This document shows, piece by piece, positions 1 through 64,000 of a stretch of 64,000 nucleotides of DNA. Made by a program: the position numbers and the translations under genes. The stretch covers positions 1 to 64,000 of the forward strand of contig JBJHCF010000022.1 in assembly GCA_050506795.1 (NCBI GenBank), read 5' to 3'. The notes beneath the pieces are model-generated. The model had not been told where the DNA came from. It did not search any database and was given only the letters and a program-made list of their open reading frames with translations. The number at the start of each line of letters is the position of its first letter. Position 1 is the stretch's first letter. Origin of the DNA: Opitutia bacterium. Its GTDB lineage: Bacteria; Verrucomicrobiota; Verrucomicrobiia; Opitutales; T3Sed10-336.

Positions 1-241
1 CTCCCCAGTAGAGGGTTTGCTCGGCGGCCTGGAGGCGGCGGCGTTGATTCTGCGACCGGCAGAAGCAATCGGTTCGGGGCTGGCCGCCGGCGACCACACC
101 GCCGGCGGCATTTGTCAGCAGGAGTTCGAAACTGCTGGAGGTAGTGTATTCCCGCCGGAGGCGAGGAAAATCGATAGCCAAGAGACGCGGATGGATCTCC
201 GGGTCCGCCTTCCGGTCTCGCGGATGACAGTTGGGCACCAT
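1..241 (-). CDS. Partial CDS running off the left edge; probable PocR-like sensor domain regulator N-terminus
   Basis: Open frame from ATG at 241, not in the ORF track: MVPNCHPRDRK...DCFCRSQNQRRRLQAAEQTLYWGE. The C...R..A..Q...GE pattern resembles PocR domains. Divergent from the AraC gene. Confidence 0.45.
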   Translation of the reverse strand, partial: MVPNCHPRDRKADPEIHPRLLAIDFPRLRREYTTSSSFELLLTNAAGGVVAGGQPRTDCFCRSQNQRRRLQAAEQTLYWG

Positions 242-324
242 TGTGATTAAATGGTAACATGGTAACGGAGAATAGCCGGCGAGTCTTCTCGCTTCTTCAG
301 AGAAACATTGCATAATTTGCACAA

Positions 325-1215
325 ATGCTGGAGAATCTGAAAATCGGGCCCGAATACGATGGATTCGCATTTTTGTCCGAGTCGGTGCGCAATCCGCCGG
401 TCTTGGCGCCACATCGTCATGTGGAGCTCGAGTTGAACCTGGTGGTGTCGGGGGAGATCACCTACGTTTACAACGGGCGCCGCTACCGCTTTCCCCGCCG
501 GTCGCTATTGTGGTTTTTCCCGTCGCAGGTGCATCAGTTGGTCGATCGAACTCCGGACGCGGCGAATTACGTATTGGTGTTCAAGCCGGAGCTTTTGCGG
601 TCCGCTTGCCGGACTCCCCGGTATGCGCCGTTGAAGGCCGAACGGTTTGTGGACGAGGGGGTCCTGCACACCGAGTTGGAGCCGGATGTCTATGAAAGCC
701 TGCGGGCATCGATGGATGCGCTGGTGCGGGACGGGCTCGATCCGGATGTCCTGAACCGGGAAGCCGGTTTCGGGCTGAGCGATGATTTTACTTTTCAACA
801 TCACGATCCGGATTACTTGAACGCCGGGTTGCGGCATCTCCTGCTGACCTGCTGGCGTTTGCAGCGGGAACGGTCGGGAAGCGGACGCGAAGTCGCGTTG
901 CATCCGGCGGTGGGCCGGGCGTTGGAGTTGTTGAGCGAGGAATCCGGAGCCGGGGACCTTGATACTCTGGCCCGGGCATGTGGCGTGAGTACGGCCTATT
1001 TGAGCCGCACCTTCCGGCGGCAGGTGGGGGTTACTCTCAGCCGCTACCGGAATTCGCTCAAGTTGGGGCGGTTTTGGTCGGCATACCGGAAGTCATCGAC
1101 GATAACGGTGCTGGAGGCGGCTTTGGCGGCGGGATTCGGCAGTTACGCGCAGTTCTACCGTGTTTTTACAGCCGCCTATGGAGAGAGTCCGCGGGATTCG
1201 ATCCGAAAATTTTGA
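325..1215 (+). CDS. AraC family transcriptional regulator (cupin + HTH)
   Basis: N-terminal HRHVELELNLV cupin; C-terminal LARACGVSTAYLSRTF...AGFGSYAQFYRVF. Confidence 0.93.
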   Translation: MLENLKIGPEYDGFAFLSESVRNPPVLAPHRHVELELNLVVSGEITYVYNGRRYRFPRRSLLWFFPSQVHQLVDRTPDAANYVLVFKPELLRSACRTPRYAPLKAERFVDEGVLHTELEPDVYESLRASMDALVRDGLDPDVLNREAGFGLSDDFTFQHHDPDYLNAGLRHLLLTCWRLQRERSGSGREVALHPAVGRALELLSEESGAGDLDTLARACGVSTAYLSRTFRRQVGVTLSRYRNSLKLGRFWSAYRKSSTITVLEAALAAGFGSYAQFYRVFTAAYGESPRDSIRKF

Positions 1216-1487
1216 AACACGGTCGCTACGAAACCTTTGCGTTTGTATCGAAGGCTGCCGTCGGGGCTGGCGGGGGCGTTGTTCCAGGTGATTTCGGATT
1301 CCCCCCAGGCCTCGCCCAGTTTGCGGTTGCCGGGCGTCGATCCCGGATTGAGGGCGTAGAGCCGGAACACCAGGCCGTGGTCGAGATCGGCCGAATCCCA
1401 CGTGAGATCGGGGACGTCGCCCGCAAGCGCGGAAGGAGACCCGCTCAAAGCGAGGATCGCCGTAAGGATCAGGTGTTTGGTGCGCAT
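1176..1487 (-). pseudogene. Truncated secreted protein: signal peptide joined to a DNRLRE/CBM96-like fragment
   Basis: Signal peptide MRTKHLILTAILALSGSPSALAG, then WGESEITWNNAP. Only 103 aa, and it overlaps the convergent AraC gene by 40 nt. Confidence 0.5.
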
Positions 1488-1524
1488 GACAGTAGGATGG
1501 ATTCTTCTTTCCCGGTCGCGTCGA

Positions 1525-1971
1525 TCACGCGCGTGAAGGATCGTTCATCGATTGATTCCAGACAGCTACCTCGGCTTTCGAACGGCCTTTGTTGATAGCT
1601 GCGGGTTCCCGAGGTTCGATTTCAAAGAGCAGAACTTCGCCGGGGTGGAGATCAAAGGGCAAACGGATTTCGCCATCCTCGGCGGACGCCTGGATCAGAT
1701 CGACGGCGGGTTGACTGTGGGCGCGAATCAGCCGCTCGGTCGTCGGCGTGAGATTTTGCGGACGTCCCAGCCGGACCCAGGTTTCGAACGCACTGCCTTT
1801 GCCTGGAGAGATCCGGCTGGCGACGATGATTGGCGATTCGGTGCCGTTCCAGGGAATGGCCGCCTCGTCTTTCCAACGGCCGCCGGTTTCGACCTGGCGC
1901 CTTGGACCGGTCAGTCGGCTGAGGAATTCGAAGGCGTGAAAGTGCGCTTTCGGATGTCCTTGGGATAACTG
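1525..1971 (-). pseudogene. C-terminal remnant of a GH39 beta-xylosidase-like glycosidase
   Basis: Start-less open frame, not in the ORF track: HPKAHFHAFEFLSRL...GSAFETWVRLGRPQNLTP...LPFDLHPGEVLLFEIEP*. It matches the GH39 C-terminal motifs KPxFHxFxFL and WxxMGRP. The catalytic domain is absent. Confidence 0.65.
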
Positions 1972-2029
1972 TTACCGATGTCTTTGGGTTGTACCGTCGA
2001 ATACAGGTCGAATCTTTAAGATTGTGATA

Positions 2030-4045
2030 TCATGGTGAATTCTCAACCCGGATGTTTTCGGAATTCGATGTCGAAACCGCCGCAGGAAGCACCTCACCTG
2101 ATGGCCGTTCGGCGAGATTATCCCTGACAACCACATTGCGCGTCCAATCGAACTGAATCTCAGGCCGTGGAGTGTCAACGAAGCGGTTCCCCTCAATAAG
2201 AAGGTTGCGAGGTCCGATCGTGGTGGCTCCTGTACCATGCCCGTTGAAGATGAACGAAAGTGGCGGCACTCCGGCCACGTGATCGAAAGAGGAGTCCTCA
2301 ATGTGGTTATTGCGGATAATGATTTCCGAGGCATAAAGGCCGTTTGGCCATTGGGTTCCGTTAATGAAACAAATCGCGCGCGAGGACGTGCCTGAAAAAT
2401 GGTTATCTTGAGCAACACCTCCCTTGGAACGGAACACAAATCCGTAACGCCTGATATCGTGAAATTGCGAATTGCGAACCATGAAATCTCCGCACGACTT
2501 GGATCGGTTCCATATCTGGGTGCGATTCAGCAAATGCCCTTCGGTAATGACGTTCTCGGGAACATCGTCAATGAAGGTCACGTCATAGCCGCCATCGCTG
2601 CGCGCCTCCACAGATTCGACCCGGGTCTCGAGGAGGATTGCGCCCTGCGTCGGCTCGAAGAACGCGACCTCATTGCCGGCCTCGAGGTTGAAAAATTGGG
2701 CGGGACTGACAATGGCCCGGGCGTTGCCATTGGGCCGAGCCTCGCCGATCACGGCGGGGCGAGCGTAAAAGGCGATTCCGTCATCCGCAATGGCCCGAAT
2801 CGTCAGATTCTCGATCCAGGGACCGACCTCGTGGCCGCGAACATGAACGCCGTCTGCATTCCCGGTCATCCAGTCTTCATCCCTGGAGAAAACCGATTCA
2901 CAGTGCAGAATGTTAAACAGCGTGCCTTCCTTCGATGAGAAAAGCATCTCACCCCAACCGTCCATGGTGAGGTCGTATGCCGTGATTCCCCGTCCATTCG
3001 GAAATTCAACAAGAACTCTTGATCCGGATCTGAAATTATATCCGAAACGATCGCCTTCCTCCCAGTGGTTCACCTCATGGCTCGCGACCTCAAATGACCA
3101 GGTGCCGTCGGCATTCCGCTCAAAATCGGACGCCCGCATGAAATTGGGTGCCTTGTTTTTGAGACGTCCCCGATGCCCTGGCTGGAGGAGATAAAAGATA
3201 TCCTGATTCAGGTTGTCCGAGGCGTCGAATCCGGGATATCCGGATTTTATTGAAACGGTAACACGGCCGGTGGTCTCATCGGCGCCAAGGACGCGGCCCT
3301 GAACGCGCAAGGCCCCCTTGGCGAATTCGCTGTAAAATCCCATTACGACAATATTCTTCGAGTCTTCCGCGTGAATAATACCCTGCTTGCGCGATGTGAA
3401 AAACAAACTGGTGCCGGTACCGTCGACAATGATGTTTTCAGCCTCCCGCCAATCAATGAGGGCTCCTTCAAAGGATTCAGGAATCCGGTAATCCCCGGGA
3501 GCGAAGCGAAGTCTGACCGTCCGGCCCTGTTGCGACAGATCGAGAGCCCTGGCGGCCGCATTTTGGATTGCCTCTGTATGGTCTGCCGCGTCTTCCGCAT
3601 TAACCGTAACAGTTTCGTCAACATCGGTTACAGTAAAAGCCCGGATTTCACTCCAGTCCGACGGCGATTCCATGTAGGGCACAGCGCGAACTTGCCAGTA
3701 ATAGGTTCCCGGAGTTAGCGGCCTATCATACACATAACGCGCCAAAGGAATCGAATCCTCGTCCAGAATGGTTTCGAATGAGGGGGTTGTAGCGATTTGG
3801 ATTTCATAGCTCACCGGAGCACCAACGTCCTGCCAGGATTCCGGATGTTTCGTCCAGGAGAAGTTTGGGAACGGATATGCCGTTCGTTGCTCGTGAGCGG
3901 GTGTTAACGGCGTGGGCACGGTATCGGGGTGATCTACTTCCGCGGCCGCATGATGGCAGAAGCTGCCGAGGCTAAAAAGGAGGGCGCTAGTGCAAACGAG
4001 GCGTCTTGAAAGCAGTTTGACGGTTGGAATTGGGTCTGGATGCAT
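2030..4045 (-). CDS. Secreted right-handed parallel beta-helix protein, GH110-like, with an N-terminal Ig/Fn3-like domain
   Basis: Signal peptide; NADGVH...IADDGI acidic motifs; repeated I.I.NN.F beta-helix rungs. Confidence 0.75.
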   Translation of the reverse strand: MHPDPIPTVKLLSRRLVCTSALLFSLGSFCHHAAAEVDHPDTVPTPLTPAHEQRTAYPFPNFSWTKHPESWQDVGAPVSYEIQIATTPSFETILDEDSIPLARYVYDRPLTPGTYYWQVRAVPYMESPSDWSEIRAFTVTDVDETVTVNAEDAADHTEAIQNAAARALDLSQQGRTVRLRFAPGDYRIPESFEGALIDWREAENIIVDGTGTSLFFTSRKQGIIHAEDSKNIVVMGFYSEFAKGALRVQGRVLGADETTGRVTVSIKSGYPGFDASDNLNQDIFYLLQPGHRGRLKNKAPNFMRASDFERNADGTWSFEVASHEVNHWEEGDRFGYNFRSGSRVLVEFPNGRGITAYDLTMDGWGEMLFSSKEGTLFNILHCESVFSRDEDWMTGNADGVHVRGHEVGPWIENLTIRAIADDGIAFYARPAVIGEARPNGNARAIVSPAQFFNLEAGNEVAFFEPTQGAILLETRVESVEARSDGGYDVTFIDDVPENVITEGHLLNRTQIWNRSKSCGDFMVRNSQFHDIRRYGFVFRSKGGVAQDNHFSGTSSRAICFINGTQWPNGLYASEIIIRNNHIEDSSFDHVAGVPPLSFIFNGHGTGATTIGPRNLLIEGNRFVDTPRPEIQFDWTRNVVVRDNLAERPSGEVLPAAVSTSNSENIRVENSP

Positions 4046-4127
4046 GTTTGGATTAGTTTTTGTTCTGGATTTCGAAGAACTAGACCTTTCAAAGGTACCA
4101 ATCTAGTGTTTTGGGTGCTATCGACAA

Positions 4128-4685
4128 ATGCGGATTATTTTTTTGAATTTGCGACGTCACCCACAATCAAGACGAAGTCTCAGACTAGCTTCCCGTTGGG
4201 TGAGCGCTCGTGGTAATCGGGAGCCTCATTGGCTGGAGGTTGAATTGGATGCGCGGACCGAAATCGCTTCAGTTCATATTTACACCGGGTGGGGTTCGGG
4301 GGATTTCAAGATCGAGAGTCGGCATTACGTCTGCAATGTGATCGAGCCCCGCCGACTTTCATATGCGTGGCGTGGTAATCATCACTTTGCCTTCGAAGCC
4401 CAGACTCTGGTGGCGCAATACCTATCGAATCCCAGCGCCTATGATCGAATGCCGCGGAAAATCGATTACGTTGGCCCGGATGAGCGCAATGTTTGGGGAG
4501 CGTTCGTGCATTACTCGGAGGACGCATGGGATGAAGGCGACTGGAAAAACAGCGGAGGCGGGACCCCGTTTTTCAGCATTCGCGCCGACTCCGACGGCAG
4601 TTTTCAGGTTCACAATGGAGCCTTTGGAAGCTCTATCCGGTCCTCTGTTGTAGCTTTCCGGTCTGCTCGGGGGACACCGACCTGA
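4128..4685 (+). pseudogene. Mosaic remnant: discoidin (F5/8-C) fragment fused to other carbohydrate-enzyme-like fragments
   Basis: SRWVS...PHWLEVEL...VHIYTG is half a discoidin domain and is abruptly followed by unrelated segments. No signal peptide and no complete domain. Confidence 0.5.
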
Positions 4686-4742
4686 CTCCGATTGCGGCGG
4701 CTGAAGGCCGCCTCAGGGCAGCAGGCCCGCCTCGTCCGGGTG

Positions 4743-4772
4743 CCAGGGATCGCTGGCGTCTCCCCGGCGCGG
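4743..4772. repeat. REP-like palindromic extragenic element
   Basis: ccagggatcgctggcgtctccccggcgcgg, an imperfect GC-rich palindrome resembling PVC-type REP elements. Confidence 0.35.
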
Positions 4773-4780
4773 AAACTTGG

Positions 4781-4870
4781 CGTCGATGTGATGTTCCGGC
4801 TCAAGAGGCAATCCCGCCAGTTCCAGCAGCGTCGGGTAAAAGTCGGTGTTCATGGTCACCAGGTCCGTTG
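4781..4870 (-). pseudogene. Sulfatase fragment
   Basis: TDLVTMNTDFYPTLLELAGLPLEPEHHID matches the conserved sulfatase DxxPTLLELAG segment, with no catalytic N-terminus. Confidence 0.6.
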
Positions 4871-4956
4871 ACTTCAGCAGCCGGTTTGCCGATTCCAACA
4901 GTCGACTATTTGAGGACGATTGAGCTACTCTTTTTTGTCCACCCAAGAGAATCTAC

Positions 4957-6696
4957 TTGAATCCGTTTCCAATGACTATGCCTTCTTTATCCATTCCATA
5001 CGGCCGCATCGCCTCTTTTTTCGGCGCATTGCTGGCGGTAACGGTTTTAGCCACAGCTGAAACAGAAACGAGGTTGCTTCTTGATGCGCGGGAATTCGGT
5101 CTTCAAGGAGACGGTCTGACCGATGACGGGCCGGCAATCCGCCGGATGCTTGATCGGGCGGAGTCCGCGGGTAAGCCGGTCACTGTGAAGTTTCCGGCGA
5201 ATAGCCGGATCCGGGTCGCAACGGGAACCGAACGGTATGCCTTCCGAATCGACTCGATGAAGGATCTCTTGATCGATGGTGGTTTTTCAACCTTCCTGGT
5301 GGATGACGACCTTCGCTTTCTGCATGTGACGCGGTCGGAGAACTTTGCGATCGCGCGGTTGAATGTCGATGTTACAACTTCACCCGTAGCGGAGGGGGTG
5401 ATTCTGGGAGTGAAGGATGGGGGTAGGTCGTTGCGGGTGCGCTTGGATGAGCCTGATCAGGCTAAATCTCTTGGTGGCCCGACCCGAAGGGACGGAGAGC
5501 AGGCGTTCTTCGGGATGATTTGGATTCCCTCGGCTTATGCCGAGGAAACCGAGCACTACTACGTCGAATCGGTTCGACCCGTGGATGGAGCAGAATTCGG
5601 AGAAGGCGTTGTCGAGGTTCGAGGCCCAAACCGCATTCCGGTCCGTGTGCTTGATCGATTGTCACCGGGAGACACCCGAATCAGCCTTCCGGTTCCCGGG
5701 GTGGCGCATCGTCATGGACCCGGGGCAATGGTCGTTATTGACCGGTGCGATAATGTTCTCGTTGAAGATGTTGAGATTTGGGCCGCTTCCTGGTTTGCTT
5801 ACCAGATCTTCCGCAACGACGGCGACCTGGTTTTTCGGCGGGCGCACATCCGTCCGGAGCCTAATGGTGGCAAGGTGACATCGAGTTGGCGGGACGGCTT
5901 TCACGTCAAAGGCAACCGGGGCAACCTGCTCTTTGAGGACTGCATTTTGGAAGGGATGAACGACGATGCGTTCAACATTTCCACTCACCAGTGGGAGGTG
6001 ACCGAGGTTCTGGCGCCGGATCGAGTGCGGATTCGCCAGGTTTTTCCGATTCAATTTATGCCCGTGCAGGAGGGAGGCGATGTCCTCATTCTTTCCGCCG
6101 ATGGCACTCGGCGGCTTGAGTCGGCCCGAATCGATTCGGTCATCGGCGACTACGACAATAATGATTACCCTTATTACCCAAACACTTTCGAGTCTCCTCG
6201 TGCTCCGATGTTGGAAATCGTCTTGGATCGCGCTGTGGCGGGGTTGGATGTTGGAAATTTGCTCTGGGATCGGACGACCTCAAACCCTCGAACGATCATC
6301 CGCGGGTGTGTCATTCGAAACAGTTGTCGATTTCAATCCGGCAACCTGACTGTCGAAGATTGTGACGTTTATGCGTTACTCTGGTTCTACAGCGCACCCG
6401 TGGAAGGACCGGTGCCGGAGAACGTGGAAGTCATTGATTCAGTTCTTCGTCAGGGACGAGGCAATCCGGAAATAGCCGTTAGTTTTTTTGGATGGCAATC
6501 GAACGGTGCTCCGCAGGAACTCCCTCCTCCCGAAGAGTTTCCGATGAGAAACCTGCGGATCGAGAACAACACCATTTACGGAGATCTCCGAATCAACGGA
6601 GCGGCCGGCGTCACCTTGGTCAACAACCGCTTTGCCGATTCCAACAGTCGGCTCATCATCGAGAACAGCCTTGATGTGGAGAACGGAGGGGAATAG
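4957..6696 (+). CDS. Secreted right-handed parallel beta-helix protein, GH110-like (start possibly 4972 or 4978)
   Basis: Signal peptide; FGLQGDGLTDDGPAI pectate-lyase-3-type start; RDGFH...GMNDDAFN motif. Confidence 0.8.
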   Translation: MNPFPMTMPSLSIPYGRIASFFGALLAVTVLATAETETRLLLDAREFGLQGDGLTDDGPAIRRMLDRAESAGKPVTVKFPANSRIRVATGTERYAFRIDSMKDLLIDGGFSTFLVDDDLRFLHVTRSENFAIARLNVDVTTSPVAEGVILGVKDGGRSLRVRLDEPDQAKSLGGPTRRDGEQAFFGMIWIPSAYAEETEHYYVESVRPVDGAEFGEGVVEVRGPNRIPVRVLDRLSPGDTRISLPVPGVAHRHGPGAMVVIDRCDNVLVEDVEIWAASWFAYQIFRNDGDLVFRRAHIRPEPNGGKVTSSWRDGFHVKGNRGNLLFEDCILEGMNDDAFNISTHQWEVTEVLAPDRVRIRQVFPIQFMPVQEGGDVLILSADGTRRLESARIDSVIGDYDNNDYPYYPNTFESPRAPMLEIVLDRAVAGLDVGNLLWDRTTSNPRTIIRGCVIRNSCRFQSGNLTVEDCDVYALLWFYSAPVEGPVPENVEVIDSVLRQGRGNPEIAVSFFGWQSNGAPQELPPPEEFPMRNLRIENNTIYGDLRINGAAGVTLVNNRFADSNSRLIIENSLDVENGGE

Positions 6697-6786
6697 GATC
6701 GGGTTTCCAGGTTCCAGGAGAGGATGCGAAGGGGCTGCCGAGGATGATTTATGTTTGAACACGACAACACTGAAATTAAAAAAACC

Positions 6787-7749
6787 ATGAGGACGATACC
6801 TTTTTTGGCGGTTACCTTGTTCTTTGTGGCTCCGCTTTTCGGAACCGAAAGTCAAACCGTTGGCGCGAAAATGGAAGAGGATCGGATTGTCGTTCAGGTG
6901 AGTGACGAACTATTCACCACTTATCTTTTTGGACGAGAACACAAATACCCCTTCTTTTATCCGGTCACTGGTCCAGCGAGCGGCAAGTCGGAAACCGCCT
7001 GGGATCAGGAGCCGTATCCGCATCACAGTTCGCTCTACGTCAGTCTCGATCACGTGCGCAGTGAGAATGTGAATCGCGGCAACTATTGGCAACCGCGGCA
7101 TGAACTGGCCACCGGCCAGGTGTTTTCAAGGAAGGCACGAATTCTGGAGGCTGACGGCAGGAGAGTGGTTCTGGCAGACGAGGCCGACTGGATCGTGCCC
7201 GCCACGGACAGCCATCAGCTTCGCGACACCCGCACGGTGACGATATGGGCTCCCTCAGCCGAAGTCCGTATCATGGATTTCGAGATCGAACTTGAGGCAA
7301 TGAAAGATATCGAAATCGGTCAGACCGGCCACTCCTTTTTTAGCGCCCGGATGCGTCCGGAGATCGCGGTCGGCAATCAGGACGGCAGCACGCAGGGGCC
7401 CGGGGAGGTGTTGGATATGGGCACGGGAACCATCGTCGATTCGGACGGGAACCGCAACGAGACCGGGATTCGGGAGAAAAATTCGGACTGGGCCGCGTAC
7501 TACGGTGACAACAACGGGGCTGTCGAAGGGCTGGCGATTATCCAGCATTCCGGCAACCCGTTCTATCCGGCCAAGTGGTTCATTCGAGATTATGGGTTCA
7601 TGTCACCGACCCCCTTTGCCTTTGACGGTACACGGGAGCTGAAACAGGGCGAAATCCTGACTTTCCGCTACCGGGTGGTGGTCTTCGAGGGCTATCCTGA
7701 AACGGCCGATATCGCCGGCTGGCGAGAGGACTTCGAAGCCGGAGAATAA
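6787..7749 (+). CDS. PmoA-like / DUF6807 family secreted protein
   Basis: KYPFFYPV.GP, HPHHSSL-type motif, W.IRDYGF...PF, LTFRYRVVV; signal peptide. Confidence 0.8.
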   Translation: MRTIPFLAVTLFFVAPLFGTESQTVGAKMEEDRIVVQVSDELFTTYLFGREHKYPFFYPVTGPASGKSETAWDQEPYPHHSSLYVSLDHVRSENVNRGNYWQPRHELATGQVFSRKARILEADGRRVVLADEADWIVPATDSHQLRDTRTVTIWAPSAEVRIMDFEIELEAMKDIEIGQTGHSFFSARMRPEIAVGNQDGSTQGPGEVLDMGTGTIVDSDGNRNETGIREKNSDWAAYYGDNNGAVEGLAIIQHSGNPFYPAKWFIRDYGFMSPTPFAFDGTRELKQGEILTFRYRVVVFEGYPETADIAGWREDFEAGE

Positions 7750-8062
7750 CTTTGAGACGATCATTATGACACAGGAAATCGAACTCAAACCGATTGTCCG
7801 TTACCTTTACTTGGTGGAGGATGCTCCAGTCGCTCGATCGTATGATCCCGTCTTGCGGGGTGGCCCCGAACCAGGAACCGATCTCTAACCGCAGACGAAG
7901 CGCAGCGTAGCTGGTGGAGCATTTCACAGATGCGCACAGATAGGGGCGAGGGGCCGGAATCATTGGGAGCGCGGGGATTCTGTCCGCCAGAAGTTCGTGC
8001 ATTTGGTGTCGTTCGTGGTCAAGGATGGATTTCCGTACGAAACGATAAAAACCGAATCTAAT

Positions 8063-9901
8063 ATGGGAAAACAACTGATCAGATGGATGGCCGGACTGAG
8101 CCTGATTGCGCTTCCGGCCGCGCCGGCTGACGTCTCGGCCGAGGGGCGCCCGAATATACTCTGGCTGGATGCCGAGGACGCCAACGTGAACTGGATCGGG
8201 AGTTACGGTAATCCCGCGGCCACCACGCCAAACATTGACCGTCTTGCCGAAGACGGATTCCGGTATTCTCACGCGTTTGCCAACGCGCCGGTTTGCAGTC
8301 CTTCGCGCAGCACGTGGGTTACCGGTATGCATGCGATTTCTACGGGAACTCACCCGATGCGCAGTCGGAATGTCATTCCCCATGCAACCATTCAATACTA
8401 TCCGGACAGCCTAAGGGCGGCCGGGTATCATTCCACCCAACCCGGGAAGACCGATTACAATATCGGCGGACGAGGAGACCGGGACGCATGGGATGACGGC
8501 GACTGGGCGAACAGGGAGGAAGGGCAACCGTTCTTTCATGTGGCGCACATTGGCGAAAGCCATGAAAGCCGGGCATTCGGCGACGTGACGAATAGTCGGC
8601 ACGATCCGGAGAAACAGCGGTTGCGAGCGTATCATCCGGATATTCCCGGGATTCGAAAAAATTACGCTCATTATGCGGATGCGGTGGAGGAGATGGATGG
8701 ACGAGTCGGGGAATGGCTCGATAGACTGGATGCGGAGGGGCTGACCGAGAATACCATTGTTATTTTCACGACCGACCACGGCGGCGTGATGCCGGCCAGC
8801 AAGCGCTTTCTTACCGATAGCGGCACGCACTCGCCATTTATTATCCGGATTCCGGAAAAATTCAAACACCTGTGGCCGGCGGAGGAGCCCGGGATGACGG
8901 TCGATCGCCTCGTTAGCTTTGTGGACATGCCCAAAACCTGGCTGAGTATCGCCGGCGCCGAAGTGCCGGAGACGATGCAGGGCCGGATTTTTCTGGGTTC
9001 GGAACAGGAACCTGAGCGTGAGTTCCATTTTGCTTTCAGGGGCCGAATGGATGAGCGGTTTGACCAGGTCCGGGCGGTCCGGGGGAAGAGATTTTTGTAT
9101 ATCAAAAACTACATGCCCTATGTGCCGCCGGGGCAGCGTCTCGAGTATCTATGGAGAATGACGGCCACTCAAGCATGGGAGCAGCACCACCGGGCGAATA
9201 AGACCGACGACATCACGGGCCGGTTTTTCCTCCCCCGGCAGCGAGTTGAGGAATTGTATGACACGGTGCGCGACCCCGATAACATTATTAATTTGGCCGA
9301 TCGGCCGGAACATCAGGCGGACCTGGAGACCATGCGCGCGGCGCTTCGCGGATGGCAGCTGGAAATACATGACGCCGGAATGTTGTCGGAGGAGGCGATG
9401 TTGAGACGGGCGGCGAGAAATGACATCACGATCTACGAAATGGTGCGCGATCCTGATTTATACGATCTGCCTGCTTACCTGGACGCGGCCGATGTTGCCC
9501 TCGCGAGGGACCCTCGGAACGTGGAGCTTTTGGTGGAGTTTCTCGAAAGTGACGACGCCGGTATCCGCTACTGGGGCACAGCCGGGTTGTTGATGTTGGA
9601 TCGCTTGAGTCGCGAGGGGGCGCGCGCGTTGAAGTCACGGCTTCAGGATGAGGCGCACGACGTTCGCGCGATGGCGGCATGGGGCTTGATCAAAGCCGGC
9701 GAAGAGAAGGATGCGGCGCGATCCTGCCTGATTGAGCTGTTGAAGAATCATTCCTACGCCACCCTGCTCGCGCTCAATGTGATCGACCTCACGAACGACG
9801 ATCTTTCCATATACCTGCCTGCCGTGCGTGCCGCGAAAGACGGTGAAGGTGGCTACGCGAACCGGATGAAAGTGTACCTTCTCGGCCGTGCGGGCGAGTG
9901 A
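8063..9901 (+). CDS. Sulfatase (S1) with C-terminal HEAT-like repeats
   Basis: RPNILW, CSPSR formylglycine motif, GKTDY, TDHG; C-terminal DAGIRYWG and DVRAMAAW repeats. Confidence 0.92.
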   Translation: MGKQLIRWMAGLSLIALPAAPADVSAEGRPNILWLDAEDANVNWIGSYGNPAATTPNIDRLAEDGFRYSHAFANAPVCSPSRSTWVTGMHAISTGTHPMRSRNVIPHATIQYYPDSLRAAGYHSTQPGKTDYNIGGRGDRDAWDDGDWANREEGQPFFHVAHIGESHESRAFGDVTNSRHDPEKQRLRAYHPDIPGIRKNYAHYADAVEEMDGRVGEWLDRLDAEGLTENTIVIFTTDHGGVMPASKRFLTDSGTHSPFIIRIPEKFKHLWPAEEPGMTVDRLVSFVDMPKTWLSIAGAEVPETMQGRIFLGSEQEPEREFHFAFRGRMDERFDQVRAVRGKRFLYIKNYMPYVPPGQRLEYLWRMTATQAWEQHHRANKTDDITGRFFLPRQRVEELYDTVRDPDNIINLADRPEHQADLETMRAALRGWQLEIHDAGMLSEEAMLRRAARNDITIYEMVRDPDLYDLPAYLDAADVALARDPRNVELLVEFLESDDAGIRYWGTAGLLMLDRLSREGARALKSRLQDEAHDVRAMAAWGLIKAGEEKDAARSCLIELLKNHSYATLLALNVIDLTNDDLSIYLPAVRAAKDGEGGYANRMKVYLLGRAGE

Positions 9902-9986
9902 GACAAGGATGAAAGCCTTTTGACACATTGGATTCAATCGATCAGGATGACTTCCGGACTCTAATCTTAATCCACAGGAATCGTTC

Positions 9987-10044
9987 TGGAACGTCGCTCC
10001 TTTCTAAAAGCATCGGTTTGTTGAGAAGGTCGTTCAGGCTGTAA
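9987..10044 (+). pseudogene. Collapsed 58-bp ghost copy of gene 39948-40883 (only the gene ends remain)
   Basis: 9987-10008 is identical to 39949-39970 (22 nt) and 10017-10043 is identical to 40856-40882 (27 nt). Confidence 0.85.
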
Positions 10045-10099
10045 GCGGCAATACTGTGTTCTTGACTTTAGGGGCATCGTTTTTGATCTTTTCGGCACG

Positions 10100-11008
10100 G
10101 TGAAGGTAGAAGCGGTTCCTGATTTTCCCGGTGCGATGGCGGAACCGGAGAGTTATTACCGGGGTGTGGATACGGCATCCCGCGTACGTTCGCGGAATGC
10201 GGTGGTCTTCATGCGCGACTCGAAGACCAAACTTCAGCAGAGTAATCTTTCGAATTTGTCCCATCATCGTTACGTCTGGATATTTGTCATCGAGACGGCT
10301 GGGGTGGTCAGCCTGGAGGGGAGTCGGATGCCACTGAAGGTGGGCGAGGCTTTGCTGGTGCTTCCGTACCAGTTTCATCACTATGTGGATATAAGTGATG
10401 CCTCGCTGCGCTGGCTCTTTGTAACTTTCGATCTGGAGTCCGGAGAGGAGTTGCTGGAGATCCTCAACCACCGGGTCCTGAAGCCGGATGAGCGGTCTTT
10501 AGCGCTGGTGCGTCGCATTGTCGAACTTTGGAACCGGACTGAGAAACAGGGCAGAGCGGCTGAATTGCTCGCGAGCCTGGATCATTTGCTGCTGCGACTG
10601 ACCGTGGAGGTGGATGAGCAGCAGGGTCGTCCGGAGGTGCAGCAGTTCTCATCACCAACGGTTGGCTGGATCGGCAGGGCGGAGTCACTTGTCGTGCGAT
10701 CTCTGCGCGAGGGCTGGAGTGTTTCCAACATCGCGGAGAAGCTCAACGTTTCGGAGCGGCATTTTCGGACGCGTTTTAAAGCGGAGACCGGCGTGAGTGT
10801 TCGCCGGTACAAAGCGAATATCCAGTTGCACCGCGCTCTTGCCGGGATGAAGGAGTCGCACTTGTCCATGGGGCAAATCTCCGAACTGAGCGGCTTTCAG
10901 TCACAGGCGGTGTTTACGCGATTTGTGCAACGCGAGACCGGCCGTTCGCCAACCGAGTGCCGGCGTCTTCTGCGGGCCGGAACGTTGGACGAAATTTTCC
11001 CCCGATAA
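10100..11008 (+). CDS. AraC family transcriptional regulator
   Basis: Cupin-like N-terminus (PYQFHHY); IAEKLNVSERHFRTRFK...SGFQSQAVFTRF. Confidence 0.9.
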   Translation: MKVEAVPDFPGAMAEPESYYRGVDTASRVRSRNAVVFMRDSKTKLQQSNLSNLSHHRYVWIFVIETAGVVSLEGSRMPLKVGEALLVLPYQFHHYVDISDASLRWLFVTFDLESGEELLEILNHRVLKPDERSLALVRRIVELWNRTEKQGRAAELLASLDHLLLRLTVEVDEQQGRPEVQQFSSPTVGWIGRAESLVVRSLREGWSVSNIAEKLNVSERHFRTRFKAETGVSVRRYKANIQLHRALAGMKESHLSMGQISELSGFQSQAVFTRFVQRETGRSPTECRRLLRAGTLDEIFPR

Positions 11009-11010
11009 CG

Positions 11011-11862
11011 TCACCCCGTTTGATAAAGCATTTCGGTGATTGATGCGGAGAATTCTTCCAGGATAGTCGCGGCGAAACGTTGAGGGCTTAGGCTTGGATC
11101 ATTCACTAGAGGATTGAGGTCGATGGCGTAGGAGAGGCGTTCGGCGTTGTCGATGGAGTGCGCGTCGAGGAAGGTGGCGTTCGCCAAACGGCGTCCGTCG
11201 ACGGCCGCGTCGTAGCGCTTTCCGCCGGTGATTTGGGAATCGAATAAGCCGCCCAACGCGGCCGCGAGATTCGGATGGGCGCTGACGTCGTGATGCACCT
11301 TGCGTTCTTCGGGAAGCCAGTCGAGGCTGCGCCATACTTCACAGCCGTAGACTTGTCGGGGTCGAAGCGTTTTCGGGAGCCTTCGGAGGGCCTCAAGAGT
11401 GGCAAGAAAAACGCCGACGTGGGTCGCGTGTTTGTCGAAGGGATTATGGGCGTAGACCACGTCCGGTCGCGCTTCTCGCAGGATCGCTTCGATTTCATCG
11501 ACCATCACACCGCGTTGCTCGGTATTCCTGGCTACGGCGCTCGGGTGCGCGAGTTGGGTGACAAAGGCGTACTGCCCGAGTGTCGCCGCGATCCTTTGTT
11601 CTTCGCAGCGGATCGCCTTCATCTCTTCGTCGGTACAGTCGGCGTAAGGGCCGGTGCGGGCGCTGCCGGATCCGTCCGTGCAGATAATGCCGCCGAACCA
11701 ACGGTCCCGGCGCCGGAAGCATTCAAGGATTCCGTGGAGAGCCATGAATTCAAGGTCGTCCTGGTGGGCGCCGATCCCGAGGTGGGTGGTGCGCGAGACC
11801 GAGCCTGGAGAAGGAGCGGATTCGGGAACAAAATGATTTTGCTGCGGGTGCGAGAGCTGCAT
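11011..11862 (-). CDS. PIG-L/LmbE family N-acetylsugar deacetylase
   Basis: AHQDDLE metal motif, TDGSGS, R..EQ, DKHATH. Confidence 0.9.
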   Translation of the reverse strand: MQLSHPQQNHFVPESAPSPGSVSRTTHLGIGAHQDDLEFMALHGILECFRRRDRWFGGIICTDGSGSARTGPYADCTDEEMKAIRCEEQRIAATLGQYAFVTQLAHPSAVARNTEQRGVMVDEIEAILREARPDVVYAHNPFDKHATHVGVFLATLEALRRLPKTLRPRQVYGCEVWRSLDWLPEERKVHHDVSAHPNLAAALGGLFDSQITGGKRYDAAVDGRRLANATFLDAHSIDNAERLSYAIDLNPLVNDPSLSPQRFAATILEEFSASITEMLYQTG

Positions 11863-11865
11863 TGG

Positions 11866-13269
11866 TCAAACGTTTCTTGGAATTTGTGGCAAACTGGCGG
11901 CGGCGATCGCCTGACCGTGCCGCCTGGTGGTTTCGTCAGGGATGTGAAAATTGATCTTCCCCGCCAGGTCGGGGAATTCGGCTTCAAGGACCGCTCGCGC
12001 CTCTTTCAGGATGCGGTCGCCTCCCGTGCCCGAGCTAACGCGGCCTAAAAAGAGGAGGTGGCGGAAGTCGTAAAAATCCGCGTAGTGTGCGAGAGCGTAG
12101 CCGAAACAGGTTCCGATAGTCGAATAGACCGCGGCGGCGCGCTCATCGCCCCGACTCATTTTATTTTGCAGAACCTCCAGTTGTTCGGGCAGATCGCACT
12201 GAGGATCGATTTGAATGTGGGACTCCGGCATGAGGCGAGCGACTCCCTGTTGAGAAAAATACTGTACGCCGCAACCGCGGTCACCGCTCCATTCATCGAT
12301 CGGAGCGTCGGGTCGGTAGTCAATGGGTGCGAAGGCGAGCTCATTGAGCCAACCGGTAATGCGGCCATGCGGGTCAACGTAGCCCGCAGCGAGACTGGTA
12401 CCCATGGCAATGCCGAGAATCGCCCCTTGGTTGATGGCGAGAGCGCCGGCAAGAGCGGTGACGTCGCCGTCGTTGACGATCTTGAAAGGGATGTCGTTCC
12501 ATTCGCTCCTTAACCCATGAAAGAGACCGCGAATGGAGCGGTCGAAATCCTTTTGACTCAGTCCCCGAAAGAGCGATGAAACGCGGGGCTCGTTGTCGAT
12601 ATAAATACCGGCTGCGCTGCCGCCAATGGCGTCCACTCGGGGCAGGTGGCGGGCGGCGCGTCGAAGGGTGTCCTGGATTCCTGCCCGATGATACTCCGGA
12701 TCGGTTTCGAAGTACGGGTTCCATTTCACCTCCTCGGAGAAGACGAGGTCGCCGTCAATCAAAGCGGCGCATTTGCGATCGCTTCCGCCAAGGTCGAAGC
12801 CAATGCGACAGCCATCGAGATGACGCTCTATGTGGGGTGGCGGTTGGCTGGTGACGGGATCCGCAACGGGTAGAGCACCACTTTCGACCGAGAAAGGCTT
12901 TCGGAAGCAGGTGTCGCCCAAAAATGCTTCGTCGAAGGCACGGCTTCCCGATCGGTGATAAGTTCGCTGCAGTTTCGCCGCGATTTCCGGCGCGCCCGCG
13001 ATAGTGACGAGGTTTCCGCCCCAGGCCCAGAGAAGTGTTTTGACGAGGCGCTCGCTGTAACGGACGTTTAATTTCCGGAACATCGCTTCGTCGGGTAAAA
13101 GCCGGGTAGGGAACGACCACGCCGATCCGTCCGGGCGGTGGACGGTGAAATGGGCCGGCCGCGCCTCTCGGTGGCTTTCCGTCATGGAACGGTAGGCACG
13201 GTTCCAGAGTGATGCGGGCAGGAAATCCGGGTCGAGTTGAGGAACGATGAGTGGCTCTATTTTGAGCAT
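11866..13269 (-). CDS. ROK family sugar kinase-like protein with N-terminal extension
   Basis: GFDLGGSDRK, NDGDVTALAG, GTSLAAGY, ELAF. Confidence 0.85.
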   Translation of the reverse strand: MLKIEPLIVPQLDPDFLPASLWNRAYRSMTESHREARPAHFTVHRPDGSAWSFPTRLLPDEAMFRKLNVRYSERLVKTLLWAWGGNLVTIAGAPEIAAKLQRTYHRSGSRAFDEAFLGDTCFRKPFSVESGALPVADPVTSQPPPHIERHLDGCRIGFDLGGSDRKCAALIDGDLVFSEEVKWNPYFETDPEYHRAGIQDTLRRAARHLPRVDAIGGSAAGIYIDNEPRVSSLFRGLSQKDFDRSIRGLFHGLRSEWNDIPFKIVNDGDVTALAGALAINQGAILGIAMGTSLAAGYVDPHGRITGWLNELAFAPIDYRPDAPIDEWSGDRGCGVQYFSQQGVARLMPESHIQIDPQCDLPEQLEVLQNKMSRGDERAAAVYSTIGTCFGYALAHYADFYDFRHLLFLGRVSSGTGGDRILKEARAVLEAEFPDLAGKINFHIPDETTRRHGQAIAAASLPQIPRNV

Positions 13270-15188
13270 GATCCGATAATGTCCAATCGCTTGAAGGCCT
13301 CGATTGCCTCGTACTCGGCGAGACCGAGTGAGTCGTAAGCGGCGGCGGTGGCGCGGTTGATCTTGCTGGCCAGGTTCCAGGTGTTACCGTCGCCATCCTT
13401 GCCGAGGTTCGGCGACTGATTTCGTTGGGTCTGGTGCTGGTAAATTCCTTGAATTTTGTTCGCGAACTCGTCGGGGGAGAGCGGGACGGCCATGTCGATT
13501 TCATGGGTTTCCCATTCCATTCCCGGACCCCGGTAGAGCCAGACGTGGCAATCTTTTACCCACGGTTCGGATTGGCTGGCGGCTAGAGCGCTCCGGAGAA
13601 TCTCGAAGCAAAGGGCGGGAACGGAGAGGGGATCGTTTCCGAAACCGGTGGCAAAGATCTGGTGGGGGCGGATTTCGTACAGAAGTTCGATCAGGCGCTC
13701 CACGTCTTTTTCGTCGGGCTGGAAGCGGCGGTAGCGGCCGTTCTCGTAAAAGGGCAGGTCGAGAAAACGGAGACGATTCGAATCGATGTCGAGGAGGCGG
13801 GCTGACGAGCGGCTTTCGGTTCTTCGGATCAATCCTTTCAATCGCCGAATTTCGGCGGGGTCATCGCCGAAATCTCCTTTCTCCCGGAGCTGGCGTTCCA
13901 GCAGGCGGGCGAATTTGAGGTCATCGGCTGATTCCCGCTCTTCGCCGGATTCAAGCATCAACTCAACGACGCGCCGGACCTCACTATCCGGCACGGCAAG
14001 GTTTCCGGAGGTTAGGTAGGCGACGGTGACATCGTTACCTTGATTGACCAGGCGGTGCAGCGTTCCGCCCATGCAGTAAATGTCGTCCAAGGGCTCGGGG
14101 CTGAGGATCAATGAACGTTTCGGAAACGGTTTTGCCCGTTCCGGGCGATGGCTGTCATCCGCGTCGGGTTTCCCTCCCGGCCATCCAGTGATGGTGTGCT
14201 GAGCGGTATTGAACATTCTGATATTAAGTTCATAAGCGGAGCCTTTTTCAGTTAACAGATCGGCCATACCGTTTTCCGAATAATCTTCTTCGATCAGTTT
14301 CAGAAGTGGCTTTCCGGTTTTACTGGAAAGCCAAAGAACGGCCTTCCGAATCATTGGCGGGTTCCACTCGACCATGCCGACCAGCCAGGGGTGACGAACG
14401 CGTGTCAGATGGCTCGCGGCGGCTTCGTCGATGCAAACGACGCAGTCCGGATGCTTTTGCAGAAAGCTGGCCGGGATCGCTTCTGTTTGCCGCCCTTCGA
14501 CCGCTTGCGCTATGACCTCGGCTTTTGCCTCGCCCCAGGCGAGAAGAAAAATCTTCCGGGCCTCGAGGATTGTGCCTACGCCCATGGTGATCGCGTGACG
14601 GGGAACGTTTTCCTCTCCGAGAAAATCCCGGGCCGCATCCCTTCGGGTAAGGCTGTCGAGGGTGATGAGTCGGGTGCGTGATTCCGACGTGGAGCCGGGT
14701 TCGTTAAAACCGATGTGTCCGGTCCGCCCAATGCCGAGGATCTGGATGTCGATGCCGCCGGCCTTAGTGATCGCCTCTTCGTAGGCGCGGCAGGAGGCGA
14801 GAACGTTTTCGCGAGGTACGGCACCGTCGGGCAGGTGGCAGTTCTCCGGTTTTAAATCGACCCGATTGAAGAACTGCTCCTGCATGAAGCGCAGGTAGCT
14901 TTCCGGGTGCTCCGCGGTAAGACCGTAATATTCGTCGAGATTGAAGGTGATGACGTTCTCGAAAGAGAGGCCTTCTTCGCGATGGCGCCGGATCAATTCC
15001 CGATAAAGCCGAACCGGGGTGGAACCGGTGGCCAGGCCGAGAACGGCCGGCTTTCCGGCAGCCCTGCGTGCCGTGATCAGTTCACCGATAGCGTCCGCGA
15101 CCCGTGCGCAAGCCTGGTCCGCGGAGGTGTAGATTGCGGTCGGAATATGTTCGCGCTGGGCGGATTCGAGATTCAAGACCTGACGCAT
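13257..15188 (-). CDS. nagB: Glucosamine-6-phosphate deaminase, long form with a C-terminal PIG-L-like domain
   Basis: LGLATGSTP, FNLDEY, GIGRTGHIGFNEPGS, ITMGVGTI; likely start MRQVL at 15188. Confidence 0.93.
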   Translation of the reverse strand: MRQVLNLESAQREHIPTAIYTSADQACARVADAIGELITARRAAGKPAVLGLATGSTPVRLYRELIRRHREEGLSFENVITFNLDEYYGLTAEHPESYLRFMQEQFFNRVDLKPENCHLPDGAVPRENVLASCRAYEEAITKAGGIDIQILGIGRTGHIGFNEPGSTSESRTRLITLDSLTRRDAARDFLGEENVPRHAITMGVGTILEARKIFLLAWGEAKAEVIAQAVEGRQTEAIPASFLQKHPDCVVCIDEAAASHLTRVRHPWLVGMVEWNPPMIRKAVLWLSSKTGKPLLKLIEEDYSENGMADLLTEKGSAYELNIRMFNTAQHTITGWPGGKPDADDSHRPERAKPFPKRSLILSPEPLDDIYCMGGTLHRLVNQGNDVTVAYLTSGNLAVPDSEVRRVVELMLESGEERESADDLKFARLLERQLREKGDFGDDPAEIRRLKGLIRRTESRSSARLLDIDSNRLRFLDLPFYENGRYRRFQPDEKDVERLIELLYEIRPHQIFATGFGNDPLSVPALCFEILRSALAASQSEPWVKDCHVWLYRGPGMEWETHEIDMAVPLSPDEFANKIQGIYQHQTQRNQSPNLGKDGDGNTWNLASKINRATAAAYDSLGLAEYEAIEAFKRLDIIGSCSK

Positions 15189-15524
15189 AACAAGAGTATA
15201 GCAAGTGGGCAGATTCGGATCCTTGACTTTATCGGATTGGTTTTTGATGTTTTCGGTACCTTGATCGACGGCATAAAGCGCGGAAGGGGGGTCCCGAAAC
15301 CGGGAGCCGACTTGCAACCTTCGATCAACCGGTTTGAGGCCCCTGGTGGAGCCAAATCTACGGTGGCTTTTTGACCGTTTCCTTAGCTTCGCGTGTGCAG
15401 TCGCCGGCATAAAGACGATGCTGAACGGCCTGGATCGAGATCGCAGGTGTCATAAAAAATATAAAAATATATTATTTCTGATTGACGGTTATTTCGGGAG
15501 TCTGCGAGACTGCCGAAACGAGTG

Positions 15525-16247
15525 ATGGATTCCCAGGATAAGCAACTTCCTTTATACGTGCGTGTGCAGGATTATATTCGTGCTGCCATAGGCTCGGAGT
15601 ATCAACCGGGAGACCTGTTGCCGAGTCAGCAGGAGATCGCGCGAGCCACGGGAACCAGTTTGATCACGGTTAAACGGGCCATAGACGAACTGGCTCGGCA
15701 GAGACTGTTGGAGTCGGTTCGGGGGCGTGGAACGGTGGTGAAAAGGCGTCCGGAGGTGGCGGACCAACACCAGGGGGTATCGAGTTGGACGGACAGCATA
15801 AGCGGCCTCGGGATGGAACCTCGCACGGCCTGGACCAAAATAAGTGAAAGGGTTCCGCCAAAAACGGTGAAAGGTATTCTCGGACTCAAGGCACGGAAGA
15901 GGACGGTAGTCGTGGAGCGCCTGCGCACTGTGGACGGATCTCCTTTTTGTCTAATGAGTAATGAGTTGCCGGCAGATCTGACGCCGGGGTTTGGGAAACG
16001 GGGGATGACTTCGGAATCGATCTACAAGGTATTGGAGGATCAGTATGATCTCTGTCCCGCCTGGGCGGATGAAGAAGTGTCCGCGCGTGAATCGACGGTC
16101 GAGGAGAAGCGGTATCTGGGGCGCGATGCTCGCATCGTCGTCGAGGTGCACCGGACATCCTATTTAGCCGACGGCCGCCCTTTGGAGATCGCGGTCCTTC
16201 GTGCACCCGCTCACTCCTACCGCTATCGGGTGCAGGTGCGACGTTAA
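15525..16247 (+). CDS. GntR/HutC (UTRA) family regulator
   Basis: PLYVRV...LPSQQEIA...SLITVKRAI...RGRGT, followed by a UTRA domain. Confidence 0.92.
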   Translation: MDSQDKQLPLYVRVQDYIRAAIGSEYQPGDLLPSQQEIARATGTSLITVKRAIDELARQRLLESVRGRGTVVKRRPEVADQHQGVSSWTDSISGLGMEPRTAWTKISERVPPKTVKGILGLKARKRTVVVERLRTVDGSPFCLMSNELPADLTPGFGKRGMTSESIYKVLEDQYDLCPAWADEEVSARESTVEEKRYLGRDARIVVEVHRTSYLADGRPLEIAVLRAPAHSYRYRVQVRR

Positions 16248-16384
16248 TTTTGGCCGGGGGAACTTAAATAGGAAACATGGACTTAATTCTGTTCTGAAAG
16301 CCGGGGAGAGAACTTCGTTAGTCCGGTGTCGGCATGAATATCCGTGGATGCAAACGATAAAGTTTAAACCTGAAAAAGAAACAA

Positions 16385-17155
16385 ATGACATCAGCCCAAG
16401 AATATTATCGAAAGACGGAGGAACTCCTGAGTCGAATCAGTGAGAGCCAGATTCCCGCGATTGAAGAGGCTGCGGAACTCTGCGCCGAGCGAATCGCCAA
16501 AGGGGGGCTCGTGTTTCTCTTTGGCAACGGACACTCGCGCATGATGTGCGAGGAAATGACGCCTCGACAGGGGTGCTTCGTCGGGTTCGTGGCCCTCGTT
16601 GAGTTGGCCCTATCGAACCACGCCAACATCGTTGGAAGCAACGGTCTTCGCGCGCCGTTGCACCTGGAAAAATACGAAGGCTATGCGGAGGAGCTGTTGA
16701 AGAGTTTTAAGTTCGGGCCTAACGATGCCTTCATCATTATTTCGACCAGCGGCATTCGTCCGGTGATTGTGGAAATGGCCCTTGGGGCGAAGAGGCGGGG
16801 ACTGCCAGTGATCGCACTGGTATCACGAAACCATTGTGACAGTTCGACGCCCAATCACTCCTCCGGGAAAAAACTGACCGATGTCGCCGATGTTGTTCTG
16901 GATAATCATGCACCTTCCGGGGACTGCGTTCTTGAGTTGGACGGCCTGGAATGGCGAACGGGGCCGGTCTCGACTGTGACCGGGGGAATGCTCATAAATA
17001 TGCTTCGTTGCGAAGTGGCCGAGCGGCTGTTGAAGAAAGGTCATAAGCCGACAATTCTGCCGAGTCATCAGTTCGTCGGTAACACCAGTGCCGACGAGCA
17101 GTTGGAAGCGTTCTACGAAGATTACCGCAGGAGTCTGAGTCATCTTTACGAGTAA
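16385..17155 (+). CDS. SIS domain sugar-phosphate isomerase-like protein
   Basis: FGNGHS, ISTSG, DVVLDN. Confidence 0.85.
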   Translation: MTSAQEYYRKTEELLSRISESQIPAIEEAAELCAERIAKGGLVFLFGNGHSRMMCEEMTPRQGCFVGFVALVELALSNHANIVGSNGLRAPLHLEKYEGYAEELLKSFKFGPNDAFIIISTSGIRPVIVEMALGAKRRGLPVIALVSRNHCDSSTPNHSSGKKLTDVADVVLDNHAPSGDCVLELDGLEWRTGPVSTVTGGMLINMLRCEVAERLLKKGHKPTILPSHQFVGNTSADEQLEAFYEDYRRSLSHLYE

Positions 17156-17159
17156 AAAC

Positions 17160-17957
17160 GTGAGCCACGATCTTCAGGGAAAGGTAATCCTCATCTCGGG
17201 TTCGACCGGTATAGCGGCTCGTACTGCCATACTGGCAGCCCGGGAGGGGGCGGCGGTGTTTATCGTCAGTCGAACGGAAAGTAGCTGCCGGGAATTATCC
17301 GTGGAGATTTCCGGGGAGGGCGGAAAATGCGGGTATAGGGCCATGGATCTGACGGAAGCGCAGAGTGCTGAAAAAGCCGTCGAAGCGGCAGTGCGGACTT
17401 TCGGGCGACTCGATGCGCTCTACAATGTTGCCGGGATTAGCGGACGGAAGTTTGGCGATGGTCCCGTGCATGAGTGCGCGGAGGACGGATGGGATACCAC
17501 GCTCGATACCAATGCGAAAAGCATGTTCTTTATGTGCGGGGCGGTCATTCGCCAGATGCTCCGCCAGGAACCGGCTCCGGACGGGCAGCGCGGCTGTATC
17601 CTGAACATGGCGAGTGTCCTCGGATTCTCTCCGTCGCCCCGTTTTTTTTCCACGCATGCCTATGCGGCGAGTAAAGGAGCGATTATTGGAATGACCAAAT
17701 CGATGGCCGCTTCTTATGCCTTGAAGAAAATCAGGATTAACGCGATTGCCCCGGGTCTGATACGGACACCGATGAGTGCGCGGGCGCAGGAGAACGCGGA
17801 GATTCTTGATTTGATGAAAACAAAACAACCGCTCGCCGAGGATTTAATCGAGGCCGATGATGTCGCATCGGCCTCCCTGTTTTTGCTTGGAAGTCAATCC
17901 CGGATGATAACCGGCGAGATTCTGACTGTAGATGGGGGTTGGTGCGTCAGCGGTTGA
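17160..17957 (+). CDS. SDR family oxidoreductase
   Basis: NVAG, YAASK, RINAIAPG, VDGG. Confidence 0.92.
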   Translation: MSHDLQGKVILISGSTGIAARTAILAAREGAAVFIVSRTESSCRELSVEISGEGGKCGYRAMDLTEAQSAEKAVEAAVRTFGRLDALYNVAGISGRKFGDGPVHECAEDGWDTTLDTNAKSMFFMCGAVIRQMLRQEPAPDGQRGCILNMASVLGFSPSPRFFSTHAYAASKGAIIGMTKSMAASYALKKIRINAIAPGLIRTPMSARAQENAEILDLMKTKQPLAEDLIEADDVASASLFLLGSQSRMITGEILTVDGGWCVSG

Positions 17958-17990
17958 GGTAGAGCGGGCAAGAATATTCAGCAGCTGGAT

Positions 17991-19340
17991 ATGTTTACTT
18001 ACAGAAAAAAGATTCCGACCGGCTTTCACTGCCAGGTCCTGGTTGTCGGAGCGGGTTCGGCGGGAGCGACGGCGGCTATAACCGCAGCGCGCGCGGGAGC
18101 CGATGTCTTGTTGGTCGACCGTTACGGGTTTCTCGGGGGAACCAGTACCGCGGTGTTGGATACGTTCTACGGATTTTACACGCCGGGGAAGGTGGAGAAA
18201 AAGGTTGTGGGAGGAGTTCCTGATGCGGTGGTGGACGGGCTGAAGGGCTACAACATGTGCATCAAGCGTCCGAATACCTATGGCGCCGGGTCTGGGATCA
18301 CCTATAATCCCGAGTATTTGAAGGTGGTGTGGGAGAACCTTGTGAAGGAATCGGGGGCAAAGATCCTGCTTCATTCCTTTGTACAGGATGTGGTGGTTGA
18401 AGAAGGGCGTGTGGTCGCGGTTTTGGTCGCGACGAAGGCGGGCTTGCAGTGGATAGCCGCGGATACTGTGGTCGACGCATCCGGCGACGCGGAGATTTGT
18501 TATTATGCAGGATTCTCCTATGAATTGGCCGGTGAGCAAGAGCCTGCTCAATCTCTGACGACAACGTTCAAAATGTGCAATGTCGATCTGACCAAACGGA
18601 GGACACTTTCCAAAGAAGGTCTTCATGCATTAATGAAGGAGGGAGCGGAGAGTGGCGAGTATCGTCTTCCACGGCGCGAAGGCAGCGATCATGCGACACC
18701 GGTTCCTGGAACAACGGCAACGGTAATGACCCGGTTGAACTCTTTTGAACGTCGTGCGGGGAGAGTGGTCAACGCTACCGATCCCGAACTCCTGAGCCGG
18801 GCGGAGACTGAAGGGCGTCGCCAGGCGATTGAATATGCCCGTTTCCTGCGCGACAAAGTGCCGGGGTACGAGAAGGCGGACCTGGTTGGGTTCGGAGTTC
18901 AGATCGGAGTGCGAGAGACCCGCCGTGTGCATGGCGATTATCGTTTGACCCGGGAGGATGTGCTTCATGCTCGTCAGTTTGACGATCAGGTCGGGCTTTG
19001 CGGAGCGCCGATTGAGGATCATCATTCCGGTGCGGACACGAAGTGGCAATACCTGCCGGAAGGTGAGTGTGTTGGAATCCCGTATCGCGCGCTTTTGCCA
19101 CGGGACGCAGTAAACGTTTTGGTTGCCGGGCGTTGTTTCTCGGCGACGCACGACGCGCATGCCAGCGTGCGTTCGATGGGACAATGCATGGCGATGGGAC
19201 AGGCGGCCGGCGCTGCCGCTGCGATGGCGGCTCAAGGCAAAATAACCCCGCGGGAGATTGCTCCAAACGGTTTGCGGGATGTGTTGCGGAACCTTGGCGC
19301 GGTGTTGGAAACGCCTCCGACGGGGGAGGAAGCGTTGTGA
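17991..19340 (+). CDS. FAD-dependent oxidoreductase (FAD_oxidored family)
   Basis: VVGAGSAG, FLGGTST, VDASGDA, VRETRR, IPYRALLP, AGRCFS, CMAMGQAAG. Confidence 0.9.
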   Translation: MFTYRKKIPTGFHCQVLVVGAGSAGATAAITAARAGADVLLVDRYGFLGGTSTAVLDTFYGFYTPGKVEKKVVGGVPDAVVDGLKGYNMCIKRPNTYGAGSGITYNPEYLKVVWENLVKESGAKILLHSFVQDVVVEEGRVVAVLVATKAGLQWIAADTVVDASGDAEICYYAGFSYELAGEQEPAQSLTTTFKMCNVDLTKRRTLSKEGLHALMKEGAESGEYRLPRREGSDHATPVPGTTATVMTRLNSFERRAGRVVNATDPELLSRAETEGRRQAIEYARFLRDKVPGYEKADLVGFGVQIGVRETRRVHGDYRLTREDVLHARQFDDQVGLCGAPIEDHHSGADTKWQYLPEGECVGIPYRALLPRDAVNVLVAGRCFSATHDAHASVRSMGQCMAMGQAAGAAAAMAAQGKITPREIAPNGLRDVLRNLGAVLETPPTGEEAL

Positions 19341-20296
19341 ACTACGCGATCGGTTTTGATATTGGGGGCACACGGGTCAAGTGCGGCGCGGTGACCGCCG
19401 AAGGAAAAGTGTTGGCGCGACGCGTTGTGTCGACCCGACCCGAGGCAGGGCCGGAAGCATTGTTGTCGATGCTCGCCACGCAGGTTGAGGGGATTCGGAC
19501 CGATATCGAGGGTGACCTGATTGGGGTAGGACTCGGACTGTCGGGAGCGGTCGATCCGGACCTGGGGGCGGTTTGCCTTCCTGGTAAATTCAAGGATCTG
19601 GAAGGTTTTCCGATTGTTCCCGGACTGGCGACGGTTGCCGGCGTTCCGGTGGCGGCTGACAACGACGCGCGGCTGGTTCTGCTGGCGGAACGACGCTTTG
19701 GGCTGGCCGCGGGAAGGGGTTGGGTGGTTTCGTTGACGATCGGAACGGGCCTCGGTTCGGGCGTGATCCTTGACGGGAAGGTTCTGCGCGATCCACATTT
19801 GCAGTTTGGGACCCAGCTTGGGCATATTGTCATTCAAGCCGACGGCGGGAAGCTTTGTTTGACCCGTGCCCATGGTACGGGGGAGTCGCTGTGTTCGGCG
19901 ACTGCCTTGGCTATGGGGGTAAGGGATGGATTGCAGCGGGGTATCCCGTCGGTCTTGAGTGATCGTTACTTCGCCGATCCTCAATCAGTTGATTTTTCGG
20001 CGGTCATCGAAGGAGTTGAGGCCGGCGACCGGCTTTGTCTGCATGAAATGGAGGCTTGGCGGAGGCGTCTCGGATGGGTGATGGTCAACGCGGTGCATGC
20101 TTACGCTCCGGAGTTGATAATCATCGGGGGCGGTGGGGCACATGCCTGGCGGCATTTCCTGGAATTCCTTCGGGACCATGTGAATGCCCATACCTTTCGA
20201 TATCCTCCGGGCGAACCGGTGGCGATCGAAGTTTCAAACCTTCTGGAGGATGCCGGATTCCTGGGGGCGGCGAGTTTGATCTGGAACGAGAAATGA
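19337..20296 (+). CDS. ROK family sugar kinase
   Basis: GFDIGGT, DNDA, TIGTGLGSG, GHI; GTG start overlaps the upstream stop. Confidence 0.9.
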   Translation: MNYAIGFDIGGTRVKCGAVTAEGKVLARRVVSTRPEAGPEALLSMLATQVEGIRTDIEGDLIGVGLGLSGAVDPDLGAVCLPGKFKDLEGFPIVPGLATVAGVPVAADNDARLVLLAERRFGLAAGRGWVVSLTIGTGLGSGVILDGKVLRDPHLQFGTQLGHIVIQADGGKLCLTRAHGTGESLCSATALAMGVRDGLQRGIPSVLSDRYFADPQSVDFSAVIEGVEAGDRLCLHEMEAWRRRLGWVMVNAVHAYAPELIIIGGGGAHAWRHFLEFLRDHVNAHTFRYPPGEPVAIEVSNLLEDAGFLGAASLIWNEK

Positions 20297-21258
20297 GTTT
20301 TGTTCGGACAGTCCTGGGTGACGTGGCAATGGCGGAGTTGGGGGTTTGTTACGCCCATGAACACATCATCATCGATGAGAGCTATATTACCCAGATCTAT
20401 CCTGAGTTCCAGCTCGATAGTGTTGATAAAGGGGCGATGGAGTTGAAGGATTTCTTTTCCGCCGGTGGTCGTGCCATGGTTGATTCCATGCCCTGCGATT
20501 GTGGCCGAAATGTCGAAAAGTTGGCTGAGATTTCACGCCGATCGAAGGTGCATATACTGGCACCCACCGGAATTCACCTGAAGAAATATTATCCGAAGGG
20601 TCATTGGTCAACGCGTTCATCCGCGGAAATATTGGCCGGTCTATTCGTCGGTGATATCGAAGCGGGGATCGATCGTAACGACTATGGGGGGCCGGAGGTA
20701 CAGCGGACAGCTCACAAGGCGGGGCTGATCAAAGTAGCCGGCGGCTGTGAACGGGGTGGATTGAACGAGCATGAGAAGAAGATCTTCGAGGCGGCGGCCA
20801 TCGCACACGCGAGAACGGGCGCGCCTATTTTGACCCACACGGAACAAGGCGCCGGGGCATTGGAACAAGTGGATTGGCTGGAGAAGAATGGAGTCGATAT
20901 CCGGCATGTGGTGCTATCACATACCGACAGGAAGCCCGACTTGGGATACCATAAGGAAGTCCTTTCCAGCGGTGTTTTTGTAGAATACGACTCCGCCTTT
21001 CGATGGAAACCGGAGCAGGGGAACCCTACGGCCGATCTCGTCGTCGCGCTCTTCGAGTGTGGATTCGGCGACCAGATTATGCTCGGCATGGATGCGGCCC
21101 GGCATCTGTATTGGAAACGTTATGGAGGAAGTCCCGGGCTGACGTTTCTTTTGGATCGTTTTTGGTCCCTCCTGCAGGAAATGGGCATGGCCGAGGCCGA
21201 ATTCCGGATGATATTCTGCGATAATCCCGCACGTGCGTATTCATTTGGGGAGCGGTAG
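20293..21258 (+). CDS. Phosphotriesterase-family amidohydrolase (lactonase-like)
   Basis: RTVLG, HEH, GLIKVA, THT, SHTD, GMDA; ATGA overlap. Confidence 0.9.
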   Translation: MSFVRTVLGDVAMAELGVCYAHEHIIIDESYITQIYPEFQLDSVDKGAMELKDFFSAGGRAMVDSMPCDCGRNVEKLAEISRRSKVHILAPTGIHLKKYYPKGHWSTRSSAEILAGLFVGDIEAGIDRNDYGGPEVQRTAHKAGLIKVAGGCERGGLNEHEKKIFEAAAIAHARTGAPILTHTEQGAGALEQVDWLEKNGVDIRHVVLSHTDRKPDLGYHKEVLSSGVFVEYDSAFRWKPEQGNPTADLVVALFECGFGDQIMLGMDAARHLYWKRYGGSPGLTFLLDRFWSLLQEMGMAEAEFRMIFCDNPARAYSFGER

Positions 21259-21477
21259 GGTAGGACGTAGTTATCAATTTAGCGTGCGTGGGCGTGGGGA
21301 TCGCCTTCATGAAGGTCGATGTTTTCCGGCCAGGGAAGTTTCGCGCCCTGGGTTTGGAGGTGCGTTTGGGAACCGGAACGGAGGTCGGCATTGGAGTGAA
21401 TGCTCCGGGGAGAGCGTTCTTTCTCCAAAGCGAAGGCCGCGAGCAGTGACGAGATAGATCAAGAGGCGAAAATAGCG

Positions 21478-21508
21478 TTGACTTCCACTTTTTCAGGATT
21501 GTATACAC
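21478..21508 (+). promoter_or_regulatory. Candidate sigma70 promoter overlapped by a TGTATACA palindrome (candidate GntR/FCD operator)
   Basis: TTGACT at 21478; TGTATACA at 21500-21507 at the -10 position. Confidence 0.4.
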
Positions 21509-21565
21509 GTATTCATTCCGGATTCGATTATCGGGAACTGGAGAAAAATACTTCTTTGATAACCA

Positions 21566-24169
21566 ATGTCTTTCCTTCGAATGTCCCTCGTTACCAGCGT
21601 CTTAAGCGTTTGCGTATTCTTGCCTGGATTTGCTCTGGCCTCATCGGAGGCTACGACGTCGGAAGACCTGTATCGATGGGAGGAACTGCCGTCGATCCCT
21701 GATGCGGTGGGTCTTGCGGCTCCTTTCGCCGGCGTGCACAACGGCGCTTTGATCGTGGGGGGAGGTGCGAATTTCCCGGAAGGTATGCCGTGGGAGGGGG
21801 GCGAGAAGGTCTGGCACGATGAGGTTTATGTTTTGACTGAACCGGATGGTGAATGGCGTTCCGGTTTTAGGCTCCCGCGTCCGCTTGCGTACGGAATTTC
21901 CATCACGACCCCGGAGGGAGTGCTTTGTATCGGCGGCGACGATGCGACTCGTTTCTACAGGGATGTCTTTCTCTTGACCTGGGAGGATGGTGAAATTGGC
22001 GTTACGGAGATGCCGTCGCTGCCGGCTCCGGCGGCCTATGCCACGGGAGCCATGATCGGTCGGACCGTGTATATCGCAGGAGGTCTGAGCCGGCCGGAGC
22101 GGGAAGGACCACCTTTGCACACGTTTTGGTCGTTGGATCTATCGAACCCGGAGTTAGGTTGGGAAGAGTTGGAGCCCTGGCCGGGCGAACCCAGGTTTCT
22201 TTCGGTGGCGGCTGTTCAGGGAGGATCATTCTATCTGCTGAGCGGCGCTACAATGGTGGAGGCCGATGGGGCCTGGAAGCGGGAGTACCTAAGCGATGGA
22301 TACCGGTACACTCCTGGAAAGGGGTGGTCCCGAATCGCGGACTTGCCACGGCCCGCTGTGGCGGCTCCTTCACCCGCTCCGTCCCTGGGTGCCCACCACT
22401 TTGGGGTGATTGGTGGCGACGATGGCTCAAATATGGGATTTGATCCGCTTTCAGAGCATCCCGGTTTCACACGTGAGACTTTGGTCTATCATACTGTTAC
22501 CGATACATGGTCCTTGCGTTCTGAGATCCCGTTCACCTCCCCGGTGACGGTGCCGACCGTGAACTGGCAGGGAAAACTTGTGATTCCAAGCGGGGAAGTT
22601 CGACCAGGCGTCCGATCTCCCTCAGTATGGATGGGAGAGCCTTTTCGAGGGCGTGCGCAGTTCGGCCCGTTAAATTACGGAGTCCTGGTGCTTTATCTCA
22701 TGGCTCTGGTGATCATCGCCATGTTCTTTTCCCGTTATCAGGGAAACACACGGGAGTTTTTTCTCGGAGGCCAACGAATTCCGTGGTGGGCGGCGGGCCT
22801 TTCGATCTTTGGAACTCAATTGAGCGCGATCACGTTTATCGCGATTCCGGCCCAGGTGTATGCCAACGACTGGACCTATATTCTTGCAAATCTAACCATC
22901 GTGTTGGTCGCGCCATTGGTGGTGTTTTGTTATCTGCCATTTTATCGGCGACTCAATATCACGACGGCCTACGAGTACTTGGAACAGAGATTCAATTTAC
23001 CTGTGAGGCTTTTTGGCAGCGCTGCGTTCTGCTTTTTACAGCTTGGTAGAATGGGCATTGTTCTTTTCATACCGGCGATCGCTCTTTCGGCCGTGACCGG
23101 GATCAATCTTTTTGTGGCAATTCTTTCGATGGGTGTCCTGGCGACGCTTTATACGGTTGTCGGGGGAATTAAGGCGGTGATCTGGACCGACGTGTTGCAG
23201 GTTGTCGTGCTAATGGGTGGCGCGCTGCTTTGTCTGGTTCTGATAGCGATAGGGGTGAATGGCGGCGTGCCTGAGATTGTGGCGATGGGGGCGGCGGACG
23301 GAAAGTTCAACACCTTTAATTGGACTTGGAACGCCGCGACGGCTGCTGTGTGGGTTGTTCTGTTGGGAAATTTTTTGGCCAACCTGGTGCCGTATTCCGC
23401 GGATCAGACCGTGGTGCAGCGGTATCTAACAACCAGCAGTTACCGGCAGGCGGCGAAGTCAATCTGGACAAACGCGATTCTGACCATTCCGGCAAGCCTG
23501 ATCTTTTTCAGCCTGGGGACGGCTCTTTATGTCTTCTATAAATCGAACCCGGCGATGCAGAACCCACACTTGGCATCCGACGCTATTTTGCCCCTTTTCA
23601 TCGCCCAGATGTTGCCCCCCGGCGTCGCCGGATTGCTCATTGCCGCCGTTTTCGCGGCGGCAATGTCAAGTCTTGACAGCAGCATGAACAGTGTGGCGAC
23701 CACCATTACCACCGACTACCGCCGTTTGAGGTCGCGAGTGACTGAGTCGCAGGCCCTGCGTCTCGCTCGGTGGATTACTTTAGGGCTCGGAATTTTCGGA
23801 ACCGGCACAGCCCTGTTCCTGGCGAGTTTTGAAATCCTTTCCCTTTGGGACGCGTATCTGACGGTTCTGGGTTTGTTTGGGGGCAGTTTGGCGGGGCTTT
23901 TCGTTCTGGCCATATTCACTCGTCGCGCCAACGGAAATGGTGCATTGGTAGGCGCAGTTGCGAGCGCGGCAATTCTCTACTGGACGCAGGCCAGTACAGA
24001 CCTCCATTTTTTTCTTTACGCGGGAGTGGGCATTGGAAGTTGTTTCATCGTTGGCTATTTGGCCAGTCTGGTCATTCCCGGACCTGATAAAGAGATTCTC
24101 AATCTCACCGTTTTTGCCATGAATCCTCCTGGGGAATCCATTAAGCCAGAATCACCTATGAAGGTGTAG
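21566..24169 (+). CDS. Kelch beta-propeller (NanM-like mutarotase) fused to a sodium:solute symporter (SiaT-like sialic acid transporter)
   Basis: Signal peptide; GGANFP and Kelch repeats; then SSS motifs FFLGG..IPWWAAGLSIF, DQTVVQRYL, AAMSSLDSS. Confidence 0.9.
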   Translation: MSFLRMSLVTSVLSVCVFLPGFALASSEATTSEDLYRWEELPSIPDAVGLAAPFAGVHNGALIVGGGANFPEGMPWEGGEKVWHDEVYVLTEPDGEWRSGFRLPRPLAYGISITTPEGVLCIGGDDATRFYRDVFLLTWEDGEIGVTEMPSLPAPAAYATGAMIGRTVYIAGGLSRPEREGPPLHTFWSLDLSNPELGWEELEPWPGEPRFLSVAAVQGGSFYLLSGATMVEADGAWKREYLSDGYRYTPGKGWSRIADLPRPAVAAPSPAPSLGAHHFGVIGGDDGSNMGFDPLSEHPGFTRETLVYHTVTDTWSLRSEIPFTSPVTVPTVNWQGKLVIPSGEVRPGVRSPSVWMGEPFRGRAQFGPLNYGVLVLYLMALVIIAMFFSRYQGNTREFFLGGQRIPWWAAGLSIFGTQLSAITFIAIPAQVYANDWTYILANLTIVLVAPLVVFCYLPFYRRLNITTAYEYLEQRFNLPVRLFGSAAFCFLQLGRMGIVLFIPAIALSAVTGINLFVAILSMGVLATLYTVVGGIKAVIWTDVLQVVVLMGGALLCLVLIAIGVNGGVPEIVAMGAADGKFNTFNWTWNAATAAVWVVLLGNFLANLVPYSADQTVVQRYLTTSSYRQAAKSIWTNAILTIPASLIFFSLGTALYVFYKSNPAMQNPHLASDAILPLFIAQMLPPGVAGLLIAAVFAAAMSSLDSSMNSVATTITTDYRRLRSRVTESQALRLARWITLGLGIFGTGTALFLASFEILSLWDAYLTVLGLFGGSLAGLFVLAIFTRRANGNGALVGAVASAAILYWTQASTDLHFFLYAGVGIGSCFIVGYLASLVIPGPDKEILNLTVFAMNPPGESIKPESPMKV

Positions 24170-24206
24170 TTCGAGAGGGAATTTAAAAAAGTCCTTATAT
24201 ACACAA

Positions 24207-24953
24207 ATGACACAGAAGCAAAGAGCCTACGATTACCTTAGGGAAAAGCTGATCGCCGGTGAACTGTCTCCGGGAAGCCGGCTTTCCGATATCGCTTTGG
24301 CGAAGGAGATCGGAATCAGCCGAACTCCGATTCGTGAAGCGATCAATCAACTGGCGAATGAGGATCTGGTGCAGTTGGTGCCCCACAACGGAGCTTTCGT
24401 AAAAGTTCCCGACGAGGAGGAACTAATCGAGCTGTACGATCTTAGAAAACTTCTGGAGACCTATGCCGTAAAACAAGCGGCAGGTAATATGAGCGAGGGA
24501 AACCTGCGCCAGCTGATCGAGATGATCACACACATGGACATGATTATCAAAGAATTAAAAAACTCTGGCCGAGAAGCGCCGACCGCTGCCATTCGTCGAC
24601 GTTGGGTGATGACGGATTATGCTTTTCACCTGGTTCTATTCAAGTCGTGCGGAAATCGAAAAGTGATGCGGATTGCGAGTGATCTCCGGATGTTGACACA
24701 GGCTTTTATTTTCCGGAAGGAAGATCCAAAAATTTCGCCGATTGAAGTGATGCGGATCGCGAACAAGGAGCACCGGGAGGTGTTTCGCGCCCTCGAATCC
24801 GGGAAAGGCGACGAAGCCAGCGAAGTTATCGATCGGCATCTCGATCGGGCGAAAAACGCCACCCTGGCGAATTACGCCACTGTATGTCAATCGACTCCAG
24901 AACAAGAACCGGAGTGGCTGACGTCGGTACGGGGTGTGATCAATAATGCCTGA
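24207..24953 (+). CDS. GntR family regulator with FCD domain
   Basis: ISRTPIREA, ELYDLR..LE, D..FH, EH.. Confidence 0.92.
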   Translation: MTQKQRAYDYLREKLIAGELSPGSRLSDIALAKEIGISRTPIREAINQLANEDLVQLVPHNGAFVKVPDEEELIELYDLRKLLETYAVKQAAGNMSEGNLRQLIEMITHMDMIIKELKNSGREAPTAAIRRRWVMTDYAFHLVLFKSCGNRKVMRIASDLRMLTQAFIFRKEDPKISPIEVMRIANKEHREVFRALESGKGDEASEVIDRHLDRAKNATLANYATVCQSTPEQEPEWLTSVRGVINNA

Positions 24954-26058
24954 GGAATGGTCAAATCCCATGAAAACTCGACTGCATCCCGAACCGAACA
25001 ACCTGCCGGACCGGGTTGCTGAGTTCTTAAAACAAGGCATTCTGGAGGGAAAGTACCAGGGAGCTTTCCCCAGCGAGCGAAAACTTGCCGAGGAAGTTGA
25101 TGTCAGTCGCATGACAATACGAGCGGCTTTGAGAAAGGTGCAGGAGGACGGTCTGATAGAGATTTCGGGCAAACGACGGATGATTCCACCTGAGTTTCGA
25201 AAGGACCCGGAAGCGGATGGAGCTTCTGCGGAACTCGTCATTCTAAGCGCGGAACCTTTGGAAGAAGTTTACCATTCGCACGTATTCATCTTCGAAATGT
25301 TACGTGAGAAACTGGCGCGCCATGGATTTGGGTTATCGATTCAAGTTTCATCCCGCTTTGGCATGACTGGAAAAGGAAAGGCTCTTGCAGAAACGGTCGA
25401 TCAGCATCCGAACGCGTCTTGGTTGCTGATTCGAATTCCACCAGCCGGGCAGCGCTGGTTCATCGAGAACAACCTGCGAACCATTGTCATGGGGACGGCG
25501 GCGCTTGGACTGGACACGGTCTCCATGGACATCGATCATGAAGCCACTTGCTTCCACGCCACCTCGGTCCTGGCGGCCCGAGGCAAGAAGTCGATCGCCT
25601 TCGTGCGAAGGGCTGCCAACCTGATTGGGGATGAGCGGAGTGAGGCGGGGATGCGGAATGCCTGCAAGAGAGCGCAAGTCAAAGGCACCGCTCACCGGCT
25701 CGCCGGAGATTCGGCCTCCACAATCGACTTGCTCGAATCACTTCGGCGGGAAAACCGCCTTCCGGATGGAATCATTGCGGGAGATCCGGCGATCTTCCTG
25801 AGCGCTTACAGTTTCTGTTACAAGCATGGACTACGCATTCCCGAAGACATCGCGCTCATCTCCCGGAACGATGACATCCTGCTTGACGCGTTGAGGCCGA
25901 CGGTTGCGCGTTATCGGGTAAATGATTCGGTGGTACTCAACCGGTTATGGCGTCTTACGCTGCCGGTTCTGAGGAACCAAGTGTATAAGAAAAGCCCGCA
26001 TCTTCTCATGCCCGACTATGTTCCGGGTGATAGTGCGGGAGTGCCTGGTATTAGCTGA
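24946..26058 (+). CDS. GntR HTH + LacI-type sugar-binding domain regulator
   Basis: FPSERKLAEEVDVSRMTIRAAL; C-terminal GLRIPEDIALIS. Confidence 0.88.
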   Translation: MPEEWSNPMKTRLHPEPNNLPDRVAEFLKQGILEGKYQGAFPSERKLAEEVDVSRMTIRAALRKVQEDGLIEISGKRRMIPPEFRKDPEADGASAELVILSAEPLEEVYHSHVFIFEMLREKLARHGFGLSIQVSSRFGMTGKGKALAETVDQHPNASWLLIRIPPAGQRWFIENNLRTIVMGTAALGLDTVSMDIDHEATCFHATSVLAARGKKSIAFVRRAANLIGDERSEAGMRNACKRAQVKGTAHRLAGDSASTIDLLESLRRENRLPDGIIAGDPAIFLSAYSFCYKHGLRIPEDIALISRNDDILLDALRPTVARYRVNDSVVLNRLWRLTLPVLRNQVYKKSPHLLMPDYVPGDSAGVPGIS

Positions 26059-26095
26059 AACAACAAACACCATTTTGAACGGTAATCATGGTCTA

Positions 26096-26107
26096 TGGTT
26101 TATACCA
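26096..26107. promoter_or_regulatory. Candidate GntR operator TGGTTTATACCA (dre-like)
   Basis: TGGT-N4-ACCA near-palindrome about 80 nt upstream of nanA. Confidence 0.45.
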
Positions 26108-26183
26108 AGGTTCGTTACTTGTGATCTCTTGGAATCGGGTCGAAACTTCTATTATCAATTGCCCGCAAGGGTAGGGAATTCAG

Positions 26184-27197
26184 ATGACAAAACTAAACGG
26201 ATTAATCGCGGCAGCGTTCACCCCTTTTCGGGGCGGAGAGATAAATGTTGAGGTCATTCCTCCATATGCTCGATATCTTGCGGCCAATGGGATTTCCGGT
26301 GTGTTTGTAAATGGCACGACCGGCGAAGGGCACTCCCTCACCGACGATGAGCGGATGCTTCTGGCCGAGACCTGGGTAAAGGCTGCGCCGCCGAATCTTA
26401 AAGTACTTGTGCATGTCGGACACAATTCGCTTCCGGTGGCGCGTGAACTGGCACGTCATGCGATGGAAATCGGCGTAGGGGGCTTCGCTGCGATTGGCCC
26501 GAGTTTTTTCAAACCGTCGCTGGAAGAGTTGGTGAGTTTCATGGCTGAATTGGCGCAGGCCGCTCCGAATCTGCCATTTTATTACTACCACATTCCGGCA
26601 ATGACAGGTATTACAATTAGGATGCTCGATTTTTTGCAAGTTGCGGAGCAAAGGATACCAAATCTGACGGGGATCAAGTTCACGCATGAGAATATGATGG
26701 ATTACGGCCTCTGCCAGGACTATGAGGGAGGAAAATTCGACATGGTTTTCGGACGTGACGAGATGTTGGTCTGCGGGCTTTCACTTGGAGCCAAAGCAGC
26801 GATCGGCAGCACCTACAACTTCGCCGCCCCCCTCCATAACGCGATTCTGAAAGCGGCGTCGGACCACGACCTTGATCGGGCGCGATCACTCCAGTGTCTG
26901 TCGATGAAGGTGGTCATGGCTTGCACAGATGAAACTCCCAACGGATTGTCAGCCATTCGAGCTCTTACGGAATGGAGATCCGGTCTCGATTTTGGCCCGA
27001 TGCGTGCCCCGAATACCGGCGTTGGCAAAGAAGGTATCAGGCGCCTAAAAGAAAATGCACAAGCTTGCGCAGGTGACCACCTGTCGGAAGCCGTTCACGA
27101 TACACCGCAGCCAGAGCGGTATGTGAATGATGATGACGAAAAAGGGGTTTTTGTTTCACCCAGTCTGGAGCGAAACAGTCGGAACTCCGAAGAATAA
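26184..27197 (+). CDS. nanA: N-acetylneuraminate lyase (DHDPS family)
   Basis: NGTTGEG, PFYYYHIP, GIKFT, FGRDE, IGSTYN; sialidase and SSS transporter context. Confidence 0.85.
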   Translation: MTKLNGLIAAAFTPFRGGEINVEVIPPYARYLAANGISGVFVNGTTGEGHSLTDDERMLLAETWVKAAPPNLKVLVHVGHNSLPVARELARHAMEIGVGGFAAIGPSFFKPSLEELVSFMAELAQAAPNLPFYYYHIPAMTGITIRMLDFLQVAEQRIPNLTGIKFTHENMMDYGLCQDYEGGKFDMVFGRDEMLVCGLSLGAKAAIGSTYNFAAPLHNAILKAASDHDLDRARSLQCLSMKVVMACTDETPNGLSAIRALTEWRSGLDFGPMRAPNTGVGKEGIRRLKENAQACAGDHLSEAVHDTPQPERYVNDDDEKGVFVSPSLERNSRNSEE

Positions 27198-27242
27198 TAA
27201 ATACTAACCGGCCCACATTTTGGCCAAACTACTTGATATCGA

Positions 27243-27968
27243 ATGAAAGAGAAAAAAAGTCATGACCCGGTCGGTGCTTATGGGTTTACTCTAATTGAAT
27301 TGTTGACGGTGATTGCTATTATCGGAATCCTGGCTGCAATCCTAATTCCGGTAGTGGCGAACGTAAGGACCAGTGCCAGGGCGGCCCAGTGTACGTCAAA
27401 TCTGCGCCAGATCGGAATGGCTACCTTTCTGTATCTTGGAGATAATAACGATCGATTCTTCCCGCGGCAAGGCAGTCGGCACAATCTCCTGGGTAAGCCG
27501 GCGGAACGGCGCGAGCTTGAGTCGGATCAGCGGATTCTAAACCCGTACCTTTCTTCTACGGGACGCCGCGATCCTGTCGAGGTTGCGCGTTGCCCTGATG
27601 ATAAAGGCAGCGTTGATTTGTCAGGCGGTCGAACGGAGATCGAGAGCGCTTATGAGGCGTTTGGCAGTTCGTACGGTGCGAATATTTGGCCGGGGGCGCT
27701 TCATGACAGCAATCTCCAGCCTATCTCGTTGTATGCGATTCCCGATCCTAGCCGATTCGTTATTTTCGCGGAAGATATGGCGCTGACCAATGCGCATGGC
27801 GAGACGAATAGTTCGTCTGGTTGGCATTGGGACAATGAGCCGAGCTTTATTCTTTTGTTTGGAGACGGCCATGTGGGAAGGCATCTGGTGCCCCAGGCTT
27901 CCGTCAACACCGAGGAATACACCTTTCTTTTGAATCCGCCCAGGGCGCCGACCAGGCCGACGAGGTAG
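27243..27968 (+). CDS. Prepilin-type N-terminal cleavage/methylation protein, H-X9-DG-like
   Basis: [38 protein letters not shown]...LFGDGHV. Confidence 0.92.
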
Positions 27969-28065
27969 AATAGTCCACGTAAGGAATCCTGAAACATCAC
28001 GCTAACCGTGGATACATGGTTTAATCTGTAAAGTTGTTGGTGAAACCCAAAGGAGAAATAGCAAT

Positions 28066-31000
28066 ATGTTTAAAAATACGAAAGGTAGCTCAATACGGGT
28101 GACGAGGCCGGGAAAATTTCCGGCCGTGATTGCCCTTTCCCTGGTTTTCTCCGGGGTACTGTTTGCTGAGGATGCTGAAACCATCGCTTTTGTTGAAGAT
28201 GGGGTCCTGCAGAATGCCACCGTGGTCGGTCCGGGAGTGGAACAGCATGGGGATCACATACTCATTCAAGGCACCGGGACCGGGCTCGCTTCCAACCTCG
28301 CTTTGATGGAGGGCGATTTCCACATTAAAGCGACCCTGGCATTTGAAGTGGACGGCACGGCAGCCGGATTTGTTTTTGGGTTTCATGGAAATACGGGGAG
28401 TTTCCTGGGGAACCCAACCGGCTATTTTGGTTTCGATAGTGGATCGCAGAATCTCTTTGTGGAGGGCGGATTCATGAACGCCGCCCAGGGCACGGGTCCC
28501 GCATCCGAGGGAGCGCCGGCTTCGGATTTTATTGAGGACGGGGTTCCGTTCCTGTTCGAGGCCATACGCGAGGATGGGATTTTGACAGTCTTGATCGACG
28601 AAGTCGAAGTCTACAGCCAGGAAATAGGCAATCAGGCGATTGGGCATCTGGGAATCCGGCCATGGCGCGCGAATATGCAGGTCTTTGGTTTTAGCGCATC
28701 AGGAAACCTGATTGGTGTTACCCTACCGGCAAAAGAGAATTTTGGCGAATACTCGATCTTCGTAGAGAATGGAACCGTATCTGACGTTAACCTGATCGGT
28801 GACGGCTGGGAACATATTGACAATTATATCGTTGCTCAGGGAACGGGGAAGTTTCTTCAAACTACGATTCGCTTGCTGGAGGGAGATTTTCATATTGAAG
28901 CTGAGGTGGCAATGGATGCCCTGAATGGAACCGCGGCTTCGTTCCGATTTGGGAACGATGACTTTGGTTTTGATGGAGGTCGTCAGGTTTTCTTTCAAAG
29001 TGGACCTTTGTATGGGCCGGGAGTAGGTGTTGGTCCGGCAGCGGCCGGTTTTCCGGCGGGTGCCTACATACAGGGGGGACAACCTTTCCTTCTCGAAGCA
29101 AAACGTGTGGGGAATACCCTTACCGTTATGATTGACGGGGTGGGTATATACCAAAAGGAGTTCGGCAGCGATGGTATCGGCACGCTGGCCTTCCGTCCCT
29201 GGAGATCTGAGATGCGGATTTATAATTTCCGCGTCGCCGGAAACCTGGAGGAGCCAGCGTCCTTGCCAATCGATGACCACTTCGGGCAGGTTCGCTATAT
29301 AAGTTTATTGGGTGGCTTGACAGAGGGAGTGGGCTACCAGTTGGGACCGGTTGGAACAGGGACTGAACCGTTTCTGGATGATGATATTTCCATCGTCTCG
29401 ATGCCGTCCAACCTTGATGGGAACCTCGGCTTCCGCACCTCCAATGCACAGTTTTACTGGGGGATGGAGATGCCCGACAATGAGCCGATTGTATTCGTGG
29501 AAGACGGCGAGGCGATGTTTATGAGGGAAGTCGGTCCCGCGTGGTCCCAAGGCGACGGCTTTGTTTTTAATCAAGGCACGCAACGATGGCTTAGGACCAA
29601 CGCTCTGCTTCGGGAAGGGGATTTTCATATCAAAGCCACGATGGCAATCAATGCTATCAATGGAACCGCCGCGACTTTTCAGATGGGCAACGCTCACTTC
29701 GGCTTTGATTCAGGGGGCCAAAACCTATTCGTGGAAGGCGGCTTTTTCGGCGGGGTTGTGCAACTGGATCCGGCCGCGGACTACATCGAAGGCGGGGTTC
29801 CATTTTTGTTTGAGGCGATCCGGGAGGGTAATATTATCCGATTCCTGATCGATGAGGTTCAGGTCTATCAGAGGGACATAGGCGCGAACCAGGTGATCGG
29901 TTCGGTAGGTTTCCGTCCATGGCGTTCTGAAATGCGGGTATATGACTTCGAAGTGACCGGTAATTTCGGATGGACGAACCACCTGGCCTTTGAAATCGAT
30001 CGTGAGACGAGCGTCTACATCGCGAACGATCCTGAATATGAAGCCGATTGGTTGACGGATCGATTTACAAAGACAGAAATGACCATCGAAACGACCGGAG
30101 GTGATTTCGATGTTTGGGAACGGGTTTTCGACGCCCGGGACTTCGTAATGTTGCCGGGCAATGGAGGAGACGGTCATAATTACTGGGTTTTGTTAAGTAA
30201 GAAACCCTCGGCGATCACGGAATCGCCGATCAACTATGTTCGCACGCCCGGAGGCGACGATTGGAGTTTGGTCCGTAATGGGTGGCGTCTAACGACCGAC
30301 CCGGAATCATTGCTTCACTCGGGACGGTTGCTGACAGGAATCTCGAACTTCGTGCCGGAACAGGGGGTTCGGATTCGAGCTGAGTTCCGGGTCCCGCAAC
30401 TGCAGCACGGCGGAGACAATTCTTACGGGCTCCTCGTTATGGGTGACTCGACTTTGACTCCGAACCAGGGGATCCGGGCGGAATGGTTGCCGCGTCAAGC
30501 CGATGGAAGCTCGACTTTTCGCTTGGTGAACAATGCGAATCGGACCGTTCTCGAGGGTGAGAATTCTTCTGTTTCCTGGGGTGGGTTGGCGCCGACGCGA
30601 ACCAATGATTGGGTGACGGGGGATGATCAGATCGACCTGGTTTGGGATTCAAGGGCGTCGGAACTTGCCAGCCCGTATTTTCTGGATGACGACTCCAAGG
30701 TCATTGTAAGACTTCCTGACGGGCTTGATCCGGGATTCCTTCTCGACGCAATCAAGACGGAAAATGATTTGTCCAACTCCAGCGAAAACTTCGTTCAGTT
30801 TACGGTGGAATCCGGTGAACCGGGGGACGGTAACGAAGGGGTCACGGTGTTTGTGGCCTGGGATATCAGAAACTCGGGATTCGAGCCGGATTGGTTGACC
30901 GAAGGATTTTCCAAAACGGATCACCTCGTGCAGGTCACCGGCGGGGCCCAGTTTCATCGCCTTTGGGCGGCGGAATATCCCGAGGGTGCCGTTGTTACGC

Positions 31001-31746
31001 TTCCGGGGGCCTCCTATGGTGAAGGCGGTCCTTTCCTTGATGGAACGGATAATTACTTCGTCCTGCTTGGCGATACCCGTTCCGGGCTCGATTCAATTTA
31101 CACCATGGAGGTGGAAGCCATACGGGAAGGCGAGGAGTGGATTCTGAGCGCGACGCTGACAGACGCCGACGGTTTTTCCGAAACGGTCACTGCCTCCCAC
31201 GGTCCGGCGTTGAGTGGGGGAGATGTTTTTGGGGTTATCGTTCAGCATCTGGATCGAGCCGATACTTCAGAGACTCCTGTGACGCCGATCTGGGACACCT
31301 TTTCTCTAACGATGGACTTTGTCGTCCCTCCGGTACTGAGTGGCTTCGATGCCTGGGCGGCGGAGTATTTCCCGAACAACGTCAACGATCCCCAGGTTAG
31401 CGGTCCGGCGGCGATGCCGTCTGGAGACGGGGTCATGAACCTGATCAAGTACGCTTTGGGTCTGCCCCCATTGGAACCGGTTTCGTCAGCAGACTTGCCC
31501 GGGGCCGGTCTGAACGAAGAGGGACAACTGGTATTCGTTTATTGGGAACGGACCGATATCAACGATGTGGTCTACATTCCGGAAGTATCTGAAGATCTGA
31601 TGGAGTGGGATACCGGACCCGATCATTTGGTGGAGATTTTTAGGAATCCAGCCGGCGGGAACGTTGAGGAGGTCGGTGTGAGGCCGAATAACCTGGAAGG
31701 CGCGAACCGTGTATTTCTTCGGTTGCGCCTGGAGCAAAGTGATTAA
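28066..31746 (+). CDS. Large secreted multi-domain protein: 3 RPWR beta-sandwich repeats, other sandwich domains and a verrucomicrobial C-terminal domain
   Basis: Signal peptide; repeats at about 28183-28710, 28756-29247 and 29488-29967; C-terminal GDGVMNLIKYALG...FLRLRLEQ. Confidence 0.85.
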   Translation: MFKNTKGSSIRVTRPGKFPAVIALSLVFSGVLFAEDAETIAFVEDGVLQNATVVGPGVEQHGDHILIQGTGTGLASNLALMEGDFHIKATLAFEVDGTAAGFVFGFHGNTGSFLGNPTGYFGFDSGSQNLFVEGGFMNAAQGTGPASEGAPASDFIEDGVPFLFEAIREDGILTVLIDEVEVYSQEIGNQAIGHLGIRPWRANMQVFGFSASGNLIGVTLPAKENFGEYSIFVENGTVSDVNLIGDGWEHIDNYIVAQGTGKFLQTTIRLLEGDFHIEAEVAMDALNGTAASFRFGNDDFGFDGGRQVFFQSGPLYGPGVGVGPAAAGFPAGAYIQGGQPFLLEAKRVGNTLTVMIDGVGIYQKEFGSDGIGTLAFRPWRSEMRIYNFRVAGNLEEPASLPIDDHFGQVRYISLLGGLTEGVGYQLGPVGTGTEPFLDDDISIVSMPSNLDGNLGFRTSNAQFYWGMEMPDNEPIVFVEDGEAMFMREVGPAWSQGDGFVFNQGTQRWLRTNALLREGDFHIKATMAINAINGTAATFQMGNAHFGFDSGGQNLFVEGGFFGGVVQLDPAADYIEGGVPFLFEAIREGNIIRFLIDEVQVYQRDIGANQVIGSVGFRPWRSEMRVYDFEVTGNFGWTNHLAFEIDRETSVYIANDPEYEADWLTDRFTKTEMTIETTGGDFDVWERVFDARDFVMLPGNGGDGHNYWVLLSKKPSAITESPINYVRTPGGDDWSLVRNGWRLTTDPESLLHSGRLLTGISNFVPEQGVRIRAEFRVPQLQHGGDNSYGLLVMGDSTLTPNQGIRAEWLPRQADGSSTFRLVNNANRTVLEGENSSVSWGGLAPTRTNDWVTGDDQIDLVWDSRASELASPYFLDDDSKVIVRLPDGLDPGFLLDAIKTENDLSNSSENFVQFTVESGEPGDGNEGVTVFVAWDIRNSGFEPDWLTEGFSKTDHLVQVTGGAQFHRLWAAEYPEGAVVTLPGASYGEGGPFLDGTDNYFVLLGDTRSGLDSIYTMEVEAIREGEEWILSATLTDADGFSETVTASHGPALSGGDVFGVIVQHLDRADTSETPVTPIWDTFSLTMDFVVPPVLSGFDAWAAEYFPNNVNDPQVSGPAAMPSGDGVMNLIKYALGLPPLEPVSSADLPGAGLNEEGQLVFVYWERTDINDVVYIPEVSEDLMEWDTGPDHLVEIFRNPAGGNVEEVGVRPNNLEGANRVFLRLRLEQSD

Positions 31747-31767
31747 GGTTTGAAAGTTAGGTGGATT

Positions 31768-31801
31768 GGAGTCCGCCCGGATTGAAAAACGGGCGGACTC
31801 C
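31768..31801 (+). terminator. 12-bp stem-loop (terminator or mRNA stabiliser)
   Basis: ggagtccgcccg-10 nt-cgggcggactcc; no clear U-tract. Confidence 0.55.
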
Positions 31802-31899
31802 GGCTTGCTGAAGGAGTGGATGTAAAAGTGCGGCGTTTTCCGTTGGCGGTTTGATGGGATTTCTTCCGCGATTTTAAGAGAACAACTGATTAACACAAC

Positions 31900-34263
31900 A
31901 TGGTTTTTGGAATAGGCACTCAAGTTATTGGAAATGCAATCGCTGGTTTAGGTCTGGCAGTCTTCGCCTTATGGGCCGGACATGACCTTTCAGGAAGGGA
32001 GAGTGTGGGAGCTTTGCCGCAGGAAGGGCCGCTCGCGCCCTTTATGGGGGAAGCACGGTTTGACTCTGCCTTGATTATAGAAGGGGAGAGATTTCCCAAC
32101 GTGGTAATTGGAACAGACGGGACCGTATTGGCAACCTGGGGAACCACCAACGTTCTTGTTCGGCGTAGCGAAGACGGAGGGGAGAATTGGGGGCCTGAAA
32201 TCCCCATTGGTCCTGGAATCCATGGTGGTGGCGTGGTGGTTGATGAAAGCAGCGGTGATATCCAGGCTTTTGTCGAAGAGGGACATCCTCCCTCCCCGCT
32301 GACTGTCTACCGCAGCGTCGACCATGGCAAAACCTGGGCAGTTGACGAAGTGACGATCCACCCGGACGAGAAAGGAAATGTGCCCTCGATGCACATGAAC
32401 GAGCGGGGGATCACGCTTCGGCACGGGCCACATGCCGGACGTCTGTTGCGTCCGACACGATCCTACGCGGGAGGCAATGCCCAGGTACATTGGCCGGACC
32501 ATTATACCAATGCAATTTTCAGTGATGATGGTGGAAAAACCTGGCATACCAGCGCTCCCTTTCCGGCAATGGGCACCGGAGAGGCGACGCTGGAGGAGTT
32601 GTCGGACGGACGGATCTACTACAACTCGCGAAGGCACCTTTCGACTGACGGTCTGGACCCGCTGAGAAGGTATATCGCCTGGAGTGAAGACGGAGGCGAG
32701 ACCTGGAAAGACCTTTCGGTGAGCGAGGAGTTGCCCGACGGGCCCCAGAACACGACCTATGGATTAATGGCCGGATTGGTGCGGTTGCCGGTCGAAGGTC
32801 ATGATATTCTTTTGTTTAGCAATGTAGATTCGGCGAGTGGACGCCGCAATGGTCACGTATGGCTAAGCCTTGATGGCGGGCTGACATGGCCGTTAAAGCG
32901 ACGGGTTGAGGAAGGTGGGTTCGCCTACTCATCAATGGCCGCCGGACGTCCGGGAACACCGAGTGAGGGTTGGATCTATGTTTTCTACGAAACCGGAGGG
33001 CATCCGCATTCGGGGGGGAAGGTCGCGCGGTTCAACCTGACGTGGGTATTGGAAGGAGCTTTGGAATCGGCTTCGCAGAGGATAGGTGAAGCGGAGCTTT
33101 TGCTGAAAAACGCCTTAGTCGGGGATAAGCCCGGTGAATACCCTGCAGAAGCAGTGCATGAACTGAGCCAAGCGAAACTGGCTTTGGAAGGACAGCTCGA
33201 TGGCCTCTCTCTGGAGGATCTCTTCGAGCATACAGGAATCCTTGAGGAACTGAAAGCGAGCCAGAAGGAACTGGAGGATGCGATTAGACAATTCAGGCTT
33301 TCGAGAGTTAGGTCCGAGGGGACGTTGATTTTCATCGAACAAGGAGTCGCCCTGGCGATGGAGGAGATCGGCGCGCCCTGGCAACAGGGCGAGGGTTACC
33401 TCTTTCAGCAGGGGACAGGCAACGCGCTTGTTACCCTGACCGGTCTGTTGGATGGGGATTTTCATATCGAAGTTCTGCTTTCTCTCGATGCCGTCGCCGC
33501 AACCGCCGCGAGCTTCGTGTTTAACGTCGGCCCACCGGCAAGCTTTTCCGGGAGCCATTTTGGTTTCGACTCGGGTTCAAGGACATTATTTGTGGAAGGG
33601 GGATTTTTCGGACCAACCCGGCTACTCGAACATGCGGCCGCTGATTTTATCGACGACGGAGAACCCTTTTTGTTTGAGGCTATTCGGGAAGGGGAGACGT
33701 TGCGCATCTATATCGACGGAGTGGAAGTGTATCAGCACGACATCGGTTCCGGGCCGATTGAATCCCTTGGCCTAAGGCCTTGGAGGTCGGAGATGCGGGT
33801 TTATGAATTTCGGGTTTTTGGAAACCTGGAGACCGTTTTGCTACCTGAATTGGGCAGCTATGACTCGTGGTTTTACCACCATTTCAATTACGAGCAACGG
33901 GCCGATCCCTTGGTCAGTACCCCTTCCGCGGCCCCCGCCGGTGACGGTGTCCCCAACCTTTTAAAATATGCCCTGGATATCGATCCCTTTCTTCCTGCTC
34001 CGGCTGGAAGAATGCCGGGAATTAATCTGGAGGCAGACGGGGTGCCGACTTTTGTTTATGAGGAACGAACGGACATAAGCGATGTGGAATACATTGCGGA
34101 AGTCTCACGAGACCTCGTCGACTGGCGGTATGACGTGGAAAGTATCTTCGAAGTTTCGCGAGATGCGGTCGGCCATCATCTTGAACGCGTCGGCATGCGT
34201 ACGGATCTTTCAGGTGATAGCGAACGTGCGTTCTTCCGTTTGAGAATAGAACAGACAAATTGA
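31900..34263 (+). CDS. GH33-like sialidase + helical linker + RPWR module + C-terminal domain
   Basis: Five Asp-boxes (SEDGGENW, SVDHGKTW, SDDGGKTW, SEDGGETW, SLDGGLTW), RFP, GEATL, AYSS. Confidence 0.88.
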   Translation: MVFGIGTQVIGNAIAGLGLAVFALWAGHDLSGRESVGALPQEGPLAPFMGEARFDSALIIEGERFPNVVIGTDGTVLATWGTTNVLVRRSEDGGENWGPEIPIGPGIHGGGVVVDESSGDIQAFVEEGHPPSPLTVYRSVDHGKTWAVDEVTIHPDEKGNVPSMHMNERGITLRHGPHAGRLLRPTRSYAGGNAQVHWPDHYTNAIFSDDGGKTWHTSAPFPAMGTGEATLEELSDGRIYYNSRRHLSTDGLDPLRRYIAWSEDGGETWKDLSVSEELPDGPQNTTYGLMAGLVRLPVEGHDILLFSNVDSASGRRNGHVWLSLDGGLTWPLKRRVEEGGFAYSSMAAGRPGTPSEGWIYVFYETGGHPHSGGKVARFNLTWVLEGALESASQRIGEAELLLKNALVGDKPGEYPAEAVHELSQAKLALEGQLDGLSLEDLFEHTGILEELKASQKELEDAIRQFRLSRVRSEGTLIFIEQGVALAMEEIGAPWQQGEGYLFQQGTGNALVTLTGLLDGDFHIEVLLSLDAVAATAASFVFNVGPPASFSGSHFGFDSGSRTLFVEGGFFGPTRLLEHAAADFIDDGEPFLFEAIREGETLRIYIDGVEVYQHDIGSGPIESLGLRPWRSEMRVYEFRVFGNLETVLLPELGSYDSWFYHHFNYEQRADPLVSTPSAAPAGDGVPNLLKYALDIDPFLPAPAGRMPGINLEADGVPTFVYEERTDISDVEYIAEVSRDLVDWRYDVESIFEVSRDAVGHHLERVGMRTDLSGDSERAFFRLRIEQTN

Positions 34264-34298
34264 TCCGGGCTACGGATCTAAAAAAATCACCCACAATT

Positions 34299-35528
34299 AT
34301 GCATAGACTAATATCATTTCTTGCGGTTGGTGCCATGGCGGCGACCGGGTTCGGCACCGGTTGCACCACCGCCAATCCTGGACATTATCAGGACGCGGAT
34401 CGCGCTGAAGGCCAGTTGCAGCCTTTCCTGGGCGCACCATATCTCGAAGTACAGGAACTTTTTATAGGAGAGCGGTTTCCAAACGTGGTGGTTGCGATGG
34501 ACGGAAGTGTCATCGCCACCTGGGGCGCGCAGAATTACCGGGTGCGGCGGAGTGAGGACGGCGGTCAAAGCTGGGGTTATGAAATTGCCATCGGTAGCGG
34601 TATGCACGGAGGGGGTGTTGTGGTCGATGAGAGAAGCGGCGACATTCTGGTATTTGTGGAACAGGGACATCCTCCGGCCCCATTGACTGTTTACAGGAGC
34701 CATGATCACGGCCTGACCTGGCAGGCGGAAGATGTCACAATTCTTCCGGACGGGAAAGGGAATGTCCCATCCATGCACATGAATGAGCGCGGGATCACGT
34801 TGCGGCGTGGAGAGTACGCTGGTCGCCTGATCCGTCCCTCGCGTTCATACGCCAGTGGAAATGCCCGTGAATTTTGGTCTGAACATTATACAAACGCAAT
34901 CTACAGTGACGACGGCGGCAGGACTTGGCATACCAGTCAGCCTTTTCCGTTCTACGGTACCGGTGAAGCGGCAATAGAAGAGCTGTCTGATGGGAGGCTT
35001 TATTACAATTCCAGGCGGCACCTCTCGACCGACGGCCTTGACCCCCGACGGCGGTATGAAGCCTGGAGCGATGACGGTGGGGAGACCTGGGAAGACGGTG
35101 GAATTATCCAGGTATTGCCGGATGGTCCGCAGAGTTTGGATTATGGCTTAATGGCGGGATTAGTTCGATTGCCGGTGACGGGACGGGATATCCTGGTTTT
35201 CAGCAATGTGGATTCGCCCGGCAAACCGGATGGTGATGATAGTAATTGGAGCGAGCGTCGTCGCGGCACACTTTGGGTAAGTTTCGATGGTGGCGCGACC
35301 TGGCCGGTGAAACGTTTGTTGAATGAGGGTCCTTTCGCATATTCATCGTTGACCGCCGGACGCCCCGGGACACCGAGCGAGGGATGGATTTATCTGCAGT
35401 TCGAGGGAGGTCCGCGCGGCGCTCATTCGGACGGTAATCTCGCGCGTTTCAACCTTTCATGGCTGCTGGAAGGCGAACCGACCGGCGACGGACACGTACC
35501 GGATTGGGCGCGCGGGCATGATTATTGA
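34299..35528 (+). CDS. GH33-like sialidase, probable lipoprotein
   Basis: Asp-boxes, RFP, AYSS; lipobox-like FGTGC; close paralog of the upstream catalytic domain. Confidence 0.88.
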   Translation: MHRLISFLAVGAMAATGFGTGCTTANPGHYQDADRAEGQLQPFLGAPYLEVQELFIGERFPNVVVAMDGSVIATWGAQNYRVRRSEDGGQSWGYEIAIGSGMHGGGVVVDERSGDILVFVEQGHPPAPLTVYRSHDHGLTWQAEDVTILPDGKGNVPSMHMNERGITLRRGEYAGRLIRPSRSYASGNAREFWSEHYTNAIYSDDGGRTWHTSQPFPFYGTGEAAIEELSDGRLYYNSRRHLSTDGLDPRRRYEAWSDDGGETWEDGGIIQVLPDGPQSLDYGLMAGLVRLPVTGRDILVFSNVDSPGKPDGDDSNWSERRRGTLWVSFDGGATWPVKRLLNEGPFAYSSLTAGRPGTPSEGWIYLQFEGGPRGAHSDGNLARFNLSWLLEGEPTGDGHVPDWARGHDY

Positions 35529-35552
35529 GAGAGCCGAAGAAGGAGGGGCATA

Positions 35553-35693
35553 GAATTTGGAATTTGGATTTGCGACTTTGGATTTTCCATTGGCTCGCTC
35601 CGCGGGCACCAGTCTCGCCTTCCTTCGGGAAGAGGGGCCACTTATTTTGCGCGAAGCGCAGAACTTAAATCTAAAATCCAAAATCTAAAATTC
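35553..35693. repeat. Inverted-repeat element with heptamer-periodic arms
   Basis: Left arm gaatttggaatttggatttgcgactttggatttt; right arm aaatctaaaatccaaaatctaaaattc; GC-rich core. Confidence 0.65.
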
Positions 35694-35716
35694 CGACTGT
35701 CGGTATTAGGGGAAAT

Positions 35717-36982
35717 ATGAACGTAAACGAAAACATACAGCGACTCAAAGGATGCCAATGGCTTGAGATTCAGTCGGCGCGCCTTTTGGGGGGGTGGCTC
35801 CCGGGAATTCCGAAATGGGAAATCAAGGGTATGATCGCGCTCCACCTTTGGCAGGATGCACAACGGAGCCAGCAAATCAGGACCCGTTTATGGGAATTGC
35901 GGACGCCGTTTCCCGATCGGAAACTTCCGGGCAACCCGGCGGCGATCATCGCCGCCCTGTCCCGGGCACAGCATGATTACGAGTTTCTTGCCGGATTGTA
36001 TCTCGGATTGAAACGAACCCTGATCTCTGAGTACAAGGATTTGCTGGCACAGACCAACGGTGTCTGTGATGCTCCGACCCTGCCGCTCCTGACCCTTGCC
36101 ATATCCGGTTTGGAAAACCAAGTGCAATGGGCTCAACCAGTCATTGCCGAGTTGGCCGACACCGGGGAGAGGCAGCGACAAGTTGCCCGGTGGAGGACCT
36201 ACATCGAGAATGTCCTCGATCGACAGGGCTTCTTTGAAACGATCGAAAATTCCCCCGCCGCGGGCGGCTCCATTGTCGAACCACCGCCCGGTTATTCAGA
36301 TTCTCCGCTCCCCTTCGCCAACGCAAAAAGAGATAGCCGTTTCCGTCTCTGCCTCGAAGGGCCGGCTCCACCCACCGGTGACGATTCCCTGGGCAGGACG
36401 CTTTTTCAATTCGCGAATTATGCCCACGAGATGCAAGCGGCCGAGACCTTGGGTAGCGTTCTTTGGGAGGCGGACGAGATGGACTGGGAATTCTATTTCG
36501 ACGTGGCCCGCCACTGCTATGACGAAGCCCGCCATTCCCAACTCGGAGAAACACGGTTGCGGGAATTGGGTCATCATATCAGCGACTTTCCTCACACAGT
36601 GGCAAACTACGCATGGAGACAGCTCATCGATCCGATGCGGCGATACTGCGTACTCACCTACGTAATTGAAGCCGATAGCTTCGAATATAAGCACAAGACT
36701 TACAATCGCTATCTTGAAATCGGGGATACCCTATCCGCGGAATCTGTTCTTTTCGACATCATCGATGAGACAATGCATGTTCGATGGGGCAAGAAATGGA
36801 CCCCGAAACTTATCGAACGCTACGGGTACGACAAGCCGCTGGAAGATCTTATCAGGGAATGCCGGACGCTTTTAGTGGAGAACACGGTGAGTCCCTTGCA
36901 AAGGGATTCCGCACAACAAGCCGCGTGTAGAGTCCAGGCATCAAGCGCACCGGAGGGTACTGAGACTTACGCAGGAAGGTAG
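35717..36982 (+). CDS. DUF455-like ferritin-fold (diiron) protein
   Basis: HEMQAAE, WEFYFDVARHCYDEARH, IE, DETMHVRWG carboxylate/His ligand pattern. Confidence 0.75.
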   Translation: MNVNENIQRLKGCQWLEIQSARLLGGWLPGIPKWEIKGMIALHLWQDAQRSQQIRTRLWELRTPFPDRKLPGNPAAIIAALSRAQHDYEFLAGLYLGLKRTLISEYKDLLAQTNGVCDAPTLPLLTLAISGLENQVQWAQPVIAELADTGERQRQVARWRTYIENVLDRQGFFETIENSPAAGGSIVEPPPGYSDSPLPFANAKRDSRFRLCLEGPAPPTGDDSLGRTLFQFANYAHEMQAAETLGSVLWEADEMDWEFYFDVARHCYDEARHSQLGETRLRELGHHISDFPHTVANYAWRQLIDPMRRYCVLTYVIEADSFEYKHKTYNRYLEIGDTLSAESVLFDIIDETMHVRWGKKWTPKLIERYGYDKPLEDLIRECRTLLVENTVSPLQRDSAQQAACRVQASSAPEGTETYAGR

Positions 36983-37215
36983 TTTGCGAACGCCGGCCAG
37001 GAAAAGGGAGAATGTTGAAAGGCGAAAATAGGCTGAACCCTTTTGGAGGACGGCGCTCCGTCGTTGCCGGGTGTTGCATTGCTCGGTGCCATCGGCCATC
37101 AGTTTTATGGCGGGTATAATCATGAGACGATAGAGTAGGTTCGGGCGTCCAGCCTGGTTCAGTTCAGCAATCTATTTGTGAAATCATTGGATTGAGCGGC
37201 TTCCGCCGCGGAGAT

Positions 37216-38598
37216 ATGAAAAACAAAAACCATAGAATTAACCGCCGTCGTTTTATCGGGAAAATAGCCGCTGCCGGTGCCGCCGGTCTTGCATTTCCTT
37301 TTGTTGCTCCCACAAGTTGGGCCGGAAACAAGGGCCCGGCGTTACGGGTAGCTATGATCGGGGTCGGGGGGATTGGAGACCTGCACGCGGCTTATATGGA
37401 GCGTTTGGGCGCGGTATGCTCGTGTTACGCGGAGGTGGACACGCGACGGGTAGGGAACGCGACAAGCCGCTGGCCGAAGGCACACGGTTTCCAGGATTAC
37501 CGTCGGATGTTCGATGAGAAACACAGAGAGTTCGATGCGGTAATGGTGGCTACTCCGGATCATCATCATTTTCCCGCTTCCATGTTGGCGTTGATCCATG
37601 ACAAGCATTGTTTCACTCAAAAACCGCTGACCCACAGCATTGGTGAAGCCCGTCTGCTCCGGGAGGCGTCGGCGATCAAGAAGGTTGCCACCCAAATGGG
37701 GAACCAGGGCCATGCCAACCTCGGAAACCGCCTGACCTATAGCTGGGTCAAAAGCGGCATGATCGGGGAGTTGAAGGAAGTCCATTGCTGGACGAACCGG
37801 CCGGTTTGGACGCAGGGACTGGCAACGCCGAAAGGTGAAGCGAATGTTCCCTCCGAATTGGATTGGGATGTCTTCATCGGACCTGCGCCATTTCGACCTT
37901 TCAATCACGAGCCTTCTAACGCATTTGGAGGGGTTTATCACCCGTTCAACTGGCGCGGGTGGTGGGACTTTGGTGGAGGCGCACTTGGTGACATGGCCTG
38001 TCACACCATGGATGGTTTTTACTGGTCGGTGCACCCGCGCCAACCGACAGCCTTCGAGATGGTGAAAACCAGTGGGTTCAACGGGACCAGTTTTCCGAAC
38101 CAATCAATCATCAAGCTAATCTTTGACGCCCGGGACGGAAAGCCGGAGTTGCCTGTCTATTGGTATTCAGGCGGCGCCAAGCCGGAACGTCCGGCTGAGT
38201 TGGAAGAGGAGTATGATCTGCCGGATTCGGGCGCCTTGCTGGTCGGTTCCACGGCAACGATTCTCTCCATCGGTGCCCTCGGTGAAAGCCCTCGTATTAT
38301 ACCGCGAACAAAATTCCTGGAAATTGGTCGTCCTGAGTTGTTGCTGGACCCCTCACCCGGTCACGCCGAGGAATGGTTTATGGCGTGCCGTGGGGAGAAG
38401 CCGCTGGATTTCCCGAAATCGAATTTTGACTACGCCGGACCTTTCACCGAAATGACGAATCTCGGCGTGCTTGCGCATCAGTTGAACGAGGGCGAAAGGG
38501 CTCATTGGGACACGGAGAAACTTCGGGTCACCGATCGGACGGATCTCAATAAGTTCGTGAACAAGTCGTACCGGGAAGGCTGGCATTTTAAGATTTGA
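37216..38598 (+). CDS. Tat-exported Gfo/Idh/MocA oxidoreductase
   Basis: RRRFIG, IGVGGIG, ATPDHHH, QKPL, TQMGNQ, WRGWWDFGGGALGDMACH. Confidence 0.92.
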   Translation: MKNKNHRINRRRFIGKIAAAGAAGLAFPFVAPTSWAGNKGPALRVAMIGVGGIGDLHAAYMERLGAVCSCYAEVDTRRVGNATSRWPKAHGFQDYRRMFDEKHREFDAVMVATPDHHHFPASMLALIHDKHCFTQKPLTHSIGEARLLREASAIKKVATQMGNQGHANLGNRLTYSWVKSGMIGELKEVHCWTNRPVWTQGLATPKGEANVPSELDWDVFIGPAPFRPFNHEPSNAFGGVYHPFNWRGWWDFGGGALGDMACHTMDGFYWSVHPRQPTAFEMVKTSGFNGTSFPNQSIIKLIFDARDGKPELPVYWYSGGAKPERPAELEEEYDLPDSGALLVGSTATILSIGALGESPRIIPRTKFLEIGRPELLLDPSPGHAEEWFMACRGEKPLDFPKSNFDYAGPFTEMTNLGVLAHQLNEGERAHWDTEKLRVTDRTDLNKFVNKSYREGWHFKI

Positions 38599-38648
38599 AG
38601 AGACCCTGGTTTCCATCATTTTAAGCAACGTGCAATCAGCTATTCGAT

Positions 38649-39518
38649 TTAGGCTTTAGCAGAATAGAACGGCAAATGCTGATGATGGGCGGTGACGCGG
38701 TGGGGCTGGTCCTGTAGCCGTTCGGCCAGCGTTTCAGTGAGAAATACCGAGCGATGTTTGCCGCCTGTGCAACCAATCCCAATCGAAAGGTAGCTCTTTC
38801 CCTCCTCGGCATATTCGGGGATCAAGAACCGCAAATACTCGGTTGTCTTATCGATAAAGGTCGCGGTGCGCGAATCACTGAGAATATAGTCCTGAATGGG
38901 CTTATCGAGTCCGGTAAGATCACGCAGTTCAGAGACAAAATGCGGGTTATGCAAAAAGCGAACATCGAACAATAAGTCACAGTTAGGTGGAATGCCGTAT
39001 TTAAACCCAAATGAGGTGATTTGAATCTGCATTCCCGCTGAACTGGTTCCGAAAAACTGATCGTTGATGCGTTGTTTAAGGTCATGAACCGTCATATTCG
39101 ACGAATCAATGATCGTCGTGGCGAGGTCTTTGAGATCACTTAAAAGCCGGCGTTCGCGGACAATGCCGTCGGCCACGCTTTGAGTTGAAAGCGGATGTTT
39201 GCGACGTGTCTCCGAAAAGCGCCGGGTCAGGACATCGTCGCTGGCTTCTATATACAAAATCTCGGCGTTTGGGAAATCGCGTAGCACTTGCCGAAACGCG
39301 TCCGGGTAGTGTTTAACGAAAGCCCTGTCCCGCAAATCCATCACTATCGCAATTTTTTGAATATCGGAAGGACCGGCCAAAAAGAGCTGGGTTAGTTTTT
39401 CGAGCAATTGAATCGGCAAATTATCAATGGCATAGAATCCCATATCTTCGAGGGCGTTCAAGGCCGTGGATTTGCCTGACCCGGATAGCCCGGATACGAT
39501 GACAAACTGATTGATCAT
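38649..39518 (-). CDS. rapZ: RNase adapter RapZ/YvcJ P-loop protein
   Basis: SGLSGSGKS, DNLP, RRFSETRRKHPL, SFGFKYG, DVRFL.NP, GCTGGKHRSV. Confidence 0.95.
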   Translation of the reverse strand: MINQFVIVSGLSGSGKSTALNALEDMGFYAIDNLPIQLLEKLTQLFLAGPSDIQKIAIVMDLRDRAFVKHYPDAFRQVLRDFPNAEILYIEASDDVLTRRFSETRRKHPLSTQSVADGIVRERRLLSDLKDLATTIIDSSNMTVHDLKQRINDQFFGTSSAGMQIQITSFGFKYGIPPNCDLLFDVRFLHNPHFVSELRDLTGLDKPIQDYILSDSRTATFIDKTTEYLRFLIPEYAEEGKSYLSIGIGCTGGKHRSVFLTETLAERLQDQPHRVTAHHQHLPFYSAKA

Positions 39519-39947
39519 ACACGTCGACTTCGGCGGCAGAACTGACCGACCGGCTGATAGGAAATGGCTTTTAGCCCTCCGGGACGTTGGCTCGGAGTTT
39601 GGAACTGCAAGCGGGCATTTTCCATACCGAATACTTGCATTTCGGGATTTTAGGGTCAATCAATTCCGGTAACTGGAAATTCGAATTCTGTGGTCGTGTT
39701 TCGGCTTTCGTACGTATTCCGGGTAAATAAATCCCGGACGCTCGGGTGCTTCGAAGGAGCTCGCAAATTGTGCGTTGGCGGCCGGGTTGGTTCCATCCGG
39801 AAGCGGTCCACGGAGGCGCGGTGAACAGGGCGTGCGTCCGCCACTGCGGAGCGGCCGCCGGATTAGCACGGTGGATATGTAAAAGGCCTTCGGGCACGAG
39901 GTGGTTTTTAGGTTGATATCCGGTGGGAGGATGGCAGCCTGCTAATC

Positions 39948-40883
39948 ATGGAACGTCGCTCCTTTCTAAAGGCTTTTTCCGCCGGTGCGGCCGGCGGGGT
40001 ACTGCTCCCGGCTCTGGCCTCGGCCTCGCAGAACGGCACTGGGTCATCTTCCGGTCAGGTGACGTTGGGGATATCGAGTTATTCGTACTGGCATTTTGAT
40101 CCTGAGCGCACACCGATCCGGTATGTTATCGAGGAAGCGTCGAGGCTTGGGGTCCACGGGGTGGACATTTTGCACCGGCAGATGGAAAGTGAGGATTCGG
40201 CTTATATTCGGGCCCTTAAAAGACATGCCCTGGTTCACGGAGTCGCCCTGAATTGTCTATCGACCCACCAGAACTTTGTCAGTCCCGAGCCTGAAGTTCG
40301 CCAGCGCAGCATCGATGCGACCAATCGATTCATCCGGCTGGCGCATGATTTGGGCATTCCTTGCATTCGTATCAGTGCCGGCCGGTGGAACACGACCGGT
40401 TCGTTCGCTGAATTGATGCGATTGGAGGGCAAGGAGCCGCCGATCGAGGGTTATACCGAGGACGACGCTTTCGGTTGGTGCATTGAATCTCTCGAAAAAT
40501 GCGTTCCGGTTGCTGAAGAGCACGGAGTGGTTCTCGCTCTCGAAAACCATTGGGGCATGACACGCACCGCCGAGGGAGTGCTTCGAATCATGAACGCGGT
40601 CGATTCCCCCTGGCTGCGGGTCCTGATGGATACGGGAAACTTTCTGGAGAGAACCTACGAGCAGCTCGAGATGATCGCTCCCTACACCGTTTTCGTGCAG
40701 GCGAAAACCTATTACGGCGGCGGGCGTTTTTATACGCTGGACATTGATTATGACCGGGTCGCCGCCATCCTAAACAAGGTCGGTTACAAAGGGTACGTCG
40801 CCGTGGAATTTGAAGGCCATGCCCCGGCCGAAGAAGGGGTTTCCCAGAGTATTGATTTGTTGAGAAGGTCGTTCAGGCTGTAG
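39948..40883 (+). CDS. Tat-exported sugar phosphate isomerase/epimerase (AP endonuclease 2 TIM barrel)
   Basis: RRSFLK, LALENHWG, DTGNF, QAK, VEFEG. Confidence 0.9.
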   Translation: MERRSFLKAFSAGAAGGVLLPALASASQNGTGSSSGQVTLGISSYSYWHFDPERTPIRYVIEEASRLGVHGVDILHRQMESEDSAYIRALKRHALVHGVALNCLSTHQNFVSPEPEVRQRSIDATNRFIRLAHDLGIPCIRISAGRWNTTGSFAELMRLEGKEPPIEGYTEDDAFGWCIESLEKCVPVAEEHGVVLALENHWGMTRTAEGVLRIMNAVDSPWLRVLMDTGNFLERTYEQLEMIAPYTVFVQAKTYYGGGRFYTLDIDYDRVAAILNKVGYKGYVAVEFEGHAPAEEGVSQSIDLLRRSFRL

Positions 40884-41164
40884 TAATTTTTGGTTTTTTC
40901 CATCACCGTTTTTTATGGATAAATTGTCATCGAGACTGCGGGGGTGGAGTCCGGTTGCGCCGCGCCGTTGTCCGGATGAAGGAGTCGAATCTGTTCACTG
41001 GGCGCCGATCGCTGAACTGAGAGGGTGCCCGGATATTGCCGAAAAAAGCAAAAAACTCTCCGATAATGTCAAAGCAATGGCTTCTTGAACCTGTTATGCT
41101 GGCGGGCATAAGCTTCCAGTTCCCTTAGCTGTTAATAACTCACCAACACGTAATTCATTTTCGC

Positions 41165-43045
41165 ATGTCCTCCTTGCTTGATCGCATCGCAATCTGTAGC
41201 TGGTCGCTGCAACCGGACAGTGCCGACGCACTTTTCAACCAGGTAAGATCAGCTGGAATTCCTCGTATCCAGCTGGCTCTTGACCCATTGCGACTGGATC
41301 CGGACGGTTGGGATTGTTTTCTTGAACGCTGTAAGGATAACGAAATCGAGATCGTTTCGGGCATGTTCGTCACGGAGGGCGAGGATTATTCGTCTCTGGA
41401 GTCGATCCGTCGCACCGGGGGCATTGTTCCTGATGCCACTTGGGAGACAAACCTGAAAAATATTCGGTCCAACGCCGAAATCGCCGCCGCGTTCGGCTTG
41501 AATCTGGTGACCTTTCACGCAGGTTTTATGCCTCACGATCCCGGCGATCCTGATTTTGAAGTTCTGATTGGACGAGTCCGGGAGGTCGCTGACATCTTTG
41601 CGGCGAAGGGAATTGAGATTGCTCTCGAAACCGGACAGGAGGATGCCGAAACCCTCAGTTTGTTTTTAAAGGAACTGGCCCGGGCCGATGTAGGGGTTAA
41701 TTTTGATCCGGCCAACATGTTGCTCTATGACAAGGGGGATCCGATCAACGCATTGCGCGTCCTGAGCCCGTGGTTGAAACAATGCCACATCAAGGACGCG
41801 AAGAAAACCCTTCAGACCGGCACCTGGGGAGAGGAGGTTCCGGTGGGCGCCGGAGAGGTCGACTGGCCATCCTTTTTCAGCACGCTTCGTGAAGTCGATT
41901 TTACCGGCTATTGCGCAATTGAGCGGGAGGCGGGGGAGGAGCGCCTGAAGGATATTCGGACCGCGTGGGAATTCGTCGCTCCCCTGATTGGCGACCGAGC
42001 TGCGCTGATCCGTTCGGCGTCACCCGTTCGGATCGGGATTGTCGGTTCCGGTTTCATGGCGGCGACACATATCAAGGCTTACCAGAGACTGGAGGGCGCG
42101 AGAATCGTGGCGCTTTGCAATCCCAGCGGCCGGAACCTCGATGGAGATTTCTCACGTGTCACTGGAAATATCGGTTCCTCCGATCCGGTGCGCCTGGATA
42201 TGACGGGTGTCGAGACCTATCGTGATTTTGAACGGATGCTGGCCAACCCGTCGATCGACCTGGTTGATATCTGCTCGCCCACCCGCACTCACACGGCACT
42301 CACGGTTGCGGCCCTTCAAGCGGGCAAACACGTGCTTTGTGAAAAACCGATCGCCAGGAGAGCCGAGCAGGCCCGGAAGATGGCCAAAGCCGCGCGCGAG
42401 TCGTCGTCGTATTTCATGCCCGGCATGTGCCTGCGGTTTTGGCCGGAGTGGGCGTGGCTCAAGCGGACGATTGCGGAGAATCGCTACGGTAAAGTATTGG
42501 CGGCTCGCTTTCGGCGTGTCGCGGAGCCGCCGGCGTGGGGGCAAGCCAACTACTTTTCCGGGGAACACTCCGGTGGCGCCTTGTTCGATTTGCACGTGCA
42601 CGATACCGATTTCGTCCAGTACTGTTTCGGCAGGCCGCTTTCCGTCTTTTCCAGCGGATACTCGAAATTCAGCGGGGCGATCGATCACGTCGTCACCCAA
42701 TATACCGTGCCCGGCGGCGGCATGATTTACGCCGAGGGTGGTTGGGCCATGACCCCCGGATTTGGTTTCAGCATGGCTTATACGGTCAACTTTGAACGCG
42801 CCACGGCCGATTACGACATCACCCGAACAGAGGCGCCCCTGCGGCTTTTTGAGGAGGGTCAACCGCCGCGTGACGTTCGATGCGGAAGCGACGACGGGTA
42901 TTTTCTGGAACTCAAGTCTTTCCTGGATTCGATCCGTTCCGGAAAAGCTCCCTCGGTGGTTACTCCGGAGGACGGGGTGGTATCCCTGGAAATCTGTGAA
43001 GCCGAAGAAAAATCGGTGCAATCTGGTCGACCGGTGTCCCTCTAA
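41165..43045 (+). CDS. Fusion of a TIM-barrel isomerase/epimerase and a Gfo/Idh/MocA oxidoreductase
   Basis: N-half ETGQE, NFDPAN, HIKD, IERE; C-half VGSGFM, CEKP, DLHVHD. Confidence 0.88.
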   Translation: MSSLLDRIAICSWSLQPDSADALFNQVRSAGIPRIQLALDPLRLDPDGWDCFLERCKDNEIEIVSGMFVTEGEDYSSLESIRRTGGIVPDATWETNLKNIRSNAEIAAAFGLNLVTFHAGFMPHDPGDPDFEVLIGRVREVADIFAAKGIEIALETGQEDAETLSLFLKELARADVGVNFDPANMLLYDKGDPINALRVLSPWLKQCHIKDAKKTLQTGTWGEEVPVGAGEVDWPSFFSTLREVDFTGYCAIEREAGEERLKDIRTAWEFVAPLIGDRAALIRSASPVRIGIVGSGFMAATHIKAYQRLEGARIVALCNPSGRNLDGDFSRVTGNIGSSDPVRLDMTGVETYRDFERMLANPSIDLVDICSPTRTHTALTVAALQAGKHVLCEKPIARRAEQARKMAKAARESSSYFMPGMCLRFWPEWAWLKRTIAENRYGKVLAARFRRVAEPPAWGQANYFSGEHSGGALFDLHVHDTDFVQYCFGRPLSVFSSGYSKFSGAIDHVVTQYTVPGGGMIYAEGGWAMTPGFGFSMAYTVNFERATADYDITRTEAPLRLFEEGQPPRDVRCGSDDGYFLELKSFLDSIRSGKAPSVVTPEDGVVSLEICEAEEKSVQSGRPVSL

Positions 43046-43061
43046 TATCCTTAATTACTTT

Positions 43062-43853
43062 ATGAAAAAGCAAAACCACTTCCTTTTCACACGGGATCTT
43101 CCGCGGATGTCCTCACTTGTTATCGCGATTATGACCACCGGTGCAGTCGCTGCTACGGCCTTGGGCAATGACACGTCAGAGCAGGAAGGCTGGGTTTCAT
43201 TGTTCAACGGCGAAAACCTTGATGGATGGCGCGTTTCCGAGGCCGCCGCCCAGTCGTGGAGCGTGATCGATGGCGTGATCGATTGTGATCCCAGAACAAC
43301 CATATCCGGCGAGCGGGATATTTGGAGCGAGGACACCTTTGGCGATTTTATTCTCTACGCCGAGTGGCGTCTCACAGGCACCCCAACCGTCGAGACCTGG
43401 CCGTTGATCGCGCCTGATGGCGGGCATGTCAGGGATGATACCGGTGCCGTGGTTACGGCGACTTTTCCCAATGCTGATTCCGGGATTTATCTGCGGGGAA
43501 TGTCGAAGGCGCAGGTTAATATCTGGAACTGGCCGATCGGGTCGGGGGAAGTCTGGGGGTACCGTACGGACGAGAATATGCCTCCCGAAGTCCGCGCCGG
43601 CGTAACCCCAAGTGTCCGGGCTGATAATGAGCCCGGGGAGTGGAATACTTATGTCGTCACGATGATTGGTGATCGCCTTTCGGTCTTGTTGAATGGTCAG
43701 GTAGTGATCAATGGTGCTCAGTTGCCGGGAGTTGCCGATGAAGGCCCCATCGGCCTCCAGTATCATGGCGGATTTAATCATGAGACGGGTGAATACGGTC
43801 CGGCTTCCAGTTTGGTGCAGTTTCGCAATTTATTCGTGAAAGCATTGGATTGA
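43062..43853 (+). CDS. DUF1080 (3-keto-glycoside processing family) secreted protein
   Basis: GWVSLFNGENLDGW, DSGIYLRG, GEWN, GPIGLQYHG, FRNL. Confidence 0.9.
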   Translation: MKKQNHFLFTRDLPRMSSLVIAIMTTGAVAATALGNDTSEQEGWVSLFNGENLDGWRVSEAAAQSWSVIDGVIDCDPRTTISGERDIWSEDTFGDFILYAEWRLTGTPTVETWPLIAPDGGHVRDDTGAVVTATFPNADSGIYLRGMSKAQVNIWNWPIGSGEVWGYRTDENMPPEVRAGVTPSVRADNEPGEWNTYVVTMIGDRLSVLLNGQVVINGAQLPGVADEGPIGLQYHGGFNHETGEYGPASSLVQFRNLFVKALD

Positions 43854-43939
43854 GCCGACTCCTGCCAGGTTCGGAGAATCGAGAAAATCGTGTGTGGTCT
43901 AGCCGTGCTGAGATCTGGATACAGAGGGAGATAAGAAAG

Positions 43940-45415
43940 ATGAAAGAGCTCAAAAAGTGCGTAGGGTTCACCTTGTTTGGGCGAGTAATCAAGGGCCTTT
44001 TAACCACGCCAATGCTCTTTTTCGGCACAGAAACCGCCGCCGAATCTTCCGCGAACAGCGATAGGCCGAATGTCTTATTTATTGCCATCGACGATTGGCG
44101 CAACGACTTGCACGCGCTTGGAGTGGACCATGTGCAAACGCCCTACATGGATCGGTTCGCGGAGGAAAGCGTCCTTTTCAGTCAGCATTATGTCCAGGTG
44201 CCGACGTGCGGCGCGTCGCGAGCCACTTTACTGACCGGTTTGCGTGGTCCCCAGGCCGGGATGGGCAACAACGCCATACGTGAAAACCACGCTGATTGGG
44301 GCGGTCGCGTGCTTCCCCGCGTGTTTCGTCAACACGGGTACCAAACATTGGCGCTTGGAAAAATCACCCATTATCCCGGCGGTCTTGCAGGCGCGAACTG
44401 GGCCAGCCCTCCGGAGGAGTTGCCGGATGCGTGGGATCGAAGTTGGGTTCCGGAGGACAGCCCATGGGAATCGCCGGAAGCCATGATGCATGGGTATGCG
44501 AACGGCGTTCCGCGTGACCGCGGCAACTCGCCCGCGTGGGAGGCGCACGACGGACCCGACAAGAGTTATCCCGACGGATGGGTCGCCGAGGAGGCGGTGG
44601 AGGTCTTGAACCGCTTGGCCGAATTGGACCAACCCTGGTTTTTTGGCGTCGGCTTCTTTAAGCCGCATTTGCCATTTGCCGCGCCAAAAAAATACTTCGA
44701 CCTGTATGACCCGCACGAGATTCCCGCGCCGATTGACACCGCGCGTCACCCCGCCCCCTCCAGTTGGAATAGAAGCGGTGAATTGATGGGCAATTACGGA
44801 CACGACGGGAAGGATCCGTACAGCGATGAAGTGTACGCGCGCACCCTTCGCCATGCGTACGCGGCGTCCACGTCGTATGTGGACGCGCAGGTGGGAAAAG
44901 TCCTGGAGCGGGTGCGTGAACTGGATCTGATGGACGACCTTATCATCGTGATCTGGAGCGACCACGGCTTTGCGCTCGGAGAACGCGGCACATGGGCCAA
45001 ACACAATCTGTACGAAGCCGCTGTCCGCTCGCCCCTGCTCATCCGCTATCCGGGCATGGAGCGTGCCGGCTCCCTGTGCCACGCCACCGTCGAAACGGTC
45101 GATCTCTTTCCCACCTTGACGGAACTGGCCGGACTTCCCGCCCCCGAAGGCATTTACGGAACCTCCTTGAAACCCCTGCTGGACAATCCCGAAGCTCCAT
45201 CGCTCAAACCCGCATTTTCCCACTGGAGAGGCGAAGAAACCGTTCGCGATGATCGCTGGCGTATGATCGTGCAAGGTTCGGCCGCTGGTGACGACATCAG
45301 TGGTATTGAACTCTTCGATTTTGAAGAATCGGTGGAAGGCGTTCGCGTCGATCCCGACGACCACCCCGAGGTCGTCGAGCGCCTTTTGGATGCACTCATA
45401 ACCCAGTTTGACTGA
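43940..45415 (+). CDS. Sulfatase (iduronate-2-sulfatase-like S1)
   Basis: RPNVLFIAIDD, CGASR, GFFKPHLPF, WSDHG. Confidence 0.9.
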   Translation: MKELKKCVGFTLFGRVIKGLLTTPMLFFGTETAAESSANSDRPNVLFIAIDDWRNDLHALGVDHVQTPYMDRFAEESVLFSQHYVQVPTCGASRATLLTGLRGPQAGMGNNAIRENHADWGGRVLPRVFRQHGYQTLALGKITHYPGGLAGANWASPPEELPDAWDRSWVPEDSPWESPEAMMHGYANGVPRDRGNSPAWEAHDGPDKSYPDGWVAEEAVEVLNRLAELDQPWFFGVGFFKPHLPFAAPKKYFDLYDPHEIPAPIDTARHPAPSSWNRSGELMGNYGHDGKDPYSDEVYARTLRHAYAASTSYVDAQVGKVLERVRELDLMDDLIIVIWSDHGFALGERGTWAKHNLYEAAVRSPLLIRYPGMERAGSLCHATVETVDLFPTLTELAGLPAPEGIYGTSLKPLLDNPEAPSLKPAFSHWRGEETVRDDRWRMIVQGSAAGDDISGIELFDFEESVEGVRVDPDDHPEVVERLLDALITQFD

Positions 45416-45452
45416 AGCGCAGCCGCACGGAGGTCGTAGGGGTTCGCTTGCG

Positions 45453-45620
45453 CTCCGGCGTGACAGCCTTGTTCTTCGCGTTGCTGCGAGGCGAAGGTAA
45501 TTCGATGGCCTGCCAAGCCGTAGCCTCGCAGCCGAAAGGTGCGTGGGGTCCGCCTGCGCTCCGCTGTCGCGGAGTCTCCGGCGTGACAGCCTTTGCTCTT
45601 CGCGTTGCTGCGAGCGAAGG
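45453..45620. repeat. Two ~45-bp hairpin-forming direct repeats abutting the tRNA 3' end
   Basis: 45453-45497 and 45576-45620: ctccggcgtgacagcctt...ttcgcgttgctgcgag(g)cgaagg. Confidence 0.8.
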
Positions 45621-45621
45621 C

Positions 45622-45697
45622 TGGTGGAGCCGATCGGGATCGAACCGACGACCTCTACAATGCCATTGTAGCGCTCTTCCAACTGAGCTACGGCCCC
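45622..45697 (-). tRNA. tRNA-Ala (GGC)
   Basis: GGGGCCGTAGCTCAGTTGGAAGAGCG CTACA ATGGCAT TGTAG AGGTCGTCGGTTCGATCCCGATCGGCTCCACCA; 76 nt, encoded CCA, G3-U70. Confidence 0.97.
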
Positions 45698-45717
45698 ATT
45701 TTCCAAAGGAAAGATTA

Positions 45718-45746
45718 ATTAGAAATGGATCGGCGTTACTCGTCAA
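45718..45746 (-). promoter_or_regulatory. Candidate sigma70 promoter for tRNA-Ala
   Basis: TTGACG-17 nt-TCTAAT on the minus strand. Confidence 0.5.
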
Positions 45747-45780
45747 CCTTCAAGCTCGAAAAAAAATCCGTCGATCCGGT

Positions 45781-45809
45781 TTGACCGGTGAAGGCGGAGG
45801 TCATAGGTT
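45781..45809 (+). promoter_or_regulatory. Candidate sigma70 promoter for the 6S RNA
   Basis: TTGACC-17 nt-TAGGTT, ending 7 nt before the predicted 5' end. Confidence 0.6.
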
Positions 45810-45815
45810 TGAATT

Positions 45816-45999
45816 GAACATCCTGGAGGGTTCGAGCGTGTTTTTTAGAGCGCTCTTTGCCTTATTTCTCTAATTATGGGAGCTGGCCCCTGGGAATGAA
45901 TGTCGGGCCGTAAACCGGAAGGCAGACGTTTTCAGGAAAGCACCCACTTGTCCATCAAGGGACAAGAGCGAAATAACACACGGCCCAACCGGGATGTTC
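45816..45999 (+). ncRNA. ssrS: 6S RNA
   Basis: 184-nt rod. Pairings: gaacatcctgg/ccgggatgttc, cgtgtt/aacaca, cgctctt/aagagcg, gggagct/agcaccc, cctgggaatg/cgttttcagg. Central A/U-rich bubble; GGGAGC, CACCCAC and ACGGC motifs; followed by a T6 run. Confidence 0.8.
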
Positions 46000-46008
46000 T
46001 TTTTTACC

Positions 46009-46857
46009 TCAATCGACTTCGTAGCCGATCAGGGTGATTCCGCGCCGTTCGGCGTCGCGCACGACCTTGTCCTTTTCCAGCATGATCGTGTTTTCGGCCT
46101 CCAATGCTGCCATTGAAATTCCGGCTTCCTCCAGTACTTCGAGGGTGCGCAGGCCGAACATGGGAACGTCAAAGCGATAATCCTGATTTGGTTTCACCGT
46201 TTTAACGAATAGGGCTTCGTTGGTTTTGAATTCTCCGGCGCGGTAGAGCATGGCGTCGGTCCCTTCAAACGCTTCGACCGCCAGCACCGTGCCCTTGCGC
46301 ACCACCACGCCCTGGCCGATGTCGAGCCGGGCGACTTCTTTGGCGATGCGAATTCCGTGTTCGAGGTCGTGGGGCTCCGGACGGCGTTTGCCGCGTGCCA
46401 TCAAACCGGGGGTGGCGACGTGGTTATCGAGAAATACCCGGGCGTCGAGTTGTTTTACCCCGATTTTCCGGATCTCTTCTGCCACCGCACCGAAAATGGT
46501 CTCGGCATTTCTTTCCTTGAGCGATGTCAGGATGGCCACCGCCTTCAGGTCCGGGTGCAAGCCGCGGAAGAGTCTCCGAGGTGTGATCCGTCCCGCCATC
46601 ACGACGTAATTGGCCTCCAGGCGGCGAAGATTTTTCAGCATCTTCCCCAGTTGCCCGACCTTGATAACGGCGCGCTCGGTTTCGTGGAAGGCATCGACCA
46701 GGGAGTGATCGGTTTCCTCGTGGAAACCGATTAGTCGCACCGGAATTGAGTGCTCCCGCAGGGCCGCCACGACCATGGCGGGGTATGCCCCCTGTCCGGC
46801 CATCACGACGACCGGACCGCGGGTGTCGAAATCCGGCGGCAGAAAACGTGAGATCAT
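46009..46857 (-). CDS. lpxI: UDP-2,3-diacylglucosamine diphosphatase
   Basis: AG.G.YP, DIGQGVVV, AVEAFEGTDAM, KP.QD.RFDVP. Confidence 0.92.
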   Translation of the reverse strand: MISRFLPPDFDTRGPVVVMAGQGAYPAMVVAALREHSIPVRLIGFHEETDHSLVDAFHETERAVIKVGQLGKMLKNLRRLEANYVVMAGRITPRRLFRGLHPDLKAVAILTSLKERNAETIFGAVAEEIRKIGVKQLDARVFLDNHVATPGLMARGKRRPEPHDLEHGIRIAKEVARLDIGQGVVVRKGTVLAVEAFEGTDAMLYRAGEFKTNEALFVKTVKPNQDYRFDVPMFGLRTLEVLEEAGISMAALEAENTIMLEKDKVVRDAERRGITLIGYEVD

Positions 46858-46915
46858 ACCGGCGTTGTCGGGTGACGACGACGCCGGGGGTCTGACGGCG
46901 GTTTTTTACAACCGG

Positions 46916-48232
46916 TCATGCCTTGGCCAGCGCCTGATCGATATCGGCCTGAATGTCCTCGAAATCCTCGATACCCAATGCCAGGCGAACGAAGTCGTCG
47001 GTGACCCCTGTTGTCGCCTGTTCGTCGGGAGTCAACTGCGAGTGGGTGGTGCTGGCAGGGTGAATCGCCAGGGACTTCGCGTCGCCGATGTTCGCCAGGT
47101 GACTGAAAAGGTGGAGGTTCTCGATAAATTTGCGCCCGGCGTCATGTCCGCCCTTGATGCCGAATCCGACCAGCGGACCATATCGGCCGCCCAGGTACTT
47201 TTGGGCGGCGGAGTGGCTCGGGTGGTCTTTCAGACCCGGATAGTTCACCCAGGCGACCTTGTCATGGCCGGCCAGGAACTCAGCGGTCTTCAGGGCGTTC
47301 TCGCAGTGCCGTTCGATGCGCAGGTGCAGGGTTTCCGCTCCCTGGAGGAAAAGGAAGGCGTTGGTCGGGGACATGCAGGCGCCCATGTCGCGCAACAGTT
47401 GCAGGCGCATCTTCATGATGTAGGCGATGTTGATGCCGCCGAACGGCTCAAACGCCTGGAAGGCGTCCCAGTGCACCAGTCCGTGGTAACTCGGGTCCGG
47501 CTCGATGAAATCGGGGAATTTGCCGTTGCCCCAGTTGAAGTTCCCGCCGTCGACCACCATCCCTCCGATCGAAGTGCCGTGACCGCCGATGTACTTGGTG
47601 GTGCTGTGGACCACGACGTTGGCGCCCCATTCGATAGGGCGGCAGATAATGGGGGCCGCGGTGTTGTCGATCACCAGCGGCAGTTCCGCTTCGATTGCGA
47701 TTTTCGCCACTTCTTCGAAGGGAAAAATGTTCAGGCGCGGGTTGCCGATGGTTTCCCCGAAAAGGAGTTTGGTGTTCGGTTTGATGGCCTTGCGGAAGGA
47801 ATCGGGGTCCTCCGCGTCGACGAAGGAAACCTCGATGCCCAGCTTGGGCAGGGTGTAGTGAAAGAGATTGTAGGTGCCGCCGTAAAGCTGGGAGACGGAC
47901 ACGATGTGATCGCCCGAGCGGCAGATGTTGAGGATGGAGTTGGTCACCGCCGCCGAACCGCTGGAGTGGGCGAGGCCGGCGACCCCGGATTCGAGCGCGG
48001 CGATGCGCTTTTCCAGGACGTCCACCGTCGGGTTCATGATCCGGGTGTAGATGTTACCCAGTTCCTTCAGTCCGAAAAGATTGGCCGCGTGCTCGGTGTC
48101 GCGGAAGACGTAGCTGGTCGTCTGGTAGATCGGTACGGCGCGGGCTCCGGTGGTGGGATCGGGTTCCTGCCCGGCGTGAACGGCTTTGGTGCCAAGACCT
48201 TTGATGGAGTTTTTCGACATGGCATTCATCAA
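46916..48232 (-). CDS. metY: O-acetylhomoserine aminocarboxypropyltransferase (start possibly 48220)
   Basis: [47 protein letters not shown]. Confidence 0.93.
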
Positions 48233-48304
48233 AACGGCTCTCCGACGCTAGTCAAGAAATCCGGTTCCGGGACGGCGGCCATTTCTTCGAATGGCGGCCG
48301 GGTG

Positions 48305-49420
48305 TTATGGCATCACGACCAGGGCGTCGCGGTGCACGACCTCCAGGCGTTTGCGGCGGGGATGGATCGCTTGCAGTTCGGTGGCCTTCTTTCCCAGGAT
48401 GTCGCGGACCTCGTCCGCACTGTACCGGCTGACCCCGCGGGCGAAGATCTGGCGATCCCGGTGCCCGGCAATATTGACGATGTCGCCGGATTGAAAGTTT
48501 CCCTGGACCTCCTTGACGCCGATGGCGAGGAGGCTGGAACCGCTTTCGCGGAGGGCCCGCTGCGCGCCGTCATCGACCAGGACGGTCCCATGCGGCCGTT
48601 CGAAAAACGCCAGCCACCGTTTTTTGGCTTCCATGGGCAGGCCGCTGGGGACGAAGAAGGTTCCCTGGGCTTCGCCGCGCAGCAGGCGGGGAATGATATC
48701 GGTTTCGGAGCCAGAGGCGATGAATACGCCGCAACCGGAGCGGTTGGCGATTCGGGCGGCGCCGATTTTGGTGATCATGCCGCCGACCGCGGTCGCGCTC
48801 TTGGTGCCGCCGGCGAGGCGTTCTATTTCCGGAGTGATCTTTTCAACCACCGGCACGACCGCTCCCTCCTTGTCGAGGTCCATCAAGCCGGGGACGGTGG
48901 AAAGGATAAACAAGAAGTCGGCGTTGGTGAGACTGGCGACCATGGCGGAAAGGACGTCGTTGTCGCCGAACTTGATCTCGGCTGCGCTGACGGAATCGTT
49001 TTCGTTGACCACCGGTACCACCCCTTCGCTCAGGAGATGGTTCAGGGTGTTTCTGGCGGCGATGTGCCGGGGGCGGGAACGCAGGTCGTCGCGGGTAACC
49101 AGGAGTTGGCCGACGTGGGTGTCGAAAGGCTCGAAGCCTTGCTGCCAGAGCTGGATCAGGATGCTTTGGCCAATGGCGGCACAGGCCTGGAGACGTTCGA
49201 GCTTTTGCGGACGCCTTTTGAGTCCCAGACGGGCCATTCCCAGGCCGACCGCACCGGAACTGACCACGATAACATCGGCGCCCTGACCGCGAAGGTCATT
49301 GATCTGCCGGCATATCTCGGCAATGCGCGAAGTATCGATGCCGGCGGTTTCGTTGGTGAGAATGCCGGTTCCGAGTTTTACGACCACACGCCGTGGGCTC
49401 AGAGGAAACGTGCTCTGCAT
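48305..49420 (-). CDS. proB: Glutamate 5-kinase with PUA domain (alternative GTG start at 49471)
   Basis: VVVKLGT, VSSGAV, NENDSV, FGDND, GGMITKI. Confidence 0.95.
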   Translation of the reverse strand: MQSTFPLSPRRVVVKLGTGILTNETAGIDTSRIAEICRQINDLRGQGADVIVVSSGAVGLGMARLGLKRRPQKLERLQACAAIGQSILIQLWQQGFEPFDTHVGQLLVTRDDLRSRPRHIAARNTLNHLLSEGVVPVVNENDSVSAAEIKFGDNDVLSAMVASLTNADFLFILSTVPGLMDLDKEGAVVPVVEKITPEIERLAGGTKSATAVGGMITKIGAARIANRSGCGVFIASGSETDIIPRLLRGEAQGTFFVPSGLPMEAKKRWLAFFERPHGTVLVDDGAQRALRESGSSLLAIGVKEVQGNFQSGDIVNIAGHRDRQIFARGVSRYSADEVRDILGKKATELQAIHPRRKRLEVVHRDALVVMP

Positions 49421-49467
49421 TGAAAGTGTTTGTCCGGGGCGATTTCGCGCGCCCGGAGTCGGAGAGG

Positions 49468-50028
49468 TCACATCGACATCAACTCCGTTTCCTTGCGTTC
49501 GAAATGTTCGTCGATCTCCTTGATGTGTTTGTCGGTGAGGGTCTGGACCTCCTTTTCAAACCGCTTCAGGTCGTCCTCGGATATTTCGCCGTTTTTTTGT
49601 TCGCTCTTTAAGATTTCCAAGGCGTCCCGGCGTGCGTGACGAATGGATACGCGGCCCTCCTCGGCCAGGTTCTGAGCCACCTTGGTCAGTTCCTTACGGC
49701 GTTCACGGCTCAACTCGGGAATCGGCAGGCGAATGATGCCTCCGTCGGTCGCCGGGGTAATTCCGACCTTCGAAGTCTGGATTGCCTTTTCGATGTCCCT
49801 GATCACCGTTTTGTCCCAAGGCTGGATCTGGATGGTTCGGGCGTCGGGCGTAGTGATGGCGGCGACTTCCTTTAAGCGCATCTGACTGCCGTAAACCTCG
49901 ACCATGAGTCCTTCTACCATGGTCGGCGAGGCTTTGCCGGTGTGGAGGGCGCTGAATTCGCTCAACGTGTGATCGACCGCCTTTTTCATTTTGGCGATCA
50001 TGGATTTGATGGCGGAATGGTCGCTCAT
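49468..50028 (-). CDS. frr: Ribosome recycling factor
   Basis: TGKASP, IQPWD, IPELSRERRKEL, R.ARRDA. Confidence 0.97.
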   Translation of the reverse strand: MSDHSAIKSMIAKMKKAVDHTLSEFSALHTGKASPTMVEGLMVEVYGSQMRLKEVAAITTPDARTIQIQPWDKTVIRDIEKAIQTSKVGITPATDGGIIRLPIPELSRERRKELTKVAQNLAEEGRVSIRHARRDALEILKSEQKNGEISEDDLKRFEKEVQTLTDKHIKEIDEHFERKETELMSM

Positions 50029-50070
50029 AATCTATGAAGTTTCGGAGACGGATTCGATGACGGTCGCGGA

Positions 50071-50814
50071 TCAGAAATTATGCACCAGGGTGCCAATCTT
50101 CTCACCTTCCACCACCCGGCGGATGGCGTGTTCTTCGTTCATGTTGAAAACGATAATGGGTACATTGTTGTCGAGGCAAAGCGAAAAGGCGGTCGAGTCC
50201 ATCACGTTCAAGCGCTGCTTGAGGGCGGAAATAAAGGAGAGCTCCTCGTAGCGCACGGCATCTTCGTGGGAAGCCGGATCCTTGTCGTAGACGCCGTCGA
50301 CTTTGGTGGCCTTGAGCAGGACCTGGGCGCCGATCTCACTGGCCCGCAGGGCGGCGGTGGTATCGGTGGAGAAATAGGGGTTGCCGGTGCCGGATACAAA
50401 TATGACCACCCGTCCTTTTTCCAGATGTCGAACGGCCCGGCGCAGGATAAAGGGCTCCGCCAGTTGATTCATGGGAATGGAGCTCATGACCCGGGTGACC
50501 ACCCCCATTTTTTCCAGGCAGTCCATGAAGGCCAGGCCGTTGATGACGGTGGCCAGCATTCCCATATAGTCGCCGGTGGTGCGGTCCACGCCCCGGCCCT
50601 GTCCGGCGAGGCCGCGAAAAATGTTGCCGCCGCCGATGACGACGCCGATTTCGATGCCCATTTCGTAGATTTCTTTTATCTGGCAGCTGATGCTCTCGAG
50701 GATATCCGGATCGATGGCTTCGCCGCCGCTGGGGCTGCGAAGGACTTCGCCACTCAACTTCAGGATGATCCGGCGGTAGCGGACGGAGGACATTGCGCTG
50801 GTGTCTGGCTGCAT
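50071..50814 (-). CDS. pyrH: UMP kinase (start 50814 or 50793)
   Basis: [36 protein letters not shown]. Confidence 0.97.
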
Positions 50815-50918
50815 CAAGCCGATTATGTAGAGCGACTTTGGAAAGAGAGTCAACTCTCGCGGCACGGTTAAACGATCGCGAACGGCCGATTTCCGGTCGC
50901 CGCCGGCCAGCCAGCCGT

Positions 50919-51749
50919 TCACACGGGCCGGCGACCGGGTTCGGGGCCGGTGTCGGGAACGATCTTTTTCAACGCCTTCCTGGTCCTGGCAAAGGCTTCC
51001 ACGGGTTTGAGCGGCCAGATTTCAACAGGCAGGCATTCGGCGTGGTGGAGCAGGGGTGGGTCTTCGGGTTGGGGGAGGTGATGCGACGGCAGAAGGTCGG
51101 AGTGAAACTCTTCCAGTTCAGCCTCTTGCAGTGTCCAGGGCTGGTGATGAATCCGGCAACGGTAGAGCCGTCCGCGGTGTTCGGTGTAAAGACAATAGCG
51201 TTCTGTAAGAAAGAAGGCCAGCGATCCCGGTTCGGACGCCGGGACGGGGGAGCCGGGTCGCCAGCGCGCCAGGAATTCGGCCGAAGGGGCGTTTTCGTGG
51301 TTGCGACGCGATCGATAGGTGATCCGGCCGGAATCTTCGGACAGAGAAATCTCCGCGGAAAAATAGGGCAGGTGGTAGAAGCGCCTGGCGGCCCAGACGG
51401 CCAGCGGTTTGGAGGCATCGAGGGAAAAGAAGTACACTCCCGGAATTCCGTCGCGGTGAACGTAGGTGCGCACGTTCAGTTCGTGAAAGGCGCTGAGTCC
51501 CGGCAGGGCTGGCGTGAGCACCGTCCGGATGTCCCACATGGTAAAGGGCACCAAGCCGATCCAGGCTTCGCCGTTGAAGGTGTCGATCGAAAGGGATTCG
51601 GGAACCAGCGAACGCAGACGAGCGGCGGGAATGGGCCAGTGCATGAAAAGCAGCTTGCCCCATTTCTGGCGCATTACCGGGAAACCGCGGGGCCTCGTCC
51701 TGATGCTGATCCGATCCATGTCGGTTGGCTCATCCGGAGTTCCCGCCAC
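50919..51749 (-). CDS. DUF2071 / YqjF family protein
   Basis: [36 protein letters not shown]. Confidence 0.9.
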
Positions 51750-51767
51750 AACCGGACGCGCGGGAAA

Positions 51768-52517
51768 TTACCGTCCCTGTTGTTGCGGTTGGTTCATGCT
51801 GCGGTAGCGAAGGGTGGCGATGATCGCGCCGCGGTCGATGCCCTCGAAGTCGGGGATGTTTTCCACCTCGCGCTGGGTCAATTGTACCAGCACCTGCATT
51901 TCCTCCTGAAGTTCCTGCCTGCGTTCCCGAAGACGCTGGAATTCCGGGGAATCGTGGTCGGTCGTGGTCCACAGACCCTGGCGTATGTCCTGGAATTCCT
52001 GGTAATATTCGCTGATGTGTTCGTCGATGGCACGAAGGCGCGGATTCTGCCGGGAATGGGTGTCCCAGGTGTTCAGGATATATTGCATGCGCTCTTCGGG
52101 GTTGCGTTGTTCTTCGCGTACTCCGCCATAGGCCGGCCGCAGTCCGGAGGTCGCGGCCCCGGTTGGTTCCTCGGTGCTCATGGGGACGATTTCCGCATCG
52201 CTCAGACCGATGCGCCGCGTCCGGTCTCCGTACCGAGCCACGATCTGGTTGGTTTCCCTCGAGTACTCGATCACCTGAACCCCGTGGCGGGTCTCGTTCA
52301 GGTAAATCCAGAAACTGAGATCCCGGACCGGATCGCGCAGGCTGAATTGGGGGCGGCCCCCGATGGAGAAAACGCTGCGGAGTTCCAGATTGTTGAGAAC
52401 GTCGCCGCCACTGGAGCGGGCGGGCTGAGCATCCGCGATCAGTGCGGGAATTGTCATCAGCACACCGAACAGGGCGGCGATTCGACCGAGATTCAGTAAT
52501 GAAGTGTGCAGGCGCAT
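51768..52517 (-). CDS. Hypothetical exported protein; N-domain resembles the GspC/PilP HR beta-domain, C-terminal helical region
   Basis: Signal peptide; LELRSVFSIGGRPQFSL.D....FW; charged helical C-terminus. Confidence 0.6.
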   Translation of the reverse strand: MRLHTSLLNLGRIAALFGVLMTIPALIADAQPARSSGGDVLNNLELRSVFSIGGRPQFSLRDPVRDLSFWIYLNETRHGVQVIEYSRETNQIVARYGDRTRRIGLSDAEIVPMSTEEPTGAATSGLRPAYGGVREEQRNPEERMQYILNTWDTHSRQNPRLRAIDEHISEYYQEFQDIRQGLWTTTDHDSPEFQRLRERRQELQEEMQVLVQLTQREVENIPDFEGIDRGAIIATLRYRSMNQPQQQGR

Positions 52518-52659
52518 AGCGGTGTGAAACCAGTGAAATCCACTTTCACCCGATACTTTACTTGAAATCGGTCGAAAATGCCATGGCTTTTTTGAGTCAT
52601 GACACTTGTTTTCGACCGGCAAGTCTGGTTTGATCCGGAAAAGGACTCGAAGTGAAACC

Positions 52660-53535
52660 ATGAGAGATATCCTGGAAACACCCCGTCTGGGGCTCGCGGC
52701 GGCGACAGCGGTGGCCACGTTGGTTGGGCTGGCCATCGGTTGGGGCTTGAGCACTCTGACACGGGAGGAACAGGAGGTTTCCGGGTTAAACGACCTGCCG
52801 GAATTCGCCCCACCCGAGGAATCCGATCATTCCTCGCCGCAGGATCTGGATTACGCCGCCATGTTGGAGGCGTTCGCCGCCGCGGGGATACGGATCGTTC
52901 CGGAAAGCCTGTTGGAACGACTGGACGCGCCGGCGGTGGGTGCGGACGGTCGTTTGACCGAACCTCTGATCGATGCATTACTCTTGAGTGAGACGGAAGC
53001 GGAAGAATTGAACCGGGCTCTGGCGGAAACCGAGATCCGTTTGCGGATGATAGAACTCGATCGCCTGCAGGTGGTTGAGCGTTCGGCCGACCGGTTGCTG
53101 GTTCGCATTGAAGCGTATCGCGACGAGGGAGTCGGGGTCGAACGAATGCTGCGCGAGCGTATTGCCGCGGCCATCGGACAGATCGACGGGGAGCTTTTCT
53201 GGAATCTGATGACCCGCGAATTGCCGTCGACCGGAATGGATTACTGGGGGGGCTTTGGACGCGAGTCGGTGGCGGCGTTATTTGAAAGAGAAATCATCGA
53301 CGAGGACGACAACGGGCAAACGGTGGAAATCCGTTTTGGCCTGCGTCCGCTCGAACCGGAGGCGGGCTACCCTGAGATTGCCCGCGACGACGAGGCGGAT
53401 GGCGTGATCCGATTACGGGTGGGCGAGGGGAGTTCCCCTCCGGACAATGCCTGGGTGATGCTGACCGGTCGCTACGCTTACCTTCACCAGTTTTTACCCC
53501 CGGGTTGGGAGCTCTACTTTCCGCCGCAATCATGA
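52660..53535 (+). CDS. Hypothetical membrane-anchored protein (paralog A)
   Basis: N-terminal TM segment; shares motifs with the next gene. Confidence 0.7.
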   Translation: MRDILETPRLGLAAATAVATLVGLAIGWGLSTLTREEQEVSGLNDLPEFAPPEESDHSSPQDLDYAAMLEAFAAAGIRIVPESLLERLDAPAVGADGRLTEPLIDALLLSETEAEELNRALAETEIRLRMIELDRLQVVERSADRLLVRIEAYRDEGVGVERMLRERIAAAIGQIDGELFWNLMTRELPSTGMDYWGGFGRESVAALFEREIIDEDDNGQTVEIRFGLRPLEPEAGYPEIARDDEADGVIRLRVGEGSSPPDNAWVMLTGRYAYLHQFLPPGWELYFPPQS

Positions 53536-54449
53536 AAACGGACGTCACGGATAAATCCACCAGCGAGGCGGGTCGGGGAAAACGCGAGTTTTTTGTGGTC
53601 GTGGCCGCCGGCCTGTTGATCGGAATCCTGCTGGGGTGGTGGGGCGAACGCACGGCGCGAGGAGGGATCGAACGCGCGGATCCGGTCGTCGGCGAGGTGC
53701 GGGAACCGGTCGACCTTGTTCCGGAAGACGACGGCGACCGCCTGATGCGCGCCTGGATGGAAAGTCTGGCCGGCATGGGCCGCCGGGTCGTGCCGGAGCG
53801 TACCGTGGTCCGCCTGGCGATTCGTCCCCTGACCGAGGCCGGCGAGGTGAGCCACGCCTGCCGGGAGTTATTCCTGCTAACCTCCGAGGAGACGGATCGG
53901 GTCAACGGGCTGATTGCAGAAATGGAGGAGAGATTGTTATTGGCGGAAATGATGCACCTGGAGATTCTGGATATGAGTGACCATGAAGCCGTGTTTCTGA
54001 TACCCGTGCTCGACGAAGGCGTGGAGATCGAGCACACCTTGAGGGACGGGCTGCTGGAGATCCTGGGCGAAGCCGATGGAAACCTCTTTTGGGCCCTGTT
54101 GCAGGCCCGTGAAAGGGAGGGTTTTCCGGATCGCTGGCGGGGGTTTGGGCAACGGGAGCGGGAGATTGTCTTTTCGCTGAGCGATGGAGACCCGAGGGAG
54201 TTTTCCGCGGATCCGGTTCCGGGGGAGGTTGTGGGGTGGTTGCGCTACGCGGAGCGGGTTTCGGACGATCCTTTGTGGTTTAGCGATAGCACCGCCGTGC
54301 CCCGGGTCGAGGTCAAACGGGTCAGGCCGTTGCTACTGGAGAACGAGTCGGACGGGGAAGGCGAATCCCGGTTTTTCGATCCTCGCCGGGAGCGGTACGG
54401 CTTCCTGGTACCGCTCCTTCCGGATCCCCTCAGGCCTTACTTTCAGTAG
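53532..54449 (+). CDS. Hypothetical membrane-anchored protein (paralog B)
   Basis: N-terminal TM segment; ATGA overlap; shared DGxLFWxL...WxGFG...RY motifs. Confidence 0.7.
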   Translation: MKTDVTDKSTSEAGRGKREFFVVVAAGLLIGILLGWWGERTARGGIERADPVVGEVREPVDLVPEDDGDRLMRAWMESLAGMGRRVVPERTVVRLAIRPLTEAGEVSHACRELFLLTSEETDRVNGLIAEMEERLLLAEMMHLEILDMSDHEAVFLIPVLDEGVEIEHTLRDGLLEILGEADGNLFWALLQAREREGFPDRWRGFGQREREIVFSLSDGDPREFSADPVPGEVVGWLRYAERVSDDPLWFSDSTAVPRVEVKRVRPLLLENESDGEGESRFFDPRRERYGFLVPLLPDPLRPYFQ

Positions 54450-54523
54450 CGTTCCCGACCGGGACGAGGGTGGGGGAAACAGTGCTTGATTCGGGACGGG
54501 GCGCTCGCCAGATTCGACCTTTT

Positions 54524-56071
54524 ATGCGGTCCACCATTTCAGAGCAACCCTTGCTGCAGGCACGCGGAATAGGCAAAGCATTCGGTGTGGTGCGAGTGCT
54601 GGAGCGGGTGGATTTCGACCTCCGCGCCGGAGAGGTACACTCGCTCCTGGGGGAGAACGGTGCGGGTAAATCGACCTTGCTCAAGATTATCGGGGGCGTG
54701 CATCGGGCCGATCAGGGGGAGTTGGTGTACCGGGGGGAACCGGTGACCATTGATCATCCGCAAAAGGCTCGCGAACTGGGTATTGCTTTGATTCACCAGG
54801 AGCCGCTGACCTTTCCCGATCTCGATGTGGCGGAGAATATTTTTCTGGGGCACGGCGCCACCTGGATGTCGCGTTTTTTCCCGATCAGGTGGAAAGACCG
54901 ATACCGTGAGGCCCGTCGCTTGCTCGACGAACTGGGGGTGCGTCTCGACCCCCGTGCCCGGGTACACGGTCTTTCCACGGCGGACCAACAAATGGTGGAA
55001 ATGGCCGGAGCACTGTCGCAGAACGCCCGCATCCTGCTCATGGACGAGCCCACCGCCTCGCTGACGCCGGAGGAAACCCGGGAACTGTTCCGCATCGTTC
55101 AGCGGCTGCGCGAGCAGGGAACCGCCATTGTGTTCATTAGTCACCGGCTTGAGGAGGTCTTCTCCTTGTCCGATCGCATCACCGTTCTCCGCGACGGAGA
55201 ATTCGTCGCCACCCGCCGGAAGGAGGAAACGTCCGTTGAGGAAGTCATTCGTATGATGGTGGGACGTCCTCTGGGGAAATTCTACGAACGCGACGAGGCC
55301 ATACCGGGGAAATCCCTGTTGAAGGTCGAGAACCTCGGTCGCGGTCGCAGGTTTTCCGGGGTGTCCTTCGAGGTACGGGCCGGCGAGATCGTGGGCATGG
55401 CAGGCCTGGTCGGGGCCGGCCGGACCGATGTCGCTGCGGCCATTTTCGGCATCCGCCCGGCCGATACGGGAAAAATCGAGATCCGCGGCGAGGCGGTGAG
55501 GATCGACAATCCCGCGCAGGCCATTCGCCTGAAACTGGCCTATGTGCCGGAGGACCGGCAGCATCACGGTTTGGTGCTGCCGTTTTCAGTGGCCAGAAAC
55601 GTCACCATGGCCAGCCTGCGGCGCCTGTTTCCCCGGGGGTGGCTGCGTCCGCCGCGGGAAAAGGAACTGGCGGAAGATTACCGCAAACGCCTTTCCATCA
55701 ATCTGCGCGATACCTCCCAGCCGGCCTGGGAACTGTCCGGAGGAAATCAGCAAAAGGTGGTGCTTTCCAAGTGGCTGGTTACGGAACCGGAAATTCTGAT
55801 ACTGGATGAGCCCACTCGCGGCATCGATGTCGGGGCCAAACAAGAGGTGCACCACCTCATGGGAGAACTTTGCCGCCAGGGGAAGGCGGTCCTGATGATC
55901 TCCTCGGACCTCCCCGAGGTCCTGGCTTTGAGCGATCGCATCCTGGTGATGCGGGAAGGGCGATTGACCGGGCATTTCCGGCGTGAGGACGCGACCGCGG
56001 AGAATGTGATGGCGGCGGCGACGGGTCAGTCCCTGCCCGGCGAAAATGGAACACCGGTTTCATCCGGGTAA
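54524..56071 (+). CDS. Sugar ABC transporter ATP-binding protein (CUT2, RhaT/RbsA-like)
   Basis: GENGAGKS, DEPT twice, LSGGNQQK. Confidence 0.95.
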   Translation: MRSTISEQPLLQARGIGKAFGVVRVLERVDFDLRAGEVHSLLGENGAGKSTLLKIIGGVHRADQGELVYRGEPVTIDHPQKARELGIALIHQEPLTFPDLDVAENIFLGHGATWMSRFFPIRWKDRYREARRLLDELGVRLDPRARVHGLSTADQQMVEMAGALSQNARILLMDEPTASLTPEETRELFRIVQRLREQGTAIVFISHRLEEVFSLSDRITVLRDGEFVATRRKEETSVEEVIRMMVGRPLGKFYERDEAIPGKSLLKVENLGRGRRFSGVSFEVRAGEIVGMAGLVGAGRTDVAAAIFGIRPADTGKIEIRGEAVRIDNPAQAIRLKLAYVPEDRQHHGLVLPFSVARNVTMASLRRLFPRGWLRPPREKELAEDYRKRLSINLRDTSQPAWELSGGNQQKVVLSKWLVTEPEILILDEPTRGIDVGAKQEVHHLMGELCRQGKAVLMISSDLPEVLALSDRILVMREGRLTGHFRREDATAENVMAAATGQSLPGENGTPVSSG

Positions 56072-56084
56072 TGCGATCGGAACC

Positions 56085-57119
56085 ATGAGCGATAAGAGCG
56101 AGGTGATTGAAGACGAAGTTTCCCGGGGACGTTCTGTGGCTGCGACCATACTGCGTTTTCGCGAACTCGGCATCGCCTTTTTTGTGTTGTTGATTGTCGC
56201 GGTGGCGGCGCTCAAGGAGCCGCGATTCATCGATCCCGCCAATCTGCGGAATATTCTTCTCTATATTCCTCTGATTCTCATCGTGGCCATGGGACAGATG
56301 ATGGTGATTGTCAGCCGCAACATCGATTTGTCCGTCGGTTCCACCCTCGCCTTCAGCGCCATCGTCATCGGCTACCTGTTTGTGAATCAACCCGACTTTC
56401 CCATCTGGCTGGCGGCCGTTCTGGCCGTACTGATCGGAGCGGCCCTGGGGGCGGTCAACGGGGCGCTGGTGGCCTGGGTGGGGATTCCGGCAATCATCGT
56501 GACCCTGGGGACCATGAGCGTTTATCGAGGCATGGTTTTCATTTACAGCGGCGGACGGCAGGTCAGTGGCGCCGACCTGCCCGAGGACCTGATCGATCTC
56601 GCCCGGACGTCACCGGTTTTCGGCATCCCCTGGATTCTTATCCTGGCCCTGATCGTGGTGATCCTGGCGTATTTGTTTTTGCGTTACACCGAAACGGGAC
56701 GCGAGATCTACGCCATTGGCAGCAATCCGCGGGCGGCTGAACTGCGCGGCATTCCGGTCAAACTGAACCTTTTTCTCGTGTTCACGATCTGCGGCGCCCT
56801 GGCCGGACTGGCGGGAATTCTTTTTGCATCGCGGTTCGGTTACGTCAATCCCGCCAACACCGGGGTGAACTTCGAATTGATTGTCATTTCCGCCGCCATT
56901 ATCGGGGGGGCCAACGTTTTCGGAGGCTCGGGAACGGTACTGGGCACCGTGTTCGGGTGCCTTTTGATCGGGGTGATTCACAACGCGCTGTCGGTGCTCG
57001 GGATCTCCGGGTTCTGGCAGACCGCCATTTACGGACTCGCCATTATCCTGGCGGTGGCGCTGGACGCCGTTCTGCAACGCAGGCTGGGCAAGCGAAAGGA
57101 AGGAGGGGGGCTGCTGTGA
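56085..57119 (+). CDS. Sugar ABC transporter permease (RhaP/RbsC-like)
   Basis: NIDLSVGS, IIVTLGT, GREIYAIGSN. Confidence 0.93.
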   Translation: MSDKSEVIEDEVSRGRSVAATILRFRELGIAFFVLLIVAVAALKEPRFIDPANLRNILLYIPLILIVAMGQMMVIVSRNIDLSVGSTLAFSAIVIGYLFVNQPDFPIWLAAVLAVLIGAALGAVNGALVAWVGIPAIIVTLGTMSVYRGMVFIYSGGRQVSGADLPEDLIDLARTSPVFGIPWILILALIVVILAYLFLRYTETGREIYAIGSNPRAAELRGIPVKLNLFLVFTICGALAGLAGILFASRFGYVNPANTGVNFELIVISAAIIGGANVFGGSGTVLGTVFGCLLIGVIHNALSVLGISGFWQTAIYGLAIILAVALDAVLQRRLGKRKEGGGLL

Positions 57120-58090
57120 TCAAAGCTTCGTTCTGGAGACGGCTTTTGTCGGGGGTCGCGCGGTACCCGGAGTGCGTCACCTTTCTCTTCCTGGTGGCGG
57201 CGTTTGTGGTGAGCGCCCGGTTGTCACCGTTCTTTCTCGATGTTTTCTACATCTTCGACTCGACGTCATATTACGTCGAAATCGGCATCCTGGCCCTGGC
57301 GATGACTTTTGTCATCATCACCGGCAACATCGACCTTTCGGTGGCTTCGGGCCTGGCGCTGGTGGCGATCGTGACGGCCATGCTGCACGTGCAGTTGGGC
57401 TTGCCCATGGAGATTGTTATTGTGCTGTCGCTCGGGTTCGGCGCGCTGCTGGGTTTGTTTAACGGGTTGCTGGTGGTGAAGCTGGGATTGCCTTCGCTGG
57501 CGGTTACCCTGGGCACTCTCGCCTTGTTCCGCGGCGCCGCCCAGATCCTGGCCGGCGATCATTCGATTTCCGGGTTTCCGGATTGGTTTATTGGAGCGGA
57601 TTTCGTGCGGTTCGGCGGTATCATCCCATTGCCGCTGATGGTCTTTATCGGGTTGGCGGCAATTTTCGGGCTGGTGTTGCATAAGACGGTGTTCGGAAGG
57701 TACCTCTACGCCATCGGCGCCAACGAGGCGGCGGCCCGTTACGCGGGTCTGCCGGTGGACCGGGTGAAATTGGCTGTATTTGTCATTTCCGGTCTCATGA
57801 TGGCGGTTGGCGCGCTCCTAATGGTTTCCCGGCTGAGTGTCGCGCGCTACGACCTGGCCCTGGGATGGGAGTTGGCGGTCGTCACCACGGTCGTTCTGGG
57901 CGGCGTGCATATCTACGGCGGACGCGGCGGCATTATCGGCGTGGTGCTGGCGCTCTTTGTGATCGGATTTCTCCGCACCGGCATGGGCGTCGCCAACATT
58001 CCGCAGGAGAATCAACTCGTGGTCATCGGGCTTTTGCTGTTGGTTGCGGTCGGCCTGGGAATCCTGCTGGAGCGGTTTCGCAGAAACTGA
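57116..58090 (+). CDS. Sugar ABC transporter permease (RhaQ-like)
   Basis: IDLSVAS, VTLGTL, GRYLYAIGAN; GTGA overlap. Confidence 0.93.
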   Translation: MIKASFWRRLLSGVARYPECVTFLFLVAAFVVSARLSPFFLDVFYIFDSTSYYVEIGILALAMTFVIITGNIDLSVASGLALVAIVTAMLHVQLGLPMEIVIVLSLGFGALLGLFNGLLVVKLGLPSLAVTLGTLALFRGAAQILAGDHSISGFPDWFIGADFVRFGGIIPLPLMVFIGLAAIFGLVLHKTVFGRYLYAIGANEAAARYAGLPVDRVKLAVFVISGLMMAVGALLMVSRLSVARYDLALGWELAVVTTVVLGGVHIYGGRGGIIGVVLALFVIGFLRTGMGVANIPQENQLVVIGLLLLVAVGLGILLERFRRN

Positions 58091-58142
58091 CTTGTTTTAC
58101 TTCGTGACAATACCCGCGGAAAAACGGTATTAGGTTATTTCC

Positions 58143-58541
58143 ATGTTGCAGAACGGTATACTCAACCCCGGCCTCCTCAGCCTGTTGGCGAGGGTTCGTC
58201 ACACCAACCGATTGGTGATCGCTGATTGGGCGTTTCCCTATTGGCCGGATCTGGAGGTCGTGGACCTCTCTTTGGTTAAAGGCATTCCGACGGTGCCGGA
58301 TGTGCTCGAGGCCCTGTCCCCGAATTTCAAAATTGGGGGAATTTGGCAGGCCGAGGAGTTTTTGGCGGAGAATCCACGGGAAACGATCACGCGCTTCGAC
58401 ACCTGTTTCGGCCGGTATCCCGAGGCTCGGATCACCCGGCTTCCGCACCTGAAGTTCAAGGAAATGGTGCCGGCAGCGATCGGCCTGGTGCGCACCGGAG
58501 ATCCCACCGCCTATGGCAACGTCATCCTGGAATCGGTCTGA
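58143..58541 (+). CDS. RbsD/FucU family mutarotase/pyranase
   Basis: GILNP...RHTN.LVIAD, RTGD...YGNVIL. Confidence 0.9.
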   Translation: MLQNGILNPGLLSLLARVRHTNRLVIADWAFPYWPDLEVVDLSLVKGIPTVPDVLEALSPNFKIGGIWQAEEFLAENPRETITRFDTCFGRYPEARITRLPHLKFKEMVPAAIGLVRTGDPTAYGNVILESV

Positions 58542-58545
58542 GTCC

Positions 58546-59364
58546 ATGAGGAGCGCCGTTACCGTCTGTCAGGTTCCCGAAGCGTCGGCCGGGCCCTTTG
58601 TATTGCACGATCCGTTGCCGGACGCGTTTGCGAAGGCGGCCTCGTACGGATTCGACGCGGTTGAGCTCTTTCTTCCATCGGCGGACGATGTTCCGGTTGA
58701 CCGGATTAAGGAACTGACCGAAACACATGCAATCGGAATCGCGGCCGTAGGCACGGGCGCCGGCATGGTCCGCGAGAAGCTCTCACTTACTGACCCGTCT
58801 CCGCTGCGACGGTCGGAGGCGCTCGAGTTCGTGTTGCGGTTTATTGCGTTCGCCGGACAACTCGGGGCGCCCGCGATTCTGGGTTCGATGCAGGGCGCGT
58901 GGAACCGGGAGGTTTCCAAGGCGGAGGCGCTGAAATTCCTGGAACAGGCCCTGCGACGCTGCGGAGAGGAAGCGCGCCGCTTCGGAGTACCCTTTATTTA
59001 CGAGCCTTTAAACCGGTATGAAACGAACTTGATCAATCGTCTGGAGGACGGCAGGCGCTTCCTCGAGGAGAACGGTCTGGCGAATGTCCTTCTGCTGGCC
59101 GATCTTTTTCATATGAACATCGAGGAATCCAGCCTGCCGGGCGCGCTGCGCGAATCGGGGGCGGCGATCGGGCACGTGCACTTTGCCGATTCCAACCGGC
59201 GGGCGATGGGGCTCGGGCACACCGATCCCGTCCCGGTGATAGAGGCGCTGAGGGAAATCGGATATGACGGGTATTTGTCCGCTGAAATTTTTCCGCTTCC
59301 CGATTCCGACACCGCGTGCCGTCAGACCATCGATCAAATACACCGTCTGAATATTACCAAATGA
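58546..59364 (+). CDS. TIM-barrel keto-sugar epimerase (IolO-like)
   Basis: EPLNRYET, DLFHMNIEE, HFADSNR, SAE. Confidence 0.85.
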   Translation: MRSAVTVCQVPEASAGPFVLHDPLPDAFAKAASYGFDAVELFLPSADDVPVDRIKELTETHAIGIAAVGTGAGMVREKLSLTDPSPLRRSEALEFVLRFIAFAGQLGAPAILGSMQGAWNREVSKAEALKFLEQALRRCGEEARRFGVPFIYEPLNRYETNLINRLEDGRRFLEENGLANVLLLADLFHMNIEESSLPGALRESGAAIGHVHFADSNRRAMGLGHTDPVPVIEALREIGYDGYLSAEIFPLPDSDTACRQTIDQIHRLNITK

Positions 59365-60293
59365 AAACGAGACCGCTTGGAAGTACCGGGCTTCACCTGC
59401 CCATTCTCTCATACGGAGCCTCCTCCCTCGGACAGGAATTCGGCCCGGTGCAATTGGAAAAGGCGCTGGAATCGGTGCGGGTGGCACTCGATTCGGGGAT
59501 CAACCTGATCGACACGTCTCCGTATTACGGACGAGGAATGTCCGAGGTGCTTGTGGGCATCGCTTTGCGCGACGTTCCCCGCGACTCCTACCTCCTGTGT
59601 TCGAAAATGGGACGCTATTCCGAACGACATTTTGATTTCTCGGCCAGACGGGTGGAGGAATCGATTCATGTCACTCTGCATCGGCTTGGCACGGACTATC
59701 TCGATATTCTGCTGCTGCACGACGTGGAGTTCGTTCCTTTGAATCAGATTTGGGAGGAGACCATTCCGGCGGCAATGAAGCTGAAAGCGGAGGGCAAGGT
59801 GCGCGCGGTCGGGTTTTCCTGTTATCCGATGAAGTGCTTTCATCAAGTCCTTGATCATGCCGACGTTGATTGCATCCTCTCCTACAACAACTATACGCTG
59901 CAAAACACATCGCTGGCAGATGAGTTAATGCCAAGATTGCGGGAGAAAGGAATTGGGATAATGAGCGCGGGACCGTTCTCGGCCCGGCTTCTCACCAACC
60001 AGCCGTTGCCCGATTGGTTGTTGGAGCCCGAGGAAGTAAAGGCAGCCGCCCGGGACGCCGCCAGGCATTGCGCGGATCGCGGCGTCGATATCGCGAAGTT
60101 GGCTCTTCAGTTCGCGGTTGAGCACGAGGCCATCGCGACCACGGTGGCCGGTTCGGCGAATCCGGAGAACATTCGCCGGTGGGTCGAGTGGATCGAGCAA
60201 CCGATGGATCACACGTTGTTGGAGGAAGTTCGGGAGATCTTTCGCCCGGTCAGGAATATCGGGCACGTGTCGGGATTGCCCGAGAATAATTGA
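59361..60293 (+). CDS. Aldo/keto reductase (L-galactose/L-fucose dehydrogenase-like)
   Basis: GASSLG, DTSPYYG.G.SE, K.GRY, HDVEF. Confidence 0.88.
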   Translation: MKTRPLGSTGLHLPILSYGASSLGQEFGPVQLEKALESVRVALDSGINLIDTSPYYGRGMSEVLVGIALRDVPRDSYLLCSKMGRYSERHFDFSARRVEESIHVTLHRLGTDYLDILLLHDVEFVPLNQIWEETIPAAMKLKAEGKVRAVGFSCYPMKCFHQVLDHADVDCILSYNNYTLQNTSLADELMPRLREKGIGIMSAGPFSARLLTNQPLPDWLLEPEEVKAAARDAARHCADRGVDIAKLALQFAVEHEAIATTVAGSANPENIRRWVEWIEQPMDHTLLEEVREIFRPVRNIGHVSGLPENN

Positions 60294-60317
60294 GTTTACC
60301 GACAAGGAGATGAATCA

Positions 60318-61346
60318 ATGAAGGCCATTCAGTTTTCACAACCGAAAGAGATTCGGATCATAGACCTCCCGTCTCCGGGATCTCCGGGACCAGGGGAGGC
60401 CCTGGTTCGCACCCACACGATGGGGATTTGCGGCACGGACATCTCCGGGTACCTGGGCAAGATGCCGTTCTTCGGTTATCCGAGGATTCCGGGTCACGAA
60501 CTCGGCCTCGAAGTCCTGGCGACCGGACCGGAGGTCAGCAATGTCAAGGCAGGCGATCGCTGTTCGCTGGAGCCGTATTTGAACAATCCTGACAGTCCGA
60601 CCAGCCGCCGGGGAACCGGCAATTGTTGCCCGGATATCCAGGTCCTGGGGGTTCATATCGACGGGGGTTTGCGCCGGGAATGGATTTGTCCCGCCAGGAA
60701 ACTCCATCCCGGAAACGCGCTTTCCTACAACCAGTTGGCGCTGGTGGAAACCCTGGCTATCGGTTTTCACGCTGTTCAGCGGAGTAAGCCGCAGCCCGGC
60801 GACACGGTTCTGGTGGTCGGAGCCGGACCGATCGGGCTCGCCTGCCTGGAGTTTCTCAAGTTGATGGACGTGACGTTGATCGTGATGGACATGAACGCGG
60901 ACCGCCTCCGCTTCTGCACCGAGAAGCTGGGTGTCGCCGGGGTTGTCCAGGTCGGTTCCGGAATCTCTCCGGTGGAAGGTCTTGGGGCGCTGACGAACAA
61001 CGCCTTGGCCAACGTGGTAATCGACGCGACCGGATCCGCCGCGTCGATGTCGGCGTGTTTGGAATACGCCGCCTTCGCCGGGCGCGTCGTTTACGTGGGA
61101 ATCACAGCGGACGAAGTCGCCTTTCCCCATGCGCCGGTTTTCCATCGGCGGGAACTGACTTTGCTCGCGTCCCGAAACGCCCTGCCGGAGGACTTCAGGC
61201 AGATCATCGACATTATTGATGAGGGAAAGATCGATACCGATAAATGGATCACGCATCGCTTCGGATTCGACGAGACGCCCGAAATCTTTCCACGCTTTGG
61301 AAATGGGTTTCCCGGCCTGATCAAGGCGGTGATTGAACTGGATTGA
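60318..61346 (+). CDS. Zn-dependent alcohol dehydrogenase (L-galactonate 5-dehydrogenase-like)
   Basis: GICGTD, YPRIPGHE, GAGPIG, ASRNA. Confidence 0.88.
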   Translation: MKAIQFSQPKEIRIIDLPSPGSPGPGEALVRTHTMGICGTDISGYLGKMPFFGYPRIPGHELGLEVLATGPEVSNVKAGDRCSLEPYLNNPDSPTSRRGTGNCCPDIQVLGVHIDGGLRREWICPARKLHPGNALSYNQLALVETLAIGFHAVQRSKPQPGDTVLVVGAGPIGLACLEFLKLMDVTLIVMDMNADRLRFCTEKLGVAGVVQVGSGISPVEGLGALTNNALANVVIDATGSAASMSACLEYAAFAGRVVYVGITADEVAFPHAPVFHRRELTLLASRNALPEDFRQIIDIIDEGKIDTDKWITHRFGFDETPEIFPRFGNGFPGLIKAVIELD

Positions 61347-61352
61347 AGTTAA

Positions 61353-62231
61353 ATGGCGAACTCGTTCACAACTGCGATCGATGCGCATCACCATTTGTGG
61401 CAGTATTCACCCGATGAATACCCATGGATTCCATCGGGTTCCCGTCTGGCCGGGGATTACCTTGCGCCCGACCTGAAAGAAACCGCGGGTGAGGCCGGCA
61501 TTTGCGGCACTGTCGTCGTCCAGGCCCGGCAAACGCTCGAGGAAGCCTCGTGGCTGCTGCGTTTGGCAAGCGAGCCGAACCTCGTTCGAGGCGTCGTCGG
61601 GTGGCTGCCCCTGGCCGACGCGAAGGTTGAAGAGCCTTTGGAGCGCCTGTCTGGCAACGCCCTTTTAAAAGGGGTTCGACATGTCTTACAGGACGAACCC
61701 GACGAGGCATTTATCCGGAAGGATTTTCACCGGGGCCTTTCCCTTCTGCCGAAATATAGCCTGGTTTACGATTTGCTGTTGTTCGAAAGACAGCTCGAAT
61801 CGGGCCTGGCTCTGGTCGACCGACAACCCGAATTGCCCATTGTGATCGATCACGTCGCAAAGCCGGAGATCCAACGCGGGGTGGTCTCCGCGAATTGGAA
61901 GAAGGGGATGAAGGCGCTGGCGGAGAGGGAGAACGTCGTTGGCGTTAAGATTTCCGGGATGGTAACGGAAGTCCGCGATCCGGAAATCGACGAAGCGACG
62001 CTTCAAGCCTATTTTGACGAGACACTCGCGCTGTTCGGTCCGGAACGCCTGATGTTTGGAACGGACTGGCCGGTCTGCCTGCTGCGGATCGACTCTGGGG
62101 GAAGATGGCGAAGGATGGTCGAACGTTTCGCTCGGCAATTGTCCTACACGGAAAAAGCGGCGCTTTTCTTTCACAACGCCAACCGGGTGTATCGGCTGCA
62201 GATGGAAACGCCGTCCTCGTTGCCACTCTGA
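61353..62231 (+). CDS. Amidohydrolase (L-fucono/L-galactono-lactonase-like)
   Basis: IDAHHHLW, VVVQA, GVRH, DHVAKP, KISG, FGTDWPV. Confidence 0.88.
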   Translation: MANSFTTAIDAHHHLWQYSPDEYPWIPSGSRLAGDYLAPDLKETAGEAGICGTVVVQARQTLEEASWLLRLASEPNLVRGVVGWLPLADAKVEEPLERLSGNALLKGVRHVLQDEPDEAFIRKDFHRGLSLLPKYSLVYDLLLFERQLESGLALVDRQPELPIVIDHVAKPEIQRGVVSANWKKGMKALAERENVVGVKISGMVTEVRDPEIDEATLQAYFDETLALFGPERLMFGTDWPVCLLRIDSGGRWRRMVERFARQLSYTEKAALFFHNANRVYRLQMETPSSLPL

Positions 62232-62240
62232 CATCGGTAC

Positions 62241-62267
62241 GGATATTGGCTTTTAAAGCCGATATCC
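62241..62267 (+). terminator. Stem-loop after the operon
   Basis: ggatattggctt...aagccgatatcc. Confidence 0.5.
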
Positions 62268-62501
62268 ACCCGCGCTTCGGATGGAGGCGAGAAATTGGCG
62301 TCATTTGCCGTCCAGGGTGGGAATTGCTCGGAATTGATCGTTCTCGAATCGGGAGGACGACGAAATGGATAAACTTGACCGCTTGATGGACATTTTCGAC
62401 GATTTGCCGGAATTTTACTTGTTTCCAGTAGACGATCAAAAATAAACTTCGATCAACCCGTTTGGTTAACCTCCGCTAAATTCTATCGATCCGTATTGCT
62501 T

Positions 62502-63857
62502 ATGAAACCAATTACCCGACGTACCTTCCTGAAAAACGGCGCTCTTATGACGGCTGGAATTGCCGGCCTCTCGCTTTCCACGCGAGCTGCCACCAATACC
62601 AATAGCCGCCTCCGTGTTTTTCAGATTGGTGTCGGAGGCATCGGGGGGATGCAGCGGGACAATCTGCGCAATCATCCGCGGGTGGAGTTCGCCGGTTTCT
62701 GCGACGTGGACACCCGCGAACTCGACCGGATGGCGGCGGAGTACCCGAACGCCTTTCGGGTAACGGACTTTCGGGAAGCTTTCGCGAACCGGGTGGATCA
62801 ATTCGACGCCGTCATCGTGGACACCCCGGACCACCAGCACATCACCCAGATCCTCATGGCGATGGAGCACGGGAAACATGTCTTCGCCCAAAAGCCGCTC
62901 GTCCATCAACTGGATGAATTGCGCATGGTCGACCGGGCGGTGAAGGCGCGTCCGGATCTGGTCACCCAAATGTGCAATCAGCGCTCGTGCAACATGCGTC
63001 GCATGCAGGCGGTCGAATTGCTCCGCAGCGGACGTCTGGGGCGTCCGGTGGAGGCGTGGGCCTGGACCGGACATGTCTCACGCGGATACTATTTTGCCGA
63101 TCCCTGGAGCGACTATACGCCCGCACAGCCGATTCCGGACTACATGAATTGGGATCTGTGGGTCGGGCCGATTGCCGAGGATCTTCCCTATAGCACCGAC
63201 CTGGCGCCCCGGCGCTGGCGGACTTTCTGGGAAACCGGCGGCGGCCAGCTCAATGACTGGGGCTGCCACCTGCTCGATGTTCTTTATTACGCCTTCGACA
63301 TGCCGGCGCCCGAAGCGGTTCTGGCCCACACCAGCCGTCCGGCGGGCGTCGCACATTCCGCCCACAATCAGTGCACCATCACCTATCCGGGCGGCGGTGA
63401 TTTCGCCCGGGATAAATTCGTTTTACGTTATAACGACAGCAGTCAAGGTCCGTCTTATGCCGCCCTTGGTTTGCCGCCGATGCGTTTCGGCGCCAATCAT
63501 ACGCTCATCGTCTGCGAGGAAGGCGCGCTCCTTCTGCAGGCGGACGCTCAGCCGGCCCTGGTGTTCCGTGACGGTGAAATCGCCCGCGACGAACCCTGGC
63601 CCGAGGTGCCGCCGCGCAATCATTGGCATGACTGGGTTGATAATTGTTTCGGCGACAACAAACCGCTCTGGTCGCCGTTCGAAATCGCCGTGCCGATCAC
63701 CGAACCGGGACTCCTCGCGGTCAAGGCGACTCGCTTCCCGGGCCAGGAATTGCGCTGGGACAGCGTCAACGCCCGCTTCACCAACCATGACCAGGCCAAC
63801 CAGGAAATCGTCTCGCGCGAGTATCGTGAAGGGTTCGAGCCTCCCAGCGTTGGCTGA
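62502..63857 (+). CDS. Tat-exported Gfo/Idh/MocA oxidoreductase
   Basis: RRTFLK, IGVGGIG, TPDHQH, QKPL, WR.FWETGGGQLNDWGCH. Confidence 0.92.
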   Translation: MKPITRRTFLKNGALMTAGIAGLSLSTRAATNTNSRLRVFQIGVGGIGGMQRDNLRNHPRVEFAGFCDVDTRELDRMAAEYPNAFRVTDFREAFANRVDQFDAVIVDTPDHQHITQILMAMEHGKHVFAQKPLVHQLDELRMVDRAVKARPDLVTQMCNQRSCNMRRMQAVELLRSGRLGRPVEAWAWTGHVSRGYYFADPWSDYTPAQPIPDYMNWDLWVGPIAEDLPYSTDLAPRRWRTFWETGGGQLNDWGCHLLDVLYYAFDMPAPEAVLAHTSRPAGVAHSAHNQCTITYPGGGDFARDKFVLRYNDSSQGPSYAALGLPPMRFGANHTLIVCEEGALLLQADAQPALVFRDGEIARDEPWPEVPPRNHWHDWVDNCFGDNKPLWSPFEIAVPITEPGLLAVKATRFPGQELRWDSVNARFTNHDQANQEIVSREYREGFEPPSVG

Positions 63858-63869
63858 CCGAAGAGACCG

Positions 63870-63897
63870 GGCCGCCTCAAGTTTCAGAGCGGCCTTT
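63870..63897 (+). terminator. Candidate intrinsic terminator
   Basis: ggccgc...gcggcc followed by ttt. Confidence 0.4.
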
Positions 63898-64000
63898 ACA
63901 TTCAATCTCAAGCCTGCTGTCCGATGCGGTACCGGTTGTCGGCGATCGAAATGCCGATTGCCGGTATTCCATCAGCGTTCCAACGGACTTCACGCGCACG

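Follow-up and report, generated by a model that had tools for sequence, protein, structure and literature searches.

In animal mitochondria, gene order changes through duplication-random loss (DRL or TDRL), as described in PMC5745709. For bacteria, the SNAP hypothesis on gene order has been put forward (PMC7055797, PMC9016547); its authors propose that old duplications be sought through their remains, pseudogenes that still have a matching active counterpart, and they describe direct evidence in modern species as lacking as of 2020 (PMC7055797). Segmental duplication has been presented as a likely driver of changes in operon clusters (PMC8046335). At the level of single deletions, the account of Haloquadratum walsbyi reports that repeat-mediated deletion leaves one copy of a 4- to 20-bp repeat, and that an element was shortened from 390 to 52 bp, that is, to its concatenated terminal sequences (PMC3119063). 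Our literature search, with most subscription journals outside its scope, returned no paper on the locus analyzed here, nor a natural bacterial case combining reciprocal remnants with an outgroup order.

Here, we describe a 59-nt intergenic stretch in a window of 64,000 nucleotides (the whole stretch of DNA analyzed, on contig C22) from an Opitutia bacterium. This stretch is a ghost of the TIM-barrel gene located 30 kb further on, and it is probably an inert scar of a duplicated sugar-catabolism cluster that underwent reciprocal deletion. As in mitochondrial DRL (PMC5745709), the duplicate has the same orientation, one paralogue per gene has been lost, remnants and duplicated noncoding DNA are left behind, and the derived order can be obtained from the outgroup order by duplication and loss. 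The TIM-barrel gene, the AraC-family regulator gene, an operator-like site, and the PF06439 gene each occur twice, in direct orientation, on one contig; the left side lacks intact TIM-barrel and PF06439 genes and the right side an intact AraC gene. Three of the four DRL features are present, and on the fourth, an intrachromosomal tandem origin, the identities of the cluster conflict with the species tree. Unlike the mitochondrial case, the locus is a bacterial accessory cluster of ~30 kb, more than one round is needed, and its two copies, instead of stemming from one tandem event, may be diverged xenologues.

The locus also has the anatomy proposed under SNAP (PMC7055797), pseudogenes together with matching active copies, the likeness being one of sequence alone. 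Unlike the genes considered there, those reciprocally lost here are catabolic and accessory, and are not known to be essential. Under SNAP, a duplication is first selected for gene dosage in a new niche, and reciprocal inactivation of required genes then keeps the duplicate from segregating. Reciprocal loss is present here, but neither congener assembly (67% and 92% complete) contains an intact TIM-barrel gene, so this gene may be dispensable.

Table 1. Features of the locus, with positions in the window
Feature	Position	Strand	Remarks
5' arm of ghost	9986..10008	+	First 23 nt of TIM-barrel (PF01261) gene; first base C, not A
Deletion joint	10001..10011	+	In 11-nt imperfect direct repeat, 9/11 alike between 5' and 3' parent sites
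3' arm of ghost	10006..10044	+	39 nt, last 13 codons including TAA
Operator/promoter-like site, copy 1	10055..10098	+	Before AraC; two TTGA-led half-sites 21 nt apart
Intact AraC-family regulator	10100..11008	+	PF12833, PF02311
PIG-L deacetylase, unannotated gene X, nagB-like deaminase	11011..15188	-	Divergent from AraC in outgroups
Operator-like site, copy 2	15216..15259	+	Before nagB; orientation as copy 1
nan/sialidase-like block	15522..36982	+	GntR, SIS, SDR, FAD oxidoreductase, ROK, PTE, NanM-SSS, NanA-like, BNR proteins, DUF455
3-Keto-disaccharide hydrolase (PF06439) remnant	37063..37197	+	3' end of gene; in-frame stop; 76% over 135 nt
Intact Gfo/Idh/MocA gene	37192..38598	+	Last 200 nt are a remnant in G001
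rapZ	38649..39518	-	RapZ label holds
FGE-sulfatase gene remnant	39743..39862	-	76% over 121 nt; PF03781 on G001 copy
Intact TIM-barrel gene	39948..40883	+	Sugar isomerase/epimerase-like, PF01261, 311 aa
AraC reciprocal ghost, three pieces	40882..41024	+	From 10241-10307, 10434-10443, 10821-10893
Operator-like site, copy 3	41037..41072	-	Before TIM-Gfo fusion gene 41165-43045; 82% over 34 nt to 15223-15256
Intact 3-keto-disaccharide hydrolase	43131..43853	+	PF06439
tRNA-Ala(GGC)	45622..45697	-	Bounds variable region, 3' end toward cluster; core genes beyond

The ghost was recognized in a preliminary description through two exact matches in the same orientation, and re-matching recovers both: positions 9987-10008 equal 39949-39970 over 22 nt (E = 4.3e-4 against the whole genome), and 10017-10043 equal 40856-40882 over 27 nt (E = 2.4e-7). 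In 100 simulated 64-kb windows, exact direct repeats reached 18 nt at most. The joined gene ends stand as first reported, and their extent, given as 58 bp with about 880 nt missing, is refined to 59 nt (9986-10044) with 877 nt missing relative to the intact TIM-barrel gene, which is the only strong match in the genome. The ghost is ~90% identical overall, and its join is out of frame. The gene labels of that description also hold (AraC, nagB, a DHDPS/NanA family member below the NanA cutoffs, BNR-repeat sialidase-like, RapZ, and TIM barrel PF01261). A contig from run X1, which is possibly the source sample and so not independent, shows 0 differences over 7500-12500 and 36000-45114. Its length (40,983 nt), depth (14.7), and coordinates are the same in both comparisons, so it is likely one gap-free record spanning both copies. 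Run X2 contains only a small share of the words, and none of the pieces listed for it spans the ghost; we did not use it.

The repeat at the deletion joint is the best one between the first 60 and the last 70 nt of the gene, with a perfect shared core of AAA (10006-10008); 53 of the 300,700 position pairs in the TIM-barrel gene reach 9/11. At this repeat, the ghost matches each parent site at 10 of 11 positions, the 3' parent allele being taken from G001, one of two congeners, and from L026, the closest intact TIM orthologue found (93% protein identity). A short direct repeat is found at both breakpoints with one copy left, as in repeat-mediated deletion. Like the H. walsbyi deletions (PMC3119063), the joint has kept one repeat copy and concatenates terminal sequences; unlike them, it concerns an ordinary enzyme gene, with an imperfect repeat (9/11) and a perfect core of 3 nt.

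The letters between the two exact matches are the allele of L026 and G001, and it is the intact 40-kb copy that has departed from this allele: L026 and the G001 remnant read AAA AGY ATC GAT, the intact copy CAG AGT ATT GAT, and the ghost AAA AGC ATC GGT. Because of this agreement, we take the 3' arm as 39 nt long. It agrees with the G001 remnant at 35 of 39 positions, with the intact copy at 33, and with L026 at 32. Among its six differences from the intact gene, four go back to changes in the latter and one to a change in the ghost, the sixth being ambiguous. Since most of these changes lie on the side of the intact gene, the ghost reads as the descendant of an older sister copy and not as a copy of the present-day gene. 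The change of TAG to TAA proposed earlier is a real difference, but its direction is not retained: TAA is likely the old stop. In the intact gene, TAG falls on a further deletion joint, that into the AraC remnant, which likely accounts for the difference. As for the reported change of ATG to CTG, the difference exists and may reflect a substitution or an additional breakpoint, the upstream regions of ghost and intact copy giving no convincing alignment.

The preliminary description identified the TIM ghost alone, without its reciprocal counterpart from AraC or any of the other scars. The AraC ghost begins directly after the intact TIM-barrel gene; its first piece (40882-40947) is 78% identical to AraC positions 10241-10307 and its last (40950-41024) 77% identical to 10821-10893, with the exact 10-mer from 10434-10443 between them. 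Its right boundary is common with a remnant on contig C61 of the second congener, G002, with which it groups at 6 of 6 informative sites (6:0:0). Conservation is higher in the TIM ghost than in the AraC ghost (54/59 versus 110/143; Fisher p = 0.017), which counts against our reading of the scars as duplication with reciprocal deletion; a later deletion of the TIM copy would explain it. The PF06439 ghost matches the intact G001 gene at 108 of 135 positions and its own intact gene at 103 of 135, with informative sites at 7:3:1 and an outgroup polarity of 3:2:2. A 5' piece of this ghost at 37011-37028, proposed by a long-gap alignment (15/18), was too weak to count. The FGE-sulfatase gene is intact on contig C14 and also at the corresponding position in G001. 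On C14, it lies adjacent to its neighboring gene (62971-65455), and on G001:C12 the pair is found at opposite ends of a 13-kb cluster (497-1623 and 14642-16007; 81% and 91% identity).

The operator-like site of ~45 nt is present in three copies, before AraC, nagB, and TIM-Gfo. Copy 1 is 82% identical over 38 nt to 15222-15259 and aligns with the congeners and with locus L108; from the half-site spacing usual for the AraC family, we presume that it binds AraC. Between copies 2 and 3, the nan/sialidase-like block has the most atypical codon use of the window (median coding score 0.109, against 0.354 genome-wide) and is absent at the corresponding place in both congeners, G001 carrying a sialidase-like remnant there. 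This inner 15.5-37.0-kb block may have its own history, with other boundaries.

Several further elements were observed in the window. To the left of the ghost, 4520-4558 and 4874-4907 are further likely scars, with short same-orientation matches to the sulfatase gene (8482-8519) and to the gene at 4957-6696 (6620-6653), respectively. Gene X (11866-13269, 467 aa), conserved between nagB and the PIG-L gene in L108 and G157, has no Pfam or NCBIfam match, nor has the 1,226-aa protein encoded at 28066-31746, whose internal repeats are common with the sialidase-like gene. Two dispersed repeat families with many copies on other contigs occur at 35543-35708 and 37041-37070, in the form of heptamer-rich arms and of a short GC-rich palindrome-like unit. 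Near the tRNA-Ala(GGC) gene, a 45-nt direct repeat lies downstream (45453-45497 and 45576-45620), a 6S RNA (RF00013, 67 bits) is found between the tRNA gene and lpxI (45817-45999), and ~200 nt including the tRNA gene are 88% alike to another tRNA locus, C7:104630-104830.

The ancestral order can be read from relatives. We searched 401 genomes of the order and found an AraC match (E <= 1e-45) in 24, of which 21 lie outside the genus. In 20 of these 21, nagB and AraC are divergent around one operator-like site, and the remaining one ends at a contig edge, so the gene order in our window is derived. Six further AraC loci lack nagB; each is a second match in a genome where the divergent pair occurs as well. 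In L108 and G157, nagB is followed by gene X and the PIG-L gene. In our window, AraC stands at the opposite end of the operon, and the operator-like site is present at both the old and the new positions; copy 2 likely marks the original place of AraC's upstream region, and on G002:C61 an AraC fragment directly follows the corresponding site. A site at both places would be expected from duplication of the unit with reciprocal loss.

The two congeners carry differently eroded versions of the cluster. G001:C12 reads TIM remnant (3' end), site, AraC, PIG-L, X, nagB, site, sialidase-like remnant, PF06439 (intact), Gfo remnant, TIM-Gfo, rapZ, FGE (intact), tRNA-Ala, the variable region being bounded by tRNA-Ala there too. 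The order on G002:C61 is TIM remnant, site, AraC remnant, PIG-L, X, nagB, site, AraC remnant, TIM-Gfo remnant, rapZ, TIM remnant (two pieces), AraC remnant, TIM-Gfo, PF06439; its three AraC fragments are not accounted for by a single duplication, and more than one round of duplication and loss is needed. On G002:C58, nt 167-414 of the TIM-barrel gene are joined to the site, followed by an intact AraC. TIM remnants therefore precede AraC in both congeners, each with breakpoints of its own, and conservation of the 59-nt join is thus not seen. In G002:C61, a gene-less 132-nt element (L022:9225-9356) interrupts the first TIM remnant (3' end); it bears inverted repeats of 30 nt and what looks like a target duplication of 4 nt. 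Over TIM nt 176-270, the four copies give informative sites of 1:2:1 and no grouping. Since an intact TIM-barrel gene directly before AraC was found in none of 80 metagenome loci and none of 4 order-level loci, we could reconstruct the intact parent unit only from its remnants.

Taken together, these scars point to an amino-sugar catabolism cluster beside tRNA-Ala that would have acquired a same-orientation duplicate, with the copies ~30 kb apart. The left copy would then have lost its TIM-barrel and PF06439 genes and the right copy AraC, the second TIM copy losing 877 nt by a deletion that likely passed through the 11-nt imperfect repeat. An earlier, smaller duplication-loss event would have moved AraC from its ancestral divergent position by nagB to the front of the operon, leaving an operator-like site at both places. 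The scars and their orientation, the repeat at the joint, the outgroup order, and the differing congener breakpoints are observed; we infer the order of these steps, as we do the inertness of the ghost and the source of the duplicate.

Whether the duplicate arose by tandem chromosomal duplication or by recombinational uptake of a diverged congener copy is, in our estimate, about evenly balanced. Sampled 1-kb fragments of the genome have a median identity of 89.8% to G001 (147 of 184 aligned) and of 74.4% to G002 (55 of 97). Third-codon identity of the flanking core genes is 74-86% to G001 and 49-61% to G002; that of the cluster genes is 62-70% to G001 and 73-80% to the G002 contigs. Identity to G001 is at the genome-wide level for the ghost's 3' arm and spacer (87-90%) and for the Gfo gene at its 3' end (89%). 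This pattern would fit a cluster pieced together from a resident copy and an incoming one, the arms compared being short. The G002 cluster contigs have a GC content of 0.55-0.57, against 0.58-0.64 for eight other G002 contigs, and could be mis-binned; old paralogy would then explain the identities, and the horizontal-transfer part would therefore be weaker. On balance, we lean slightly toward uptake for at least part of the cluster, and a horizontal contribution to patches of the whole cluster is plausible. A more specific proposal, that a congener-derived cluster copy is replacing the resident one gene by gene, with the ghost being the resident TIM-barrel gene made redundant by its incoming twin, is tentative and rather doubtful. 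If true, the locus would be a natural SNAP-type intermediate in which a horizontally made partial diploid takes the place of a tandem duplication, and a half-finished gene-order rearrangement in a free-living bacterium, each step of which is still legible.

Genomic islands anchored at tRNA genes carry att direct repeats. The preliminary description had suggested that the 10.0-39.9-kb block may be an island that integrated by recombination through the TIM-barrel gene, without an integrase, one copy of the gene later collapsing; in such a scheme, a circle would have come in through a single crossover, and the ghost would be a collapsed flanking repeat. The direct orientation of the two copies, their bracketing of the block, the tRNA-Ala at the edge of the region, the atypical codon use throughout 1-45.5 kb, and cluster identities discordant with the species tree all speak for such an entry, and the region on the 3' side of the tRNA gene, being variable and of atypical composition, resembles a tRNA-anchored island. 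The homology is, however, wider than the TIM-barrel gene, reaching AraC and the PF06439 gene; genes to the right of the block are as G002-like as those inside it, so that the discordance continues past 39.9 kb; and G001 has the module from the TIM remnant to rapZ with no second TIM copy before tRNA-Ala. The predicted empty site, with the sulfatase gene followed directly by the TIM-barrel gene, was found neither in the two congeners (best sulfatase match 37%) nor in the 80 metagenome loci. Unlike in tRNA-anchored islands, the repeat is a decayed gene scar and the contig bears no integrase: none of the 12 PF00589 (tyrosine integrase) matches of the genome is on C22, and no recombinase domain was detected among the 50 window proteins scanned. 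A BLAST search of the genome (82 contigs) for a displaced 3' piece of tRNA-Ala(GGC) returned other tRNA-like loci and no exact 3' fragment. We thus retain from the earlier interpretation the two copies, one of them collapsed by deletion, and consider entry of the block through the TIM-barrel gene improbable.

The preliminary description also named an excision substrate as an alternative; in this reading, the 22- and 27-nt repeats would persist because a 30-kb circle can be cut out or amplified through them. A perfect match of 27 nt could support rare homologous or slippage recombination, but the ghost is ~90% identical overall with changes of its own, the PF00589 matches all lie on other contigs, and the congeners have no matching pair. 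The only X1 joints listed are the same contig at its other homologous place, in contigs that drop rare variants. Such a role is very unlikely. A third reading, a small RNA or leader pairing with, or mimicking, both ends of the TIM mRNA, draws on the ghost's identity to both ends, on an AGGA 7 nt upstream of CTG, and on a 12-codon frame. The ghost nevertheless folds like its shuffles on both strands (z of 0.24 and 0.04), 9880-10200 contains no promoter- or terminator-like match and no Rfam match, and the join is not conserved, with three different remnants before AraC in the two congeners, one of them interrupted by an element; we regard this RNA as highly improbable. Finally, the chance of an assembly chimera is negligible, even for an 82-contig genome whose sole full match among public runs is possibly the source sample, given a separately built contig that covers both sites without difference, ancestral alleles in the ghost that the intact copy lacks, and analogous remnants in congeners.

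Returning to duplication with reciprocal loss, a census of intergenic matches to intact genes, made with a simple custom gene caller and with high-copy repeats masked, indicates how ordinary such scars are. Curation retained 81 of 168 matches and dropped 87 (shorter than 30 nt, at least half of the parent, a long open frame, at a contig edge, or less than 1 kb from the parent). On the contig of their parent gene, 23 curated remnants were found against 1.8 expected, 22 of them in the same orientation. Within 50 kb of the parent there are 18 in 4.94 Mb of this fragmented assembly (3.6 per Mb; 17 in the same orientation). The same pipeline gave 5 in 1.6 of the 5.8 Mb of G157, the one control genome (3.1 per Mb). 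The density is therefore ordinary, and we rejected an exceptional abundance of local remnants in this genome. The bias toward the same orientation did not appear in this small control (3 of 5). Three other both-ends ghosts passed curation (on C1, C14, and C57), and seven other joints, hand-picked and so not a random sample, show short overlapping homology, one alignment being off-register. An alternative census by exact-match chaining was uninformative (43 collinear against 34 reverse-order control pairs, mostly in repetitive genes). The C57 ghost (24239-24674) derives from the beta-helix gene of the window (2030-4045; 87-92% identity, ~1.75 kb deleted) and adjoins a GntR-like paralogue, and contig C6, another heavily shuffled region, carries five curated remnants that have the orientation of their parent genes and lie 4-80 kb away from them.

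In itself, the locus reflects ordinary turnover of a genome, yet it records a likely change in bacterial gene order with unusual clarity. The 59 nt themselves likely do nothing; their value lies in the evidence that they give on changes of gene order in bacteria. Short matches to gene ends on either side of a block can, as here, mimic att sites. The similar remnant density in a relative implies that this class of scar is common and that a systematic census across genomes is feasible. With the outgroup order and three independently eroded congener versions, the traces make duplication followed by reciprocal deletion testable at base resolution.
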